From Nitrospirota bacterium (GTDB lineage: Bacteria; Nitrospirota; UBA9217), in the NCBI GenBank assembly GCA_963741205.1, contig CAVUHW010000014.1:1-64000 (forward strand): a stretch of 64,000 nt of DNA, written 5' to 3'. The notes beneath the pieces were generated by a model. The model saw nothing but the letters and a program-made list of their open reading frames with translations, did no database searches and was not told where the DNA came from. A program made the position numbers and the translations under genes. How positions within the stretch are numbered: the stretch's first letter is position 1; the number at the start of each line of letters is the position of its first letter. Of the stretch, positions 1 through 64,000 are shown in pieces.

Positions 1-593
1 TTGAACAGCTCATGGGTCTCGGCGTCGCTGAACTTGAGGTCGCTGCCGGAGAGTTCTCCCACGGCCTGCCTTGCCCGGAGACGGGCGAGTTCAATGTCCG
101 GCTGCGTGCGCGACACGAGCATGAACCGGATGCGCGGCGGTGTGGCTTCGAGGAATACCTTCATCAAGGAGCGAAGTTCCGCGGATGGGGTAGTGTTGTT
201 GAATTCGTCGAAGACGACGAGCAGAGGCTGCGGAATATTTCCCATGACCTGATCGAGCCATCGGGCCACGCCGCTCTGCATGCTGCCGATGCCGAACCGG
301 TTCACCGGCACCGGGGGCAGTTCGGGCACCCACTGGGGAAAGGCGCGCTGCACGGCGTGCCCCAGACAGGAGAGGAATACCGTGGGGTTGTCATCCTCCC
401 GGTCTATGTTATACCAGATTGACGGCGAGCGGAGAGACGCGGCGTAATCGGCAGCGAGCGTACTTTTGCCTTGGCCGGCCTGGGCATGGATGATCACCAG
501 CTTTCGGTCCTCCCATGCCTGCAGCTTGTCGAGGAGCCTTTCGCGTGCCAAGACATGAGACGGTTTGGGTGGGAGAAACTTCGTCAGGTTCAT
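1..593 (-). CDS. MalT-like/STAND ATP-dependent transcriptional regulator, N-terminal part (runs off window)
   Basis: Not in ORF track. Manual translation from ATG 593: MNLTKFLPPKPSHVLARERLLDKL...IIHAQAGQGKST (Walker A)...LLVVFDEF...RFMLVSRTQPDIELARLR...DLKFSDAE; GGGGAG RBS. Confidence 0.8.
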   Translation of the reverse strand, partial: MNLTKFLPPKPSHVLARERLLDKLQAWEDRKLVIIHAQAGQGKSTLAADYAASLRSPSIWYNIDREDDNPTVFLSCLGHAVQRAFPQWVPELPPVPVNRFGIGSMQSGVARWLDQVMGNIPQPLLVVFDEFNNTTPSAELRSLMKVFLEATPPRIRFMLVSRTQPDIELARLRARQAVGELSGSDLKFSDAETHELF

Positions 594-1207
594 TGTCTAC
601 TCCCCTTTTTCCGGAGGGAACTTTCGCAACAAAACTTGCTTTCATCGAAATAAAAAAGGACGGAAAAGATGTGTTTATAGTGACTCTTCTCCAATAAGAA
701 TTCACACGGCGGTTTGCGCCGCACAATCCGCACGCATCATGCCTTGTAAGGGATGAACAAATTGTAGCCGTAATCGTAAATAAAATCAACCGCCCGAATT
801 GGTAGATTAAGACTGTAGCAAGAACACCACATCATATGACAGATTACCTGGTAATACCTTCTTCTTCATAAGACGTAAATAGATTTCACTCTCCATGCCG
901 TGACGTATTATCGGCTGGCTGGATCATATCCGTTCTCCCTGAAAAAAGGGCCGCCCGTGAAAACGGACCCGGTCCACCTAAGCCATGGTAATTAATTGCA
1001 TTTATATTTGAGTTCTTGGAACGAGGAACTGCAGCGGGTCATCAAATCTTCGCGTGAATGATAGAGGTGAGATTCAAGAGGATTGTAGAAAAGGCTGAAC
1101 GCCGCCGGAATTGTTGAGCGTTTGGCCTAATGATTGTTCTCAACCTTGCTTTGCCGGCGTCCATCCGAACGGGACTCCTTAAGGTCCCTCAATGAGGAAA
1201 GTCTTAT

Positions 1208-2083
1208 TCAGTTCCCCACTTGATAGAATGCCCGGGGAGTCAGGCGGGGATTATCCATGGCATATTTCGGTTCCACGTTTGCCCCGAGCTGGGTCAGGAT
1301 GAGCGTGCTCCTCCACAGGCTGCGCCTCGAGCGCGCGCCGAGGACCGCGGTAAATACAAGGCCTTTCTCCGTATTGATTGCGCAGACGAAGCAATGCCTC
1401 GCGGTTCCCGTATAACCCGTTTTCCCGCCGATCATGTTCCCCGTCTGCCAAAGAAGGTCATTGGTACTCTCCAGGAAAAGTTCCCTCCCTTCGGCGGTCT
1501 TGACCAGGTATTCTTTCTTGCCCAGGATCTCCCGTATGAGAGGATAGGTGAGCGCGTGCTTCAAGATCAGGACAAGATCGCCGGCCGTGGTGTACTGCGG
1601 TTCTCGCCCCTTGGGAAGCCCGGACGCGTTCGCAAAGAGGGTGTTGTTCGCACCGATCTCTTTCGCTTTTTTGTTCATGAGCAGCACGAAATCCTGCTCC
1701 GAACCGGAAGTCTCCTCGGCAAGGGCCACGGCCGAGGCATTTATGGATTTTATGAGGGCGAGATGGAGGAGATCGGAAACCGTCATCTCTTCGCCGGGGC
1801 GTATTCTTGGCTGGATGGACCGGACTTTGCCGGCATTCCTGCTGATCTTCACTTTTTTCTGGGGGTCCAGGTTGTCGAGTGCCACCATGGCGGTGATAAG
1901 TTTGACCGTGCTTGCGGGGGCGAGCCTTGCGCCCGGATGCTTTGCATAGAGCACCGATCCAGAGTCATCCATCACAATGGCTGCCTTTGCGGGGATCGAT
2001 TTCTGAGACAACGCCGTCGCCGGTGTCACCCAGATGAACGGGATCACCGCGATAAGCACAAGGAATAAGATTCGTTTTTTCAT
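1208..2083 (-). CDS. D-alanyl-D-alanine carboxypeptidase (peptidase S11)
   Basis: Signal peptide; SxxK (ASTVK), SxN (SINA), KTG (GGKTGYT). Confidence 0.9.
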   Translation of the reverse strand: MKKRILFLVLIAVIPFIWVTPATALSQKSIPAKAAIVMDDSGSVLYAKHPGARLAPASTVKLITAMVALDNLDPQKKVKISRNAGKVRSIQPRIRPGEEMTVSDLLHLALIKSINASAVALAEETSGSEQDFVLLMNKKAKEIGANNTLFANASGLPKGREPQYTTAGDLVLILKHALTYPLIREILGKKEYLVKTAEGRELFLESTNDLLWQTGNMIGGKTGYTGTARHCFVCAINTEKGLVFTAVLGARSRRSLWRSTLILTQLGANVEPKYAMDNPRLTPRAFYQVGN

Positions 2084-2486
2084 TGCAGCCTCACGTTGAA
2101 AGTAGTTCGGTTGTCATAACATTAAGATAAACAACGCTAAAGTCGGCCTAAACAACGTGAATCCGGCGTCTCTCATCGGCCCCCTTGCCTGTCTGGCGCG
2201 AAAGAAGCGCCCGGCATGCTTTTCTCTTTTTTAATTTTATAACCTTATTCCCCTCATAAGTCAAGGTAAAGAATCGCTTTTATTGATTTTCTTCCTAAAC
2301 CTGCTACAATCAAGGATGAACCCCATGAGAGAACAATTGCTCCTGCAGTTAGCCTTACGGCTTTATACCGCGAGTTGGAGGGCATTCTGTCAACCGCCGA
2401 CAGGTGTCGTCAGTCTTCTCTAACGGGATAACCCCCCTTCTCATATTTTTTGAATCGAAGAAGGAAGCGAAAGGAAGAGGCAGTTC

Positions 2487-3980
2487 ATGAAGGAATATGA
2501 CGTCATCATAGTCGGCTCCGGCAGCGGGGCGAACCTCATCGAGGATGCCCTCGAGCACAACAAGTCCGTCGCCCTTGTGGATAAGGGTCCTGTGGGAGGC
2601 ACCTGTCTCAACGTAGGCTGCATACCCACGAAGATGATCGTCTATCCAGCGGACCGGATCATGGAAATCCGGGAGGCGAAGAAGCTCGGCATCGCCGCCG
2701 ATATCAGGGACATAGACTTTGCGGCCATCATGAAGAGGATGCGGGCATCGGTCAAGAAGAGCCATGACCGGATCCAGGAGGCGTTGGAGAAGGCAGAGGA
2801 CTTCGACTTTTATTTCGGCGAGGCCCATTTCACCGGTGATTACACGCTGGAAGTTAACCCCGTGGGAGAAGGAAATCCACGGACAAGTTCTCCGAGCGGT
2901 AGTCAATCGTCGTCCGATAAAGATCACGGAGGCCGCCAACGCAAATCATCGTCCCGTTCAAATGGGGAAAAAGGCCGGACCATCAAGGGCAAGACCATCA
3001 TACTCGTCTCCGGCGCGCGGCCGCTCGTCCCGAAGGTCTCGGGCATCGAGGGCATCGAGTACCTCACCAATGAGACGGCGCTCCGTCTCACGGAAAGGCC
3101 CGAAAGCATGGTGATCATCGGCGGCGGGTATATCGCCGCGGAGTTCGCCCATTTCTTCGAGGCCATGGGGACGAAGGTCACGATCATCCAGCGGAACAAG
3201 CGGCTGGTGCCCGAGGAGGAGCCCGAGGTCTCGGAATTGCTCAAGACCGCCCTCGCCCGCCGCATGACGGTCCTTACCAATACGGAGGCAATCGAGGTCC
3301 GCCAGACCGGCAAGATCACGACGGTCGTGGCGCGGGAGCTGGACAGCGGAAAGCAGAGGGAAGTGACGGCGCGGCATGTCCTGATCGCCGCGGGCCGGAA
3401 GTCGAACGCCGATGTCCTGATGGTCGGGAACACCGGCGTGAAAACGGACGACAGAGGCTACATCGCCGTGGACGAGTTTTTCGAGACAACGAAGAAGAAC
3501 ATCTGGTCCTTCGGCGACGCCATCGGCAAAAAGATGTTCCGGCACGCTGCCAATCATGAGGCCGATCTCGTCTGGCACAACGCACTCCATGGCAAAAATT
3601 CGAGGATGAACTATCTCACCGTGCCGCACGCCGTGTTCTCCTGGCCCGAGATAGCCTCGGTCGGGCTGACGGAAGAAGAGGCCGTTAAACTCATGGGCAA
3701 AAAGGACCTGCTCATCGGTAAGGCACTGTATACCGATGTCGCGCGGGGAGAGGCCATGATGGAGGACGAGGGCTTTGCGAAGGCGATCGTTCACCGGAAA
3801 ACGGGAAAGATCCTGGGATACCACATCATCGGACCGCAGGCGTCCATCCTGATCCAGGAGGTCGTGAACGCCATGGCTGCGGATGGGAACCTCTGGGCAG
3901 TAGCCAAGGGCATCCATATCCACCCGGCGCTCTCCGAAGTAGTTTTGAAGCCCTTCGGGAAGTTAAAGGGGGCCGGGTGA
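2487..3980 (+). CDS. Dihydrolipoyl dehydrogenase-family disulfide oxidoreductase with ~35-aa insertion
   Basis: GSGSG FAD motif, GGTCLNVGCIP, GGGYIA, C-terminal HPALSE. Confidence 0.88.
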   Translation: MKEYDVIIVGSGSGANLIEDALEHNKSVALVDKGPVGGTCLNVGCIPTKMIVYPADRIMEIREAKKLGIAADIRDIDFAAIMKRMRASVKKSHDRIQEALEKAEDFDFYFGEAHFTGDYTLEVNPVGEGNPRTSSPSGSQSSSDKDHGGRQRKSSSRSNGEKGRTIKGKTIILVSGARPLVPKVSGIEGIEYLTNETALRLTERPESMVIIGGGYIAAEFAHFFEAMGTKVTIIQRNKRLVPEEEPEVSELLKTALARRMTVLTNTEAIEVRQTGKITTVVARELDSGKQREVTARHVLIAAGRKSNADVLMVGNTGVKTDDRGYIAVDEFFETTKKNIWSFGDAIGKKMFRHAANHEADLVWHNALHGKNSRMNYLTVPHAVFSWPEIASVGLTEEEAVKLMGKKDLLIGKALYTDVARGEAMMEDEGFAKAIVHRKTGKILGYHIIGPQASILIQEVVNAMAADGNLWAVAKGIHIHPALSEVVLKPFGKLKGAG

Positions 3981-4063
3981 TATTTTACATGAGCGCCCTG
4001 AAAACCGGGACGGCGCGCGTGGCTTGAATTCGCTTTCCGTAATGAAAAATCAGGATCCGAATA

Positions 4064-5464
4064 TCATGTTTCCGTCTTCGGCACATGGATGGCAGCCTTA
4101 TGAACGTCTGAGGCCGCTTCCATGACGGCCTCAGCCAGCGTCGGGTGAGCATGGATCATCCTGCCAAGCTGTGCGGCTGTTGCGCCCATCTGAAGGGCGA
4201 GGGCTCCTTCGTGGACGAGATCAGTGGCATGGGCGCCGCAGATGTGGACCCCCAGCACCTTGTCGGTCGCCTCGTCCGCGATGATCTTCACCAAGCCGGT
4301 GATCTCTCCCATGGCGTGCGCCTTGCCGAGCGCGCGGTAGGGGAAGCGTCCGACCCGGTACTTGACGCCCTTCTCGGCCGCCTGCTTCTCGCGAAGCCCC
4401 ACGCTGCCGATCTCGGGCATGGTGAAGATGCCCGAGGGGACAACGCCGTAGTCCATGCTCTCATTGCCGCCGAGCGCGTTCTCCACGGCCACGAGGCCCT
4501 GATGAGACGCCACGTGGGCAAGCATGTTTTTCGCAGTCACGTCTCCGACGGCGTAAATGCCGGGAACACTCGTCTCCATCTTTTCATCAACGATGATCTC
4601 GCCGCGCCGGCCTGTCTCCACGCCAACATCGCCCAGACCGAGGCCCCCGGAATTCAGACTGCGGCCGACGGACACAAGGACCGCCTCGGCCCTGACCTCC
4701 TGCCCATTGCTGAGTCGGGCGACGAGCAGTCCGTCGTCCTCCCTGCTCACCCCCTCCACTTTGACGTTCGTGAAGAGCTTGATCTTCGCCTTTTTGAACT
4801 CGCGTTCGATGATGTCCGCCATGTCCTCGTCCTCCGTGGAAATGGCGCGCGGAAGCATTTCCGCCATCGTCACCTCGGCCCCGAGGGACCGGTAGATGAA
4901 CGCAAACTCGGAACCGATCACTCCCGCGCCGATGATGAGCAGGCTCTTGGGGATTCGCTTCAGAAGGACCGCGTCATCGCTCGACATGACGCCCTCGCCG
5001 TCGAACGGGAGGCCCGGCAGCGCGGCGGGACGGGAACCGGTGGCGATGATCACCTTGTCCGATTTCACGTCCATGGTCATCCCGTCCTGCTGGACCACGC
5101 GCACCACGTCGGGCGAAAGCAGTGAGCCGCGTCCCTCGATGAGGTTCACCCCCCAGCTCTTGAACAGGCCCCGGATCCCCTTCACCTGTGTGGAAACGAC
5201 CTTGTCCTTTCGCTCACGAATCTTCGCGAGGCTGAAGTTTACGGCGCCGGACACCTCGATGCCGTAAGCGCCGGCATTTCGCACGCGCTCGAGCGCCTCG
5301 ACCGAGGCAATGATGGTCTTCGTTGGGATGCAGCCCTGGTTCAGGCAGGTGCCGCCCACCTCTGCGCTCTCCACCACCGTCACCTGCGCCCCCTTCTGCG
5401 CGGCGCGGACCGCGGCCACGTAGCCGCCCGGACCCGCGCCGATGATCGTGAGTTTTATCGTCAT
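4064..5464 (-). CDS. lpdA: Dihydrolipoyl dehydrogenase
   Basis: GAGPGGY, GGTCLNQGCIPTK, GAGVIG, HAHPTLAE; AAGGAG RBS before ATG 5464. Confidence 0.92.
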   Translation of the reverse strand: MTIKLTIIGAGPGGYVAAVRAAQKGAQVTVVESAEVGGTCLNQGCIPTKTIIASVEALERVRNAGAYGIEVSGAVNFSLAKIRERKDKVVSTQVKGIRGLFKSWGVNLIEGRGSLLSPDVVRVVQQDGMTMDVKSDKVIIATGSRPAALPGLPFDGEGVMSSDDAVLLKRIPKSLLIIGAGVIGSEFAFIYRSLGAEVTMAEMLPRAISTEDEDMADIIEREFKKAKIKLFTNVKVEGVSREDDGLLVARLSNGQEVRAEAVLVSVGRSLNSGGLGLGDVGVETGRRGEIIVDEKMETSVPGIYAVGDVTAKNMLAHVASHQGLVAVENALGGNESMDYGVVPSGIFTMPEIGSVGLREKQAAEKGVKYRVGRFPYRALGKAHAMGEITGLVKIIADEATDKVLGVHICGAHATDLVHEGALALQMGATAAQLGRMIHAHPTLAEAVMEAASDVHKAAIHVPKTET

Positions 5465-5493
5465 AATCACTCCTTGTAATTACTCGGGTCTAT

Positions 5494-5591
5494 CTCACAC
5501 AAAACCACTAAGGCACAAAGAATGGCTTGATATGTCGCGTCCGTTACTAAATCTTGCGCAATGCTTCATGCGCTTCGTGCCTTCGCGTGAA
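5494..5591. repeat. Imperfect inverted repeat built from CACnAAG-type units
   Basis: cacacaaaaccactaaggcacaaag ... cttcatgcgcttcgtgccttcgcgtg between gcvH and lpdA. Confidence 0.5.
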
Positions 5592-5686
5592 CATGTTTTC
5601 CGAAGCTGTTGCTCCTTAAAGAAAAAGGGAGAGTATAAACTCTCCCTTTCGGCAGTTCTTCCGGTCATTCATTCTTCCGCTCGCCT

Positions 5687-6076
5687 CTACTTTTCCTCTT
5701 CTTCCTTCAGGAACTTCTCGTACTCCGACTTGCTCATGAGATCGTTCAGTTCCGAGGCATCGCTCATGTCGAGCACCACGAGCCAGCCGTTGCCGTAGGG
5801 GTCTTCGTTGATGATCTCCGGCGAGTCGGCGAGATCCTCATTCACCTCCACCACGGTGCCGGACACCGGGCTGACAACGGGGGAGGTCGCCTTCGTGGAC
5901 TCGACCTCGGAGAGTTCCGAGTCGGCGTCGATCTCGGTGTCCGGTTCCGGCAGATCGATGTATACGATATCACCCATCTGCTGTTGAGCGTAGTCGGTTA
6001 TGCCGATGGTCGCCCGCTTTCCTTCCGCGCGCACCCAGGCATGTTCTCTATGGTATTTGATATCGTCGGGGTTCAT
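5687..6076 (-). CDS. gcvH: Glycine cleavage system H protein
   Basis: HAWV, GITDYAQQQMGDIVY, lipoyl-lysine VESTKAT, INEDPYGNGW. Confidence 0.95.
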   Translation of the reverse strand: MNPDDIKYHREHAWVRAEGKRATIGITDYAQQQMGDIVYIDLPEPDTEIDADSELSEVESTKATSPVVSPVSGTVVEVNEDLADSPEIINEDPYGNGWLVVLDMSDASELNDLMSKSEYEKFLKEEEEK

Positions 6077-6361
6077 GTATACCTCCAGGATGTGAACGTG
6101 GTTGAAAACAGAATGAGTCTGTTTTTAGCCCAAGCACGGATTTTTGTCAAGAAAAAAAATGGAGAAATTTTTAGCGCTGCGTGTTCACGTTCGAGAATAC
6201 CATCTCTCTCTTCATTGCCGGATTAATGAGGAGATTATAGCATCTTTTCCCGGGAATTGTTCGCCAGGCAGGTGGATGACAGCGGTTTTCGCGCGCGTAA
6301 TAAAAAGGGGATGCGCGTTAACGCATCCCCTTCCCTTGACATCGCTCACTGAGACAGGCGG

Positions 6362-7525
6362 CTAGACCGCGACGGGCGCCTGCGCTTTCGCGGCCTTCTT
6401 CACCGCGGCCGCGCCGGAGGCTTCGACCATGGTGATCGCTTTTTTGGGACACCGCGACTCGCACATCCTGCAGCCGATACACTTTTCCTGGTTGACGACG
6501 TGGAGCTGACGGACGTCCCCGGAGATGGCGTTCACCGGGCAGACTTTCTCGCACATATCGATACCCACGCACTTCGCGGGATCGATGAAGGCCTTGGGCC
6601 GGACCGGAATATAGTCAAAGATCGCATTCGTGGGGCACTTATTGACGCAGAGTCCGCACACGATGCATTTGCTGTGGTCGATCCGCGCGAGATTGTTGTC
6701 GATCTTGATGGCGTTCACCGGGCAGGTCCTGACGCAGATGCTGCAGGCGATGCAGCCCACCTGGCACTTTTTCTTGACGTCGATGCCCTTGTCCCTGCTG
6801 TGGCAGCTGATCACGACCGCCTTGGAGGCCTGGGCGAGTTCGATGACCTGCTTGGGACAGGCCGCTACGCACTTTCCGCAGGCCGTACACTTGTCCGGGT
6901 TTATCTGGGGGAGGTTGTCGGCGCTCATCGTGATCGCGTCAAAGGGGCAGGCGCGCATGCAGGTCGCGTATCCCAGGCACCCGTAGTCGCAGGACTTGTC
7001 CCCGCCCGCAGCCAGTACCGCCGCAGTGCAGTCCCTGACGCCGGTGTAGATGAATTTTCGCTGGGAGAGAGACGTTCCGCCCTGGCAGAAGACCCGAGCG
7101 ATCTTGGGCTCCATCTTCTCGGCCTTCTTGCCGGTGATCACGGCGATCTTCTCCGCGACCGGCGACTTCCCGGGCGCGCACATGTTTGCTGCAACGTCCG
7201 GGTTTCCAACGACCGCCTCGGCATAGCCCATGCATCCCGCAAATCCGCAGGCGCCGCAGTTGGCGCCGGGCAGCGTCTCGCGGACCTGCTCCACTTTCGG
7301 ATCGACTTTCACGACGAAGCGTGCGGCCACGATGGCGAGAGCGACGCCAAAAACAATACCAAGTCCCGCCAGCACAATCAATGTTATATACACAGTAGAA
7401 GTGGGTACGAATCCGGTCGCCTCCGTCGAACCGCCGGCCTCGACGAGGGGAACCAGCTTACTGGCGAAGATGCTTACCGCGTGGGAAATAGTTTGAGCGA
7501 GAATACTTGTTATTTGTTCATACAT
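6362..7525 (-). CDS. rnfB: Rnf complex subunit B (long polyferredoxin form)
   Basis: TM anchor, LPGANCGACGFAGC, several CxxCxxCxxxCP motifs. Confidence 0.93.
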   Translation of the reverse strand: MYEQITSILAQTISHAVSIFASKLVPLVEAGGSTEATGFVPTSTVYITLIVLAGLGIVFGVALAIVAARFVVKVDPKVEQVRETLPGANCGACGFAGCMGYAEAVVGNPDVAANMCAPGKSPVAEKIAVITGKKAEKMEPKIARVFCQGGTSLSQRKFIYTGVRDCTAAVLAAGGDKSCDYGCLGYATCMRACPFDAITMSADNLPQINPDKCTACGKCVAACPKQVIELAQASKAVVISCHSRDKGIDVKKKCQVGCIACSICVRTCPVNAIKIDNNLARIDHSKCIVCGLCVNKCPTNAIFDYIPVRPKAFIDPAKCVGIDMCEKVCPVNAISGDVRQLHVVNQEKCIGCRMCESRCPKKAITMVEASGAAAVKKAAKAQAPVAV

Positions 7526-7585
7526 GGGTTTGTACCTTCAGCTTAGTTATTAGAAACCACGGACCCTCGGAAGATGGAGGTTTTT

Positions 7586-7618
7586 TACTCCGCATTCCGC
7601 AGTCCGCATTCCGCATTG
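7586..7618. repeat. Heptamer tandem repeat (TCCGCAT/G)
   Basis: tccgcat tccgcag tccgcat tccgcat between rnfA and rnfB. Confidence 0.7.
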
Positions 7619-7621
7619 CTT

Positions 7622-8206
7622 TTACAGGGTGATCATACCCGAGAAGCCCAGAAACGCCAGGGCGATCAGGCCGGTCAAAACGAAGGATATCGGCAGCCCC
7701 TGGAACGACTTGGGTACATCCGCAAGTTCCAGCTTTTCCCGGATGCTCGCCATGATGATGAGGGCCAGGCTGAACCCCAGACCGGAGCCCACCGCCATGG
7801 CCATGCTCTCAAACAGGCTGTAATTTTCATCGGCGTTGAGAAGCGGCACCGCCAGGATGACACAGTTCGTCACGATCAGCGCAAGGTAGATGCCCAGCTT
7901 GTAGTACAACGCCGGAGCGACTTTCTTCATAATCGTGTCCGCAGCCTGCACGAAGGCGGCGATCACGCCGATGAAAATAACGATCTTTAAGAACCCGAGA
8001 TGATAGGGAACCATGACGTAGTTATAAATAAGCCAGTTCAGGGACGCGGAAATAAGCATGACTGTGGTAAAGGTAAAGCTCATCCCGATGGATGTTTCCA
8101 TCTTTTTCGTCACGCCGAAAAATATGCAGAGGCCGAGATAGCGGGAAAAAACGAAGTTATTAATGAGCGCTGATGCGATGAATATGGTCAGAACATGCTG
8201 CAACAT
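7622..8206 (-). CDS. rnfA: Rnf complex subunit A
   Basis: NNFVFSRYLGLC, LGIYLALIVTNCVIL, hydrophobic. Confidence 0.93.
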   Translation of the reverse strand: MLQHVLTIFIASALINNFVFSRYLGLCIFFGVTKKMETSIGMSFTFTTVMLISASLNWLIYNYVMVPYHLGFLKIVIFIGVIAAFVQAADTIMKKVAPALYYKLGIYLALIVTNCVILAVPLLNADENYSLFESMAMAVGSGLGFSLALIIMASIREKLELADVPKSFQGLPISFVLTGLIALAFLGFSGMITL

Positions 8207-8225
8207 GATATATCCTCCGAATTCT

Positions 8226-8285
8226 ATTGCGGAATGCGGATTGCGGAATTTAAATCCGAAATCTACAATCCGAAATCCGAAATCC
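8226..8285. repeat. Inverted pair of heptamer arrays (TGCGGAA / TCCGAAA)
   Basis: ttgcggaatgcggattgcggaat...atccgaaatctacaatccgaaatccgaaatc. Confidence 0.7.
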
Positions 8286-8917
8286 TAATGGTGTCCTCCG
8301 CCTCCGCCGCCTGTGCCGCCGAAGAACTTCCGGTCCATCCAGTTGAGCCAACCCATCATGAGACCCATCGCGAAGAACCCCCCTGTCGGCATGATCATGA
8401 TGAGCAGCGGTTTTGAAGGCAAAATATGGGCGCCCCAGAGCGACCCTTTGCCCAGGAACTCCCGGAACACCCCGAGCAGCACCAGGGCAAACAGAAAGCC
8501 CAGCCCCATGCCTACCCCGTCAACGAAGGAAGGCAGAAGCTTGTTCTTGCTCGCGAACATCTCAGCGCGGGAAAGGATAATGGCGAAGGCGACGATGAGC
8601 ATGATATAGAGGCCCATTTCCTTGTATACCGCCCTCTGGTAGGCCGCCATCACCTGGTCGATCACCGTGACCCAGGTGGCGGTGATGAACACATAGGAGG
8701 GGATCCGGACTTTCGGGCTGATAAAGTTCCGCAGCAGGGAAACCGTCACGTTCGTCATGGTCATAACGAAGAGAACCGCGACGCCCATCAGGAAGCCGTT
8801 TTTCACGCCGCAGGTCACGGCCACAGCCGGGCAGAGCGAGAGAGCAAGCCTGAAGACCGGGTTTTCGCCGAAGATGCCGTTTTTAAAGAGCGCCCAGTAA
8901 CTAACGTTATTGCTCAT
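8285..8917 (-). CDS. rnfE: Rnf complex subunit E
   Basis: ENPVFRLALSLCPAVAVT, VRIP, GVFREFLG. Confidence 0.92.
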   Translation of the reverse strand: MSNNVSYWALFKNGIFGENPVFRLALSLCPAVAVTCGVKNGFLMGVAVLFVMTMTNVTVSLLRNFISPKVRIPSYVFITATWVTVIDQVMAAYQRAVYKEMGLYIMLIVAFAIILSRAEMFASKNKLLPSFVDGVGMGLGFLFALVLLGVFREFLGKGSLWGAHILPSKPLLIMIMPTGGFFAMGLMMGWLNWMDRKFFGGTGGGGGGHH

Positions 8918-9502
8918 TTCGTCACCTCTTGCATCGCCGACTTGATGCCCGCGCCGTACTTATCGATGAGCAGCTGCGCGGCTTCCTTAACGCCTTTCGT
9001 CACCCCGCGGCTCGAATAGGTGGCGCCGGATACGGCCTGGATGTTTTCCTTTGTCTCCACCTTTACCAGTTTGATCTGGTCAAGGGACTTCCCCTTGAAC
9101 TGGTCCAGAAAGCTCTTGTCCTCGACCTGGTCCCCCAGCCCGGGAGTTTCTTCATGGCCGAGAATCTTAACGTCCCTGATCTTGAGATCAGGATTGAGAG
9201 ACACGAGCATCTTGATATAACTTGAATAGCCCTTACCCGCGGTGCTTGCGATATACGCCACCGGTTTGCCGCCGGAGGTCGCCTCAAAATATTCATAGGG
9301 CTTGTTGTCTGCGGACCAGTTCCCCGCCATCTTAATGGGATCGGCCGCATCGGGGGCCATCTCTTTCAGCGCCTCTTCCTTTTCCTTCTTTTCAGCCTGG
9401 AACCGCACCGGGTAGGTATATCGGTAGGTGAGCACCCATGATCAAGCCCGCAACCACGAAGATGGCGACAAGACTCAGGGTTATTTTCAGCATGTCTTTC
9501 AT
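8914..9502 (-). CDS. rnfG: Rnf complex subunit G (one frameshift near 9436)
   Basis: ATG 9502 overlaps rnfD stop, MKDMLKITLSLVAIFVVAGLIMG; ETPGLG; FMN motif SGATYSS. Confidence 0.88.
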
Positions 9503-10539
9503 TTCTTCACCGCCTTGGCCTCGGCCTTGCCGAAGACGGGGCTGCGCATACCCCGGTCAAGCAGCGGCGCGAAGGCGTTCATGAGGAGGATGGCGAACAT
9601 CACGCCTTCGGGGTAGCCGCCCTTAAGCCTGATGAGCGTCGTGAGTATTCCGGCGCAGACACCGTACACGATCTGCGCGCGCCTGACCGAGGGTCCGGTC
9701 ACGTAATCGGTGGCCATGAAGAAAGCCCCGAGGACCAGGCCGCCGGACATCATGTGCAGGAGCGGGTCGCCGGTCATGAGGCCGTCTTTGCCGCCGAAGA
9801 TCCAGGTGAGAACGCCGACGGTGGCGATAAAGGGAATGGGGATGTGCCAGGTGATGTACCGCTTTGCCATCAAAAACGCCGCGCCGAGCAGGAGCGCGAT
9901 GATCGACGTCTCGCCGAGAGAGCCGGCCCGGTTTCCTATGAAGAGATCCTGATACAGGGCGGCTTTGGTATGGTACACCTCAAGGAGTTTCGCCATCCCC
10001 TCCTCTTTCAGGAGGACAAGCGGCGTGGCCGTGGTCTTGGCATCCACTGCCATGAACGAGGCGGCGGGAGCCACAAAGGTGGTCATGGTTTTGGCGAAAC
10101 TGACCAGGACGAAGGCGCGGCCGACAAGCGCGGGGTTGAAGATGTTGTAACCGAGACCGCCGAACAGTTGCTTGGCGATCATGATGGCCACGATGGACCC
10201 GACGAACGGAATGTAGAGCGGTGCATTGGCGGGAAGGTTCATGGCAAGGAGCAGGCCCGTCAGGAACGCGCTCCCGTCGGAGAGCGTAATGGGCTTCTTT
10301 ACGACCCACTGCATCCCGGCTTCGGCCGCGAGAGACGTCACGAGACAGACGAGAATGACCATGATGGCCGGCATGCCGAAGTAATAGACCGACATGAGCG
10401 TCGCGGGAAGGAGCGCGCCGCTTACGGTCCACATGATCTTCGCCGTGGTCTCCACATCGTGCATGTGAGGACCGATCGATACGATCAGTTTCGGCGGGGC
10501 TTTCGGTTGTACCGGTTGTACCTGTGCGGGTGCTTCCAT
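9499..10539 (-). CDS. rnfD: Rnf complex subunit D
   Basis: FGGLGYNIFNPA, FMN motif TTATPL, GSLGETS, FFMATDYVT, GGYPEGVMFAIL. Confidence 0.93.
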   Translation of the reverse strand: MEAPAQVQPVQPKAPPKLIVSIGPHMHDVETTAKIMWTVSGALLPATLMSVYYFGMPAIMVILVCLVTSLAAEAGMQWVVKKPITLSDGSAFLTGLLLAMNLPANAPLYIPFVGSIVAIMIAKQLFGGLGYNIFNPALVGRAFVLVSFAKTMTTFVAPAASFMAVDAKTTATPLVLLKEEGMAKLLEVYHTKAALYQDLFIGNRAGSLGETSIIALLLGAAFLMAKRYITWHIPIPFIATVGVLTWIFGGKDGLMTGDPLLHMMSGGLVLGAFFMATDYVTGPSVRRAQIVYGVCAGILTTLIRLKGGYPEGVMFAILLMNAFAPLLDRGMRSPVFGKAEAKAVKK

Positions 10540-10559
10540 CGAGTGTCCTCTTCTGCTGC

Positions 10560-10670
10560 AGAGCGCAGGGCGCATAGTGAAATTCGCATGGGGCATGGCG
10601 CATGGCGTTAGAACTTGCCTTGCCCTATGCGCTTAGCGCTATGCGTATTCTCTTTGCGCTCTGCTCTAGA
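10560..10670. repeat. Palindromic element of GCGCATG/CTATGCG heptamers
   Basis: gagcgcagggcgcatag...gcatggcgcatggcg...ccctatgcgcttagcgctatgcg...tttgcgctct. Confidence 0.6.
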
Positions 10671-10675
10671 CCTTG

Positions 10676-12023
10676 TTAGTTCTTTTTCTTCGCCAGTTCC
10701 TTTTTGGCTTTTTTCACCCACTGGACCATGGGCCGGTTGGCTGGGCAGACGAAGGTGCAGGAACCGCATTCAAAACAGTCCATGAGGTTGTAGTCCTTGG
10801 CGTCCTGGTAATGCCCCTTCTCGATGTAGAGTCCGATGTAGGAGGGCTGGAGTTTCATGGGGCAGGCGTCGATGCACCGGCCGCAGCGGATGCAGGGTCC
10901 GTAGGATCCGGTGCTCACCTCGTTCTTCGGGAGGACCGTGATGCCGGAGGTGCCCTTGATCACCGGCACGTCGAGCGTGTACTGACTCATACCCATCATG
11001 GGTCCGCCGGAGATCACCTTCGCCGCCGTGTCGGTGAGGCCGCCCGCTTCCTCGATGAGCTGCGAGAAGGGCGTGCCGATGCGGGCCAGGAAGTTTTTGG
11101 GCTCCTTGACGCCCCTGCCGGTCACGGTCACGTAGCGTTCGATGAGCGGCCTGCCGAAACGCACCGCTTCGTAGATGGCCTCGGCCGTGCCCACGTTCTG
11201 CACCACCACGCCGACATCCATGGGCAGTCCGCCCGCGGGCACCGTTCTGCCGGCGATGGCCTTGATGAGCATCTTTTCCGCGCCCTGCGGATACTTTACT
11301 TTGACGGGCCACACCTTGATCTCGGGTGAACCCGCGGCTGCCTTGGTCATGGCCTCGACGGCATCGGGCTTGTTCGACTCGATGCCGATATAGCCCTTGC
11401 TCACATTCAGGATCCGCATGAGGATCTTGAGGCCCTCGACGATTTCCTTCGGACTTCTCGAGCATGAGCCGGTGGTCCGACGTGAGGTAGGGTTCGCACT
11501 CGGCTCCGTTCAGGATCACGACGTCGATGGGCTTCTCCTTCGGAGGAGAGAGCTTGACATGCGTGGGGAACGTCGCCCCTCCCATGCCCACGATGCCTGC
11601 GTCGGCAACCAACTTCTTGAGTTCGTCGGGGGAGAGCGTCATGTAATCGGAAGTTTCCTTGAGGCCTGCGACCCACTCATCCATACCGTCGTTCTCGATA
11701 ACGATCGAGGGGAGGTCCGCGCCGAGAATATGCGGGAAATTCCCAAGGGCGACCACTTTCCCGGAGATTGAGGCGTGGACGGGAGCGGAGACGAACCCGG
11801 TGGTTTCTCCGATCTTCTCTCCCTTTTTCACTTCCTGTCCGATGACGACGAGGGCCTTGGTGGGTGCTCCGATGTGCTGGCTTAGGGGGATGACTGCTCT
11901 TTTGGGGATGGCTGCGGAAACGGTCGGTTTGTGTGCCGTAAGCTGCTTGTTATCAGCAGGATGCACACCTCCGCTGAATGTGTCCTTTGCTTGTACGGTC
12001 GTGGCTTCCATAGTCTGTTTCAC
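10676..12023 (-). CDS. rnfC: Rnf complex subunit C (one frameshift near 11445)
   Basis: GGVHP, AGIVGMGGATFPT, NGAECEPYLTSD, KYPQGAEK, CIRCGRCIDACP, CFECGSCTFVCP across two overlapping ORFs. Confidence 0.93.
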
Positions 12024-12344
12024 CTGCCGTTTTATGTAATGAACGCGGGAACTACAGCTTGAGTATTTCTAAAAACCGCAACGTTTATAACAGAAAGGGG
12101 GGCGATGTGTCAAGCGAATTTTTCCCGCTTTTCTATTGGCTATAACCCTGTTTGTTTCAAATCGAAACATCGGTCCGGGGATTACTGCTCTTTGGGGGGT
12201 CTTGCACACAGTCGGGATAGTCTAAAAGAGCGCTAAACTCAACGGACGGCCCGGATCAGCAAGAAGCCAATACATATTAAGGTAGGTACTTGCCTTCCGG
12301 GCTTTCCGTGTTCGCTAAACCTGCCCTTAGAGACGGGGAAAACG

Positions 12345-12569
12345 CTACGCTACCTGAACAACTTCCTTCACTTCAGGAACATGCTCCTTGAGATACTTCT
12401 CCACACCCATCTTAAGCGTCATCGTCGACATGGGGCAGGAGCCGCAGGCGCCTTTGAGACGCACCTTCACGGTGCCGTTTTCTTCAACGCTTACGAGTTC
12501 AATGTCTCCGCCGTCACGCTGGAGCATCGGCCGTACCTGTTTGAGCGCTTCTAAGACTTTTTCTTTCAT
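12345..12569 (-). CDS. NifU/NfuA C-terminal domain Fe-S carrier
   Basis: [24 protein letters not shown]. Confidence 0.92.
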
Positions 12570-12903
12570 GGCGAAATCTCCTATTGAATAGACCAAGAGT
12601 AAGGATATTTAACGGCTCTATTATACACCTTTTTACTCCTCTTAAACAGGAGTTTTTATAATACAGGAGGCGGCGATTCACCTGTCAGCTAAAGGGGACA
12701 GTCCCTGTGCCGTATAATCTATGGATTATATATTGCCTTATGACACGAGATTTGCTACAGTTAGCATGCCGTGTTGCTCCTAAACTGCATCTGTGATATC
12801 AAGTGGTTCGATAGTCTCTTACTCATGATAGAGTAACAACCTCACGATGTATGAAAGTACGGTATGACATTGCCGTAGCGGCAATGTCTGCTCGTCAACC
12901 ACG

Positions 12904-13275
12904 ATGAACTTCCTTATTATTGGCATAGGCGGGTTTCTCGGCGCATGCACGCGATATGGTGTCGGGCTTTGGATCGGCCAGCGCTGGGGCAGAAGCTTTC
13001 CCTTGGGGACCTTCGTTATCAACGTCACCGGAAGCTTTTTGATCGGCCTTCTCATGACGCTCATGACGGAGAGGATCATTGAAAACCCGCAATGGAGGCT
13101 CCTGCTCGTCATTGGTTTTCTCGGGGCCTACACGACGTTCTCCACCTTTGAATACGAAACCGGCGCGCTCCTCAAAGACGGCGAGTGGCTCTTCGCCGGC
13201 CTGAACGTGGTCTTGAGCGTGGTCGCGGGATTTGTGGCGTTGAAACTGGGCGAAGTGATCGCAAAAAGCATATAG
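12904..13275 (+). CDS. crcB: Fluoride efflux channel CrcB/FluC
   Basis: GGFLGACTRY, FPLGTFVIN, GFLGAYTTFSTF. Confidence 0.95.
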   Translation: MNFLIIGIGGFLGACTRYGVGLWIGQRWGRSFPLGTFVINVTGSFLIGLLMTLMTERIIENPQWRLLLVIGFLGAYTTFSTFEYETGALLKDGEWLFAGLNVVLSVVAGFVALKLGEVIAKSI

Positions 13276-13316
13276 CTTATGAGCCTGCAAGCCGCAAGCT
13301 TGCAAGCTGACAAGCG
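13273..13316. repeat. Heptamer tandem repeat (GCAAGCn)
   Basis: gcctgcaagccgcaagcttgcaagctgacaagc. Confidence 0.55.
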
Positions 13317-13332
13317 GAAACGAGGTAAGGGA

Positions 13333-13665
13333 ATGGTCAAAAGCGGACCCGCAAAAAAGCTTACCATCTATATCGACGAAGCGGACAAGTTCCACGGCAA
13401 ACCGGTCTACGAGGTCCTCCTGGATATCTTCTACAAAAGGAAGATCGCCGGCGCAAGCGTGTTTCGCGGCATCGAGGGCTACGGCAGCGACGGCGTATTT
13501 CACACCGCAAAGATACTCGAACTCTCCACGGCCCTTCCGGTGAAGATCGAGGTCGTGGACTCGGAAGAAATGATCAGCGACGTCCTGGACGACATTACCT
13601 CGATCGTCGAAAAGGGGCTCATCGAGGTGAGCGACACGAACGTCATCAAGTGCTGCGTGCGGTAA
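13333..13665 (+). CDS. DUF190 family (PII-like) protein
   Basis: KLTIYIDEADKFHGKPVYE, IAGASVFRGIEGYG, LPVKIEVVD; usual crcB neighbour. Confidence 0.88.
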   Translation: MVKSGPAKKLTIYIDEADKFHGKPVYEVLLDIFYKRKIAGASVFRGIEGYGSDGVFHTAKILELSTALPVKIEVVDSEEMISDVLDDITSIVEKGLIEVSDTNVIKCCVR

Positions 13666-13774
13666 TGCTTCTGGTACGATGCGGGAAGCCGGATGCTGGA
13701 TAACATCACAGAAAAACAAGAAAGCGCAGTAATCATGGAATGGCTTGACCGGCATCCAGTATCCCCAATAATAA

Positions 13775-14371
13775 ATGACTATCCAGTCCCTCGACACCCA
13801 GCTCCTTCTCTTTATCAACCATGGCATGGAGAACGCCGCCCTCGATATTCTGATGCCTGCTCTCTCGCTGCGCGGATATCTGCTGATCATCCCCTATCTC
13901 CTCGCCATGCTCCTCATAAGCGCGAACAAGAAAAACCAGGAGGGCAAAAACTTACTCGCCATTGCGGTCTGGACCCTTGTGATCGCCTACTGCGCCCAGT
14001 ATCTGGCCGGATGGGCGGAAGAGGTAATGAAGGTCGCGGTCGCCCGGGAAAGGCCTTGCCGCGCGATCGAGCACATCAGGCTCATCCTTCCCTGTCCCAA
14101 GTCCTTCTCCATGCCCTCGGGCCACGCGATCACTTCTTTTGCCTTTGCAACCCCCCTCTTTTACCTTACCCGTGCGTACATCGCGTTCATATGGCGTATG
14201 TATCCCGTGATTCTGGCGTCGCTCATCGCCTTTTCCAGGCTGTACCTGGGTGTCCACTATCCAACGGATGTTCTGGCAGGGGCATTTCTGGGGGTGCTTA
14301 TAGGGATGGCGCTGTCAATACTGTATCAGGTTATTGCAACTGAAGAGATTGTAAGGCGAAGAAAACCTTGA
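13775..14371 (+). CDS. PAP2 family phosphatase
   Basis: KxxxxRxRP, SMPSGH, SRLYLGVHYPTDV. Confidence 0.9.
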   Translation: MTIQSLDTQLLLFINHGMENAALDILMPALSLRGYLLIIPYLLAMLLISANKKNQEGKNLLAIAVWTLVIAYCAQYLAGWAEEVMKVAVARERPCRAIEHIRLILPCPKSFSMPSGHAITSFAFATPLFYLTRAYIAFIWRMYPVILASLIAFSRLYLGVHYPTDVLAGAFLGVLIGMALSILYQVIATEEIVRRRKP

Positions 14372-14413
14372 GTGGGGGATAAGGTGTTATTTCACTCTGA
14401 ACTCTTAATTGTC

Positions 14414-15058
14414 TTACTCTTTCCACCCGTGGTTGCCGATGAGCGGAACGAAGGTGCAGGGGATGCTCCGCTCCGTTACCGCCCCTGAGGGTGACTTGAC
14501 TATCGTCAGAAGGACCTGGCCATAGCGCTCCCCCACGGGGATCACCATCCTGCCGCCTTCCCTGAGCTGGTCAACGAGTGGGGCGGGCACATCCGGCGCG
14601 CCCGCCGTTACCATGATAGCATCAAAGGGCGCCATCTCCTTCCACCCGTAGGTCCCGTCATAGACCTTGATCGCAACGCTCCGGTAGCCGAGCCGGTCCA
14701 GGTTCGCCCGGGCCCGTTCGGCGAGCAGCTTTATACGCTCTACCGAATAGACCTTTTCGCATAGTTCGGACAGGACCGCTGCCTGGTAACCCGAACCGGT
14801 CCCGATCTCGAGAACCCTTTCTGACCCTTGGAGGCCGAGTATCTCTGACATGAGCGCCACCATGTAGGGCTGGGACATGGTCTGTCCCTCGCCCAGCGGC
14901 AGCGCGCTGTCCTGATACGCCATGCCGCGGATGGCCTCGGGAAGAAACTCATGCCGGGGAACCTTGCGCATTGCGGCGAGAACGCGTTCGTCCTTTACTC
15001 CCCTACACAGGACCTGCTCTTCCACCATGCGGCCGCGTTCTTTTTCGTAATTGATCAC
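14414..15058 (-). CDS. pcm: Protein-L-isoaspartate O-methyltransferase
   Basis: VPRHEF, GQTMSQPY, VLEIGTGSGYQAA, APFDAI. Confidence 0.95.
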   Translation of the reverse strand: MINYEKERGRMVEEQVLCRGVKDERVLAAMRKVPRHEFLPEAIRGMAYQDSALPLGEGQTMSQPYMVALMSEILGLQGSERVLEIGTGSGYQAAVLSELCEKVYSVERIKLLAERARANLDRLGYRSVAIKVYDGTYGWKEMAPFDAIMVTAGAPDVPAPLVDQLREGGRMVIPVGERYGQVLLTIVKSPSGAVTERSIPCTFVPLIGNHGWKE

Positions 15059-15828
15059 TCGCCCCTCCGGTGGGCAGAAGCTTCATAGGCCATCGTTTCC
15101 ATGGAACGCAGCCGTTCAAAGGAAGAGTAGTCCGTCATATCGAGGTGAAGCGGTGTGATAGACACGAATTTCCGGTCAACGGCATCAAGGTCCGTTCCCT
15201 CTTCCCGTTCCCAGTCCGGCTCTCCGCCTCCGATCCAGTAATACTTCTTCCCGCGCGGGTCCACGCGTTCCACCGTCATCTGGTGGTAGATTCGCTTGCC
15301 AAGCCTGGTGATGCGCGTGCCCTGGATCTCTGTCACCGGAAGGTTGGGGACATTGATATTAAGGAGCGTGCCTTCCGGGAGTCCCGCTGTCAGCACCTGA
15401 CTCGCGGTCCGAAGCGCAACCTCGGCTGCTTCGGCAAAAAGGAAATTCTCACGCGCGGACAGCGATATGGCAAAGGAAGGGATGCCCAGCAGGATACCTT
15501 CGATCGCTCCGGCGACGGTGCCCGAATAGGTGACGTCGTCTCCCAGGTTCGGCCCCTTGTTGATGCCGGAAACGACGAGCCGGGGCGTTTCCGCGAGGAG
15601 GCCTTTGACCGCGATGTTCACGCAGTCCGTGGGCGTGCCGTTGACACTGTAGACCGACTCCCTCACCTCTTCGATCAGCAGCGGCCGATGGAGTGTCATG
15701 GAATGGCCTGCCGCGCTCCTCTCCCGGTCCGGCGCAACGATCACCACGCCGTCCAGCTCGCGAAGTCTTTTTGCCAGGATCTGGATTCCCGGCGAATACA
15801 CCCCGTCGTCATTGGTTATAAGGATCAT
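15055..15828 (-). CDS. surE: 5'/3'-nucleotidase SurE
   Basis: ILITNDDG, GTPTDCV, SGINKGPNLG, YSGTVAGA. Confidence 0.95.
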   Translation of the reverse strand: MILITNDDGVYSPGIQILAKRLRELDGVVIVAPDRERSAAGHSMTLHRPLLIEEVRESVYSVNGTPTDCVNIAVKGLLAETPRLVVSGINKGPNLGDDVTYSGTVAGAIEGILLGIPSFAISLSARENFLFAEAAEVALRTASQVLTAGLPEGTLLNINVPNLPVTEIQGTRITRLGKRIYHQMTVERVDPRGKKYYWIGGGEPDWEREEGTDLDAVDRKFVSITPLHLDMTDYSSFERLRSMETMAYEASAHRRGE

Positions 15829-16216
15829 AGAAACAATCTCCTTCGCTGAGTCCACCAATTCATCGGTTGTCCGCTGCAACGCGGCATTGTATATCAGATC
15901 CGGGAGGTTTGCAAAGGGTTTTTACAAAACTGTCAACCAGGTCGGCCCTTCCTTTTTCTCTTTGATAGAATAAGCCTCTTCCCTAGGCGATCGCCCGTTC
16001 TGCTGCGTTTTGTAAACGCATCCATCTACCATCTCTCAAATGAGAAGAAGTTTGCAAACAATCATAGATCACTCTTACTTTAGTAATATAAAAATTAATG
16101 CATAAATCGTTCCATGACAACAGTAAAATGAATTGACATGCGTGATATAATAGTTACAGGATGATTTTAATCCTATTTACGTTGTACAGAAAGAATTAAG
16201 AAAAGAGGTGGCTAAA

Positions 16217-16672
16217 ATGAAAAAGATAATGTTTCTTTCAATGATGATGGTAGTTGCCCTCGCCGTCGGGTCGGCATACGCGGATGGGAGCGCAACTTGG
16301 GCCTTAACTCAAAGCGGCAACGAGCCGAACAACGGCATCACGGTCTTCAGCGTAGCTCCGGTTGATTTTGACAGTCTTCCCATTGGAGCGGTTGAAATGA
16401 GTAGCTCATACGAAGAAGGTGCAGCGGCAGGGGGCTGGCGTGAGGAAGAAGCTGTAATGGAGCCGTATAATGGCGTCACCATTTTCAACGCAAGTGCGGC
16501 TGATTTCGACACACTGCCGATGTTAGCAGGTGCGACGAGTGCCTATGAAGAAAGTGCGGCCGCGGGCGGATTACGTGAAGAAGAATCAGGGACGGAACTG
16601 CATAACGGCATTACAATTTTCACCACCGACCCAGCAGTATATGACGTTATTCCGACCGGCGCAGGCTGGTAG
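16217..16672 (+). CDS. Secreted acidic protein with 2.5 internal ~45-aa repeats
   Basis: Signal peptide ending AYA; ExxNG(I/V)TxF three times, YEExAAAGGxREEE twice. Confidence 0.75.
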   Translation: MKKIMFLSMMMVVALAVGSAYADGSATWALTQSGNEPNNGITVFSVAPVDFDSLPIGAVEMSSSYEEGAAAGGWREEEAVMEPYNGVTIFNASAADFDTLPMLAGATSAYEESAAAGGLREEESGTELHNGITIFTTDPAVYDVIPTGAGW

Positions 16673-16740
16673 ATCAAGCCCCCGGCAGGCAGCAGTAAAG
16701 GAGATAGCAAACAATTAAAGAAATAAGGTAAATCAACTCA

Positions 16741-16773
16741 CAAAAAGCAGGCTGATCTTAAGCCTGCTTTTTG
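16741..16773. terminator. Rho-independent terminator (bidirectional)
   Basis: caaaaagcaggct-gatctta-agcctgctttttg. Confidence 0.8.
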
Positions 16774-17220
16774 TATTTCGAGCCCCTGGTGAGGATGCTC
16801 CCTTACGTCAATCCCGAAATGGCATGTTTGCGCGCAACTTCCTTAAGGGAACATCTCGTTCCTGTCTGAAGGTCATGACCATTAACAGCACCTGGCAGCG
16901 CCCCAAACGAACAGTTAGTAGCTTATTTTTGCAAATTTTTACATTATTTTTCATATTTTTCCCGACATTTTCACGACATATAAATATATTTGCCTTTCAT
17001 TTATTCTCCAGCATGCAGAAGGCAGCAAAATACGCTATACTGTTAATTACTCGGGTTCCGTTACAGTAACCTCATCTCGATGATAAGTTAGGATGATAAG
17101 TTAAGCCCGTGCTTAGTTCATCCAGTATATCTATATCACGCGTCCGGTTCTCATCTAGAGATTCATAAATCCAGAAACTTCGCGAGGTATTGTCGCCGAG
17201 AACAGTGCTTATTGTAACCT

Positions 17221-19027
17221 ATGCTGAAAAGGATATTTGTCTGGATCTTCATAAGTCTCCTTATTTTATTAGCCTGTCTCGGCGCGATGAGCTATCTGCG
17301 CGTTCAGGAAAGTATCGAAAAAGCCCATGAAGAGAGGTTGGCGGCTGCGGAAATGGTAGCAAGCAATATCGACCATATGCTTGAAAACAATTTGGCGCGT
17401 CTTTATGATATATCACTTTCCGGCAAAATAGATTTCGAGGACGGCGACTGGGGACCGGAACAGGAGGCGCTGAAAAATGCTTACGAATATTCCATTTTCA
17501 CGGACGGAATTTTTCTCCTCGACCGTCAAGGAAGCATCGTACAGATGTACCCCTACCAGGCGAGCGGCATGATCAATTTGATGAACATTCCCGCTGTGAA
17601 TAAGGCCCTCTCGGAGATGAAACCGGTGATCTCAAACATGTACACGATGGAGCCTATCAAAAAAAAGGTCATGCTCGCCATCGTTCCCCTGAAAAACCGG
17701 TCGGGAGATATCGTAGGCGCGGCAGGGGGGGAAATCAACCCCGCCAATCATCTGATCGCCCAATCGATAACGGCTGCCCCGCTCAAAAAAAACATCGATA
17801 TCGAGCTCGTCGATAATCAAGGATTCGTCATTGCGTCAAACAATCAAGGCAGGGTGTCCACCCCTATTGACCATAATAACTTTTTTGCCACTCACATCGC
17901 GGAGAAGAAAAGTTATATCGGGACATGCCACCGATGCCATGAAGGAGGAGACAATTTCGACAAAAAAACTATCGATATTATCGTGCTGGCTCCTCTGGTG
18001 AATGCGCCGTGGGCGGTATCCATGAAAGAACCCGAGAAAAGCGTCTTGACGCCGACGGCACGGCTAAAAAATGACTTCCTGTTTCTTGCATTTATTGCCC
18101 TTGCAATGGCATTCTTACTTGCCCTGGGCATGACCAGGAGAATTGTAAGACCCATCCAGGCGCTCATCGGGGCGGCCCAGCGAATCGGGAAGGGTAACCT
18201 GTCAGAGCCGGTAGCGATCCAGAGCAACGACGAGATCGGAACCCTGGCACTGAGTTTAGATGAAACACGGATGCAACTTGCGGCCTCGCTGGGGAGCATC
18301 CAGAGGTATAACGAGGACCTGGAAAGACGCGTCTCTGAGCAGTACGCAGCTCCTGGAGGAAAAACAGTTTGCCATCAAAACCCTGCTGAAAAAAGTAATC
18401 ACCAGCCAGGAGGATGAACGCAAGAGGATTGCGCGGGAACTGCACGACGAGTCGCTCCAGGCCCTTTCGGTCATATTGATGGATGTCGGAGTATGCAAAC
18501 TCCGTCCGGACCTGGTTAATGCGACAAAAGTTGTGGCAATTTACGACAATATCACCCGGATCATCAATGACATGAACCTTCTGGTTCAGAACCTCAGACC
18601 GACCGTACTCGACGATCTCGGTTTCGAAGCGGCGATTGTCTGGATCCTCGATCGCACTCTCCAAGACAGGGGGATCAAGTGCCGACTGAATAGGTGTGGT
18701 CTCTCCGTACGGCAGTTCACGTCGGAATTTCAGATAACTGTTTTTCGAATCGTGCAGGAAATATCCATGAACATCGCCCGGCATTCGAATGCACGGAATG
18801 TTTTTGTTGATATGAGGGCCAGTGAAAAACCGTTTTCGTTGAGCATTGAAGATGATGGGGATGGCTTCGATCCCGTATCGGTGAAAAAAGATACCAAGAA
18901 CGGGAGAGGGCTCGGGATTCTTGGGATGAAGGAACGGGCCGCACTGTTGAGGGGACGTCTTACCGTATGTTCGTCGCCGGATGCGGGAACGATGGTCCTC
19001 CTCACAATACCCTTAAGGGAGGCATAA
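17221..19027 (+). CDS. Membrane sensor histidine kinase (Cache-like, CxxCH, HAMP, HisKA_3); frameshift near 18345
   Basis: Two TM helices, periplasmic CHRCH, HAMP DEIGTLA, ERKRIARELHD, IEDDGDGF, GLGILGMKER. Confidence 0.87.
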
Positions 19028-19699
19028 ATGTCCACGAAAATCAAAATTCTTATCGCCGATGATCATACCCTTGTACGGGCGGGCCTCGCGGCATTCCTCA
19101 AAATATCGGATGACTTCGAGGTCGTGGGAGAGGCTGCGGACGGCATGGAGGCCATTGAGGCGGCCCGGAAGCTCAAACCGCATGTTATTCTCATGGATGT
19201 CGCCATGCCGAAACTCGGCGGACTGGAGGCGACAGTAGAGATAAAAAAAGTTAACCCCGATATCAAGATCCTCGTCCTTACGCAATACGACGACACGCTG
19301 TACGTTCGGCGGTTTCTCAAGGCGGGCGCATCGGGATATATCCTAAAAAAAGCCGTAACCCCCGACCTTATCGCGGCGATCAACGCTATTGCCAACGGGG
19401 AAATGTATCTCCATTCCGCGGTAGCCTCCAGCGTCGTGGAAGCATATCTCGGCGGACAAAAAGGCGAACACGCGGAAGATCCCTATGAAAGGCTTTCGGA
19501 CCGCGAGAAAGGGGTCCTGAAACTGATTGCTGAAGGGTATACCCATAAGGAAATAGCCGATATCCTTAATGTCTCCGTAAGGACCACCGTGGCCCATCAG
19601 GAAAATATCAGCGCGAAACTCGGACTCCACTCCCGCTTTGATATCATCAAATTCGCCATCAAACAGGATATTGTTAAAATAGAGCGGGGACAAGCCTGA
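19028..19699 (+). CDS. NarL/LuxR-family response regulator
   Basis: ILIADDH, LMDVAMP, GASGYILK, LSDREKGVLKLIAEG HTH. Confidence 0.93.
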   Translation: MSTKIKILIADDHTLVRAGLAAFLKISDDFEVVGEAADGMEAIEAARKLKPHVILMDVAMPKLGGLEATVEIKKVNPDIKILVLTQYDDTLYVRRFLKAGASGYILKKAVTPDLIAAINAIANGEMYLHSAVASSVVEAYLGGQKGEHAEDPYERLSDREKGVLKLIAEGYTHKEIADILNVSVRTTVAHQENISAKLGLHSRFDIIKFAIKQDIVKIERGQA

Positions 19700-19906
19700 A
19701 CCCGACCTGCATTTCTTCGGGAAATAGAGCCGAGCTTGCCGTATGATTGCGCGGTTGGAGTCATAAGCCGCCGAAAGCCCAGGCACACGAAGCTCTCACA
19801 TAGGGTTGTCTCCCTTGTCACTCCCCTGCTTTCTCATGAAACAGTCTCGGCATGACGCCCCGGCTGTTCATGTACTCCTGCCCCGCGAACCGCGCGTACG
19901 ACCCGA

Positions 19907-20860
19907 CTACTTTTGACACACGGCAATTTTACCGCAATATCCGACTTCTTCGCTCGACGTACAAAATAGATCAGGTTGTACTTTTATAGCCCGGACCGCA
20001 GGACCATGCGTGGATGCTCCTCGTTCTCCTCCGCAAAGCGGAGGAGAACCGTGATATCGGTAAATCCGGACTGGGCGTAGCAACCGCAGGGCGTCATGGA
20101 TGGACGCGTCCGTCTGAAGGCTCTGCCGCCGGGATATTGCATGTCTTTTATTGGCCTGTTTGAGCAGCTCTTCCAGACTTACGCCTTCAATCGATGCCAG
20201 CTCAATGGGATGCTCGTGAAGCATTCGCTCCCGCGATATCTTGCCGGTGAAAATAGCCGTATCCAGCGGATAAACTTCCGGGCTGAATATCGAATTATAC
20301 ACATGCCAGATAACGATTACCAGGAACGCAAGCATGGCCTCATTCGAATGTGCGGCTTTGGATGCGGGAATCAGCTCGCCGGGAAGAAAATGGGTGGAAA
20401 AAACCGGAAACCAGAGCATAAAACCCGTGGCGACCATGAGGAATCCGCCGACTACAACACCCCAATACTCAAATTTTTGCCGGTAATCATACCGGTCGCA
20501 CCGGGCGGTATGTTCGGCAAGATTAAAGTAATAGAGAATATTCACCATTGCATCCTGATAATCCTTTAAATTAACAACCATCGATGGCTGCCATCTTCTG
20601 AACATAATTCCGAAGGCGCCCTGGAAACAGTGGACAGCCAGCAGGACGGTGAAAAGAAGGGCTGAATAATGGTGGATCAATCTCACCGTATCGACACCCC
20701 CCAGGGTGATAATGAGCCACTGGGAAAACGCCGAAGCATGGAACTTTTGGGACAAGCCGGTTATCACGAGAATCGCAAAGACAATCGCATTCACGTGGTG
20801 TTCAACAATGCGGTAAGCGCTGAAACGTTTGATATAGGTGCTATTATCGGTTTTCATCAT
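19907..20860 (-). CDS. FdnI/CbcB-like di-heme cytochrome b (C-terminal tail uncertain)
   Basis: RFSAYRIVEH, ITGLSQKF, RLIHH, RYDYRQKFEYW, AHSNEAML, WHVY, MLHEHP. Confidence 0.82.
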   Translation of the reverse strand: MMKTDNSTYIKRFSAYRIVEHHVNAIVFAILVITGLSQKFHASAFSQWLIITLGGVDTVRLIHHYSALLFTVLLAVHCFQGAFGIMFRRWQPSMVVNLKDYQDAMVNILYYFNLAEHTARCDRYDYRQKFEYWGVVVGGFLMVATGFMLWFPVFSTHFLPGELIPASKAAHSNEAMLAFLVIVIWHVYNSIFSPEVYPLDTAIFTGKISRERMLHEHPIELASIEGVSLEELLKQANKRHAISRRQSLQTDASIHDALRLLRPVRIYRYHGSPPLCGGERGASTHGPAVRAIKVQPDLFCTSSEEVGYCGKIAVCQK

Positions 20861-20878
20861 AAACCTCCTTGCCTATGT

Positions 20879-22326
20879 CTATCGGAACATCGTGTACCGC
20901 CACACGTGCAGCAGAATCTGCAGGACCAGCCCCGTGATCATAAACGGGATCAGTATCTTATAAAGCAGTCTGATCAGGAATACGATCGGCGCATTGGCGA
21001 GGGTCGGTTCATAGTGGGAGAGCCACGCGTCGGGAAACTCCTCCGTGGCGCCCGCATGGCACTGCCGGCACTTCTTGACGAGGCGCTCCTTCACCATATT
21101 CGTGCCGGGCCCCTTCGTCGTGGTTATATCGTGCACACCATGGCAGTCAACACATGTGGCAATGGACCGTCTCGTCATAGTGGAACGCATGTCTGTCTGC
21201 TGCTGGTACAGCTTGAGCGTTACGCCATGAAAATCCTCGAGATAGGAATTAACCACCCCGGCGATAAAGTCCATATTTTTCCATAAGGTTCTTGTTCGCA
21301 TGACACTGCCCGCATATCTCCGGCACCTTTTCGCGGTAGTCCAGCCTCCGGGCGTCCTGAATCGAATGCGCGGAATGGCAATCGATGCAGACCGGGACAT
21401 CAGCATTTTTCCCCGTCATCAAAGCCTTGCCGTGGACGCTCGATACATAGGTGCGGTAAACGGTCTCATGGCATTTTTGGCATTTGTTGGCGCTTCCCAC
21501 TTTGTCTCCCTGCGCTCGGGCAACCGAATGCGCGCCGTGGCAATCGGTGCAGACCGGCGCGTCAAGCCTGCCTTGACTGAGAACGGCATAATGGATGCTG
21601 TCGAGGGTCTTGGCATATTTGTCGAAGTGGCAGCGCCTGCACATATCGGCGCTGGCCAAGGAAAATTCCCGTATGCTCCGGAAATTTCTCGCCGGATGCA
21701 AGACGGAAGAAAAACCGAAATGGCAATCGAAACAGCTCAGTTTGGCATGCACCGAGGCATTGAGCGCCTCCGGATCCACCTTAAGCGAGGCTTTCTCACT
21801 GTTTTTCATCACCATGGTTAGCTCATGAGTGTGACAACGGAGGCAGTACTGCTTTTCACCCGCGACCGTATTCCCGCCTGCCACAGCCGTAATGGCATGG
21901 GCGCCGTGACAATGGGTGCAGACCGGCGCACTGCTCTCTTTCAGCAGCAAAGGAGCATGAACCGGCCGTTCTTTCAGCATATCATCGGTATGGCATTGTC
22001 TGCACGCCGAAGCGGCTTGCGTCGCATAGTCCTCTTTTGTTTTGAAGGTCCGCTTTGGGTGTTCATTTGCGCTGAATTCCGGATGACATGCCGAGCAACC
22101 GAGAGACGCATGAACGGAAGCCTTGAACCCGTCAGTCCCCACATATGCTTCCACGGATCTCTTCGTTCTGAAATGACACCTTCAGCCCGTGTTGCGCATG
22201 GCAGACAAGGCAGGAGAGCGTCTCATCCGAGAGTGACTGGCCAGTCGCTGTTCCTCTTCCAGGGTGAGTCAGAAGAAAAAAACAGCTTATCATGAGCACG
22301 AACACTTTTTTCTCCCGCTTCCACAT
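20879..22326 (-). CDS. Membrane-anchored multiheme cytochrome c (13 CxxCH; two frameshifts)
   Basis: Pieces 22132-22326 (signal peptide, CLVCH), 21249-22154 (10 CxxCH), 20879-21406 (2 CxxCH plus C-terminal TM). Confidence 0.85.
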
Positions 22327-22471
22327 TGAACACCTCTCTTCATTTCAGGACCCGTTGCATCAGTGGGCATCGGCGGGGCGGATTCGGGGTTCCCGCCGAC
22401 GCGCGGCATCACGTTCGCATCAGCAGTACTACGTAAGTCATTTCGGATCCTTCGATTAAGCTGCATCCTTT

Positions 22472-22828
22472 TCACTTCTTTACCTTTTCCGTTTTCTCGC
22501 AAGATATGCTTGGATCGGCCTCCATCCGAAAAAGGCTCTCTTTACCGTCGACATCAGCCATTCGGTGGACGGGCCTTTTCCCCGCATTGGCAATTTTCTT
22601 GCCCACGAAACTTATCGTCATGGCAATGCCTGCGAAGGGCAGGAAAATCGCATAGACCAACCCCAGAACCGGTCCGAATAAAAGCATGACGGCGCTCGGC
22701 GCCTTGATGTACCTTGTCGATCTTTCACCCGGAAGGATGTCTTGCCCTTCCATCACAACCCTTTCGCCTGTCTGAATATCCCAGTAGGTTCCTGGCCCTG
22801 CTTTTTGTTCACCTTTCCATATCAACAT
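22472..22828 (-). CDS. Small membrane protein heading the cytochrome operon (3' end uncertain)
   Basis: GGAGG RBS; MLIWKGEQKAGPGTYWD..., TM GPVLGLVYAIFLPFAGI. Confidence 0.65.
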   Translation of the reverse strand: MLIWKGEQKAGPGTYWDIQTGERVVMEGQDILPGERSTRYIKAPSAVMLLFGPVLGLVYAIFLPFAGIAMTISFVGKKIANAGKRPVHRMADVDGKESLFRMEADPSISCEKTEKVKK

Positions 22829-23142
22829 TTGAGTCACCTCCCTTTCTGTGAGACGTTCCGTCCTTTTCAGCTTCACGACCTTTCAGTATTCAAGGTAACA
22901 GAGAACAAGAAAAAAGTATATTGTATGCAGTTCCCATGAGGAAAAGAATATCGTCCCAGGGATAGAGATTATTGTTTCTATAAGCACTTTATTTTGATCG
23001 TAGTGGTGAAGGGGTATTGTTCCGATGAAAGGGGGGTTTATGTTCCTAATACTTTAGTTTTATAATCTCATCAGGAAACACTCGGGATTGGGATATAAGA
23101 GCCCAGAGCAGTACGAAAAGAGCCTAAATGCAACTTAACTCG

Positions 23143-23168
23143 GTGTCCACTTTTTCGGGGGAAGATCA
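23143..23168 (-). mobile_element. Orphan IS3-family-like terminal inverted repeat
   Basis: Reverse complement TGATCTTCCCCCGAAAAAGTGGACAC; no partner end seen. Confidence 0.5.
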
Positions 23169-23179
23169 GGTTGTAGTGT

Positions 23180-23272
23180 GCAGAATGTATTGCATCAGCC
23201 GCGCCGACAGAGGGCAAACTACTGAAAACAAAAAGCGCTTATTCGGCGGCGGACTGGATGCGTTCGTTATGT
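23180..23272 (-). other. Integron attC site with degenerate R' box
   Basis: Minus strand ACATAAC-gaac-GCATCCAGTCCGCCGCCGA...TCGGCGCGGCTGATGC-aatac-ATTCTGC; 14 nt after stop of upstream gene. Confidence 0.7.
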
Positions 23273-23286
23273 TTGTCTGCATGTTT

Positions 23287-25632
23287 CTAATCAGTTTCGT
23301 TATATTTAGAGCAACCGGTGAATGTGGCTAGATCGGCACTGAGGTACATGCAGAATTTTGTCCAATGGGATTGATTGAAAATATCCTCATAAGTGATGAA
23401 ACCGAACATATAGAGGACCTTCACCGTGAACTGGACTTTCAGCCGATTTGAGATACACTATCTCGAACGGAGGAAAGTTCATGCGAAAGATGCGACACAA
23501 TTACACGCCCGAGGAGAAGGTCGCCATACTCAAGCTTCACTTAGTTGAACAGGTCCCTGTATCGGATTTGTGCGACAAGTACAACCTGCAGCCGACGGTC
23601 TTCTACCATTGGCAGAAGCAATTCTTCGAAAATGGCACAGCAGCCTTTATCCAGGGCAAGGATCCAAAACGCAAAGAAACACAGCGCATCGAGCAGTTGG
23701 AAGATAAGCTTCGGCGCAAACACGAGGTGCTCTCAGAGCTGATGGAGGAGCACGTTAAGCTAAAAAAAGAACTTGGGGAGCTTTAACCGGCGTTTGGGTT
23801 CCCCATGATACCAGAGACGCCATCGTTGACTTCACCCGTGAATGGAGCGATAAAGCCGGCATCCCGATCAATCGGTTCGTCAGTTGGCTTGCTGTCGGCA
23901 AGAGCAAGTTCTACACCTGGATCGATCGCTACGGCAAAGCCAATGAGCATAACGCCCCCATCCCTCGTGATTTCTGGCTGGAAGAGTGGGAACGGGAGGC
24001 CATCATTGGTTTTTATCACGATGATCCCCTTGAGGGCTACCGACGGCTCACCTTCATGATGCTCGATCGGGATATCGTTGCCGTAAGCCTACCAGCACAT
24101 GGCGCATTTTATCCGAGGCTGGGCTTATGGATCGGTGGAACAAGAAAATCAGCAAAAAGGGAACGGGCTTTGTTCAGCCCCTTCGGCCCCACGAGCATTG
24201 GCACGTGGATATCTCGTATCTCAACATCTGTGGCACGTTTTATTATCTCTGCAGCCTTCTCGACGGGTGCAGCCGCTATATCGTTCACTGGGAGATCCGT
24301 GAACAGATGCTGGAAGCTGATGTGGAAATCATCATCGAGCGGGCCAAGGAAAAGTTTCCGGAAGCAAGACCCCGGATCATCTCGGACAACGGCCGCAGTT
24401 CATTGCCAAGGATTTAAAGAGTTTATCCGGCTGTCGGAATGACGCATGTTCGGACGTCGCCTACTATCGCAGCGAACGGCAAACTGGAACGTTTCACAAA
24501 ACGCTCAAAGGAGAATGTATCCGCCAAAGACGCCACTTTCCCTTGACGATGCCAGGAGACTGTGGCAGAGTACATTGAACCTGCCACACCGTTCGGCTTC
24601 ATAGTGCCATCGGCTATATTGCCCGGTGGACAAGCTGAACGGCGAGAGAACGAGATTCAAAGAACGGGATCAAAAGCTTGAAGCTGCCGGGAACAACGAA
24701 GAATCAAAAGGCAACAGACTTATCAAATAATCAACAGCTCTGATGGAACTGACTGCCTTAACTCAAGTGGCTGAAAGACTTTTACCGTTGGCAAGGTCAT
24801 CAATGTCAGCTTTAGAAAAAGGTTTCACAGACACATCTCCGGTGCTAACCATCGAATCATCTGAAGTCTCTACCTGAACATCTGGGAATTTGACATACAA
24901 ACTATTAAGAGATGACAAGAGCATCAGTTGCGTCCCTGGCTGCATCACTAAATTACTATGTTGAATCGCTGATATTGTCGATCTCAAACTTTGGAGTAAG
25001 TTCTTCATCATCCTTAAGAGTAAGCAACGAAACAACACCACGGAGTTTGCGAGCCGGAGTCTTGCCGCTATTGACTATAAGTACTCCACATTTCGGCGGT
25101 TGCCCCTCCTTGACGTAACGATTTTTACCTCCCTCCATGTAGACCGCGCCGACGGCTTGCATGGTACCTACCCAAGCTCGATGCTCAACTCTAAAGTTTT
25201 TAATGGTATCATTCAAAGCAGCATTGCCTTGCTTCACCGTTTCTTTCATGGAATCAGCACTGTCCTGAAAAGCCCTTGTTTGTTTTTGGATTTCTACGAG
25301 CAAAGCATCCTTATTAAAGTCGAACATATCTTTTGAGATTTTCGCGGCAACTTCGGCAGCATCAGCACTCTTTTTAGTGGCTTCGGTAGCTTCATGCATC
25401 TTGAAGCTTTGGTATCCGGCGAAGGTAGTATAGAAGATAATGACAATGAGTGTAGCTACGTCAATACGAAATCGCTTCCTTTCTGGATAATTTTTCTGAT
25501 TCGGACATTCTCTATAACAGATTGTGGAATTTCAAGTTCGGCTCTGAACGGGGGGGGTTGCCGTTGATTTTCAGTGGCATTGGATTCCTGATGTTCGGTT
25601 TTTTGAGGTTCTATCTGTCGATCATTTGTCAT
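23287..25632 (-). pseudogene. Hypothetical membrane-anchored cassette gene split by IS3 element, frameshifted
   Basis: N-part 25632-24781 (EATEATKKSADAAEVAA, RAWVG, VNSGKTPA); C-part beyond IS reads LYMFGFITYEDIFNQSHWTKFC...CSKYNETD*. Confidence 0.6.
23432..24780 (+). mobile_element. IS3-family insertion sequence (orfA 23481-23786; orfB frameshifted)
   Basis: IRL tggactttcagccgatttgag vs IRR ctcaagtggctgaaagact; HTH orfA; A7G slippery site 23762-23769; WHVDISY, ISDNG. Confidence 0.88.
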
Positions 25633-25678
25633 TTTGGATAATGCGGCTCCTCTTGGTTTAGTGTGATTTTACTCTTAA

Positions 25679-25710
25679 ACATAACCAATTATTAGCTAGT
25701 TCAGAACTAC
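25679..25710 (-). other. Cassette start GTTATGT preceded by a possible attI-like site
   Basis: Minus strand AGTTCTGAACTAGCTAATAATTG-GTTATGT; GTTATGT is the exact complement of R'' ACATAAC at 23266-23272. Confidence 0.45.
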
Positions 25711-26055
25711 TCAACATGCGGATCGTGTATGTTATCGAGTTTCGCCATCAGTATGCCAAACCATTCACAACCTACAGCATAAATATATGCTTGATTCAGG
25801 ATGATGTCAATAACGGGGCAGCGGTATTTCGTAGGAATGCATTAACAAATACGATGTGAAGTCGTGGTTGTTGCGAGAAATCAGAACTCCAATGTTTCAG
25901 GATGCAGGACTGGACGAAAGTTATGACTGGCAATTGTGATTCTTCTGCCCCACCACAAAATTTCCGGTCATTCACTTGTACTGACCCCAGCTATGATGCC
26001 AAAAATACTGACGATTATTGATTTAATGTCAATACGGTCCGTGGCCTGCGGCACT

Positions 26056-26951
26056 TCAAAACCCGGCGTTCATAATTGGGAAAAAGAAAAGTCCTGACTT
26101 CGGGAATCTGCTTGTCACAACATTAACTAAACCTATTTGTATGCCTTTTAGCGTATTGCAAACATTCAAGAATCCTATCTGACTACCTGCCACCTCATGG
26201 GCGTAATTGATCCCCCCAACTGAACGCCATTCACGACGCCCGACCCCCCAACCCTTGACTGCACCCGAGCTTGCGATATTCAGTGCTCCACCTTGAATCC
26301 CGTGCACTCCCTTTGCTGTATTTAAAATGCCGAGCTGAGCGCCATATAGCAAGCCCGTCATATTTCCAGGGGCGACCTGTAAGCCGTTTATCTCACCGGC
26401 GCTATTGGAAGGGACGATGTTAATGCTGATCTGGATACCATTGACTATGTACGCCACATTAAATAACCCGATTTGAATTCCGGTGACTTCATCAGAAATA
26501 TTACCGAGGCCCGCGGCCTGAACACCTGTAAAAGAAGCGTGGCCAACCTTATGCCCAAGAAGGTCCGTCTGCCCACCCCCATTAATGAGACCAATTTGAA
26601 GCCCCCACGAGTCTCTTTCAGACGTTCGCGGGCCCCGATTAATTCCGCCGATCTGAATGCCTTGCACTGAATCCGCACCGTTCGCAAGACCAATATCTAT
26701 TCCCTGCACCGCATTATTGTCCCCCCATATCAGGTCCAGACGAACGCCGCAAATGGTTTTATCCTTTGGGATGAGTTGAACAGGAGAATATAAACTCATC
26801 TGAAGAGGATAACATTCCGCGGCAAGAGGCGACGCTGAAAATAAAATTATGGCTAAGCATAGCATGCTTGGGAAGATGATATTTCCATCAGCTTTTCTTG
26901 ATGGAATTGATTGCCGCCAAGTGATATATCTTGCCATCAAATGAGCTCTCA
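26056..26951 (-). CDS. LA_2272-like surface repeat protein (start uncertain)
   Basis: PLQMSLYSPVQL, GVRLDLIWG, many GxQxGxxN repeats, C-terminal FFPIMNAGF. Confidence 0.7.
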
Positions 26952-27429
26952 TGTTGGACTCGAACGAACAAACCTTATGCAAATAATACAATATGTACTA
27001 TACAATTTCCAAAAAATGTACCCGACGTAGGAGGAAGTACTATTCATATAGTTCGAGCTTGGTATGGCTCCCTATGCTGGACTCGAATGGGTATATTAAA
27101 TTCGAAATGAAGTTCTCGTTTCTGAGACCTGATGTTGACGTTTAGTTCAGGATGCATCAAACGAAGAATGTTACAACAGGAAATAAATACTCGCTGGTCA
27201 CGCGACCAAATCGCCCTTCTCGAAATAATGCTAAGATACTTATCTATGCTTCCGGAATCTTTGGCAGTCGATTTAGAGAAGGAACGAACCGATGATGATT
27301 GAAAGGATCTTGTCGATTTCAGCTTCGAATGTTCCGACAGCAACGGCTTACGCGAAATGAAGTATTCACGCTGTGAAGAGGTGCAACTAATCAATGTTTC
27401 AGGATAAACAACTCGATTGAGTGATGTCA

Positions 27430-28074
27430 TTACCAAACACAAGGAAGAATCATCTTCACGCTCGTGCGATACGATTCATACTCCGCCCCGAATGCTTCTT
27501 TCAGTACGTTCTCTTCACGAAGGATACGCCTCACGAACGCGAAGGGCAGGATGATCGCGGCCACTCCTGCCGAGAACCAACTGTGCAGAAATACCGTCGT
27601 GAACACATACATTAGGAACGCACCCAGGTAACTCGGGTGTCGTATTACAGCGTAAGGACCACTTCGGATAATTCTGTGGCCTTTTTCGACCGAAATATGC
27701 ATGGTAAAGAAATTACCGAGCGAAAAGACTGCCCAGGTTCTCAAAGCAAGCCCCAGGGCTGCTATAACCAGGGCAATCACCGATATCGCGTCCCATTCTA
27801 CGCTCCTGGGATACCGCAGATATGCGGCTTCGAGAATTGCAGCAAGTTGGGTGGCGTAGACCGACCAGATGATCTGGGCGCCCGTCCCACTATCCCCCGC
27901 ACTCAAGGCAATGGTAAATGGATTGTAGCCGGGCTGAAGGATCGACGAAACAATGCCGATAGCCATGAGGATCCAGAGGTGCGGTGCGCGAAGGATGTCT
28001 ATGTTCCCCAGGACCGGCAGAATCACCAGCATTGCCGAAATAATGACCCCGAGAATCAATCTCTTCAGTATCAT
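27430..28074 (-). CDS. Isoprenylcysteine carboxylmethyltransferase (ICMT/PEMT) family membrane protein
   Basis: LGNFFT, HRIIRSGPYAVIRHPSYLG, RILREENVL, FGAEYESY. Confidence 0.85.
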   Translation of the reverse strand: MILKRLILGVIISAMLVILPVLGNIDILRAPHLWILMAIGIVSSILQPGYNPFTIALSAGDSGTGAQIIWSVYATQLAAILEAAYLRYPRSVEWDAISVIALVIAALGLALRTWAVFSLGNFFTMHISVEKGHRIIRSGPYAVIRHPSYLGAFLMYVFTTVFLHSWFSAGVAAIILPFAFVRRILREENVLKEAFGAEYESYRTSVKMILPCVW

Positions 28075-28081
28075 AGACGCC

Positions 28082-29761
28082 TCACATTTCGATCGTGTCT
28101 TGCAGGTGCTTTGCATCCAGTTTCGTGATTTCCGGGGCTGTTAAACGCCACTTATATTGGATATCTCTACGCCCGGTTTCCAGAAAATGCCTGCGCACTG
28201 TCTCCTCCCAGGATGGGGCCATCACATGAATGCAGGGCGGCAGGAGGCGCTTCGACTTTCTCTTCGAGTCATACTCGATGTTCATTTCACAAAGCGCTTT
28301 GTCGATGAAAGGAAGGACCGCGTCTTTCAGGTAACCTTTCGATAGTCCCGGCTCGAAGTAGATAAGAATCGCATAGCGTACCTTCTTGAAGTCGGGCACA
28401 ACCCGAAACTGTCTCACCGTCACGTTCAGTTCTGCTTGCAGCCTCCGAAACGCCTCGATCAGATGGTTTACGTGAACCTTCTCGCCGGTGATATTGAGCA
28501 CATCGTCGCCCTTCCGCACGAAAGCCACGACCGGGGTCTCCTTGTAGAAACCACGGACTTCAATGACGTCATCGATGTTGTAGCGGTATAACCCGTTCCA
28601 ATTGGTCAGGATGATCTTGTATCGTGTTCCCAACTCAAGCTCGTGGCATCGAAGCACCGGTCCGCCCGGTATTCCGCTCTCTCCTTCAGGAATGAACTCG
28701 AAGTAGTTGTTGAAGATGGCCAACACACCGGCGGGCGTATTATCCTCGCAAGGCAGCGTCATGGAGCCCTCGCTGGCCAGGTATCCGATGTCTCTCGTCG
28801 GGACGTCATCCCCATAGTAGGGGGAAAGCTTTTCTGCCTGGAAACCGACGCTCCCCCCGAGCCAGCACCCGATAAGTTTCAGATGCTTCCAGCAGGCGCG
28901 CGGTAGAAGCTTCCCGTGCCGGCGGATGACTGTATCGAGGAAGCGGGCTCTAGGCCTGTCCGGTATCAGGGAAGCGCTTATGGCTTTCAGGATGCCGGCA
29001 TCCCCGCTGCTGCTGTCGAGGGGCCATGTTCGGGATATCGAGCCGTCATGGATCGATCTGACGATTTCGTCCTGGTGGCAAATGGCGGTTTCGGCGACCC
29101 GGATCAGCGTTGTCGGATTTGGGGTAACTATGAAGGAAACCTCCCGGGAGAGGGCGAGAATGGCCGTCAGGTAATATCGCAGGTCGTAGTCCTTGATCTT
29201 CGCTAACATGAAAGGCAGCACGAATGAACGGCGCAGTATACGCGGCAGCCCCTCGTACATCATTCCTGAGGCGCTGCCATAGGGGATCCCGGAAGGCGTT
29301 GTTCCCTCCGTGGAGGCGCCTGAGATGAGGCAGATCGAATGGTCCAGATAGGACGGATGGGACAGCAGTGCCCGGCTAAGCCACTGATAGGAAAGCCGGT
29401 CCGCCGTGTCCCGCCCTTGCCGCGTGATCGGCAGAAACTTCGGGCTGCCGCTTGTCCCGCTCGTAACGCAGAACATCAATGGTGGGTCCGCTGTCAGTAT
29501 ATCCTTCTGCCCGTTCTTCATCTTCTCGACATAGGGCGAAAGATCGGAAAACGCATTCACCGGCACAGCCGTTGCGAAAGAATCTCCATCGTTCACCCGT
29601 GAAAAGCCATATTTCCGGCCGTATTCGGTGGCCTGATTGTGCTTGACGATGTTCAGGAGCAGCTTCGCCTGGGCCCGGCGCGGGTCCTTTGCGGCTTGAT
29701 CAAAAGTCCGCATAATGGCATGGCCCCTGAGCCGTATGAGAGTTTTCAGCAACATCCCCAT
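28082..29761 (-). CDS. GH3-family acyl-acid amido synthetase
   Basis: TEYGRKYGF, TSGTSGSPKFLP, YLASEG, NYFEFIP, GLYRYNIDD, GEKV. Confidence 0.88.
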   Translation of the reverse strand: MGMLLKTLIRLRGHAIMRTFDQAAKDPRRAQAKLLLNIVKHNQATEYGRKYGFSRVNDGDSFATAVPVNAFSDLSPYVEKMKNGQKDILTADPPLMFCVTSGTSGSPKFLPITRQGRDTADRLSYQWLSRALLSHPSYLDHSICLISGASTEGTTPSGIPYGSASGMMYEGLPRILRRSFVLPFMLAKIKDYDLRYYLTAILALSREVSFIVTPNPTTLIRVAETAICHQDEIVRSIHDGSISRTWPLDSSSGDAGILKAISASLIPDRPRARFLDTVIRRHGKLLPRACWKHLKLIGCWLGGSVGFQAEKLSPYYGDDVPTRDIGYLASEGSMTLPCEDNTPAGVLAIFNNYFEFIPEGESGIPGGPVLRCHELELGTRYKIILTNWNGLYRYNIDDVIEVRGFYKETPVVAFVRKGDDVLNITGEKVHVNHLIEAFRRLQAELNVTVRQFRVVPDFKKVRYAILIYFEPGLSKGYLKDAVLPFIDKALCEMNIEYDSKRKSKRLLPPCIHVMAPSWEETVRRHFLETGRRDIQYKWRLTAPEITKLDAKHLQDTIEM

Positions 29762-29771
29762 TCATGCTCCC

Positions 29772-30914
29772 CTATCTTAGGGAAATGACCTCGGTTGCAT
29801 GCCTCCGGAGCACATCTTCCCTGACGTCAATCCCGAGACCTGGCCCGGTCAATACCGGCGCTTTCCCGCCGTATCCGAAAGCCACCGCTTCTTGAGCGAT
29901 GTCCTCAATAAGAAGGTGTGTGCCGTAGGAACCCTCGACGAACCGCACCTCGCCTAAAGAGGCAGCCACATGACGACCTGCGGCCGAAAGGATCGCGGTC
30001 TCTCCGACCTGGCAGCCGAGTTGGATGCCGACGCCGGCCGACTCCGCGAGCTTGGCGATGGCGAGCGTGTTGTAGAGCCCGCCGCATTTCGAGATCCGGA
30101 GATTGAAAAAATCGCATGCCTTCGCGGCGATCAGTTCCTCAGCATCTCGAAGTGTTACCAGGGATTCGTCAACCATCACCGGCACGGGAGTGCTTGCCCG
30201 GAGCGCTGCCAGCTCCACTGGGTCTCCCCGGGGGATGGGCTGCTCAATGCATTCCACATCATATTCTGCAGCGGCAGCGAGGAAGCGTACTGCCGCATCC
30301 CGGCCGAACGCGCCGTTCGCGTCCAGCCGCAGAGATACATCAGGCCCCATGATCTCTCTCACGAGGCAGACTAGTTCGATGTCTTCAGGCCTGGTTACCT
30401 TGATCTTGATACTACGGAACCCGCGTGCCATGAAGCGCTGCGCAATCTTCTCGATCCTGCCAACCGGGCCCGATGTAATGACGCCGGAATAGGTGACTTG
30501 CTGACTTTTGGGGGTCAGCACTGCCGCGAGGGACAAGCCGGCCGCTCGCAAAAGACAGTCGATCATCGCCAATTCAACCGCGCAACGGGAAGCGTGCTGT
30601 ATGACTGCACGCCCGGTATTCGCTCGGGGAAACAGTCCGTTCACAAAAGACATAACATGGGGGACTTCCGGGACATTCAGATCAGTCCCCAGGAACGCGG
30701 GTAGCAGTACATCCCGAACGTGCCCTATACTTGTCTCCCTCGTCTCGCCCGTAACGTAAGGGCGGGGAACTCCCTCTCCGAACCCCGATATCCCTGAATC
30801 CGTGGTGACCTTCACGATAACCGAGCCAGAGCGATCGCGCCGGGCCAGACTATGGCTAAAGGCTTCGACGAAGGGGATATCGAGGGCGTAGATGTCTGCT
30901 GAAGCGATCTTCAC
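29772..30914 (-). CDS. Enolase superfamily, MLE-subgroup enzyme
   Basis: GFGEGVPRPYVTGET, KIK, LRLDANG, IEQP, VDES, NLRISKCGG; GTG start. Confidence 0.85.
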   Translation of the reverse strand: MKIASADIYALDIPFVEAFSHSLARRDRSGSVIVKVTTDSGISGFGEGVPRPYVTGETRETSIGHVRDVLLPAFLGTDLNVPEVPHVMSFVNGLFPRANTGRAVIQHASRCAVELAMIDCLLRAAGLSLAAVLTPKSQQVTYSGVITSGPVGRIEKIAQRFMARGFRSIKIKVTRPEDIELVCLVREIMGPDVSLRLDANGAFGRDAAVRFLAAAAEYDVECIEQPIPRGDPVELAALRASTPVPVMVDESLVTLRDAEELIAAKACDFFNLRISKCGGLYNTLAIAKLAESAGVGIQLGCQVGETAILSAAGRHVAASLGEVRFVEGSYGTHLLIEDIAQEAVAFGYGGKAPVLTGPGLGIDVREDVLRRHATEVISLR

Positions 30915-30934
30915 GGTCTGACCTCTGCGTTATT

Positions 30935-32273
30935 TCACCAGGCTGTATCGCCCGAAACAAGCATGTGATTGGAACACATATGATAGCAGCCGCAATCCCG
31001 GACGTAATCGGCCTGACCGCTTTCCATGTCCACTACCTGGAATGTCTTCGTCGTCTGCACAAAAAGCTTCGTCCCATCCGGCGAGGGGGCGATCGTTCCG
31101 ATCATGGCCGGGTTCGCGGGATTCACTCTCGCTGCGGCCGGGAAGTCGCTCACCTTAATCTTCCGGATGAAGCGCATGTCTACGGCGTCGACAAGGAACA
31201 CCTCGTCCGGGAAGCCCATGGCTGCTATCACTTTGCGCCCCCCATGGTTGAAAACGTGCATATTCGTAAGCCGGTAGAAATCAGGTTGGGTGAACACGCC
31301 GATCTCGCGGGGGCCCTCCGGGGCCAGGCGATACTTGAAGATCGAGGCAGGACCGCGGAATTTCACATTATAGGAAGCCTTCTTCATGAGTTTGAAAAGA
31401 CCGGAGTGCTCGAACTGGAAGTTATGATTGGAGAAGTAGATTACATGCGGGTCTTCGGGGTCGAACTGAGCATGGGCCGCGACGATGAAGCGGTCCAGCC
31501 TCCATTGCCGCGCCTTCTCATCGAGGTCGATGATCAGTACTCTCGATGGGACGATGTTGTTGTCCTCGTCCAGATACATCCCCAGCTCACACGCGACGCA
31601 GTACCTCCGGTCCCTGCTGACGGCTGATCTCATGCAGGTAGTCGGACAAGTCGCCGCTCCATATCTCGTCCGCCGCGCTCGAATCGATCTTCTGTTTGTA
31701 GATCCTGGAGAAAACCGGCCGTGACAAATCCCCTATCCTTTTGAATGAATCCGGCAGCGAATAGGACATGGCATAGAGTTCACGGGTTTCACGGTCGAAC
31801 CACTGCTGGGAACCCAGGACATGGTCCCCCTCTGTGTCGTCAAGAGTGTGATAAGTGACGCTCTTCATACGGCAATCCACCTCGAGAAATCCAGCGTAGG
31901 ACCACAGGCTGATAATGTAGCGGCCCTCTCCGATGTCGGTTGCCGTATGGGGGATGGTCATAAGCATGATCTGTTCGAGGAAACTGAAGCCATAGTGGTA
32001 TCGGCGGGAGATGCAGTGGAGCGTGGAAGGAGTACGTTCATGCACCGAGAGCGCCCTCTTGAACCGTTTATACCCCGGCAGGATGATATCCCTGTGACGG
32101 ATGCTTACGCGGAAACCCTTTGACGCCTGGAAGTTCATGAAGTAATAGGCGTGCTCCCCATATTTCAGCTTCCACGTGCTCCTAACTGTCGGAACTACCA
32201 CGGTGGCGTCCATGGCGGTGGCTACAGGGAGCGAAAACTCCTCGATTCTCGCTGGGATCGTTATGGTCCGCAT
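30935..32273 (-). CDS. Hypothetical ~445-aa protein, probable beta-propeller (frameshift near 31630)
   Basis: Overlapping ORFs 31587-32315 and 30935-31633; AHAQFDPEDPHVIYFSNHN, IAPSPDGTKLFV. Confidence 0.6.
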
Positions 32274-32333
32274 GGCCTCGTCTCCTTTCCTCTCCCCGGT
32301 CTGGCGCTCACACACTGAAAAACCGCGCGGCTT

Positions 32334-33485
32334 CTATGCCTGGCTTCTCAGTCTCGCTGCGGTAGCCTCGATCTCGATGAGCCATCCCGGTCTGCACACG
32401 GGGGCTTTTACATATACAGCCGGGAGGTGTTTCGCATACCGGTCTATATGCGGTCTCACGAAGGCATGGTCAGCAGCATCCCGGAGATATACGATGAAGC
32501 TGGACAGGTCCTCCCTTTGAAACCCGCCTGCATCGAGAAGAGCAGAGATGTTCTCAAGCGTACGATCGGTTTGCTTCTCCACATCGCCGGGATGAACGAT
32601 CTGTCCGTCCTTATCGATACTCGCCGTGCCTGATATGAAAAGGAATTGCAGGTTCCCCATCTCCACGGCAGTGGCCCTTTCGAACGTAACGCCGTAGGCG
32701 TGCGTGGGACACAGGTGCTCCGGCGCCTGGATGTACCGGATGGCGCCCCTCCCGTCGCCCGTGAGCGCATAGGCGTCCATAAAAACACGGGCGAACCGGC
32801 TGCCCGTTCCTCCCTGGATGCCCGTGCTTGCGATGTAGTGCGTGTCTTTCGTCAGGTTGATAGAATCGAACAGCTCCTTCCTGGCCTTTACGATGCCGGG
32901 ATAGTCCGCATCCAGATGCGGGGCATAGATCCATGTCCTGAGAACGCCGTCCTTGATGGATGTGCCCAGGGCCGAGAGTTTCTTTCCCAGCAGATTGAAA
33001 ATATTCGTAGTCTGCGCTTCCGCGCTGGAATGCTCATCAGCGTCCGGGTCGAGCAGGTGTTCAACAAAGATGTGCTTGACTCCCATTTTTGTCTCGAGAC
33101 AGAAGAAGTTCTCATCTCTGGACTTCGCCGTGATGTGGCTGAGACACATGCCCAAGAGAGCCGCTTTCACACCGGAAGCTGGAGGTTGTTCCGTTACGGA
33201 GAAGAAGAAGTCTGTTTTTTGCCGCTTTTTGAAGTTTCGGAATTCATCGTGATGGGTTAGGAGATCGCTTGAGAATAATCTTCTTACGGCCGAGGCATCT
33301 CCAGGGATATTGAACGTATTAAAAAGCTCCGCTTCGGCCCTTTCGATCGTTCTTACCTGATCCGCGATCTTTTCAGGCTGGTCCGGGACAATCGAATACC
33401 AGAACTCGATCCATCGTCCGTCCCTGTCATTTAAGCGGCTGTATCGGACCTCTGACCCCGCAAGTTTTACAAACCCTGTTTCCAT
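32334..33485 (-). CDS. Long RidA/YjgF-fold protein, chorismatase (FkbO/Hyg5)-like
   Basis: LRTWIY, ASTGIQG, YGVTFERA, FISGTASID, APVCRPGWLIEIEA. Confidence 0.72.
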   Translation of the reverse strand: METGFVKLAGSEVRYSRLNDRDGRWIEFWYSIVPDQPEKIADQVRTIERAEAELFNTFNIPGDASAVRRLFSSDLLTHHDEFRNFKKRQKTDFFFSVTEQPPASGVKAALLGMCLSHITAKSRDENFFCLETKMGVKHIFVEHLLDPDADEHSSAEAQTTNIFNLLGKKLSALGTSIKDGVLRTWIYAPHLDADYPGIVKARKELFDSINLTKDTHYIASTGIQGGTGSRFARVFMDAYALTGDGRGAIRYIQAPEHLCPTHAYGVTFERATAVEMGNLQFLFISGTASIDKDGQIVHPGDVEKQTDRTLENISALLDAGGFQREDLSSFIVYLRDAADHAFVRPHIDRYAKHLPAVYVKAPVCRPGWLIEIEATAARLRSQA

Positions 33486-33866
33486 GTGTTTGTCACCTTT
33501 CCCAAGGCAGGCGTCGCAAGCACTTACTTCTTTCCTTGGTATGCTTTTACTGCTTCATTGCACGATTCTCGTTGTTCTGCGTGTATACCATGCTTATACC
33601 AAAGAGGGATTGCGGCGAACTGAAGGAATGCAGTTTTTTTTGCGTCAGCACAAAATTACTATTGCCGGCACGGCAAGCCACGACAAGTACGGGTTCATAC
33701 GATGGTGGCGCGGGTGTTGGAATGCATCGAGACAGAGAAGAGCGTATATCCGGATCATTCTCCGATAATGCTCTGGTGCAGTTTCTTTGTCTGTTACTCG
33801 GACTTCATGTCCAGGCTGCGCCTAAACCGGCGTTTCGTCAAGTGCCGCCCTGAGCGTTGAACAACA

Positions 33867-36608
33867 TTAGCAACTGACTTCTTGCTTTTTATGGGGTAGG
33901 GGCTGCTCGCCCTTGAGCAGGATACGGGCGTCGACAACAGCGCATCCTCTCCCCTTGTCGAAGACCATGAGCGGATTGATCTCCATCTCGGCGATCTCCG
34001 CGAAATCGTCGACCAGCGCGGAGAAGCGGAGAAGGACCTCCTTGAGCGCATCGAGGTCCTTCGGGCTGCTTCCCCGCCAGCCGGTCAGGAGCGGAAGGCC
34101 CTTCAGTTGCGCAAGCATATAATCGGGGTCCTTATCCATGAGCGGGTGGAGCGAAAAGGCCACGTCCTTGATCAGCTCGACCTGCACGCCGCCGATCCCG
34201 ACCATGAGGAGCGGCCCGAATACCGGGTCCTGAGACATGCCGACGATCACCTCCTGGCCGCCTTTCATCATCGGCTGAATAAGGACGCCCTGCATCGCCT
34301 GTTCAAGGCCCGCGGTCTTCATCCGTTCCTGAATGGCGATGAATTCATGCCGTACGTCCTCCTCGTTGCCCAGATTGAGCGCGATGCCGCCCACGTCCGT
34401 TTTATGCGTGAGTGTGGTCGAGCGGAGCTTCATAGCGACCGGGAACCCGATCTCGCGCGCGGCCTGTGCCGCCTCTTCAGAACTGGTGCGGCCCTGGTCT
34501 CCGCAACCGGTATTCCATACTTCTGCAGAAGTCCCATTGCAATTTCCGGCGCCAGCCAGCCGCCTGCTTCTTGGAGCGCTCCGTGAGAGCGGAGATAGCT
34601 CCTTGCCGCATTCTCGTTTATATCGGAGAACTCGCGGATATGTCCCTCCTCGCGCTGCCGCGAGCGTGCATAGGGCCAGGCAAGCGCGAGGGACTGGACC
34701 GCGTCTTCCGGGAACATGTAGACCGGAAGGACCCATGGTCTCCGTAACGAAGATCGATCGAGACCGCGCCTGACATCATAAAACAGGCGAGCACCGGCTT
34801 TCTTCCCCGGTAGCTGTCCATGACGCTCCTTATGCCGAAAGCAATCTCCTGAGGGTCCCGCAGCGGGATGTTGATCACGAGGATCGCGTCCAGGGCGGGG
34901 TCATCGAGCATGACCCTGAGCGCCTTTTCAAACTGGTCGCCCCTTGCAGAAGCGATAATATCGACGGGGTTCCCGAGGGCCGCTTCCTTTGGCAGGAATG
35001 ATGCGAGCTTCGTCTTCGTCTCCTCGGAGAGGGCCGGGACCGACAGTCCGCTGTTGATCGCCGCATCGGCGGCAAGCACGCCCGGGTCCGCCCGCGTTCG
35101 TCAGGATGCCGATACGCGGCCCCTCCAGCAAGGGCTGGCTGGCCAGGAGCTTGGCGATATTGAACATCTCCGCGATCGTATTCACCCTGATGACGCCCGC
35201 CTGCCTGAAGAGCGCGTCCACGGCCGCGTCCGAGGCCGCCAGTGCGCCGGTATGAGAGCTGGCGGCCCGGCCGCCCACATCGCTCCGGCCAGCTTTCACT
35301 GCGACGATCGGTTTCTTTCTCGATATGCGCCTGGTTATCCTGCTGAAGCGGCGGGCATTGCCGAAGGTCTCGAGATACAGCAGGATGACCGCGGTATTTT
35401 CGTCATCCTCCCAGAATTCGAGCAAATCGTTCGAGGAGACATCCATGCGGTTGCCGATGCTCGCGAAGTGGGCGATACCCAGATTGTTGCTCTTTACATA
35501 ATCAAGCAGCGCCAAGCCCAAGGCTCCGCTATGGGAGCTGATGCTGAGATTACCCCGCGGCGGCCAGATTTTCGCAAAGGTCGCGTTCAGGTTTACCGCC
35601 GGGTCCGTGTTCATGATACCCAGGCAGTTGGGGCCGACGCAGCGCATGCCGTAAGAGAGCACCTTTTCCCGAAGAAGACGCTGACGATCTTTCCCCTCGG
35701 GACCGCTCTCGGCAAAGCCCGCGGAAATGACCACGATGCTCCAGACCCCCTTTCGACCGCATTCATCGACCACATCGAGAACACATCTGGGCGGGTACGA
35801 CGATGACGGCAAGATCAACATCGCCAGGAATGTCGCTGACGGACGGGTAACTCATAACACCGTTGACTGGCAGTTGCCTTCGGGTTCACCGGGAAGGCCG
35901 CGCCCCCGAAATTGCCGTAGAGCAGATTGCGGAAAACCTTTCCGCCGACGCTGTCCGGGTCGCGGGAGGCGCCGATGACCGCGATGGTCCGCGGATACAT
36001 CATCCTGCGCATGCCGATGCGAGCCGGCAATGTGCTCGCGGACCGCCTGCCGCTTCGAGAATTCCTCCTGGTGCTCGAGGTCGAAGGTGAACTCGGTGAA
36101 TCCTTCATTCATCCGCTTGACGATGTTGAATCCGCTCTCCTCGAAGACGCGGATCATGAGGGTATTCTCGGGAAGGACATTGGCGAACAGTTTTTTGATC
36201 CGGTACTTGAGCGCGGTCTCGGCGAGCTTCTCGAGCAGGGCCGTGCCGATGCCCCTGGCCTGGACGTTGTCCTCAACAATAAAGGCTATCTCCGCCGTAT
36301 TTCCATCCGGCGACAGGAACCAGCGAGCCCACGGCCCGGATCAGCTCCTCGGCTGCGCCCTCGCCGGTAAGCCCGACATACGCATGCGTTTCGGGCGGAT
36401 GCACGTTGGTATAGTAATCAAGCTCCTGGTCGCTGATATATTCCTTCATATGCCCGAATCGGAAGTAGCGGGTCTGAGGGCTCAGGCGATAGAAAATTTT
36501 CCGCAGCTTATCTTTGTCCTCCCGGGTGATCGGCCGGACCTTGAAGGTATGGCCGTCTTTCAGAATGATTCGAATCACTTCGGCTTTTCCGGTTACTGAA
36601 ACTTTCAT
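33867..36608 (-). CDS. GNAT + CoA-binding + ATP-grasp fusion (Pat-type acetyltransferase / ADP-forming acyl-CoA ligase); several frameshifts
   Basis: LSPQTRYFRF, IAVIGASR, GPNCLG, SHTGALA, NPVDI, HKTDVGGI, DPVFGPLLMVG, EMEINPL. Confidence 0.85.
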
Positions 36609-36809
36609 GGTAATCACCTCGCATGGACGAATGCCCCGTAAGGAACGCGTCATTTTCCACCTGATTGGTTACAACAACACACTTATCACTCTCTGAAACA
36701 GAACTATGAGATTAACCAGGCGTCGAGTGACGACAGTCACCTCGGTGATGACGGCAACATCCGCCTCTGTCTCGTCTCTGATTACGATCTTTTTTTGTCG
36801 TCATAAAGC

Positions 36810-37542
36810 TATCCTATTTCACGAGGGCCCGCTAACACCTCTTTTATGGCCTGAGCCAACTCATGTATAGCGGACTTACCATCACCAACGTAAGCTGAAC
36901 ATGCATTGTCGCAATAGTTCTTGGCTTTAGATCGGCAAGACGGCTTAGAATCTGTCAGTCTTGGTTGTATATGGCAGGGAATAGGCTAACGGTCCTTTCA
37001 GATTCTCAATCAGCATATCTCGTGATCGGCTAACAATGTCGGTAGTCAACGCTTCCACGTCGCCGTGCTGATGGAAAAGATCAGAGCATAAAAGCGTGCC
37101 ACTATTCTCTTCAAATAAATGGCCTGCATCCCAGGCGTGAGGCACATGTGGCGTCTGAAACTTGAAGCGGAGCTTTCCAGTTACAAATACTTCCCCGTCT
37201 TCTAGAGCCCTGGCAGGCCTTTCCGCTACGACGTCGTCTACATTTACCCTCTTTGCGACAATGCTGCATATCGCCGTTGCATTCGGTGCAATCCTTTGCC
37301 ATTCTCTAAGTGCTCCACATTCATCTGCCTCAAAATGATTAAAACCAAGGCATCGTAAAGTAAAGGGATCGATCAACTTGGCAACAGCTTCTTTGACTAA
37401 GGGGAAAAGCTGTCTCATCTCAAGATGGTAAAGAAGTGGCTCTTCATCCTTTATAAGAAACTGATTGAATTGAATATTCGCCTCAGAAATGAAAGTAGTG
37501 ATTTTAAAAAAAACCTTCTGAAATTTCAGTTATCTGGCCCAC
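36810..37542 (-). pseudogene. Metallo-beta-lactamase-fold (FprA/ODP-like) protein, frameshifted
   Basis: [52 protein letters not shown]. Confidence 0.7.
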
Positions 37543-37629
37543 CTATTTTTCACCCATGTCTTGATTAATTGGCCTAATCCAGGCGGAAAAAGCGGCCAGC
37601 CCCGGCGGAGCCGGGTCCAGTCTTGATTT

Positions 37630-37750
37630 TAGCTGACGAGTTTTCTTTTCTTATCCGCTACCCCGTACAACTCGTAGACGATCTCATCATTTTTTCATCG
37701 GTCACGTCGATTTCAGATCCAATCTTCTCGCGCTCTGCACATTCGAGAAG
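37630..37750 (-). pseudogene. C-terminal remnant of a type IIG/Eco57I-like restriction-modification enzyme
   Basis: Manual reading across one indel: EREKIGSEIDVTDEK.DEIVYELYGVADK. Confidence 0.45.
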
Positions 37751-37974
37751 ATGCTCCACTTATATTAGCTTATCACGGAAAGTTGATTGTCGAAAGATAG
37801 GAACAACATTATTTCAGGATGATTTTTTTTAAGATCTATTTTAGGAATTTAATGCTCAGTGGTTTGCTATGGCTATGAAACACAATTACAAGGTCGTAGA
37901 TCGCGATCGAGAAAGATTTAACGAATCCTGGTTGATTTATTGGTTGTTGCAACGGATGAAAACTTCAATAGTTC

Positions 37975-39696
37975 AGCTTGCTATATTGTAGAAGAGTAGA
38001 AAAAGTTTGGTTAGAAGGCTATACTCTTTCTTGATTTAAAACCGGCTGGCGAGTTGGTAAATAAATCAGAGAAAGGAGCATAGCCCTTGAAGATGATTAA
38101 AACAAAAAAGCAACGGATAGTCAATGGGAAAGCTCTTATCGTGACGGTAGATATTAGCAAAGACAAGCATTTTGGATACTGGCGCTGCCCAGACGGCACT
38201 GACGTGAAGCCCTTCTCCTTTCCGAATAACGGGGCCGGCTTGCTTGGAGTTCTGGGAGCGAATATCCACGGCAAAGGAGATTTATCGCCTTGATGAAATT
38301 GTTTTTGGGTTTGAGTCCACCGGGCCGTATGGAGAGGCTCTCGTGCATTTCATGAAAGCACGAGGCGTGCGCCTTGTGCAAGTGAACCCCATGCATACCA
38401 AAAGAGTCAAGGAGCTTCAGGGGAATTCTCCGAACAAAACCGATCAGAAAGACCCCAAGATCATCGCAGATATCATAGAGCTTGGCCGTGCCCTCACGGT
38501 CGTGGTCCCGGAAGGGCCTGCTGCTGAGCTTCGAAGGCTTACTCAGGCCAGGGAAAGAAGCACGGAGCGTCATACGGCGTTGGTGAACCAACTGCAGAGC
38601 TTGATCGCGATCATCTTCCCCGAGTTTCTCCAGGTGGTGAAAAATGTTAAGACGGCAACTGCACAATATCTTTTAAAACACTGCCCGACACCTCAGAGTC
38701 TTGTTGCATACGGTCTTGATAATCTGACCAAGACCATGTGGAATGTGAGTCGCGGGAGGTTAAGGGAAGACCGAGCCAAGGCGCTCTACGAGGCGGCGGA
38801 AGGTTCTATAGGCGTAATTGAGGGCCAAGCGAGCATCCTTCTCGAAACCCAAGCGATTCTTGCTGCCATGGAAGCCTCTGAAAAGTTTACGGAGGGGTTG
38901 GAAAAGGAAATGAGTCATCATCTCAAACAGATTCCCTACAGCACTTGTCTTCTTTCGATCAAAGGAATCGGGGAGGTTACCGCTGCCGGCCTCATTGGTG
39001 AAGTGGGCGACTTTCGGAGGTACAGCACGCTCGGGGAAATCATGAAACTTGCCGGTCTGGATCTCTTTGAAGTCAGCTCCGGAAAACACCAGGGAACTCG
39101 CCATATTTCCAAGCGTGGCCGCCCCTTGATGCGGAAGCTCTTATATTTTGCCGCGATGAACATGGTTCGTCAAGGTTGCGTTATGGAACATCAGTATCAG
39201 AGATACCTTGATCGGGGCATGCTAAAGACCAAGGCCTTGATCGCTATCGCACGTAAGCTTCTCCGGATTATATTTGCTATCGTACGAAATAATGGTGTTT
39301 TTGATTACTCGAGGACATCATACCAATTCAAGGAGGCTGCATAACACAAAGTCTTGGCGTGTAGGCGGGGAGATTATCACTCCATCCTCTAAGGCGGCCG
39401 AGCCGACCTTCAAGTTCAGAATCAATAACCCCCGCTTGCACCTTTGTCTCTATGAAGCAAGGTCAGGGCTCTTTTGAGACCCTCAAATTACCAGGGTTGG
39501 ACAAGGTGCCGCACAAGATTACTGTTTAAGGGGGGGTATCAGGATATGGGCTGCCCTCAGAGAATCGATCCTGGGGCATTTGTGAGAGAAAATTTTTGCC
39601 CTGCGAGGCTGAAAACCCAAGTCTGGCCACTCTAGCCCATACTGCCGTCTCAGGGGTTTGCTCCATTGCAAAGATTAAAATTCAATATGAAAAGCT
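37975..39696 (+). mobile_element. IS110-family element (transposase 38093-39344, frameshift near 38245) with ~350-nt 3' non-coding end
   Basis: DEDD residues (VDISK, FESTG, KTDQKD), IKGIG, SSGK, ISKRGRPLMR; tentative ends AGCTTGCTATATTG / CAATATGAAAAGCT. Confidence 0.85.
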
Positions 39697-39814
39697 AAAT
39701 ACTAAAAAATATTTGACAACAATAAACCAGGATGCTAATCGCGCTGAATGTTAAGAGTTGAACTATGCAAATAGTTGGAGTGAATGATGGTTCCCCAAAG
39801 ATGACAAATAGAGG

Positions 39815-41848
39815 GTAGAGTAAAACCACTGGCGTAGTAGCTACAGGTTGATATTTGTTTTCGCTGTTTCTCTCCGTTTCCTCTGAGAGTGACACATTAT
39901 CTCAACCATACCCTATCTCCAACGCCTTCTCGTCAAACCGTACGTGAGGTTTTCCCTCATACGGCTTTCCTGTCACTCTTCACAACAAGGGTTATGTGAC
40001 CTATCGGTTTGGGGCAGCTTTCGGTTGGATAGTATCGTATATGGTAGTCATTGTATAGACCCCATCGCTGATATACATCCTCCCTTACTCCACCGCTTCC
40101 AGCCAAAGCCCTTCAGTTTCTGTCTCTTCATGACAAACTTACGCACTTTCTTCTCAACTGTCATCTCTGACTTTGTTGAAGGTGCTATTGCTGTTGCCTA
40201 TCCGGAAATAATTCACCCAGCCACGTGATCACTTCATTGACTGAGCGGATTACTTCGTTCATGGGCTTTGTTCAAGTTTGCCTTGAGCACTGCTTTTACC
40301 TTCTCGCCGATTTCTTGCGCTTCTTCTGCTTGTGGTGTTTTGCTGACATAGCGTTTTGCCATTGCGGTTCTTGTTAAGCCGGAAGTCGAACCCGAGGAAG
40401 CTGAAATATGTCGCCTTCCTTGAGATTCACGACTTTGGTCTTTTCCTGGTTCATTTGGACGTGCAGCTTGTCCAGTTCTTCTTTGAGCCGTTTCTGCACG
40501 CTGCGAGAAGCCAGTCTTCATCGGGATGTCAGTGAACAAGGATGACCATGTCGTCAGCGCTTCGAACGAAGTCGATGTTGTCGTAGCCCTTGCGCCGGGT
40601 TACCTCACGTGCTCGTTCCATCATCTCATCCACTCGTTGAGGTAGAAGGTTGGACAGCAGGGGTGATATGATCCCGCCCTGCGGCACTCCCTTGTTCCCA
40701 TTAGCTTTGAGAATGAGTTTTAAGCAGGTGCATGATTTTCGTCGTCTTGCACCCGTCTGGGCGACTTTCTCCGAGCAAGAATGTGATGTCTGATGTTGTC
40801 AAAATATCCGCTCAGGTCTACATCTACGACCCGTGTGAGTCCCGTGTAATACCGCTGACGCTCACGTGCTGTACTATTGCCTGATGGGCGTGCCGTTTGG
40901 GGCTGATACCCATAAGAGCAGCCCTTGAAGTCCGCTTCGAATATCGGTTCGAGTATGAGCTTCAATGCTCCTTGGACTATCCGGTCTTTGATCGTGGGTA
41001 TGCCGAGCATTCGGGTCTTGCCATTACCTTTGGGTATCTCGACCCGTCTGATTAGGTATCGGTCTGATATAGTTCGAGCGTGAGAGCTCCTGACTTATCT
41101 GTTCAGAAATCCGTCGAACACCTCTGCCTCGATGTCTTTAAAGCTCTTTCCATCGATGCCGGGTGCCCCATCGTTGGCTTTTGCCAACGATAGGATTCTT
41201 CAGCACTTGCGCTCTTACAGATATGACAGTAGAGTCCCCAGAACTCCAGTGCTTCTAGCCTTCGACTTTGCATGTATATCTTTCTCCTCAGTTCTTGCAG
41301 ACTCGATGGAAGCATTTGTCATGCTTCCCTGCCTTACCTTGATGAAAGATATGAGATACGAGCAGAGCTCCTTTGCTCCGGTGAGGTTGTGTTGTCCTTG
41401 CCATCATACGCTACGACGGACTCGTCCGCCACCCTCTTGTCCGTCGGCCCACTTCGTCGTGCGACTATAGGGCTTACCGCTGCTCCTTGCTGTTTCCGAC
41501 AAGGACGAGGAGGGTTTCCCCAGTTGATACGCGCACCTTTCTATCCGTGTCGCCGCTGGCTACCCCGCCACCGCTCCTCTTACTTTGTAGAGCCAGGGTC
41601 AGATAAGAGAATTCTGCCTTCGCCACGCATTGTAGAGGCTCGGCCAGTGGAGCTTGTCTCTTACGAGGCTACTTCTACGTTCACGTTAGTTACGACCCGG
41701 ATAGTCGCTCACCCGGCCTTACAGGACTTTGTCGATGGGCTTCAGAAGAAAGCGTTTCCCATACCTCCTGCCATCCAAGCTACGTGGCTCTGGCTTTTAC
41801 CATGACGGGACTTTCACCCGCAAGTGTCTGCACTCTCGCTGGGCACAC
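39815..41848 (-). mobile_element. Group II intron
   Basis: 5' GTGTGCCCAGCG...GGGTGAAAGTCCCG; domain V GAAAGCCGTATGAGGGAAAACCTCACGTACGGTTTG; 3' end ...TTACTCTAC. Confidence 0.88.
39990..41322 (-). pseudogene. ltrA: Group II intron reverse transcriptase/maturase, heavily frameshifted, no endonuclease domain seen
   Basis: LQELRRKIY, APGIDG, LGIPTIKDRIVQ, EPIFEADF, VDVDLSGYFDNIRH, PQGG, VRSADDMVI, GWVNYFR. Confidence 0.82.
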
Positions 41849-41869
41849 CAATGGAAAGAATTTATATCG

Positions 41870-41929
41870 CTATAACGCCCTGCATCGCGGCAGTTGCAAA
41901 GCGTCGTCCGCTGCATGTCGTTGTTACAC
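41870..41929 (-). other. Integron attC site (60 bp)
   Basis: Minus strand GTGTAAC-aacgac-ATGCAGCGGAC...GCCGCGATGCA-gggc-GTTATAG; upstream gene's TAA lies inside R''. Confidence 0.75.
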
Positions 41930-42991
41930 CGCTCCTGATTCAAGCGATGACTTGTTGGGCACGAGGACGATCTTGCCCGTCACGCCTCCCTTCCCGAGCA
42001 ACTCCTGTGCGTGTCTTGCCTCGGCGAGAGGAAATCGCCGCGCGATTAGCGGCTTGATCTTTTTCTTTTGAAGGAGGTCAAACAGGGCGATCAAATCCTG
42101 TCGAAACAATGCCGGTTTCAGCCGTTTGAGCGTCTGGATGCTGTAGGGGACGACCCGTTTCCGACCCGGGAGAAGCCAGCCGCCGGCGATGTACAGCACG
42201 AAGATCGGGATTCCATGAAGGCGATTACGACGACCTGGACGACCTGAAGCCAATCGCCCCCCACGTAGCGAGGAAGTAAGGCCATAGGCCACTACCCTCC
42301 CGCCAGGACGCAGAGCCTTGCGGGAACGCCAGATATGCGTGCCGCCCATGCTGTCAAAGACGACGTCTACGCCCTCGTCCGTGAGTCGGTAAATTTCTTT
42401 CACAAAGTCCTGATGCTGGTAATCAATCGGGATACCGCCCAGGGCGGAAACGGCCGGCGCCCCTCGCGATGAACAGGTACCGTACATCTCCAGCCCGGCA
42501 AGGCGCCCCAGCTGCAAGAGTGCCGTGCCGACTCCGCCTGCCGCGCCGTGAATCAACACGCGCTGGCCCGGTCTGACCTTAGCGGAACGATGCAGCATCT
42601 GGTACGCCGTGATGTAGTTCAGCACGAGACTGACAGCCTCGGCGGCGTCCAGCCCGGATGGCACCGGGACCAGTTCACGCTGTGGCAGGCAGACGAACTC
42701 CGCGTACGCGCCGCTGATCGGCAGCGCCGCAACTATCTGGCCTGGTTCGATTCCGGAGATACCGGCGCCGAGCCGATCCACCACGCCGACCAGATCCCAC
42801 CCCGGTGTGAAAGGCACCCGGGGCGTTTCGGGATGAACGCCCTCGCGCGCCATTATGTCAGGCAAGGAGACGCCTGCGGCCAGCACTCTCACCCGCACTT
42901 CACCATGCTTCGGCTCGGGGCACTCTTCTTCAACCACCTGAAGTGCGTCGGGCCCGCCGTAATGAGTGACGACGATGCGCGTGTGTTTCAT
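41924..42991 (-). CDS. Medium-chain dehydrogenase/reductase (quinone oxidoreductase-like)
   Basis: GGPDAL, PFTPGWD, GAYAEF, IHGAAGGVG, GKIVL. Confidence 0.9.
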   Translation of the reverse strand: MKHTRIVVTHYGGPDALQVVEEECPEPKHGEVRVRVLAAGVSLPDIMAREGVHPETPRVPFTPGWDLVGVVDRLGAGISGIEPGQIVAALPISGAYAEFVCLPQRELVPVPSGLDAAEAVSLVLNYITAYQMLHRSAKVRPGQRVLIHGAAGGVGTALLQLGRLAGLEMYGTCSSRGAPAVSALGGIPIDYQHQDFVKEIYRLTDEGVDVVFDSMGGTHIWRSRKALRPGGRVVAYGLTSSLRGGRLASGRPGRRNRLHGIPIFVLYIAGGWLLPGRKRVVPYSIQTLKRLKPALFRQDLIALFDLLQKKKIKPLIARRFPLAEARHAQELLGKGGVTGKIVLVPNKSSLESGAV

Positions 42992-43191
42992 GGACCTCTT
43001 CCTCCCTGGGTTACGGTGATGATCACGATATGAAGTGTTGATCGTTTAAAAGAATGGCAACCCAATAGTTCAGGAAGACATTGTCGCTGAACATTTCGAT
43101 CAAAATAAGTCAGACTGCCTTATCACGACTGGCATCAGCGACACCTGCAACTTCGCGGCTACACGATTGGTAGAGTGCGAAATATCAGTAG

Positions 43192-43557
43192 TTACTCTTT
43201 GATCTTTTTAAAGAGTTGTTGTTTGCCCTTTGACCACTTAGTGGATTGATCTGCGCCAAGTTCATAAAAACCGAATGCATTATATTCGCCGTCGAGAATC
43301 AAACAATATTTCCATGGACTCCAGGTGGAAATTGGTTCATGACGGCAGCAGACATAATCTTGGGTTTCTGTTTTGTACTTACACTCCCACTTGGAGCCTT
43401 CTTTGATTGCATAGGCGGGCTGACCCATACCATCAGGCGGTAGATAATTTCTGGTTGCTTCTAATATAAACGGTTCTTCAATTTTCGTTAATACGGAGTT
43501 TGAAGCGCAGCCTAACAAGAGGCATGCACTGCATATGATGACAAGAAAGGACTTCAT
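43192..43557 (-). CDS. Hypothetical lipoprotein
   Basis: MKSFLVIICSACLLLGC lipobox; Cys-rich. Confidence 0.65.
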   Translation of the reverse strand: MKSFLVIICSACLLLGCASNSVLTKIEEPFILEATRNYLPPDGMGQPAYAIKEGSKWECKYKTETQDYVCCRHEPISTWSPWKYCLILDGEYNAFGFYELGADQSTKWSKGKQQLFKKIKE

Positions 43558-44221
43558 TTCTACCCCCCGCACAAAGGATATTGGCATGGCGCATGCGATG
43601 ATTATGTCAATTTTTTAGCGTATTATCATCCTGAAAAAACAACCTTACTTGGCTGAACACAACGTTCCCACCGGTTCCCCTGTCTATCGTTTGATCACAA
43701 ATCCGTCGGCGGCGTGCCCTGCTATCAGATCCTGCCAAGGGGCCCGGAAATACACGAAGATGATTTGTTGGTCAATGTGCACGCTGGGAGTTTATGATAC
43801 CATAATCAGAAAAAATTGGATAACACTTATCCGTTGAGGGTATTCGATGAATGATTAGCAATAGCTAAACTTCTCCATGGAGCTGATAGTTTAAACGAGA
43901 TCGCTAGGCGAGAACTTCAGGATGCAGGGCGCGCAAAACATTTCTCAAAGAAGTTTGCGCCAATCGTTTGTGAATTCTTCTATTTCTAAAAAGCTAAAAT
44001 GACAATCAGTCAGTGGCCGCGTAGGAACGATTTCAGACTTCATTGTTCAAGCGTTATCTATCACTTTTTCACAGACACTGTCAATCTTGTTGTAGTAGAC
44101 ATGGAATGTCTACGGCGAAAAGGAAGGGGCAGGACTGCTACCCTGAAGTGGTGGGTAGTGGCCCCTATTCTGTGCGCAGGAGATTGCGCATCCTATTATC
44201 CCCCTTATCCTATCGTTATAT

Positions 44222-44545
44222 TCAATGGATTTTCATGACACAATTTTTTGTGCCGAACTCATTATCCACGCATTCCGTCGCAGGGGTGTATTGGTCCCAT
44301 TCACCATCCACAAAATACTTGTACTCGTGCCTTCCGGGAGCAATGCTGGTCTTAATTCTCCAGACCCCATGGTCATCTTTTATCATAGGCATAGCTTTCG
44401 TGTCCCAGTTGTTGAACGTGCCCGCGATAAAGACTTTCTGTGCCCTCGGAGCATAGAGCGTTAATTCCACTTCGCGCTTTTCGCCTGCGCTGCTTTGCTC
44501 GTTTATGACTTCTTTTTTGTTCTTGACCGACTCTCCTGCTGCCAT
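44222..44545 (-). CDS. CBM48/AMPK-beta-like glycogen-binding domain protein
   Basis: AQKVFIAGTFNNW, GRHEYKYFVDGEW, NEFGTKN; GGAGG RBS. Confidence 0.85.
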   Translation of the reverse strand: MAAGESVKNKKEVINEQSSAGEKREVELTLYAPRAQKVFIAGTFNNWDTKAMPMIKDDHGVWRIKTSIAPGRHEYKYFVDGEWDQYTPATECVDNEFGTKNCVMKIH

Positions 44546-44726
44546 TTTGGACCTCCCGGACAACCAAATTTTGTATTGTTTTAAGTGTATTGGACAAATC
44601 AGTGGGTGTCAATACGACTAATGTATTGGGGGGGCAAGGTTTAGTTGATTCGATTTCTAATGCGATGTTCGTCATGTTCTTCTCCAGGGGCTTGTTTAGA
44701 CCATATCGTTTTCGTTATTGAATAAC

Positions 44727-45722
44727 TCAACTGAATCCAAGCACCGGATGTGGCATATAAGGCTCCTCGAGAGAGGCAATTTCCTCGGGCTTTAAACGTA
44801 GTGCGAGCGCCGCAACGGCGTCCTGGAGATGATGGGGTTTGGTTGCGCCCACAATGGGAGCGGTCACCGGCTTGCTCAGGAGCCAGGCGAGAGCAAGCTG
44901 CGCGCGGGGAATGCCGCGCTGCTCCGCGACCCGGCCCAGTCGGTCCACAACCGTACGGTCGGCTTCTTCAGTACGCGAGTACAGGCTCTTCCCGAACTGG
45001 TCCGTTTCGTAGCGTTTGGTGGGTTCGGCCTGCCACGGACGGGCCAGGCGGCCGCGTGCGAGAGGGCTCCAGGGAATAACGCCAATACCCTCGGACTGAC
45101 AGAGAGGAATCATCTCGCGCTCCTCTTCGCGGTAAAGCAGGTTGTAATGATTCTGCATGGAGACAAAACGGGGCCAGCCGTGAAGGTCGGCGAGATAGAG
45201 GGCCTTCGTGAATTGCCATGCGTGCATGGAGGAGGCGCCGATATAACGCACCTTGCCGGATTTCACCACGTCGTGCAGGGCATCGAGGGTTTCTTCGATC
45301 GGCGTTTCGTAATCCCAGCGGTGAATCTGGTAGAGGTCGATATAGTCGGTCTGCAGGCGGCGGAGGCTCTGGTCGAGTTCGTACAAGATGGCTTTGCGCG
45401 AGAGGCCCCGGCCGTTGGGTTCGTCGCGCATGACGCCGTGGACCTTGGTGGCGATGACGACGGCTTCGCGGCGGATGTTGGCTTTCAGAAACCGCCCGAG
45501 TACCTCTTCGCTGGCCCCGCCCGAGTAGACATTCGCCGTGTCGAAGAAGTTGATCCCGAGATCAAGCGCCTGGCGAAAGAAGGGTTCGCTCTCTCTTTCA
45601 TTCAGGGTCCAGGCATGCCTGCCGGGTTTCAGTTCGCCGCTGGCAGGCTCTCCATAGCTCATGCAGCCGAGACAAATACGGGAAACTTTGAGCCCGGTCT
45701 TGCCAAGATTTACGAAGATCAT
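44727..45722 (-). CDS. Aldo/keto reductase
   Basis: VSRICLGCM, FFDTANVY, VIATK, YIDLYQIH, WSPLARG. Confidence 0.93.
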   Translation of the reverse strand: MIFVNLGKTGLKVSRICLGCMSYGEPASGELKPGRHAWTLNERESEPFFRQALDLGINFFDTANVYSGGASEEVLGRFLKANIRREAVVIATKVHGVMRDEPNGRGLSRKAILYELDQSLRRLQTDYIDLYQIHRWDYETPIEETLDALHDVVKSGKVRYIGASSMHAWQFTKALYLADLHGWPRFVSMQNHYNLLYREEEREMIPLCQSEGIGVIPWSPLARGRLARPWQAEPTKRYETDQFGKSLYSRTEEADRTVVDRLGRVAEQRGIPRAQLALAWLLSKPVTAPIVGATKPHHLQDAVAALALRLKPEEIASLEEPYMPHPVLGFS

Positions 45723-45808
45723 TGTTCCTCCCGCGAGGCTTAAGATTCAAGCCAATATGATTTCAAACAATCTGGTAATCCGATTTCCACACGCACTTTT
45801 AATTATTT

Positions 45809-47181
45809 GGATCAAGTACATTTTGAGTGGGTAAAAATGAGAAGCAAAACTCATAGAACCCGCTCTGGTTAAGTGTTTTGTTCTTGTCTTTGCTCGGGAA
45901 AACGTGCTATGAATCGTGCATGAGAAAGAAGGCACTCAGCGATTCATACCGTTTCCCTGGTTTTACTCCGCAGCGCACCGTTGTTGGCATCTTCGGTGAT
46001 TCCTACGCTCGAGTGATACGGCTCACTCGGCGGGGGAAAAAACAGTTTGTGGCGTCTGCAGCACGGTTCACCGGACCTTTTACGATCATAAGATCAAGCG
46101 GGTCCGTGATCTTTCCTCTGGCGATGCCCGCATCTACCTGGAACTGCCAGTACGACGAGTCCAGTGCCGGAGGTGCGGCAAGGTGAAACAGGAGAAACTG
46201 TCGTTTCTGGCAGACAGCCCGTTCTATACCAAGCGCTTTGCCTTCTATATTGGCAAGCGGTGCAGCACCTCAACGATCAAGGATGTTGCCAAAGAGTTTC
46301 ACCTTGACCGAAGGGCCGTCAAAGAACTCGAAATGCAGTACATGCGGGAGAAACTTCGTCGTGCCGGCAACCCCGGGCCAAAGGTTATCGGTATTGACGA
46401 GATCTCGATCCGCAAGGGCCATACCTACCGGATCGTGGTCAGCGATCTGGAGAGGCGTCGGCCCATCTGGTTCGGAGGAGAAGACCGCTCGGAAGAAAGC
46501 CTAAACCGCTTCTTCGAGTGGCTCGGAGCCGCAAAAAGGCCAGGAAAATACGGCTTGCGGTCATGGACATGTGGAAGCCGTTTGAAAAGTCCACACGCCA
46601 GAAAGCTCCACAGGCGGCCATCCTCTACGATAAGTTCCATGTCATAAGGCACCTGAACGAAGCCTTGGACAAAATTAGAAAGAGCGAATACGCCAGACTG
46701 ACCGGCAAAAATCGTAAGTTCATCAAGGGTCAGAAATATACGCTTCTCTCCCATCGCGAGAACCTTACTACGGATGGGAGAAGATCGTTAAAAACGCTTT
46801 TGGCCGCTAACAAGCGGCTTAATACTGCCTACATCCTCAAGGAGGAGTTTGGGCAGCTCTGGGACTATCAGTCGGAAGCCTGGGCCAGAAAGTTCTTCGA
46901 CAACTGGAAGGCTTCGTTAAAATGGCAACGTCTCAAGCCCTATGAAAAGTTCGCCAAGATGGTCGAACGTCATTGGGACGGCATCGCCGCCTTCTGCAAA
47001 CCCGAGAACAAAGTCGCGCTCGGCTTTGTCGAAGGCCTGAACAACAAGATCAGGGTCATTCAGCGTCGTGCCTATGGTCTTCGAGATGAAGAATATCTTC
47101 GTCTCAAGGTGTTGACCTGTATGCTTCCTGAAATCTGATTAAAAACGGCTCAAAATTACCCACTCAGTTTGCACTTGATCC
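45809..47181 (+). mobile_element. ISL3-family insertion sequence (transposase ~45920-47138, split frames)
   Basis: TIRs GGATCAAGTACATTTTGAGTGGGTAA / TTACCCACTCAGTTTGCACTTGATCC; flanks AATTATTT/AATTATAT; GIDE, MDMW, DKFHV, EGLNNKI. Confidence 0.92.
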
Positions 47182-47666
47182 AATTATATTAAGCATAACA
47201 CATTTACATGTCTTGGAATTAAGTTGCAAAGTCAAGGGCAGAGAATACGGTATTTATAAGGGCGTTTTTTTCCATACTGATTGTACTTTGCGAGTTGGGT
47301 AAATAAGAATTCAACCGCTTCAGGATAAGCGCGCTCCAAAGGTACAGAAACAGCATTTGATTTTTCCGAATGATTATTTTTGATCCGCGACGCCTACAAG
47401 CTTATACCGTGTCGATTAGGCACCGAACAATGCCTGCTACCGTCACATGTCGATGATAATCGGGCGCTAACAATATTTATTCCATACAAATATATGACTG
47501 ATGCTTACCGATGTCAACGATGTCGATTGGGTATGTACGGATCGGGTAGTTACAGTATTCACAGAATGAGAATGTTTGATACAGGAAGATATATTTGAAT
47601 ATGCCGGAGTGTCGTGAAGAACGTTCTATTTCCATGCTTCCCTTATTCGTTCCGGGGCAACGCAAA

Positions 47667-48659
47667 TCAGCGCTCAATAGTCACAATTCCGATCTTGTTC
47701 AAGCCGCTGCATGCGATGTAAACTTCTCCATCCGAAGTTGCCGCCATGTTGCGGATTACTCCGCCTCCTGAGGGGACATTCCATGCGGAAAACTCTTTCG
47801 TACGCGGGTCGAAATGGACGACCCTGTTCGGCTGAACTTCTGTTTCGCTGTACCAGACCATCCCGTCCGGAGTTATCGTAATGCCGTACGGCCCGGAACC
47901 CCGGCCTCCGGGCGAAGGTCGCTCCTCAACCTTGCCGGTCTTCGGATCCAGCCTTCCGAGATATCCGCGTCCATAATCCGAATAATAGATCACATCATCG
48001 TGGGCAATAGCAAGTCGTCGAGGCTTGGCTCCCTTAGGCAGAGAGTATTCGGTGATCTTCATCGTCGCCGGGTCGATGCTCCCGATTTTGTTCGTTCCGA
48101 ATTCACAGAAGAACGGGACTCCTTTTGAGTTCACGGCAATGCCGTAGGGCCTCGAACTACGAGTAGGTGATGGCTTCAAGGTGATGATGCCGGTCTTTGG
48201 ATCGAGTCTTCCGACAAAGTTGCTCACCTGCATGGTAAACCAGAGAATACCTGTTTCGTCGAAGGCCAACGAATGCGGGTCCCGGGCCGCTTTGTCGGGC
48301 ATGAAATATTCCTTCACCTCGCCCGTCTGCGGATTCAGCCTGCCGATGTAGCCCCTGGCGTTCGCGGTGAACCAGATGTCTCCATTCTTGTCCGCTGCGA
48401 GACCGTGGGGACCTGAACCTGGAACCTTCAAATGGTACTCTTTGATTGTTCCTGTCTTTCGGTCCAGCCTTCCCAGAACGTTGGCAAACATGCCGGTGTA
48501 CCACAGCGCTCCATCCAGCCCCACGGCGGGGTCATGGGGAAATGAGTTCGGTGTCGGTACATCCCATTCTTTTATTGACACCCTGCCGATGCCTGCGACG
48601 GATATCGAACATAAGGAAGCAACAACAAGTGCTGCTACTATGTATCTGCTTTTTTTCAT
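47667..48659 (-). CDS. Secreted Vgb (virginiamycin B lyase)-like beta-propeller protein
   Basis: Signal peptide; repeated PH/PY-G...DG.(L/V)W(Y/F)T...GRLDPKTG blades. Confidence 0.85.
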   Translation of the reverse strand: MKKSRYIVAALVVASLCSISVAGIGRVSIKEWDVPTPNSFPHDPAVGLDGALWYTGMFANVLGRLDRKTGTIKEYHLKVPGSGPHGLAADKNGDIWFTANARGYIGRLNPQTGEVKEYFMPDKAARDPHSLAFDETGILWFTMQVSNFVGRLDPKTGIITLKPSPTRSSRPYGIAVNSKGVPFFCEFGTNKIGSIDPATMKITEYSLPKGAKPRRLAIAHDDVIYYSDYGRGYLGRLDPKTGKVEERPSPGGRGSGPYGITITPDGMVWYSETEVQPNRVVHFDPRTKEFSAWNVPSGGGVIRNMAATSDGEVYIACSGLNKIGIVTIER

Positions 48660-48852
48660 ACTAAACCGTCTTTATAATTTTATTATATACAAACTCCTGG
48701 ACGTATTATTGGTTGTTGCGAAGAATGGGTTGCAATTAATGGAAACTTCAGCCAGGAATGTTGACTAAGGGGAATATATAGGCGCTCTCGGGACCAAGTA
48801 ATGCCCCATTTTCGCCCCCAAGTCTTATTTATGGAACTATAATAGAAATGGC

Positions 48853-48887
48853 AAAAGCCCGTGAATAACGCTATTCACGGGCTTTTT
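48853..48887 (-). terminator. Terminator downstream of tRNA-Pro
   Basis: aaaagcccgtgaata-acgc-tattcacgggcttttt. Confidence 0.8.
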
Positions 48888-48891
48888 ATAA

Positions 48892-48968
48892 TGGTCGGGG
48901 CGAGCCGATTTGAACGGCCGACCACTCGCACCCCAAGCGAGTACGCTACCAGGCTGCGCCACGCCCCG
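48892..48968 (-). tRNA. tRNA-Pro(GGG)
   Basis: CGGGGCGTGGCGCAGCCTGGTAGCG...CTCGC-TTGGGGT-GCGAG...GTTCAAATC...CGCCCCGACCA, 77 nt. Confidence 0.96.
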
Positions 48969-48983
48969 ATATAGCTGTTGATC

Positions 48984-49316
48984 TTATTTGAGTATTTCCA
49001 GAATCTCTCTCAGTTCACTCTTCGCAGACTCAATCACAGACAAGGTGTTGTCCTGCTCATCTTTCCCGTTCAGTTTCTTTCGGGCCCCGGCAATAGTAAA
49101 GCCATCTTTATACAGGAGCTGTTTAACCAGGAGGATATTGTCCAAGTCCTTTTTTGAATAAAGCCGCTGCCCCGATTTGGCCTTGACCGGCTTAATCTGC
49201 GGAAATTCCGTCTCCCAGTAGCGAAGCACGTATTGCTCAAGTCCGGTAAGCCGGCTCACTTCGCCGATCCGGTAAAACAGTTTACTCGGCTGTTGCTGTT
49301 GGGGTTTCGATGACAT
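48984..49316 (-). CDS. MerR-family regulator (ihfA-associated)
   Basis: [36 protein letters not shown]. Confidence 0.92.
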
Positions 49317-49578
49317 GCTCTTTAAAAATCATGCTGGGTCTGAAGCTGACGACTTTTCTCGGCGTGATTTCAATTTCCTGGCCTGTTTTCGGATTGCGGC
49401 CTTTCCTTGAATTCTTTTTCCGGACCACAAAGTTTCCGAAACCGGAAAGCTTCACGGTCTCACCGTCTTTCAAGGTCTGCTTAACCAAATCCAGAATCAT
49501 CTCGACCATCTCTTCTGCGTCTTGTTTCGGCAAGCCGACCTTGTCAAAAACCTCGGAGATGATGTCCGCCTTCGTCAT
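49282..49578 (-). CDS. ihfA: Integration host factor alpha
   Basis: [29 protein letters not shown]. Confidence 0.93.
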
Positions 49579-49729
49579 AGCACCCTCCTCATACGGTGCA
49601 TAATATAGATTATAAGCGCTTCAAAGTCAAGGTAAAATTGCGATAAGCTTCTGAAATTCACTGCTTTCTTAGGGCTCCTCCCGAGCCCCTCCCGTGGTAA
49701 TGACCAGGATACTATCCGAGACATAAAAT

Positions 49730-49745
49730 TATGATCTGAATCATA
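49730..49745. promoter_or_regulatory. Crp/Fnr-like palindrome
   Basis: TATGAT-CTGA-ATCATA perfect inverted repeat ~205 bp upstream of the octaheme gene. Confidence 0.45.
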
Positions 49746-49950
49746 CAGAATGTCAGGGGAACATATTAGACTCCCGGCGTGATTTTTTCTGAAAACATAT
49801 TGATAAGATAAACACTGTAAATTTTTTGTGCTACACTAGAAAGCGATGTCTGCGTTTAGTGATGACTCTGTATGAGTCATGCACCGGACTGCAACAAAAA
49901 GGATGACCAGTAAGAACAGCTGTTATACATTCTACAATAAGGAGGATATT

Positions 49951-51300
49951 ATGGAACGCAGCAAACAGCTTTGGGCATTACTCGCAGTGCTCGGTATCGG
50001 CATCATCTTGTATGCGCCACTGGCAGAGGCCGCGAAGGCAAAGGGGCCGATTTCCAAGGAGGCCAAGCAATGCATCGCCTGCCATGAGGCGCAGTCTCCG
50101 TCGTTCGTTCAGGAGTGGCGTCTGAGCAAACATGCGGAGAAGGGCGTCGACTGCTTTACCTGTCATAAGGCTGAGAAGACCGATCCGGACGCGATGCAGC
50201 ATAACGGGTTTACCATCGCGGTTTTAGTGACTCCCAAGGACTGCTCGCAGTGTCATCCCAAGGAAGTGAAGGAGATGACCGAAAGCCACCACGCAAAAGC
50301 GGCAGACATCCTCAATTCCGCGGACAACTATCTCGGAGAAGTCGTCGGCGGACCCGAGGCCGTGGCCGTGGGTTGCCGGCAGTGCCACGGGTCGAATGTG
50401 AAGGTCCTGGCGAACGGCAAACTCGACACGGACAGCTGGCCCAATACCGGTATCGGCCGCATCAATCCGGACGGCTCCAAGGGTTCCTGCTCAGCCTGCC
50501 ATACGCGTCACAGCTTCTCGAAGGCGCAGGCGCGTGAACCCCAGACATGCGGCAAATGCCACCTGGGACCCGACCATCCGCAGATGGAGGTCTACCAGGA
50601 ATCCAAGCACGGAATCCTCTACGAGGCATTCAAGGACCGCATGAACATGCACAAGGACAAGTGGGTCGTGGGCAAGGACTATACCGCGGCGCCGACCTGC
50701 TCAACCTGCCACATCAGCGCCACGCCGAACCAGCCGGTGACGCACGACGTCGGCACGCGCATCAGCTGGACGCTCCGGCCGCCGATTTCCAAGAAAATGG
50801 AAAATGCGGACAAGCGGCGCGACAGCATGAAGGATGTCTGCGCAAGCTGCCATTCGGAGCCTTTCATAACGGGCTTCTACAAGCAGTTCGACAACCTCGT
50901 CAACATGTATGACGATAAATTCGCGAAGCCGGCAACGGCGATCAGACAGGAACTGATGGACAAGGGCAAGATTACCAAAGCGAACTTCGACGACAAACTG
51001 GACTGGATTTACTGGGAACTCTGGCACCATGAAGGCCGCCGGGCGCGCCACGGGGCGGCCATGTCCGGCCCTGATTATGCCTGGTGGCACGGCATTTACG
51101 ACGTAGCTAAAAACTTCTACACCGAGTTTCTACCCGAAGTGAAGCGGGTTGCGGGACCGGAGCTGTACAGTGAGATCGAAAAGAAATACCTCGAATCCGA
51201 TGTGCGGCATGAGTGGTACATCAAGGGAATGACCAAGGAGCAGCTCGATAAGATCCAGAAGTTCTACAATGAGCGGTACGGCGGGAGCACGGCAAAGTAG
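49951..51300 (+). CDS. Octaheme cytochrome c, hydroxylamine oxidoreductase family
   Basis: AAGGAGG RBS, signal peptide, 8 CxxCH, CGKCHLGPDHPQ, WHHEGRRARHG, PDYAWWHG. Confidence 0.85.
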   Translation: MERSKQLWALLAVLGIGIILYAPLAEAAKAKGPISKEAKQCIACHEAQSPSFVQEWRLSKHAEKGVDCFTCHKAEKTDPDAMQHNGFTIAVLVTPKDCSQCHPKEVKEMTESHHAKAADILNSADNYLGEVVGGPEAVAVGCRQCHGSNVKVLANGKLDTDSWPNTGIGRINPDGSKGSCSACHTRHSFSKAQAREPQTCGKCHLGPDHPQMEVYQESKHGILYEAFKDRMNMHKDKWVVGKDYTAAPTCSTCHISATPNQPVTHDVGTRISWTLRPPISKKMENADKRRDSMKDVCASCHSEPFITGFYKQFDNLVNMYDDKFAKPATAIRQELMDKGKITKANFDDKLDWIYWELWHHEGRRARHGAAMSGPDYAWWHGIYDVAKNFYTEFLPEVKRVAGPELYSEIEKKYLESDVRHEWYIKGMTKEQLDKIQKFYNERYGGSTAK

Positions 51301-51307
51301 CTCATCG

Positions 51308-51340
51308 AAAGGCGGGGCCGCAATGCCCCGCCTTTTTTTG
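51308..51340 (+). terminator. Rho-independent terminator
   Basis: aaaggcggggc-cgcaat-gccccgccttttttt. Confidence 0.85.
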
Positions 51341-51475
51341 TGCAACGGATGATCCTGAGGGTGCGGAAAAAACCACGAAACGCCGGGTTCTTTTTAACGA
51401 GGAAACACGGGCTTTCCCCGCCCTAAGAAACAATGAATTCCTTGACTTTCATCCCCCCTGTGATATTCTTTTCTC

Positions 51476-51861
51476 ATGACGGAGCAAATGACGAGCGCTG
51501 CATCTCTCTGGCCCCTCGGCGTGTATTTCGCCGCGGTCGTTCTCATGGTGGCGGGTCATGATCGCGCTTTCCTACTATGCTCGGCGAGCGGCACCGGGAA
51601 AAGCAGACAGACGAACCCTACGAGTCGGGAATCGTGTCCACGGGCACGGCGCGCGTGCGCTTCGACATCAAGTTCTATCTCATCGCCATGTTCTTCGTTA
51701 TCTTCGACCTGGAAGCGGTGTTCATCTTCGCCTGGGCCGTGTCGATCCGCGAGACCGGCTGGACCGGCTACTGCGGAAATGCTGATCTTCATCGGCGATC
51801 CTGGCGGCCGCGCTGGTATATATATGGAAACTCGGCGCGCTGGAATGGGGGCGTTCGTTAA
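51476..51861 (+). CDS. nuoA: Complex I subunit A (frameshifts)
   Basis: [22 protein letters not shown]. Confidence 0.88.
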
Positions 51862-51866
51862 AACAC

Positions 51867-51950
51867 AGTTCAGAGTCCAGTGTTCAAAGTTCGGAGTACG
51901 AAGCATTTTCATCGCTCCAGGCATTTAACTCTGAACTCTGAACGCTGATC
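51867..51950. repeat. Inverted heptamer arrays (GTTCAGA / TCTGAAC)
   Basis: agttcagagtccagtgttcaaagttcggagt ... actctgaactctgaacgctga. Confidence 0.6.
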
Positions 51951-51968
51951 TTACTCTACTCACTAACT

Positions 51969-52584
51969 ATGCACTATTCCCTCACCAAACCCGGATCACG
52001 ACTCCGTCGAAGACGCCGTCCGCAAAAGCCTGGTCCTCACCCGGCTCCAGGACATGCTTGCCTGGGGCAGGAAGAATTCCATCTGGCCCTTCAATTTCGG
52101 CCTCTCCTGCTGCTACGTCGAAATGGCCACGAGCATCACGAGCAAGTACGACATCGCCCGGTTCGGCGCCGAGGTGATGCGCGGCACGCCGCGCGAGGCG
52201 GACATGATGATCGTCGCCGGGACGGTCTTCATCAAGATGGCGCCGGTCATCAAGCGGCTCTACGAACAGATGATGGAGCCCCGCTGGGTCATCTCCATGG
52301 GCTCCTGCGCCAACTCCGGCGGCATGTACGACATCTACAGCGTGGTCCAGGGCGTGGACAAGTTCCTGCCTGTCGACGTCTACGTGCCGGGCTGCCCGCC
52401 GCGACCGGACGCCTTCATGGAAGGTCTTCTCATGCTCCGCGAGAAGGTCGGCAAGGAACGGCGGCCGCTGAGCTGGGTTGCGGGCCCGCAGAGCGTGGTG
52501 AGGCCGGAGATGCCGTGCATGCGGGACCTGAAGCGCGAAGAGCGCAGAAAGGCGACGATCCTGCGGCCGCCTGATGAAGTATAG
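51969..52584 (+). CDS. nuoB: Complex I subunit B (frameshift near 5' end)
   Basis: [27 protein letters not shown]. Confidence 0.93.
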
Positions 52585-52754
52585 CTGCGGCATAGTTTCC
52601 CGTAAAGGAGACAGACGCGGCGGGGATTTCAGGAATTTTGTCGAATAGATTTAAGCACAGATACGGTCGCATAATCTCTTTTATTTCGATTTTCCATTTT
52701 CTTTGTATTCTGCATCCTCTGCGCCCTCTGCGGTAAAAAAGATTTACATATTCT

Positions 52755-54504
52755 ATGACCCCGAACGACTCGATCATCGACGAATTAAAAAAAACCTTCG
52801 GCGAGGCAATCCTCGCTGTCCAGCCCACGCGCGACAATATCCCGACGCTCTGGGTTGCTCAGAACAGCATCCGCGATGTCCTGCGTCATCTGAAAAACGG
52901 CATCGACCGTCCGTTTAAAATGCTCTACGATCTCACGGCCATCGACGAACGTGTGCGGAGCCATCGCCCGGGCCAGCCGGAAAGCGACTTCACGGTCGTC
53001 TACCATCTCCTCTCCTACGACCGGAACGACGATATCCGGATCAAGGTGCCTCTGAAGGGCGACGCCCCGTCGCTTCCCACCGATCACCGGCATCTGGCAA
53101 TCGGCCGACTGGTACGAGCGCGAAGTCTGGGACATGTTCGGCATCAGCTTCGACGGCCATCCCCACCTCAACCGGATCTTGATGCCGCCGACCTGGCAGG
53201 GCCATCCGCTGCGCAAGGAGCACCCCGCGCGGGCGACCGAGATGGGTCCCTTCCGCCTGCCCGACGAGAAGGAGCTTGCCGAACAAACTGCGCTCCAGTT
53301 CAGGCCCGAGGACTGGGGCATGACGCGCGAGTCCGAGGACACGGACTTCATGTTCCTGAACCTCGGTCCGCAGCACCCCGGCACCCACGGCCTTATCCGC
53401 TTCATCCTCCAGCTCGACGGCGAAACGATCATGGACGCCGTGCTCGACATCGGCTACCACCACCGCGGCGCGGAGAAGATGGCCGAGCGGCAGACCTGGC
53501 ACACCTACATCCCCTACACCGACCGCGTCGACTATCTGGGCGGCGTCATGAACAACCTTGCCTACGTGCTGGCCGTGGAGAAGCTTGCGGGCATCGAGGT
53601 CCCCGACCGGGCGAAGACGATCCGCGTGATGCTGGCGGAGCTCTTCCGCATCGCCAGCCACCTCGTCTGGTACGGCACCTTTGCCCAGGACGTGGGTGCC
53701 ATCTCGCCGGTGTTCTACATGTTCACCGACCGCGAGCGCATCTTCGACATCATCGAGGCGGTCTGCGGCGGACGCATGCATCCCGAATGGTTCCGGATCG
53801 GCGGCGTGGCGCAGGACCTGCCCAAGGGCTGGGACGGCCTCGTGAGGGACTTCCTCGAGTACCTGCCGCCGCGGCTCAAGGAATACGACTCGATCGTGAT
53901 GCAGAACAGCATCTTCAAGGCGCGGACCAAGGGCGTCGGCGCCTATACGCTCGATGAGGCGATCGACTGGGGCGTGACCGGACCCGGGCTGCGGGCCTGC
54001 GGGTTCGAATGGGACTTCCGCAAGAAGCGGCCCTACTCCGGCTACGAGAACTTCGAGTTCGACATCCCCACGGCAGTCCACGGCGACTGCTACGACCGCG
54101 GCGTGGTCCGCGTCGAAGAGATGCGCCAGAGCCTGCGCATCATCGAGCAGTGCGTGGACAACATGCCCGCGGGACCGTACAAGTCCGACCATCCGCTGAC
54201 GACGCCGCCGCGCAAGGAACGCACGATGCACGACATCGAGACGCTCATCACCCATTTCCTGGGCGTGAGCTGGGGGCCGGTGATCCCGCCGGGCGAGGCG
54301 TTCATGGGCATCGAAGCGACCAAGGGGAACAACGGCTACTACCTGATCAGCGACGGCAGCACCGTATCGTACCGCACGCGCATCCGCACGCCTTCGTTCC
54401 CGCACCTGCAGATGGTGCCGCAGATTAGCCGAGGGCTGATGATCGCCGATCTGCTGGCGATCCTGGGGAGCATCGATTTCATCCTGGCGGATGTGGACAG
54501 ATAA
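52755..54504 (+). CDS. nuoCD: Fused complex I subunit C/D (frameshift near 53080)
   Basis: [44 protein letters not shown]. Confidence 0.93.
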
Positions 54505-54539
54505 TAATCCGCAGACAGGGCTGATGACGTGAGAACGCT

Positions 54540-54598
54540 GTCATCCGCGAAAGCGGAGATTCATTTAACATGGATTCCGGGTCAAGCCCGGAATGACA
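54540..54598. repeat. REP-like GTCAT...ATGAC palindromic element
   Basis: gtcatccgcgaaagcggagattca...tggattccgggtcaagcccggaatgac. Confidence 0.75.
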
Positions 54599-54616
54599 CC
54601 TTCGTCAAAATTTCAC

Positions 54617-55079
54617 ATGCTGTCAGAAAAAGAAATACAGGAAATCAACGCCGAGCTTGCCCACTGCGCGACGAAGGCTCGGCTTCCGTCGAGGCGCTGA
54701 ACATCGTCCAGCGCACCGCGGCTGGGTGTCGGACGAGGCGGTGAAGGACGCCGCGGCGCTGCTCGAGATGACGCCGACGAGCTGGATACCGTGGCCACGT
54801 TCTACAGCTTCATCTTCCGGAGGCCCGTCGGCAGGCACGTGATCCTGATCTGCGACAGCATCTAGCTGCTGGGTCATGGGATACGACCCCCTGCTGGACG
54901 TCCTGAAGACCAGGATCGGCATCGCATTCGGCGAGACGACCGCGGATAAGCGGTTCACCCTGCTGCCGATCTCGTGCCTGGGCGCCTGCGACCGCGCCCC
55001 GGCCATGATGGTGGACGAGGACTTGTACGGCCCGGTGACGCCGGAGAAGATGGACGAGATACTGGAGAAATATAAATGA
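54617..55079 (+). CDS. nuoE: Complex I subunit E (several frameshifts)
   Basis: VATFYS, GRHVILICDS, FTLLPISCLGACDRAP. Confidence 0.85.
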
Positions 55080-55111
55080 GTCAGTATTTAATTGCCATCA
55101 CGACAGGATCC

Positions 55112-55251
55112 GTCATTCCCGCCCCGCTTCAATCATGCTGAGGCAGGCTCCAGCGGGAATCCAGCCTGCACTCAGCGTTTACGAGTGCGGCAGCGCGATG
55201 CGAGTGTGGCTCAGAGTCTCTGGATTCCCGATAGAAGCATTCGGGAATGAC
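55112..55251. repeat. REP-like palindromic element
   Basis: gtcattcccgc...gcgggaatccag...ctggattcccgatagaagcattcgggaatgac. Confidence 0.75.
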
Positions 55252-55266
55252 GGTTAGCAGGTTTTC

Positions 55267-56540
55267 ATGGAACAGACCGCTCACAAAAAACATCCGTCCC
55301 GGCCAGGAGCCCCTCTCTCTGAAGGACTACGAGAAGGCCGGCGGCTACCAGGCCGTGCGCAAGGCGCTCGCGATGACGCCGCAGGACGTGCAGAACATCG
55401 TGAAGGCATCGAACCTGCGCGGCCGCGGCGGCGCGGGCTTCCCCACCGGCGCCAAGTGGAGCTTCGTGCCGATGGGCCCGGACGCGCGGCGTCCCAAGTA
55501 CTTTGTCGTGAACGCCGACGAGATGGAGCCCGGCACCTTCAAGGACCGGCTGCTGCTCGAAGGCGACCCGCACCAGATCATCGAAGGGGTGATCGCGAGC
55601 GCCTATGCCATCGAGGCGGAGCAGGCCTTCATCTTCCTCCGGTGGGCGTACAAGCTCTGCGGTCAAGCGTCTGGAACAGGCGATCGCCGAAGCCTACGAG
55701 AACGGGTATCTCGGCAAGAACATCCTCGGCTCCGGCTACAACCTGGAGCTGCGCCTCCACGGCAGCGCCGGCCGCTACATCTGCGGCGAGGAGACCGCCC
55801 TCCTGAACGCGCTCGAAGGCAAGCGCGCCACCCCGCGCGCGAAGCCGCCCTTCCCCCAGGTCTGCGGACTCTTCGGCAAACCCACGATCGTGAACAACGT
55901 CGAGACCGTCGCGAACATACCGCACATCGTGAACAACGGCGCCGACTGGTTCAAGGGCCTGAGCAAGAGCGCGGACAGCGGCACCAAGCTCTACGGCGTG
56001 AGCGGCCGGGTCAAGAAACCGGGCATCTGGGAACTGCCCATGGGCGTGACGATCCGGGAGCTGCTCGAGGAACACGCGGGCGGAATGCAGGACGGCTACC
56101 AGTTCCGCGGCGTCATCCCCGGCGGCGCGTCAACGGACTTTCTCGTTTCCGACCATCTCGACGTGACGATGGACTTCGACTCGGTCATGAAGGCCGGGAG
56201 CCGGCTCGGCACCGGGACGATGATCGTGCTCGACGACAGGACCTGCCCGGTCGGCTTCGTGCATAACCTGATCAAGTTCTTCGCCCGGGAGTCCTGCGGC
56301 TGGTGCACGCCCTGCCGCGACGGCCTGCCGTGGCTGGCAAAGATCCTCCGCGCGCTCGAGAACGGCCAGGGCGAGCCCGGCGACATCGACATCCTGGCGC
56401 AGCAGTGCAGGCTCCTGGGCCCCGGCAATACGTTCTGCGCCCTCGCGCCCGGCGCGGTCGAGCCGCTCCAGAGCGCGATCAAGTACTTCCGGGAGGATTT
56501 CGAGAGGCACATTCGAGAGAAAAGGTGCCCGTGGAGATAA
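55267..56540 (+). CDS. nuoF: Complex I subunit F (frameshifts)
   Basis: [43 protein letters not shown]. Confidence 0.93.
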
Positions 56541-56545
56541 GCTGA

Positions 56546-59355
56546 TTGACTCACGATCTACTTGATCGACAACAAGCCCTACCAGGTCAAGGAAGGCCAG
56601 AACCTGCTCAAGGCCTGCCTCTCCCTGGGCTTCGACCTTCCCTACTTCTGCTGGCACCCGGCCATGCACTCCGTGGGCGCCTGCCGGCAGTGCGCGGTGA
56701 AGAGTTCAAGGACGAGAAGGACACCCGCGGCAGGATCGTCATGTCCTGCATGACGCCGGTGGCCGAGGGCCTGCGCATATCCATCGACGACCCCGAGGCA
56801 CGGGCCTTCCGGGCGAGCGTGATCGAGTGGCTGATGCTGAACCATCCCCACGACTGCCCGGTCTGCGACGAGGGCGGCGAGTGCCACCTCCAGGACATGA
56901 CCGTGATGACCGGCCACAACTATCGCCGGACCCGCTTCAAGAAGCGGACGCACCGGAACCAGGACCTCGGGCCCTTCGTCAACCACGAGATGAACCGCTG
57001 CATCGCCTGCTACCGCTGCGTCCGGTTCTACCGGGACTACGCCGGCGGCCGGGACCTCGATGCATTCGCCTCGCACGACCACGTCTACTTCGGCCGCCAC
57101 GAGGACGGCGCGCTCGAAAGCGAGTTCAGCGGCAACCTCGTCGAGGTCTGCCCGACCGGCGTATTCACCGACAAGACGCTCAAGCGTCACTACACGCGCA
57201 AGTGGGACCTCCAGACCGCGCCCTCGGTCTGCGTCCACTGCGGCCTCGGCTGCAACACCATTCCCGGCGAGCGGTACGGCACGCTGCGAAGGATCCTGAA
57301 CCGCTACAACCGCGAGGTGAACGGCTACTTTCTCTGCGACCGCGGCCGGTTCGGCTACGAGTTCGTGAACAGCGGCAGAAGGATCAGAAAGCCGCTGATC
57401 AAAGTACCCTCCCCAACCCCTCCCATAGAGGGAGGGGCTACGTCCGGTGGGGCTACACCCTCTCCCCTCGTGGGAGAGGGCTGGGGTGAGGGGGTACATC
57501 CTGTCTCTAAAGAAACCGCCCTCCAGCACATCAGCGACATCCTTCCGAAGAGCAAACGCGTTATCGGCATCGGTTCTCCCCGCGCATCGCTTGAATCGAA
57601 CTTTGCTCTGCGGACGCTCGTCGGCCCGGAGAACTTTTACTCGGGGATGTCGCCGCACGAACACAGGCTCGTCACGCTCATGATCGACATTCTTCAGAAA
57701 GGCCCTGCGCGCACGCCTTCCCTCCATGAGGTTGAAATGGCGGACGCGGTGCTCGTTCTCGGCGAAGATCTTACGAACACCGCCCCCCTGCTCGACCTGG
57801 CGCTGCGCCAGGCCGTACGAAACAAGCCCAGAGAGTTGACGGAGAAAATGCGCATTCCGGCGTGGGACGACAACGCCGTGCGCAGCGCCCTGCAGGACGA
57901 CACCGGGCCTCTGTACATCGCATCGGCGATGAACACCAAGCTCGACGAAATCGCAACGAAGGCCTGGCATGCCGCTCCGAATGATCTTGCCAGGCTCGGC
58001 TTCGCCGTTGCCCACGAATTGGACCCGCAGGCGCCGGCCGTGCCCGGTCTTCGCGATGAGTATTTCTGAGACGGGCGAAGGAAATCGCCGAGGCGCTCAA
58101 GAGCGCAAAACGGCCTCTCATCATCTCCGGCGCAAGCCTCGGCAGCGAGGCTATCATCCAGGCCGCCGCAAACATCGCGTGGTCGCTCTGCGAGGCAGGC
58201 AACCCGGCCGAGCTCTGTTTCACGGCCCCTGAATGCAACAGCATCGGCTTGGGGCTCATGGGCGGGGAAAATATGGACGAGCTGCTGACGGCCCCCTCTC
58301 CCGCGGGGATGGCAGGGCGAGGTGGACGATACCGTCATCATTCTTGAAAACGATCTTTATCGCAGAGCAGATAAAAAATCAGTCGATGATTTCCTGAACA
58401 GGGCGAAAAACGTCATCGTCATCGATCACCTGGTTCATCCGACTTCCGCCAGGGCCGACGTTGCGCTCCCGGCCGGCACCTTTGCCGAAGCCGCGGGCAC
58501 GCTCGTGAACAATGAAGGCCGGGCGCAGCGCTATTACCAGGTCTTCACGCCCGATCACGATATCCAGGAAAGCTGGAAATGGATCCAGGATATTATGAAA
58601 TCAGCCGGGAAGCCGGCAGTCGACAGTCGGCAGTCGCTCGATGACCTGATCAACGAAATAGCCGAAACCTTTCCTGTATTCGCCCCTATCAAGGACATCG
58701 CACCGTCCGCGGATTTCCGGATATCCGGACAGAAGGTCCCCCGCCAGCCCCACCGGTACAGCGGCAGGACAGCCATGCTTGCGAACGTCGAGCCTGCACG
58801 AACCAAAACCGACCGACGACCCTGATTCTCCTTTGTCCTTCTCGATGGAAGGCTATGAACGCCGTCCGCCCGCGCCGCTCATCTCCCGCTACTGGTCGCC
58901 TGGGTGGAATTCCGTCCAGGCCCTGAACAAGTTCCAGCAGGAAGTCGGCGGCCCCTTACGCGGAGGCGATCCGGGGAAGAGACTGATCGAACCCCAGAAA
59001 ATGAAAGCCGTTCCATTTTACTCTGCGGTACCGGATGCCTTTAAGCCAAGAGCAGGCGAATGGCTCATCGTGCCTCTCCATCATATTTTCGGCTCCGAGG
59101 AATTGAGCATCCTTTCCCCCGGCATTGCCGAGCGCGCACCGAAACCTTATCTCGCGCTCAATCCCGACGACGCAAAGAGGCTTCAGGTTGCGGAGGGAGA
59201 CGCGGTGGAGCTGCCGATCGGATACGAAAAGTACCGGGTTGCGAGCGAAAATCGCCGCGGAAATGCCAGCGGGCATGGCCGGTTTGTACTCGAACCAATC
59301 CGGGCTGCCGGACTTTTTCTCGCCGGGATATAGTAGAATAGGAAAGACAGGATAG
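56546..59355 (+). CDS. nuoG: Complex I subunit G, long E. coli type (several frameshifts, repeat insertion)
   Basis: [55 protein letters not shown]. Confidence 0.92.
57404..57497. repeat. Palindromic CCCTCTCCC/GGGAGAGGG element inside nuoG
   Basis: GTACCCTCCCCAACCCCTCCC...GGGAGAGGGCTGGGGTGAGGGGGTAC, reading frame kept. Confidence 0.8.
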
Positions 59356-59356
59356 C

Positions 59357-60318
59357 ATGTCGGAAGCTATGCAGACAACTCTTCGTCCTCTTCGGCGTCC
59401 TCATCGTGGTCTTGACGATCGGGGGGCTGCTGATCTGGCTCGAGCGCAGGCTCCTGGGCCTGTGGCAGGACCGCTACGGCCCGAACCGCGTAGGGCCGTT
59501 CGGGCTCCTGCAGGTCCTCGCGGACATGATCAAGGTCTTCACCAAGGAAGACTGGATACCGCCCTTTGCGGACAAGGCAGTCTTCATCATCGCGCCCGCG
59601 GTGATCGTCGTGGTCGTCCTGATGTCCTTCACCGTCATTCCCTTTGCGCCGGGCATCGAGGTCGTGGACCTGAACATCGGGCTCCTGTTCTTCCTCGCCA
59701 TGTCGTCTCTCGGCGTGTACAGCGTCGCGCTTGCCGGCTGGGCGTCGGGCAGCAAGTACTCCCTGCTGGGCGGACTGCGCGCCTCGGCGCAGATGCTCTC
59801 CTACGAGGTCTTCATGGGACTGTCGCTCATGGGCGTGGTCATGCTCGCGGGATCGTTCAACCTCCGCGAGATCGTCGAGGCGCAGCGACACGGCTTGGTT
59901 CGTTGCGCCGCAGTTCATCGGCTTCGTGGTCTTCTTCATCGCCGGCATCGCTGAGACGCACCGCCTGCCCTTCGATCTGCCCGAGGCGGAGAGCGAGCTC
60001 GTCGCCGGCTACCATTCGGAATACTCGGGCCTCAAGTTCGGCATGTTCTTCGTGGGCGAGTATCTCGGCATCACGCTCATCTCGGCGCTGACGGTTGCGT
60101 TGTTCTTCGGCGGTTGGCTGGGGCCGGTTCTTCCGCCGCTTGTCTGGTTCCTGATCAAGACATTCCTCTTCATCTGTTTCTTCGTGCTGCTTCGGGCATC
60201 CCTTCCCCGGCCGCGGTACGATCAGCTTATGTCGTTCGGATGGAAAGTGATGCTGCCGGTGTCCTTGGTGAATCTCGTGGTGACAGGGGCTGTGGTACTG
60301 ATGAAAGGACAGGCATAG
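59357..60318 (+). CDS. nuoH: Complex I subunit H (frameshifts)
   Basis: [44 protein letters not shown]. Confidence 0.92.
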
Positions 60319-60338
60319 ATGGACGATTCACGTATGAC

Positions 60339-60475
60339 GTCACACGGCGCTCATGTTCAAGATTCAGATGCGGTGCTCTGCCGGCCTGCCCCGCATTGCG
60401 GGAATCGTCCGGAATCGTCTGCGTTGTCCGGTACAATCAATAAACTGGATCCCCGATAGAACCATCGGGAATGAC
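60339..60475. repeat. REP-like palindromic element
   Basis: Ends ctggatccccgatagaaccatcgggaatgac, near-identical to the end of the 55112-55251 element. Confidence 0.65.
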
Positions 60476-60504
60476 AGCTTTTGTACGAGACCTGGAGATA
60501 CGGT

Positions 60505-61021
60505 ATGCTCAGTATCCTGAAAACAATCTGGACGGTCTTCCTGACCATGTTCCGCAAGCGGGTGACGATCCAGTACCCCGAGGAGAGGCCCTACATCCCT
60601 CCCCGGTGGCGCGGACGGATCATCCTCTCCCGTGACCCGGACGGCGAAGAACGCTGCGTTGCATGCTACCTCTGCGCCGCGGCGTGCCCGGTGGACTGCA
60701 TCTCGCTCCAGGCGACCGAGGACGAATACGGCAGGCGGTATCCCGAGTTCTTCCGGATCAACTTCTCGCGCTGCATCTTCTGCGGTTATTGCGAGGAGGC
60801 GTGCCCGACCTACGCGATCCAGCTCACGACGGATTTTGAGATGAGCGAGTACAAGAGGCAGAACCTCGTCTATGAGAAGGAAGAACTCCTCATCAGCGGA
60901 CCGGGGAAATACCATGACTACAATTTCTACCGGGTCGCGGGTCTGTCCATAAAAGGAAAAGGCAAGGGCGAGGCGGAGAATGAAGAGACCGCCTGTCGAT
61001 ACGAAGAGCTTGATGCCGTAA
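60505..61021 (+). CDS. nuoI: Complex I subunit I (frameshift near 3' end)
   Basis: [31 protein letters not shown]. Confidence 0.93.
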
Positions 61022-61042
61022 ACGCAAACACTAACAGAGTTT

Positions 61043-61123
61043 ATCATCCGGGAATGCCTTTATCGGGAATCCACTGTTCACGTATTAAAATGGATTCCCG
61101 CTCTGAAGCATGACGGGGATGAC
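61043..61123. repeat. REP-like palindromic element
   Basis: atcatccgggaatg...cgggaatcca...tggattcccgc...cggggatgac. Confidence 0.6.
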
Positions 61124-61136
61124 ATCCTTATAAATT

Positions 61137-61632
61137 ATGAATCTTCTTTTTTATATTTCCGCGCTCGTCGCGGTCATCTCGACCTTCCTGGTCATCACCA
61201 GGAAAAGCGCGGTCCATGCGCTCCTGTACCTGGTCGTTTCGCTCCTCGCCGTGGCCATCATCTTCTTTTCCCTGGGAGCGCCCTTCGTTGCGGCACTCGA
61301 AGTGATCATCTACGCGGGGGCCATCATGGTGCTTTTTGTATTTGTCATCATGATGCTGAACCTCGGTGCCCAGGCGGCCAAGCAGGAAGCGGAGTGGCTC
61401 CGGCCTGGGACATGGACCGGGCCGTCGTTCCTGTGCGCGGTCCTTGCGGGGGAACTTATCTATCTGTTCACTGCCGGGCGGGAGCGCCTCTCCGCCGAGG
61501 CCGATGGTGACGCCGAAACAGGTCGGGATCGCGCTCTTCGGGCCTTATGTGATCGGCGTCGAGCTGGCGTCCATGCTGCTCTTGGCCGGACTGATCGGCG
61601 CGTACCATTTGGGCAGGCCGCATAAACATTGA
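61137..61632 (+). CDS. nuoJ: Complex I subunit J (frameshift)
   Basis: VHALLYL, EVIIYAGAIMVLFVFVIMM, ELASMLLL. Confidence 0.92.
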
Positions 61633-61748
61633 ATATAAGTGCGATGATTTTCAGTCTTCCGTATGAATTCTGATCGGAATCCACTTTTTAGGCACTGGCC
61701 CGTAGATTCATCGGCGACGAACCATGTGATCAATACAGGAGAAGTTCG

Positions 61749-62059
61749 ATGATCGCAAACGTTCCCATGGAACACGGCCTTATGCTCGCCGCGGTCCTCT
61801 TCGCGCTCGGGCTGATCGGCGTGCTTACCGCAGGAATCTGGTGTACATGCTCATGAGCGTTGAGATCATGCTGAACGCCGCAGGGCTGGCCTTTATTGTC
61901 GCCGGTGCCCGCTGGGGGCAGGTTGACGGCCAGGTCATGTTCATCTTTATCCTGACCATGGCGGCTGCTGAAGTTTCCGTGGGCCTTGCACTCGTGCTCC
62001 AGATGCATCACAGCTTCAAGACGCTGGACGCGGACGCTGCGAGCAAAATGAAAGGATAG
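61749..62059 (+). CDS. nuoK: Complex I subunit K (frameshift)
   Basis: [26 protein letters not shown]. Confidence 0.92.
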
Positions 62060-62084
62060 CTGTTTTCGCTCCGAACTCTGAACC

Positions 62085-63981
62085 ATGAACGACTTACTCT
62101 TTTTAATACCCTCCCTGCCCTTCGCCGGGTTCCTTGTCCTGGCATTGCTGGGAGGGCGTCTTTCGAAGACCACCTCCGCCCTCGTCGGCGCCGGTTCCGT
62201 GGGCTTGTCCGCGCTTCTCGCCATTCTCATGACGATCGCGTTCATCAGCGACCCGCCGGACGGGAATGCCCTCAACCAGACGCTCTGGACCTGGATGCAG
62301 TTCGACGGCTATGCACCGGCGGTCTCATTCACGCTCGACCCTCTGTCGCTGGTCATGGTCCTCGTCATCACGATCGTGGGATTTCTGATCCATCTCTATT
62401 CCGCCGAGTTCATGTTCGAGGAAGAAGGCTACAGCCGCTTCTTTGCCTATATGAACCTTTTCGTGGGCTGCCATGCTTACGCTCGTGCTCGCCGACAACC
62501 TCGTGCTGCTCTACCTCGGATGGGAAGGCGTGGGGCTCTGCAGTTATCTCCTGATCGGCTTCTGGTACTCCGATCCCGCAAACGGCAGGGCCGCGCGCAA
62601 GGCCTTCATCGTGACCCGCATCGGCGACACGGCAATGGCACTCGGCCTTTTTCTTCTGTTTACCAACCTGGGCACGCTCAATATCCGTGAGCTGATGCAG
62701 GCCGCGCAAGTAGCGTGGCCCTCAGGTTCCGACACGGCCGTCCTTGCGGCGGCGCTCCTCCTGGGAGGCGCTCTCGGCAAATCCGCGCAGTTACCGCTCC
62801 AAACGTGGCTGCCCGACGCCATGGCGGGCCCCACGCCGGTGAGCGCCCTTATCCATGCGGCGACAATGGTCACCGCCGGCGTGTATTTGATCGCACGCAC
62901 CCACGCGCTCTTTGAGCTGGCGCCCGCTGTCCAGTCCGCCGTTGCCGTGATCGGCGCGGTTACCCTCCTCATGGCCGGCTCCAGCGCCCTGGTCCAGCGT
63001 GATATCAAGCGCGTCCTTGCCTATTCCACGATCAGCCAGATCGGATACATGTTCCTCGCGCTGGGCGTCGGCGCCTGGTCAGCGGCCATGTTCCATTTCA
63101 TGACCCATGCGTTCTTCAAGGCGCTCCTGTTCCTCGGCGCGGGTGTGGTGATCCTGGCCCAGCACCATGAGCACGACATGTTCAAGATGGGCGGTCTGAA
63201 GGACAAACTTCCGTCCACGTACTGGACGTTCCTGATCGGCGCCGCTTCCCTGGCTGCGTTGCCGCTCGTAACCGCGGGCTTTTACAGCAAGGACCTGATC
63301 CTGTGGCAGGCATGGACCTCGCCGTCCGGGGGCACCGTCCTGTGGCTGGCCGGTCTCGTCGGGGCATTCATCACATCGATCTACACATTCCGCATGGTGT
63401 TTGTGACCTTCTTCGGCAAAGCGAACAGGGAAGTGAGTTACAAGCCGGGATCCAGGATGATCATCCCGCTCGTAATCCTCGCCGTCCTCTCGCTTGTCGG
63501 CGGTTTCGTGGAACTGCCCGAAACGCTGGGCAATCAGCCCCTGTTCTCCAATTTCATGCGGCCTGTGTTCGGCGAGCAGGCCTCAGGGCATGCCGGTACA
63601 AGCACCGAGCTCATGTTCCAGATGATCGCCTCAGTCGTGTCATTCGCGGGCATCTTCGTGGCGTACCTGCTCTACCTCCGGACGCCCCGGTACGCGGAGG
63701 ACATGTCAGGGGTTTGGATTTTCGAATCGATCCGGAAATTCTGGTTTCAGGGATGGGACTTCGACGCGCTTTATGACCGCCTTTTCGTCCGGCCTTTTCT
63801 CTGGATCGCGAAGATCAATAAGGCTGACGTGATCGATTCAGGTTATACGGGAATAGCATACCTGAATCGAGCGGTCCACGGCGTCTTGAGCAAAACGCAG
63901 ACCGGAAACATTCGCTGGTATGCAATGGGGCTTGCAGCAGGGGCGGTGGTATTTTTGGGGATAATAGTGATGCTTCATTAG
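62085..63981 (+). CDS. nuoL: Complex I subunit L (frameshift near 62470)
   Basis: GWEGVGLCSYLLIGFW, GKSAQLPLQTWLPDAMAGPTPVSA, HAFFKALLF. Confidence 0.94.
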
Positions 63982-64000
63982 AATCAAGACACGTACCGTA

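Follow-up and report, generated by a model that had tools for sequence, protein, structure and literature searches.

We analysed a stretch of 64,000 nucleotides of a Nitrospirota contig, referred to here as the window, and open reading frame (ORF) calls revealed five genes, here named A to E, that are co-oriented on the minus strand and span positions 33485 to 27430. The intergenic gaps along A-B-C-D-E are 60, 20, 10 and 7 nt when the start of B is put at 32273 and that of E at 28074, where the alignments of their relatives begin. This arrangement agrees with that described in a sequence-only reading of the same DNA, which had also placed the genes in an accessory region, a fair description given the IS3-type, IS110 and ISL3 genes and the group II intron RNA in the flanks. 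The features are listed below by position.

33486-33866, minus strand: intergenic region upstream of A, 381 nt, differing by its upstream gene in every related locus
33485-32334, minus strand: gene A, predicted chorismatase-fold protein with several RidA-like domains, 383 aa (Pfam, Foldseek)
32273-30935, minus strand: gene B, predicted seven-bladed beta-propeller of an unnamed family, about 445 aa, in two frames here (AF2 of an orthologue)
32315/32273-31587 and 31633-30935, minus strand: the two frames of B in the window (ORF calls)
30914-29772, minus strand: gene C, enolase-superfamily enzyme, MLE subgroup, 380 aa (MR_MLE_N and MR_MLE_C)
29761-28082, minus strand: gene D, GH3 acyl-acid amido synthetase, 559 aa (GH3 N, M and C domains)
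28074-27430, minus strand: gene E, ICMT/PEMT-type membrane methyltransferase, about 214 aa (ICMT and PEMT; 228 aa if started at 28116)
23448-23786, flank: IS3-type HTH gene
38244-39344, flank: IS110 transposase
39815-41823, flank: group II intron RNA
46518-47138, flank: ISL3 transposase

The region at 33486-33866 probably contains a promoter of the operon's own. A terminator-like hairpin lies at 33676-33662, 3' of the upstream gene, a kind of site that was no commoner than in shuffled sequence, and no Rfam family was found at E<=1 within 33300-34000. The next gene downstream of the module in the window encodes an LA_2272-type surface repeat lipoprotein, which had no tblastn match above the cut-off in 80 loci. 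Among the loci compared, no shikimate or chorismate gene, transporter or regulator belonged to the module.

Close relatives of A (56–78% identical) defined a comparison set of 12 public loci. The full A-E set was present in five of these (L004, Lentisphaerales; L005, Victivallales; L008, Nitrospirae; L010, Verrucomicrobia; L011, Smithellaceae) and at least one of B-E in another four, so the genes that the sequence-only reading had joined into one candidate operon do co-occur in other genomes. Three partial loci end at contig edges and are consistent with the pattern (A-B-C in L001, A-E-D in L006 and A-C-D in L009, the last with no B between A and C), while TupA-like ATP-grasp genes adjoin both L002, where A stands without B-E, and L003, where it is accompanied by B only. 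Gene orders vary between A-B-C-D-E, A followed by E-D-C-B on the opposite strand, and E-A-B followed by D-C; wherever C and D are both present (six loci, and the window), C is the gene immediately upstream of D, and flanking genes were different in every locus compared. The presence of the same genes together in other phyla amid different flanks argues that the grouping did not arise by chance. Across the five full-set loci, identity to the window was 61–78% for A, which shows the strongest conservation of the five genes, and 45–67% for D. Indirect support came from a hand comparison of longest-contig sizes between the lists of relatives, those of B and D having 119 entries each: an exact match to a listed A relative was seen for 23 entries in the B list and for 28 in the D list. 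Our literature searches found no description of this five-gene cluster.

Residues 280–377 of A correspond to Pfam Ribonuc_L-PSP, and its score against the FkbO/Hyg5 model TIGR04444 was far below the cut-off (54.9 versus 325 bits, over residues 181–374 and model positions 101–309 of 311). When the AF2 model of A, of moderate confidence (pLDDT 73), was searched with Foldseek, the top seven PDB matches were FkbO (4bps) and Hyg5 (5a3k/5ag3), with E from 3.4e-13 (4bps) to 1.9e-11 over about 289 columns and TM of 0.44–0.52; single-domain RidA proteins ranked after these, at E 7e-8. A is thus modelled with a chorismatase fold, in which one chain holds several RidA-like domains. An alignment of A with three annotated FkbO/Hyg5 chorismatases contained 36 invariant columns, with C364, R365, E371, E373, SGTASI and ATGI invariant in all four. 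The available text of PMC7170507 names Glu-334 of Hyg5 as the essential acid and gives Cys-318 and Glu-325 for Nat-hyg5. The spacing from C364 to E371 in A is seven residues, equal to that of the Nat-hyg5 pair as given there, and the Hyg5 match ends at query 375 and chain 338, fitting E371 as Glu-334. By alignment, A therefore keeps the catalytic Glu that protonates the enolpyruvyl methylene, together with the Cys seven residues earlier.

These matches bear out the chorismatase-like assignment of the sequence-only reading, as does the retention of E371, C364 and R365 from the active site at the sequence level. The motifs on which that assignment had been based are present at residues 283–290 and 369–373, but FISGTASI and LxEIE-type motifs also occur in ordinary RidA proteins and so do not discriminate these from chorismatases. 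The features that do separate A from RidA are a shorter Cys-Arg loop and a lost 'PAR' arginine: compared with PH0854 and other RidA proteins, A has 'PAV', the arginine position being a gap, and its loop is two residues shorter. Assignment of A as a RidA imine/enamine deaminase was rejected because it lacks this arginine and, at 383 aa with several RidA-like domains, is not of the single-domain trimer type.

A shares with FkbO, Hyg5 and XanB2 the fold, the catalytic Glu, an equal-length Cys-Arg loop, SGTASI, ATGI and a YG..F.R.T block, but identity is only 25–26%, A is about 40–60 residues longer and the N-terminal third is different. Known members of the FkbO/Hyg5/XanB2 group supply PKS/NRPS or pigment pathways, whereas A is grouped with a GH3 enzyme. 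On two Streptomyces plasmids, an annotated chorismatase gene is directly followed by that of an AMP-binding (adenylating) enzyme, which is the same logic as A with GH3. Homologues of A number more than 7666, of which the best 119 besides the window's own are 62–80% identical and occur across phyla, and A-like proteins currently carry the label 'Rid family hydrolase'. Paralogues at 35–46% identity are found in other contexts (porin, imelysin, di-haem oxidoreductase and cytochrome c, or PSD1, DUF1501 and PPC), and none of B-E was near those examined, so activity on chorismate cannot be assumed for the wider A family.

One extra base at about 31622–31626 splits B in the window, while B is a single ORF of 444–463 aa in every relative; the corrected extent of 30935–32273 given in the sequence-only reading is therefore right. 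Housekeeping genes in the window are broken too, so the frameshift may equally well reflect an assembly error or gene decay, and with B frameshifted the module may be inactive in the window's genome. B had no Pfam or NCBIfam match, and its family comprises 231 proteins, all unnamed or hypothetical, with about 200 representative wider relatives. The AF2 model of an orthologue (P0121, 74% identical; pLDDT 90, pTM 0.90) is the anticipated propeller, with seven blades, and its best Foldseek matches were carotenoid-cleavage dioxygenases (6vcf, E 7e-11, TM 0.54). Structures of the carotenoid-cleavage dioxygenase/RPE65 group (6vcf, 2biw, 8fty and 6ojr) resemble B in having seven blades, a similar size and TM of 0.50–0.54, but sequence identity is 9–12%. 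The RPE65 model PF03055 was weakly matched by 16 of 35 B members at E<=10, always over the same stretch and with a best score of 20.5 bits, under the Pfam gathering cut-off of 27; none of 36 distant B relatives matched RPE65, and a B-family profile found no PDB sequence. B forms a separate family with a distant resemblance to carotenoid-cleavage dioxygenases, whose iron site consists of four histidines on the propeller axis. Across the wider B family, H110, H269, H285, R336 and H438 do not vary, and the model and alignment place H110, H215, H269, H341 and H438 at the starts of blade inner strands; this histidine-rich propeller probably binds a metal. In the Atlas, 42% of the proteins in one look-alike cluster of B carry the seven-bladed lactonase family.

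The enolase-superfamily identity of C was confirmed by Pfam (MR_MLE_C, E 1e-54, 186 bits, plus MR_MLE_N) and can be refined. Its nearest solved relatives are 2p88 (E 9e-42), which we take to be an N-succinyl-Arg/Lys racemase, and the dipeptide epimerases 3jva, 3q45 and 1jpm (to 1.5e-33), and comparison with 2p88 and 3jva revealed that C retains the KxK motif, the three metal ligands (Asp, Glu and Asp) and the second catalytic Lys. C thus shares the full catalytic set with MLE-subgroup racemases and epimerases, among which its best solved relatives are found, and is probably an N-acyl-amino-acid epimerase or racemase, judging from sequence. We found no description, in the literature searched, of a link between MLE-subgroup enzymes and a GH3 ligase such as that of C with D. 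C fell under the cut-off of every NCBIfam equivalog that it matched, and three equivalog assignments were rejected on this basis: muconate/chloromuconate cycloisomerase, the best match (161.4 versus 335 bits), o-succinylbenzoate synthase (108.8 versus 200.65 bits) and Ala-Glu epimerase (117.9 versus 500 bits).

All three GH3 domains of D (N, M and C) exceeded the Pfam cut-off of 23.6 bits, at 201.6, 72.3 and 33.9 bits (E 2e-59, 3.5e-20 and 5.7e-8), in keeping with the amido synthetase assignment made earlier, and D matched its PDB relatives JAR1 and GH3.12 at E 5e-30. Ten residues are invariant in 16 orthologues of D (T100, S101, T103, K108, Y327, S330, E331, Y392, R393 and D398), and these make up the three GH3 nucleotide-binding motifs. 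D has 481 detected relatives and belongs to a separate bacterial group of about 560 aa; it has all three domains and the motif residues in common with JAR1, GH3.12/PBS3 and OlsH, but unlike them is always preceded by an enolase-superfamily gene. As an OlsH lyso-ornithine-lipid synthetase (NF052613), D was rejected at 60.5 bits against a cut-off of 620. OlsH is a characterised bacterial GH3-like enzyme that, according to the available text of PMC12493201, converts fatty acids and ornithine to lyso-ornithine lipid and is encoded in one operon with a methyltransferase; the authors there expect other N-acyl amino acids from other bacterial GH3 homologues and call for more study.

E carries the expected methyltransferase domains (Pfam ICMT, E 3.7e-18, 66.2 bits, cut-off 24; PEMT, E 1.7e-12) and did not reach the cut-off of the stricter equivalog isopcys_mtase (NF040696; 74.7 versus 160 bits). 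RHPxY.GAF and RR..EE...G..Y..Y motifs at its C-terminus are invariant in seven orthologues, and E resembles ICMT/Ste14 in its Pfam ICMT (PF04140) and PEMT matches, its C-terminal cofactor-binding motifs and in being a membrane protein. ICMT requires no more of a substrate than an N-acylated amino acid whose alpha-carboxylate is free. To our knowledge, bacteria lack CaaX prenylation, so the substrate of E must differ from that of ICMT/Ste14.

Ligation by D, epimerisation by C and carboxyl methylation by E all point to one kind of molecule. We suggest that A-E are a self-contained module, occurring across phyla, that needs no NRPS or PKS genes to make a small, tailored N-acyl-amino-acid, a reading that we consider plausible if slightly short of probable. 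The substrates, order of steps and product that we infer from the genes would be as follows. A would strip chorismate, or a compound closely analogous to it, of its enolpyruvyl group, yielding pyruvate and a hydroxy-benzoate or dihydroxy-cyclohexadiene carboxylate, and B, in the least certain step, might tailor this acid or a later conjugate. D would then adenylate the carboxylate and couple it to an amino acid at the amino group, C would invert the alpha-carbon of the resulting N-acyl-amino-acid by two-base proton transfer, and E would methylate the free alpha-carboxylate in the membrane to give a neutral ester able to exit the cell. Several observations weigh against this pathway: the distance of A from the TIGR04444 cut-off, its moderate model, its paralogues elsewhere, the missing B in L009, the A of L002 and L003 with none or only one of its partners, the lack of shikimate, chorismate, transporter and regulator genes in the module, and the frameshifted B of the window. 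The nearest structural relatives of B also use O2, and many of the hosts, from their names, look like anaerobes. A fuller version, which we regard as unlikely when taken as a whole, is that the product is a chorismate-derived aroyl-D-amino-acid methyl ester of a new diffusible class, that its ribosome-, NRPS- and PKS-independent pathway has been passed among sediment and groundwater bacteria belonging to four phyla or more, and that B founds a new metal-enzyme family in O2-free hosts, a distant relation of the carotenoid-cleavage dioxygenases.

The same enzymes could instead belong to an amino-lipid pathway, in which D acts like OlsH in linking a fatty acid to an amino acid, C acts as epimerase on the head group, E methylates its carboxylate in the membrane, and A and B have some other task of supply or remodelling. 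E is an integral membrane enzyme from a family with lipid-like substrates, OlsH is the sole NCBIfam match of D, and the OlsH precedent, its methyltransferase-containing operon and the further N-acyl amino acids expected in the available text of PMC12493201 all favour such a pathway. However, the OlsH match is weak, its best stretch covers residues 13–211 only, no OlsI-type O-acyltransferase is in or beside the module, and A, the gene with the strongest conservation, is left without a role, making this alternative rather improbable.

We see still less reason to favour decoration of the envelope or a surface polymer, with A making a group, an ATP-dependent ligase (GH3 here, TupA-like ATP-grasp elsewhere) attaching it and E methylating it at the membrane. 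L002 and L003 fit this picture in having a close A (65% identical) by a TupA-like ATP-grasp and a CBS-domain Na/H exchanger, as does the presence in L002 of a polysaccharide-deacetylase-like gene, a sulfotransferase and an ATP-sulfurylase/APS-kinase gene. The lipoprotein gene next downstream in the window also fits, but the tblastn search of the 80 loci did not recover it, the flanks differ in each genome, and the module has no glycosyltransferase, flippase or polymerase. Known GH3 enzymes, moreover, use small acids. Aromatic catabolism or detoxification, in which B would be an oxygenase that cleaves its substrate and C a cycloisomerase of the muconate type, seems very improbable: the best NCBIfam match of C, the alkene-cleaving dioxygenases as nearest folds to B and the lactonases of the Atlas cluster would suit it, but C is nearer to epimerases among solved structures and under the cycloisomerase cut-off, an ATP-spending ligase with a methyltransferase is biosynthetic, no ring-activating or beta-oxidation genes are nearby, and the anaerobe-like names of many hosts disagree with it.

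The module gives bacterial GH3 enzymes a second well-defined genomic context, beside that of OlsH as presented in the available text of PMC12493201, and offers a testable partner logic of acid supplier, ligase, epimerase and methyltransferase. It also flags two large unstudied families, the chorismatase-fold 'Rid family hydrolase' proteins and a histidine-rich propeller without a Pfam model. The unusually strong cross-phylum conservation, of A above all and of the full set in five loci, suggests that the product may have a general role in uncultured anaerobes, for example as a signal or protective compound.

The five genes A to E lie head-to-tail on the minus strand. The intergenic gaps of 60, 20, 10 and 7 nt given by the sequence-only reading came out at the same values in our ORF analysis, with the starts of B and E set at the first aligned position of their relatives.

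33485-32334, minus strand: A, predicted chorismatase-fold protein; ORF of 383 aa with a C-terminal Ribonuc_L-PSP domain (Pfam) and a weak FkbO/Hyg5 match (NCBIfam)
32273-30935, minus strand: B, predicted seven-bladed propeller; two reading frames, no Pfam or NCBIfam match
30914-29772, minus strand: C, enolase-superfamily enzyme of the MLE subgroup; ORF of 380 aa, MR_MLE_N and MR_MLE_C
29761-28082, minus strand: D, GH3 acyl-acid amido synthetase; ORF of 559 aa, all three GH3 domains
28074-27430, minus strand: E, ICMT-type membrane methyltransferase; ORF, ICMT/PEMT

Upstream of the operon is a 381-nt gap, with a terminator-like hairpin directly after the preceding gene. No riboswitch or leader upstream of A matched Rfam at E<=1 (33300-34000), and promoter and terminator scans returned site counts not above those of shuffled sequence. 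Mobile elements are abundant across the surrounding 22-50 kb, and the operon's GC content (0.56-0.57) is nearer to that of core genes than to that of the flanking IS-laden DNA. The next gene downstream encodes a surface repeat lipoprotein, for which tblastn found no match above cut-off among all 80 related loci. The stretch from the ISL3 fragment to a multihaem cytochrome gene contains genes for a Vgb-lyase-type propeller, a tRNA and a MerR-family regulator (47667-48659 and 48895-49316, both minus strand).

23448-24442: IS3-type HTH gene, mobile element
26056-26991, minus strand: LA_2272/VC2662-type surface repeat lipoprotein gene
38244-39344: IS110 transposase, mobile element
39815-41823, minus strand: group II intron RNA domains, RF02003 and RF00029
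46518-47138: ISL3 transposase fragment, mobile element

Homologues of A number more than 7666, and the best 119 (the window's own protein aside), drawn from many phyla, share 62-80% identity with A. A scan of genome contigs gave 80 loci, each searched by tblastn with the window proteins, which split into 12 with a close A (56-78% identical) and 68 with A paralogues. The complete five-gene set was found in five of the 12 close-A loci (L004, L005, L008, L010 and L011), and three more were consistent with the pattern but cut by contig ends: L001 with A-B-C, L006 with A-E-D, and L009 with A-C-D and no B. Of the remaining four, L003 keeps only A and B, L002 and L007 carry A without the other genes, and L012 stops within A. 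Among the close-A loci gene order is variable and flanking genes differ in every locus; C lies immediately upstream of D in all six loci with both, as it does in the window. By hand comparison, a longest-contig size exactly equal to that of some listed A relative was seen for 23 B relatives and 28 D relatives, each out of 119 listed, which lends indirect support to the grouping. Synteny rules out a chance adjacency of A to E: they form a conserved, self-contained module.

Variant modules were seen in the Ratteibacteria and Omnitrophota MAG loci L002 (984-8556) and L003 (8332-15258), where a close A, 65% identical, adjoins TupA-like ATP-grasp genes and a Na/H exchanger with a CBS domain. L002 also carries a DUF2334/deacetylase-like gene, TauE, a sulfotransferase and an ATP-sulfurylase/APS-kinase gene. 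Neither L002 nor L003 has a GH3, enolase-type or ICMT gene, and B is kept in L003.

The A paralogues of the other 68 loci are 35-51% identical (35-46% except for a partial match of 51% in L071). None of these loci contains B, C, D or E, and B profiles matched none of the genes neighbouring the distant paralogues. The paralogues of 35-46% identity occupy two conserved settings. In one, titled mostly Bacteroidota (for example L013:843-7946), the order is porin, imelysin, di-haem oxidoreductase, A, porin O/P and cytochrome c; in the other, titled mostly Verrucomicrobia and Planctomycetes (for example L024:6235-11095), A follows PSD1/PSCyt2, DUF1501 and a 943-aa PPC-domain protein. Both look like envelope or iron-related systems.

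The AlphaFold2 (AF2) model of A is of moderate quality (pLDDT 73), and its seven top PDB matches are FkbO and Hyg5 structures (E 3.4e-13 to 1.9e-11, about 289 columns, TM 0.44-0.52), with single-domain RidA proteins ranking far behind. When A and its relatives were aligned with three plasmid-borne genes that carry an FkbO/Hyg5 chorismatase annotation, 36 columns were invariant, including C364, R365, L369, E371, E373 and the SGTASI block, as well as A219/T221/G222/I223 and Y264/G265/F268/R270/T272. According to PMC7170507, Glu-334 of Hyg5 is the essential acid that protonates chorismate, with Cys-318 and Glu-325 as the Nat-hyg5 counterparts; going by those positions, A and Nat-hyg5 share a Cys-to-Glu spacing of seven. 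The two motifs of A quoted earlier as chorismatase markers, FISGTASI and LxEIE, proved not to be discriminating, since they are found in ordinary RidA proteins too. What does discriminate is the 'PAR' arginine of RidA, which is absent from A, and a loop two residues shorter that is common to A and the chorismatases. We rejected a RidA deaminase identity for A because the RidA arginine is missing. Searched alone against the PDB, residues 130-300 of A gave one insignificant RidA match and no other, and in the Protein Atlas A fell only in Ribonuc_L-PSP clusters, one of them carrying FkbO_Hyg5-like_N in 12% of members. Judged by sequence and modelled fold, A is a chorismatase-fold enzyme with its predicted catalytic apparatus intact, and we keep it outside the curated FkbO/Hyg5 family because it scored 54.9 bits against that model where 325 are required. 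On two Streptomyces plasmids (L081:988-3500 and L083:937-3405), an annotated FkbO/Hyg5 chorismatase gene is followed by that of an AMP-binding protein with a four-base overlap.

All 231 proteins of the B family are unnamed and lack a Pfam domain. We modelled B as P0121, the orthologue from L010 (74% identical to the window pieces), from an alignment of 35 sequences, and obtained a confident model of a seven-bladed propeller (pLDDT 90, pTM 0.90). In the PDB it most resembles carotenoid-cleavage dioxygenases and related enzymes (E 7e-11 and weaker, TM 0.50-0.54), namely Nitrosotalea CCD, Synechocystis ACO, NinaB, VP14 and lignostilbene dioxygenases, with unrelated propellers ranking next. The link in sequence is weak: PF03055 (RPE65) is matched by 16 of the 35 members, all below the Pfam cut-off and always between B residues ~155-240 and profile positions ~152-226, the B-family profile had no match among PDB sequences at E<=10, and none of the 36 distant full-length relatives scanned for a bridge matched RPE65. 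In a profile search covering 1.84 billion representatives, 201 relatives were detected, and the Protein Atlas returned only unnamed propeller clusters and weak leads. H110, H269, H285, R336 and H438 do not vary across the wider family (16-55% identity), and most members also have H215 and H341. By the strand list of the P0121 model, H110, H215, H269, H341 and H438 are each located where a blade's inner strand begins or immediately ahead of it, where they would occupy the region expected for an axial metal site. B is thus a probable metal-binding propeller resembling carotenoid-cleavage dioxygenases; membership in that family is not established.

The nearest solved relatives of C are 2p88 (E 9e-42), which we take to be an N-succinyl-Arg/Lys racemase, and the dipeptide epimerases 3jva, 3q45 and 1jpm, with muconate cycloisomerases behind. 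Alignment with 2p88 and 3jva shows that C keeps the KxK motif, all three metal-binding carboxylates and the second catalytic lysine, and it falls under the cut-off for every NCBIfam equivalog. D matches JAR1 and GH3.12 (E 5e-30), and its nucleotide-binding motif residues are invariant across 16 orthologues. The ICMT C-terminal motifs are kept by E in all seven orthologues.

Compared with their relatives, none of A, C, D and E is truncated. B is intact as a single ORF of 444-463 aa in seven related loci, and in the window it switches frame at ~31622-31626 through one extra base outside any homopolymer run. Other window genes are broken in like manner. One is the ADP-forming acetyl-CoA-synthetase-like gene next to the operon on its upstream side (Succ_CoA_lig, Ligase_CoA_2, ATP-grasp_5; 33867-35821, minus strand), which runs over three frames. 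Further breaks affect housekeeping genes: the Complex1_51K match of RnfC ends at position 54 of 150, a NuoF-like ORF stops at 81 of 150, the NuoCD start falls within the 30-kDa domain, and NuoG is spread over three ORFs.

10770-12023 and 53134-60091: broken housekeeping genes (RnfC, Nuo subunits)

Either an indel-rich assembly or a decaying genome explains these breaks, and because other genes are affected too, that in B reads equally as an assembly indel or as real decay.

The products of GH3 enzymes are N-acyl-amino-acids, the closest relatives of C act on such molecules and on dipeptides by inverting their alpha-carbon, and ICMT enzymes methylate an N-acylated amino acid at its free alpha-carboxylate. 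Through these family reactions, three of the five enzymes (C, D and E) point to one type of molecule. In the pathway we propose, the acid would come from chorismate through A, joined by B in most genomes, and D as ligase and C as epimerase would work as a pair, which the invariant C-then-D adjacency fits; the pathway would end in a neutral aroyl-D-amino-acid methyl ester. The Streptomyces plasmid chorismatases likewise precede an adenylating enzyme, comparable to A supplying an acid to D. We infer the substrates and step order, and give the whole pathway slightly under an even chance. Counting against it are the score of A below the FkbO/Hyg5 cut-off, the A paralogues in other settings (porin/imelysin/di-haem oxidoreductase/cytochrome c; PSD1/DUF1501/PPC), the absence of B from L009, the oxygen-using fold of B in hosts seemingly anaerobic by name, and the broken window copy of B.

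An OlsH-like amino-lipid route (OlsH as described in PMC12493201) is unlikely; D fails the OlsH equivalog model (NCBIfam). Decoration of an envelope polymer draws support from close A genes standing with TupA-like ATP-grasp genes in L002 and L003, and with sulfotransferase and sulfate-activation genes in L002, and we consider it decidedly unlikely. It is very improbable that the module is a catabolic route with B as oxygenase and C as cycloisomerase. The remaining probability lies with something outside the proposed pathway and these three rivals.

Our literature searches, with most subscription journals outside their coverage, found no paper treating a chorismatase and a GH3 enzyme together and no description of the five-gene cluster. 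The parts of the module are members of known superfamilies; the literature searched describes neither the gene combination nor the B family nor the A subfamily. High identities between phyla suggest that the module has probably been passed on by horizontal transfer.
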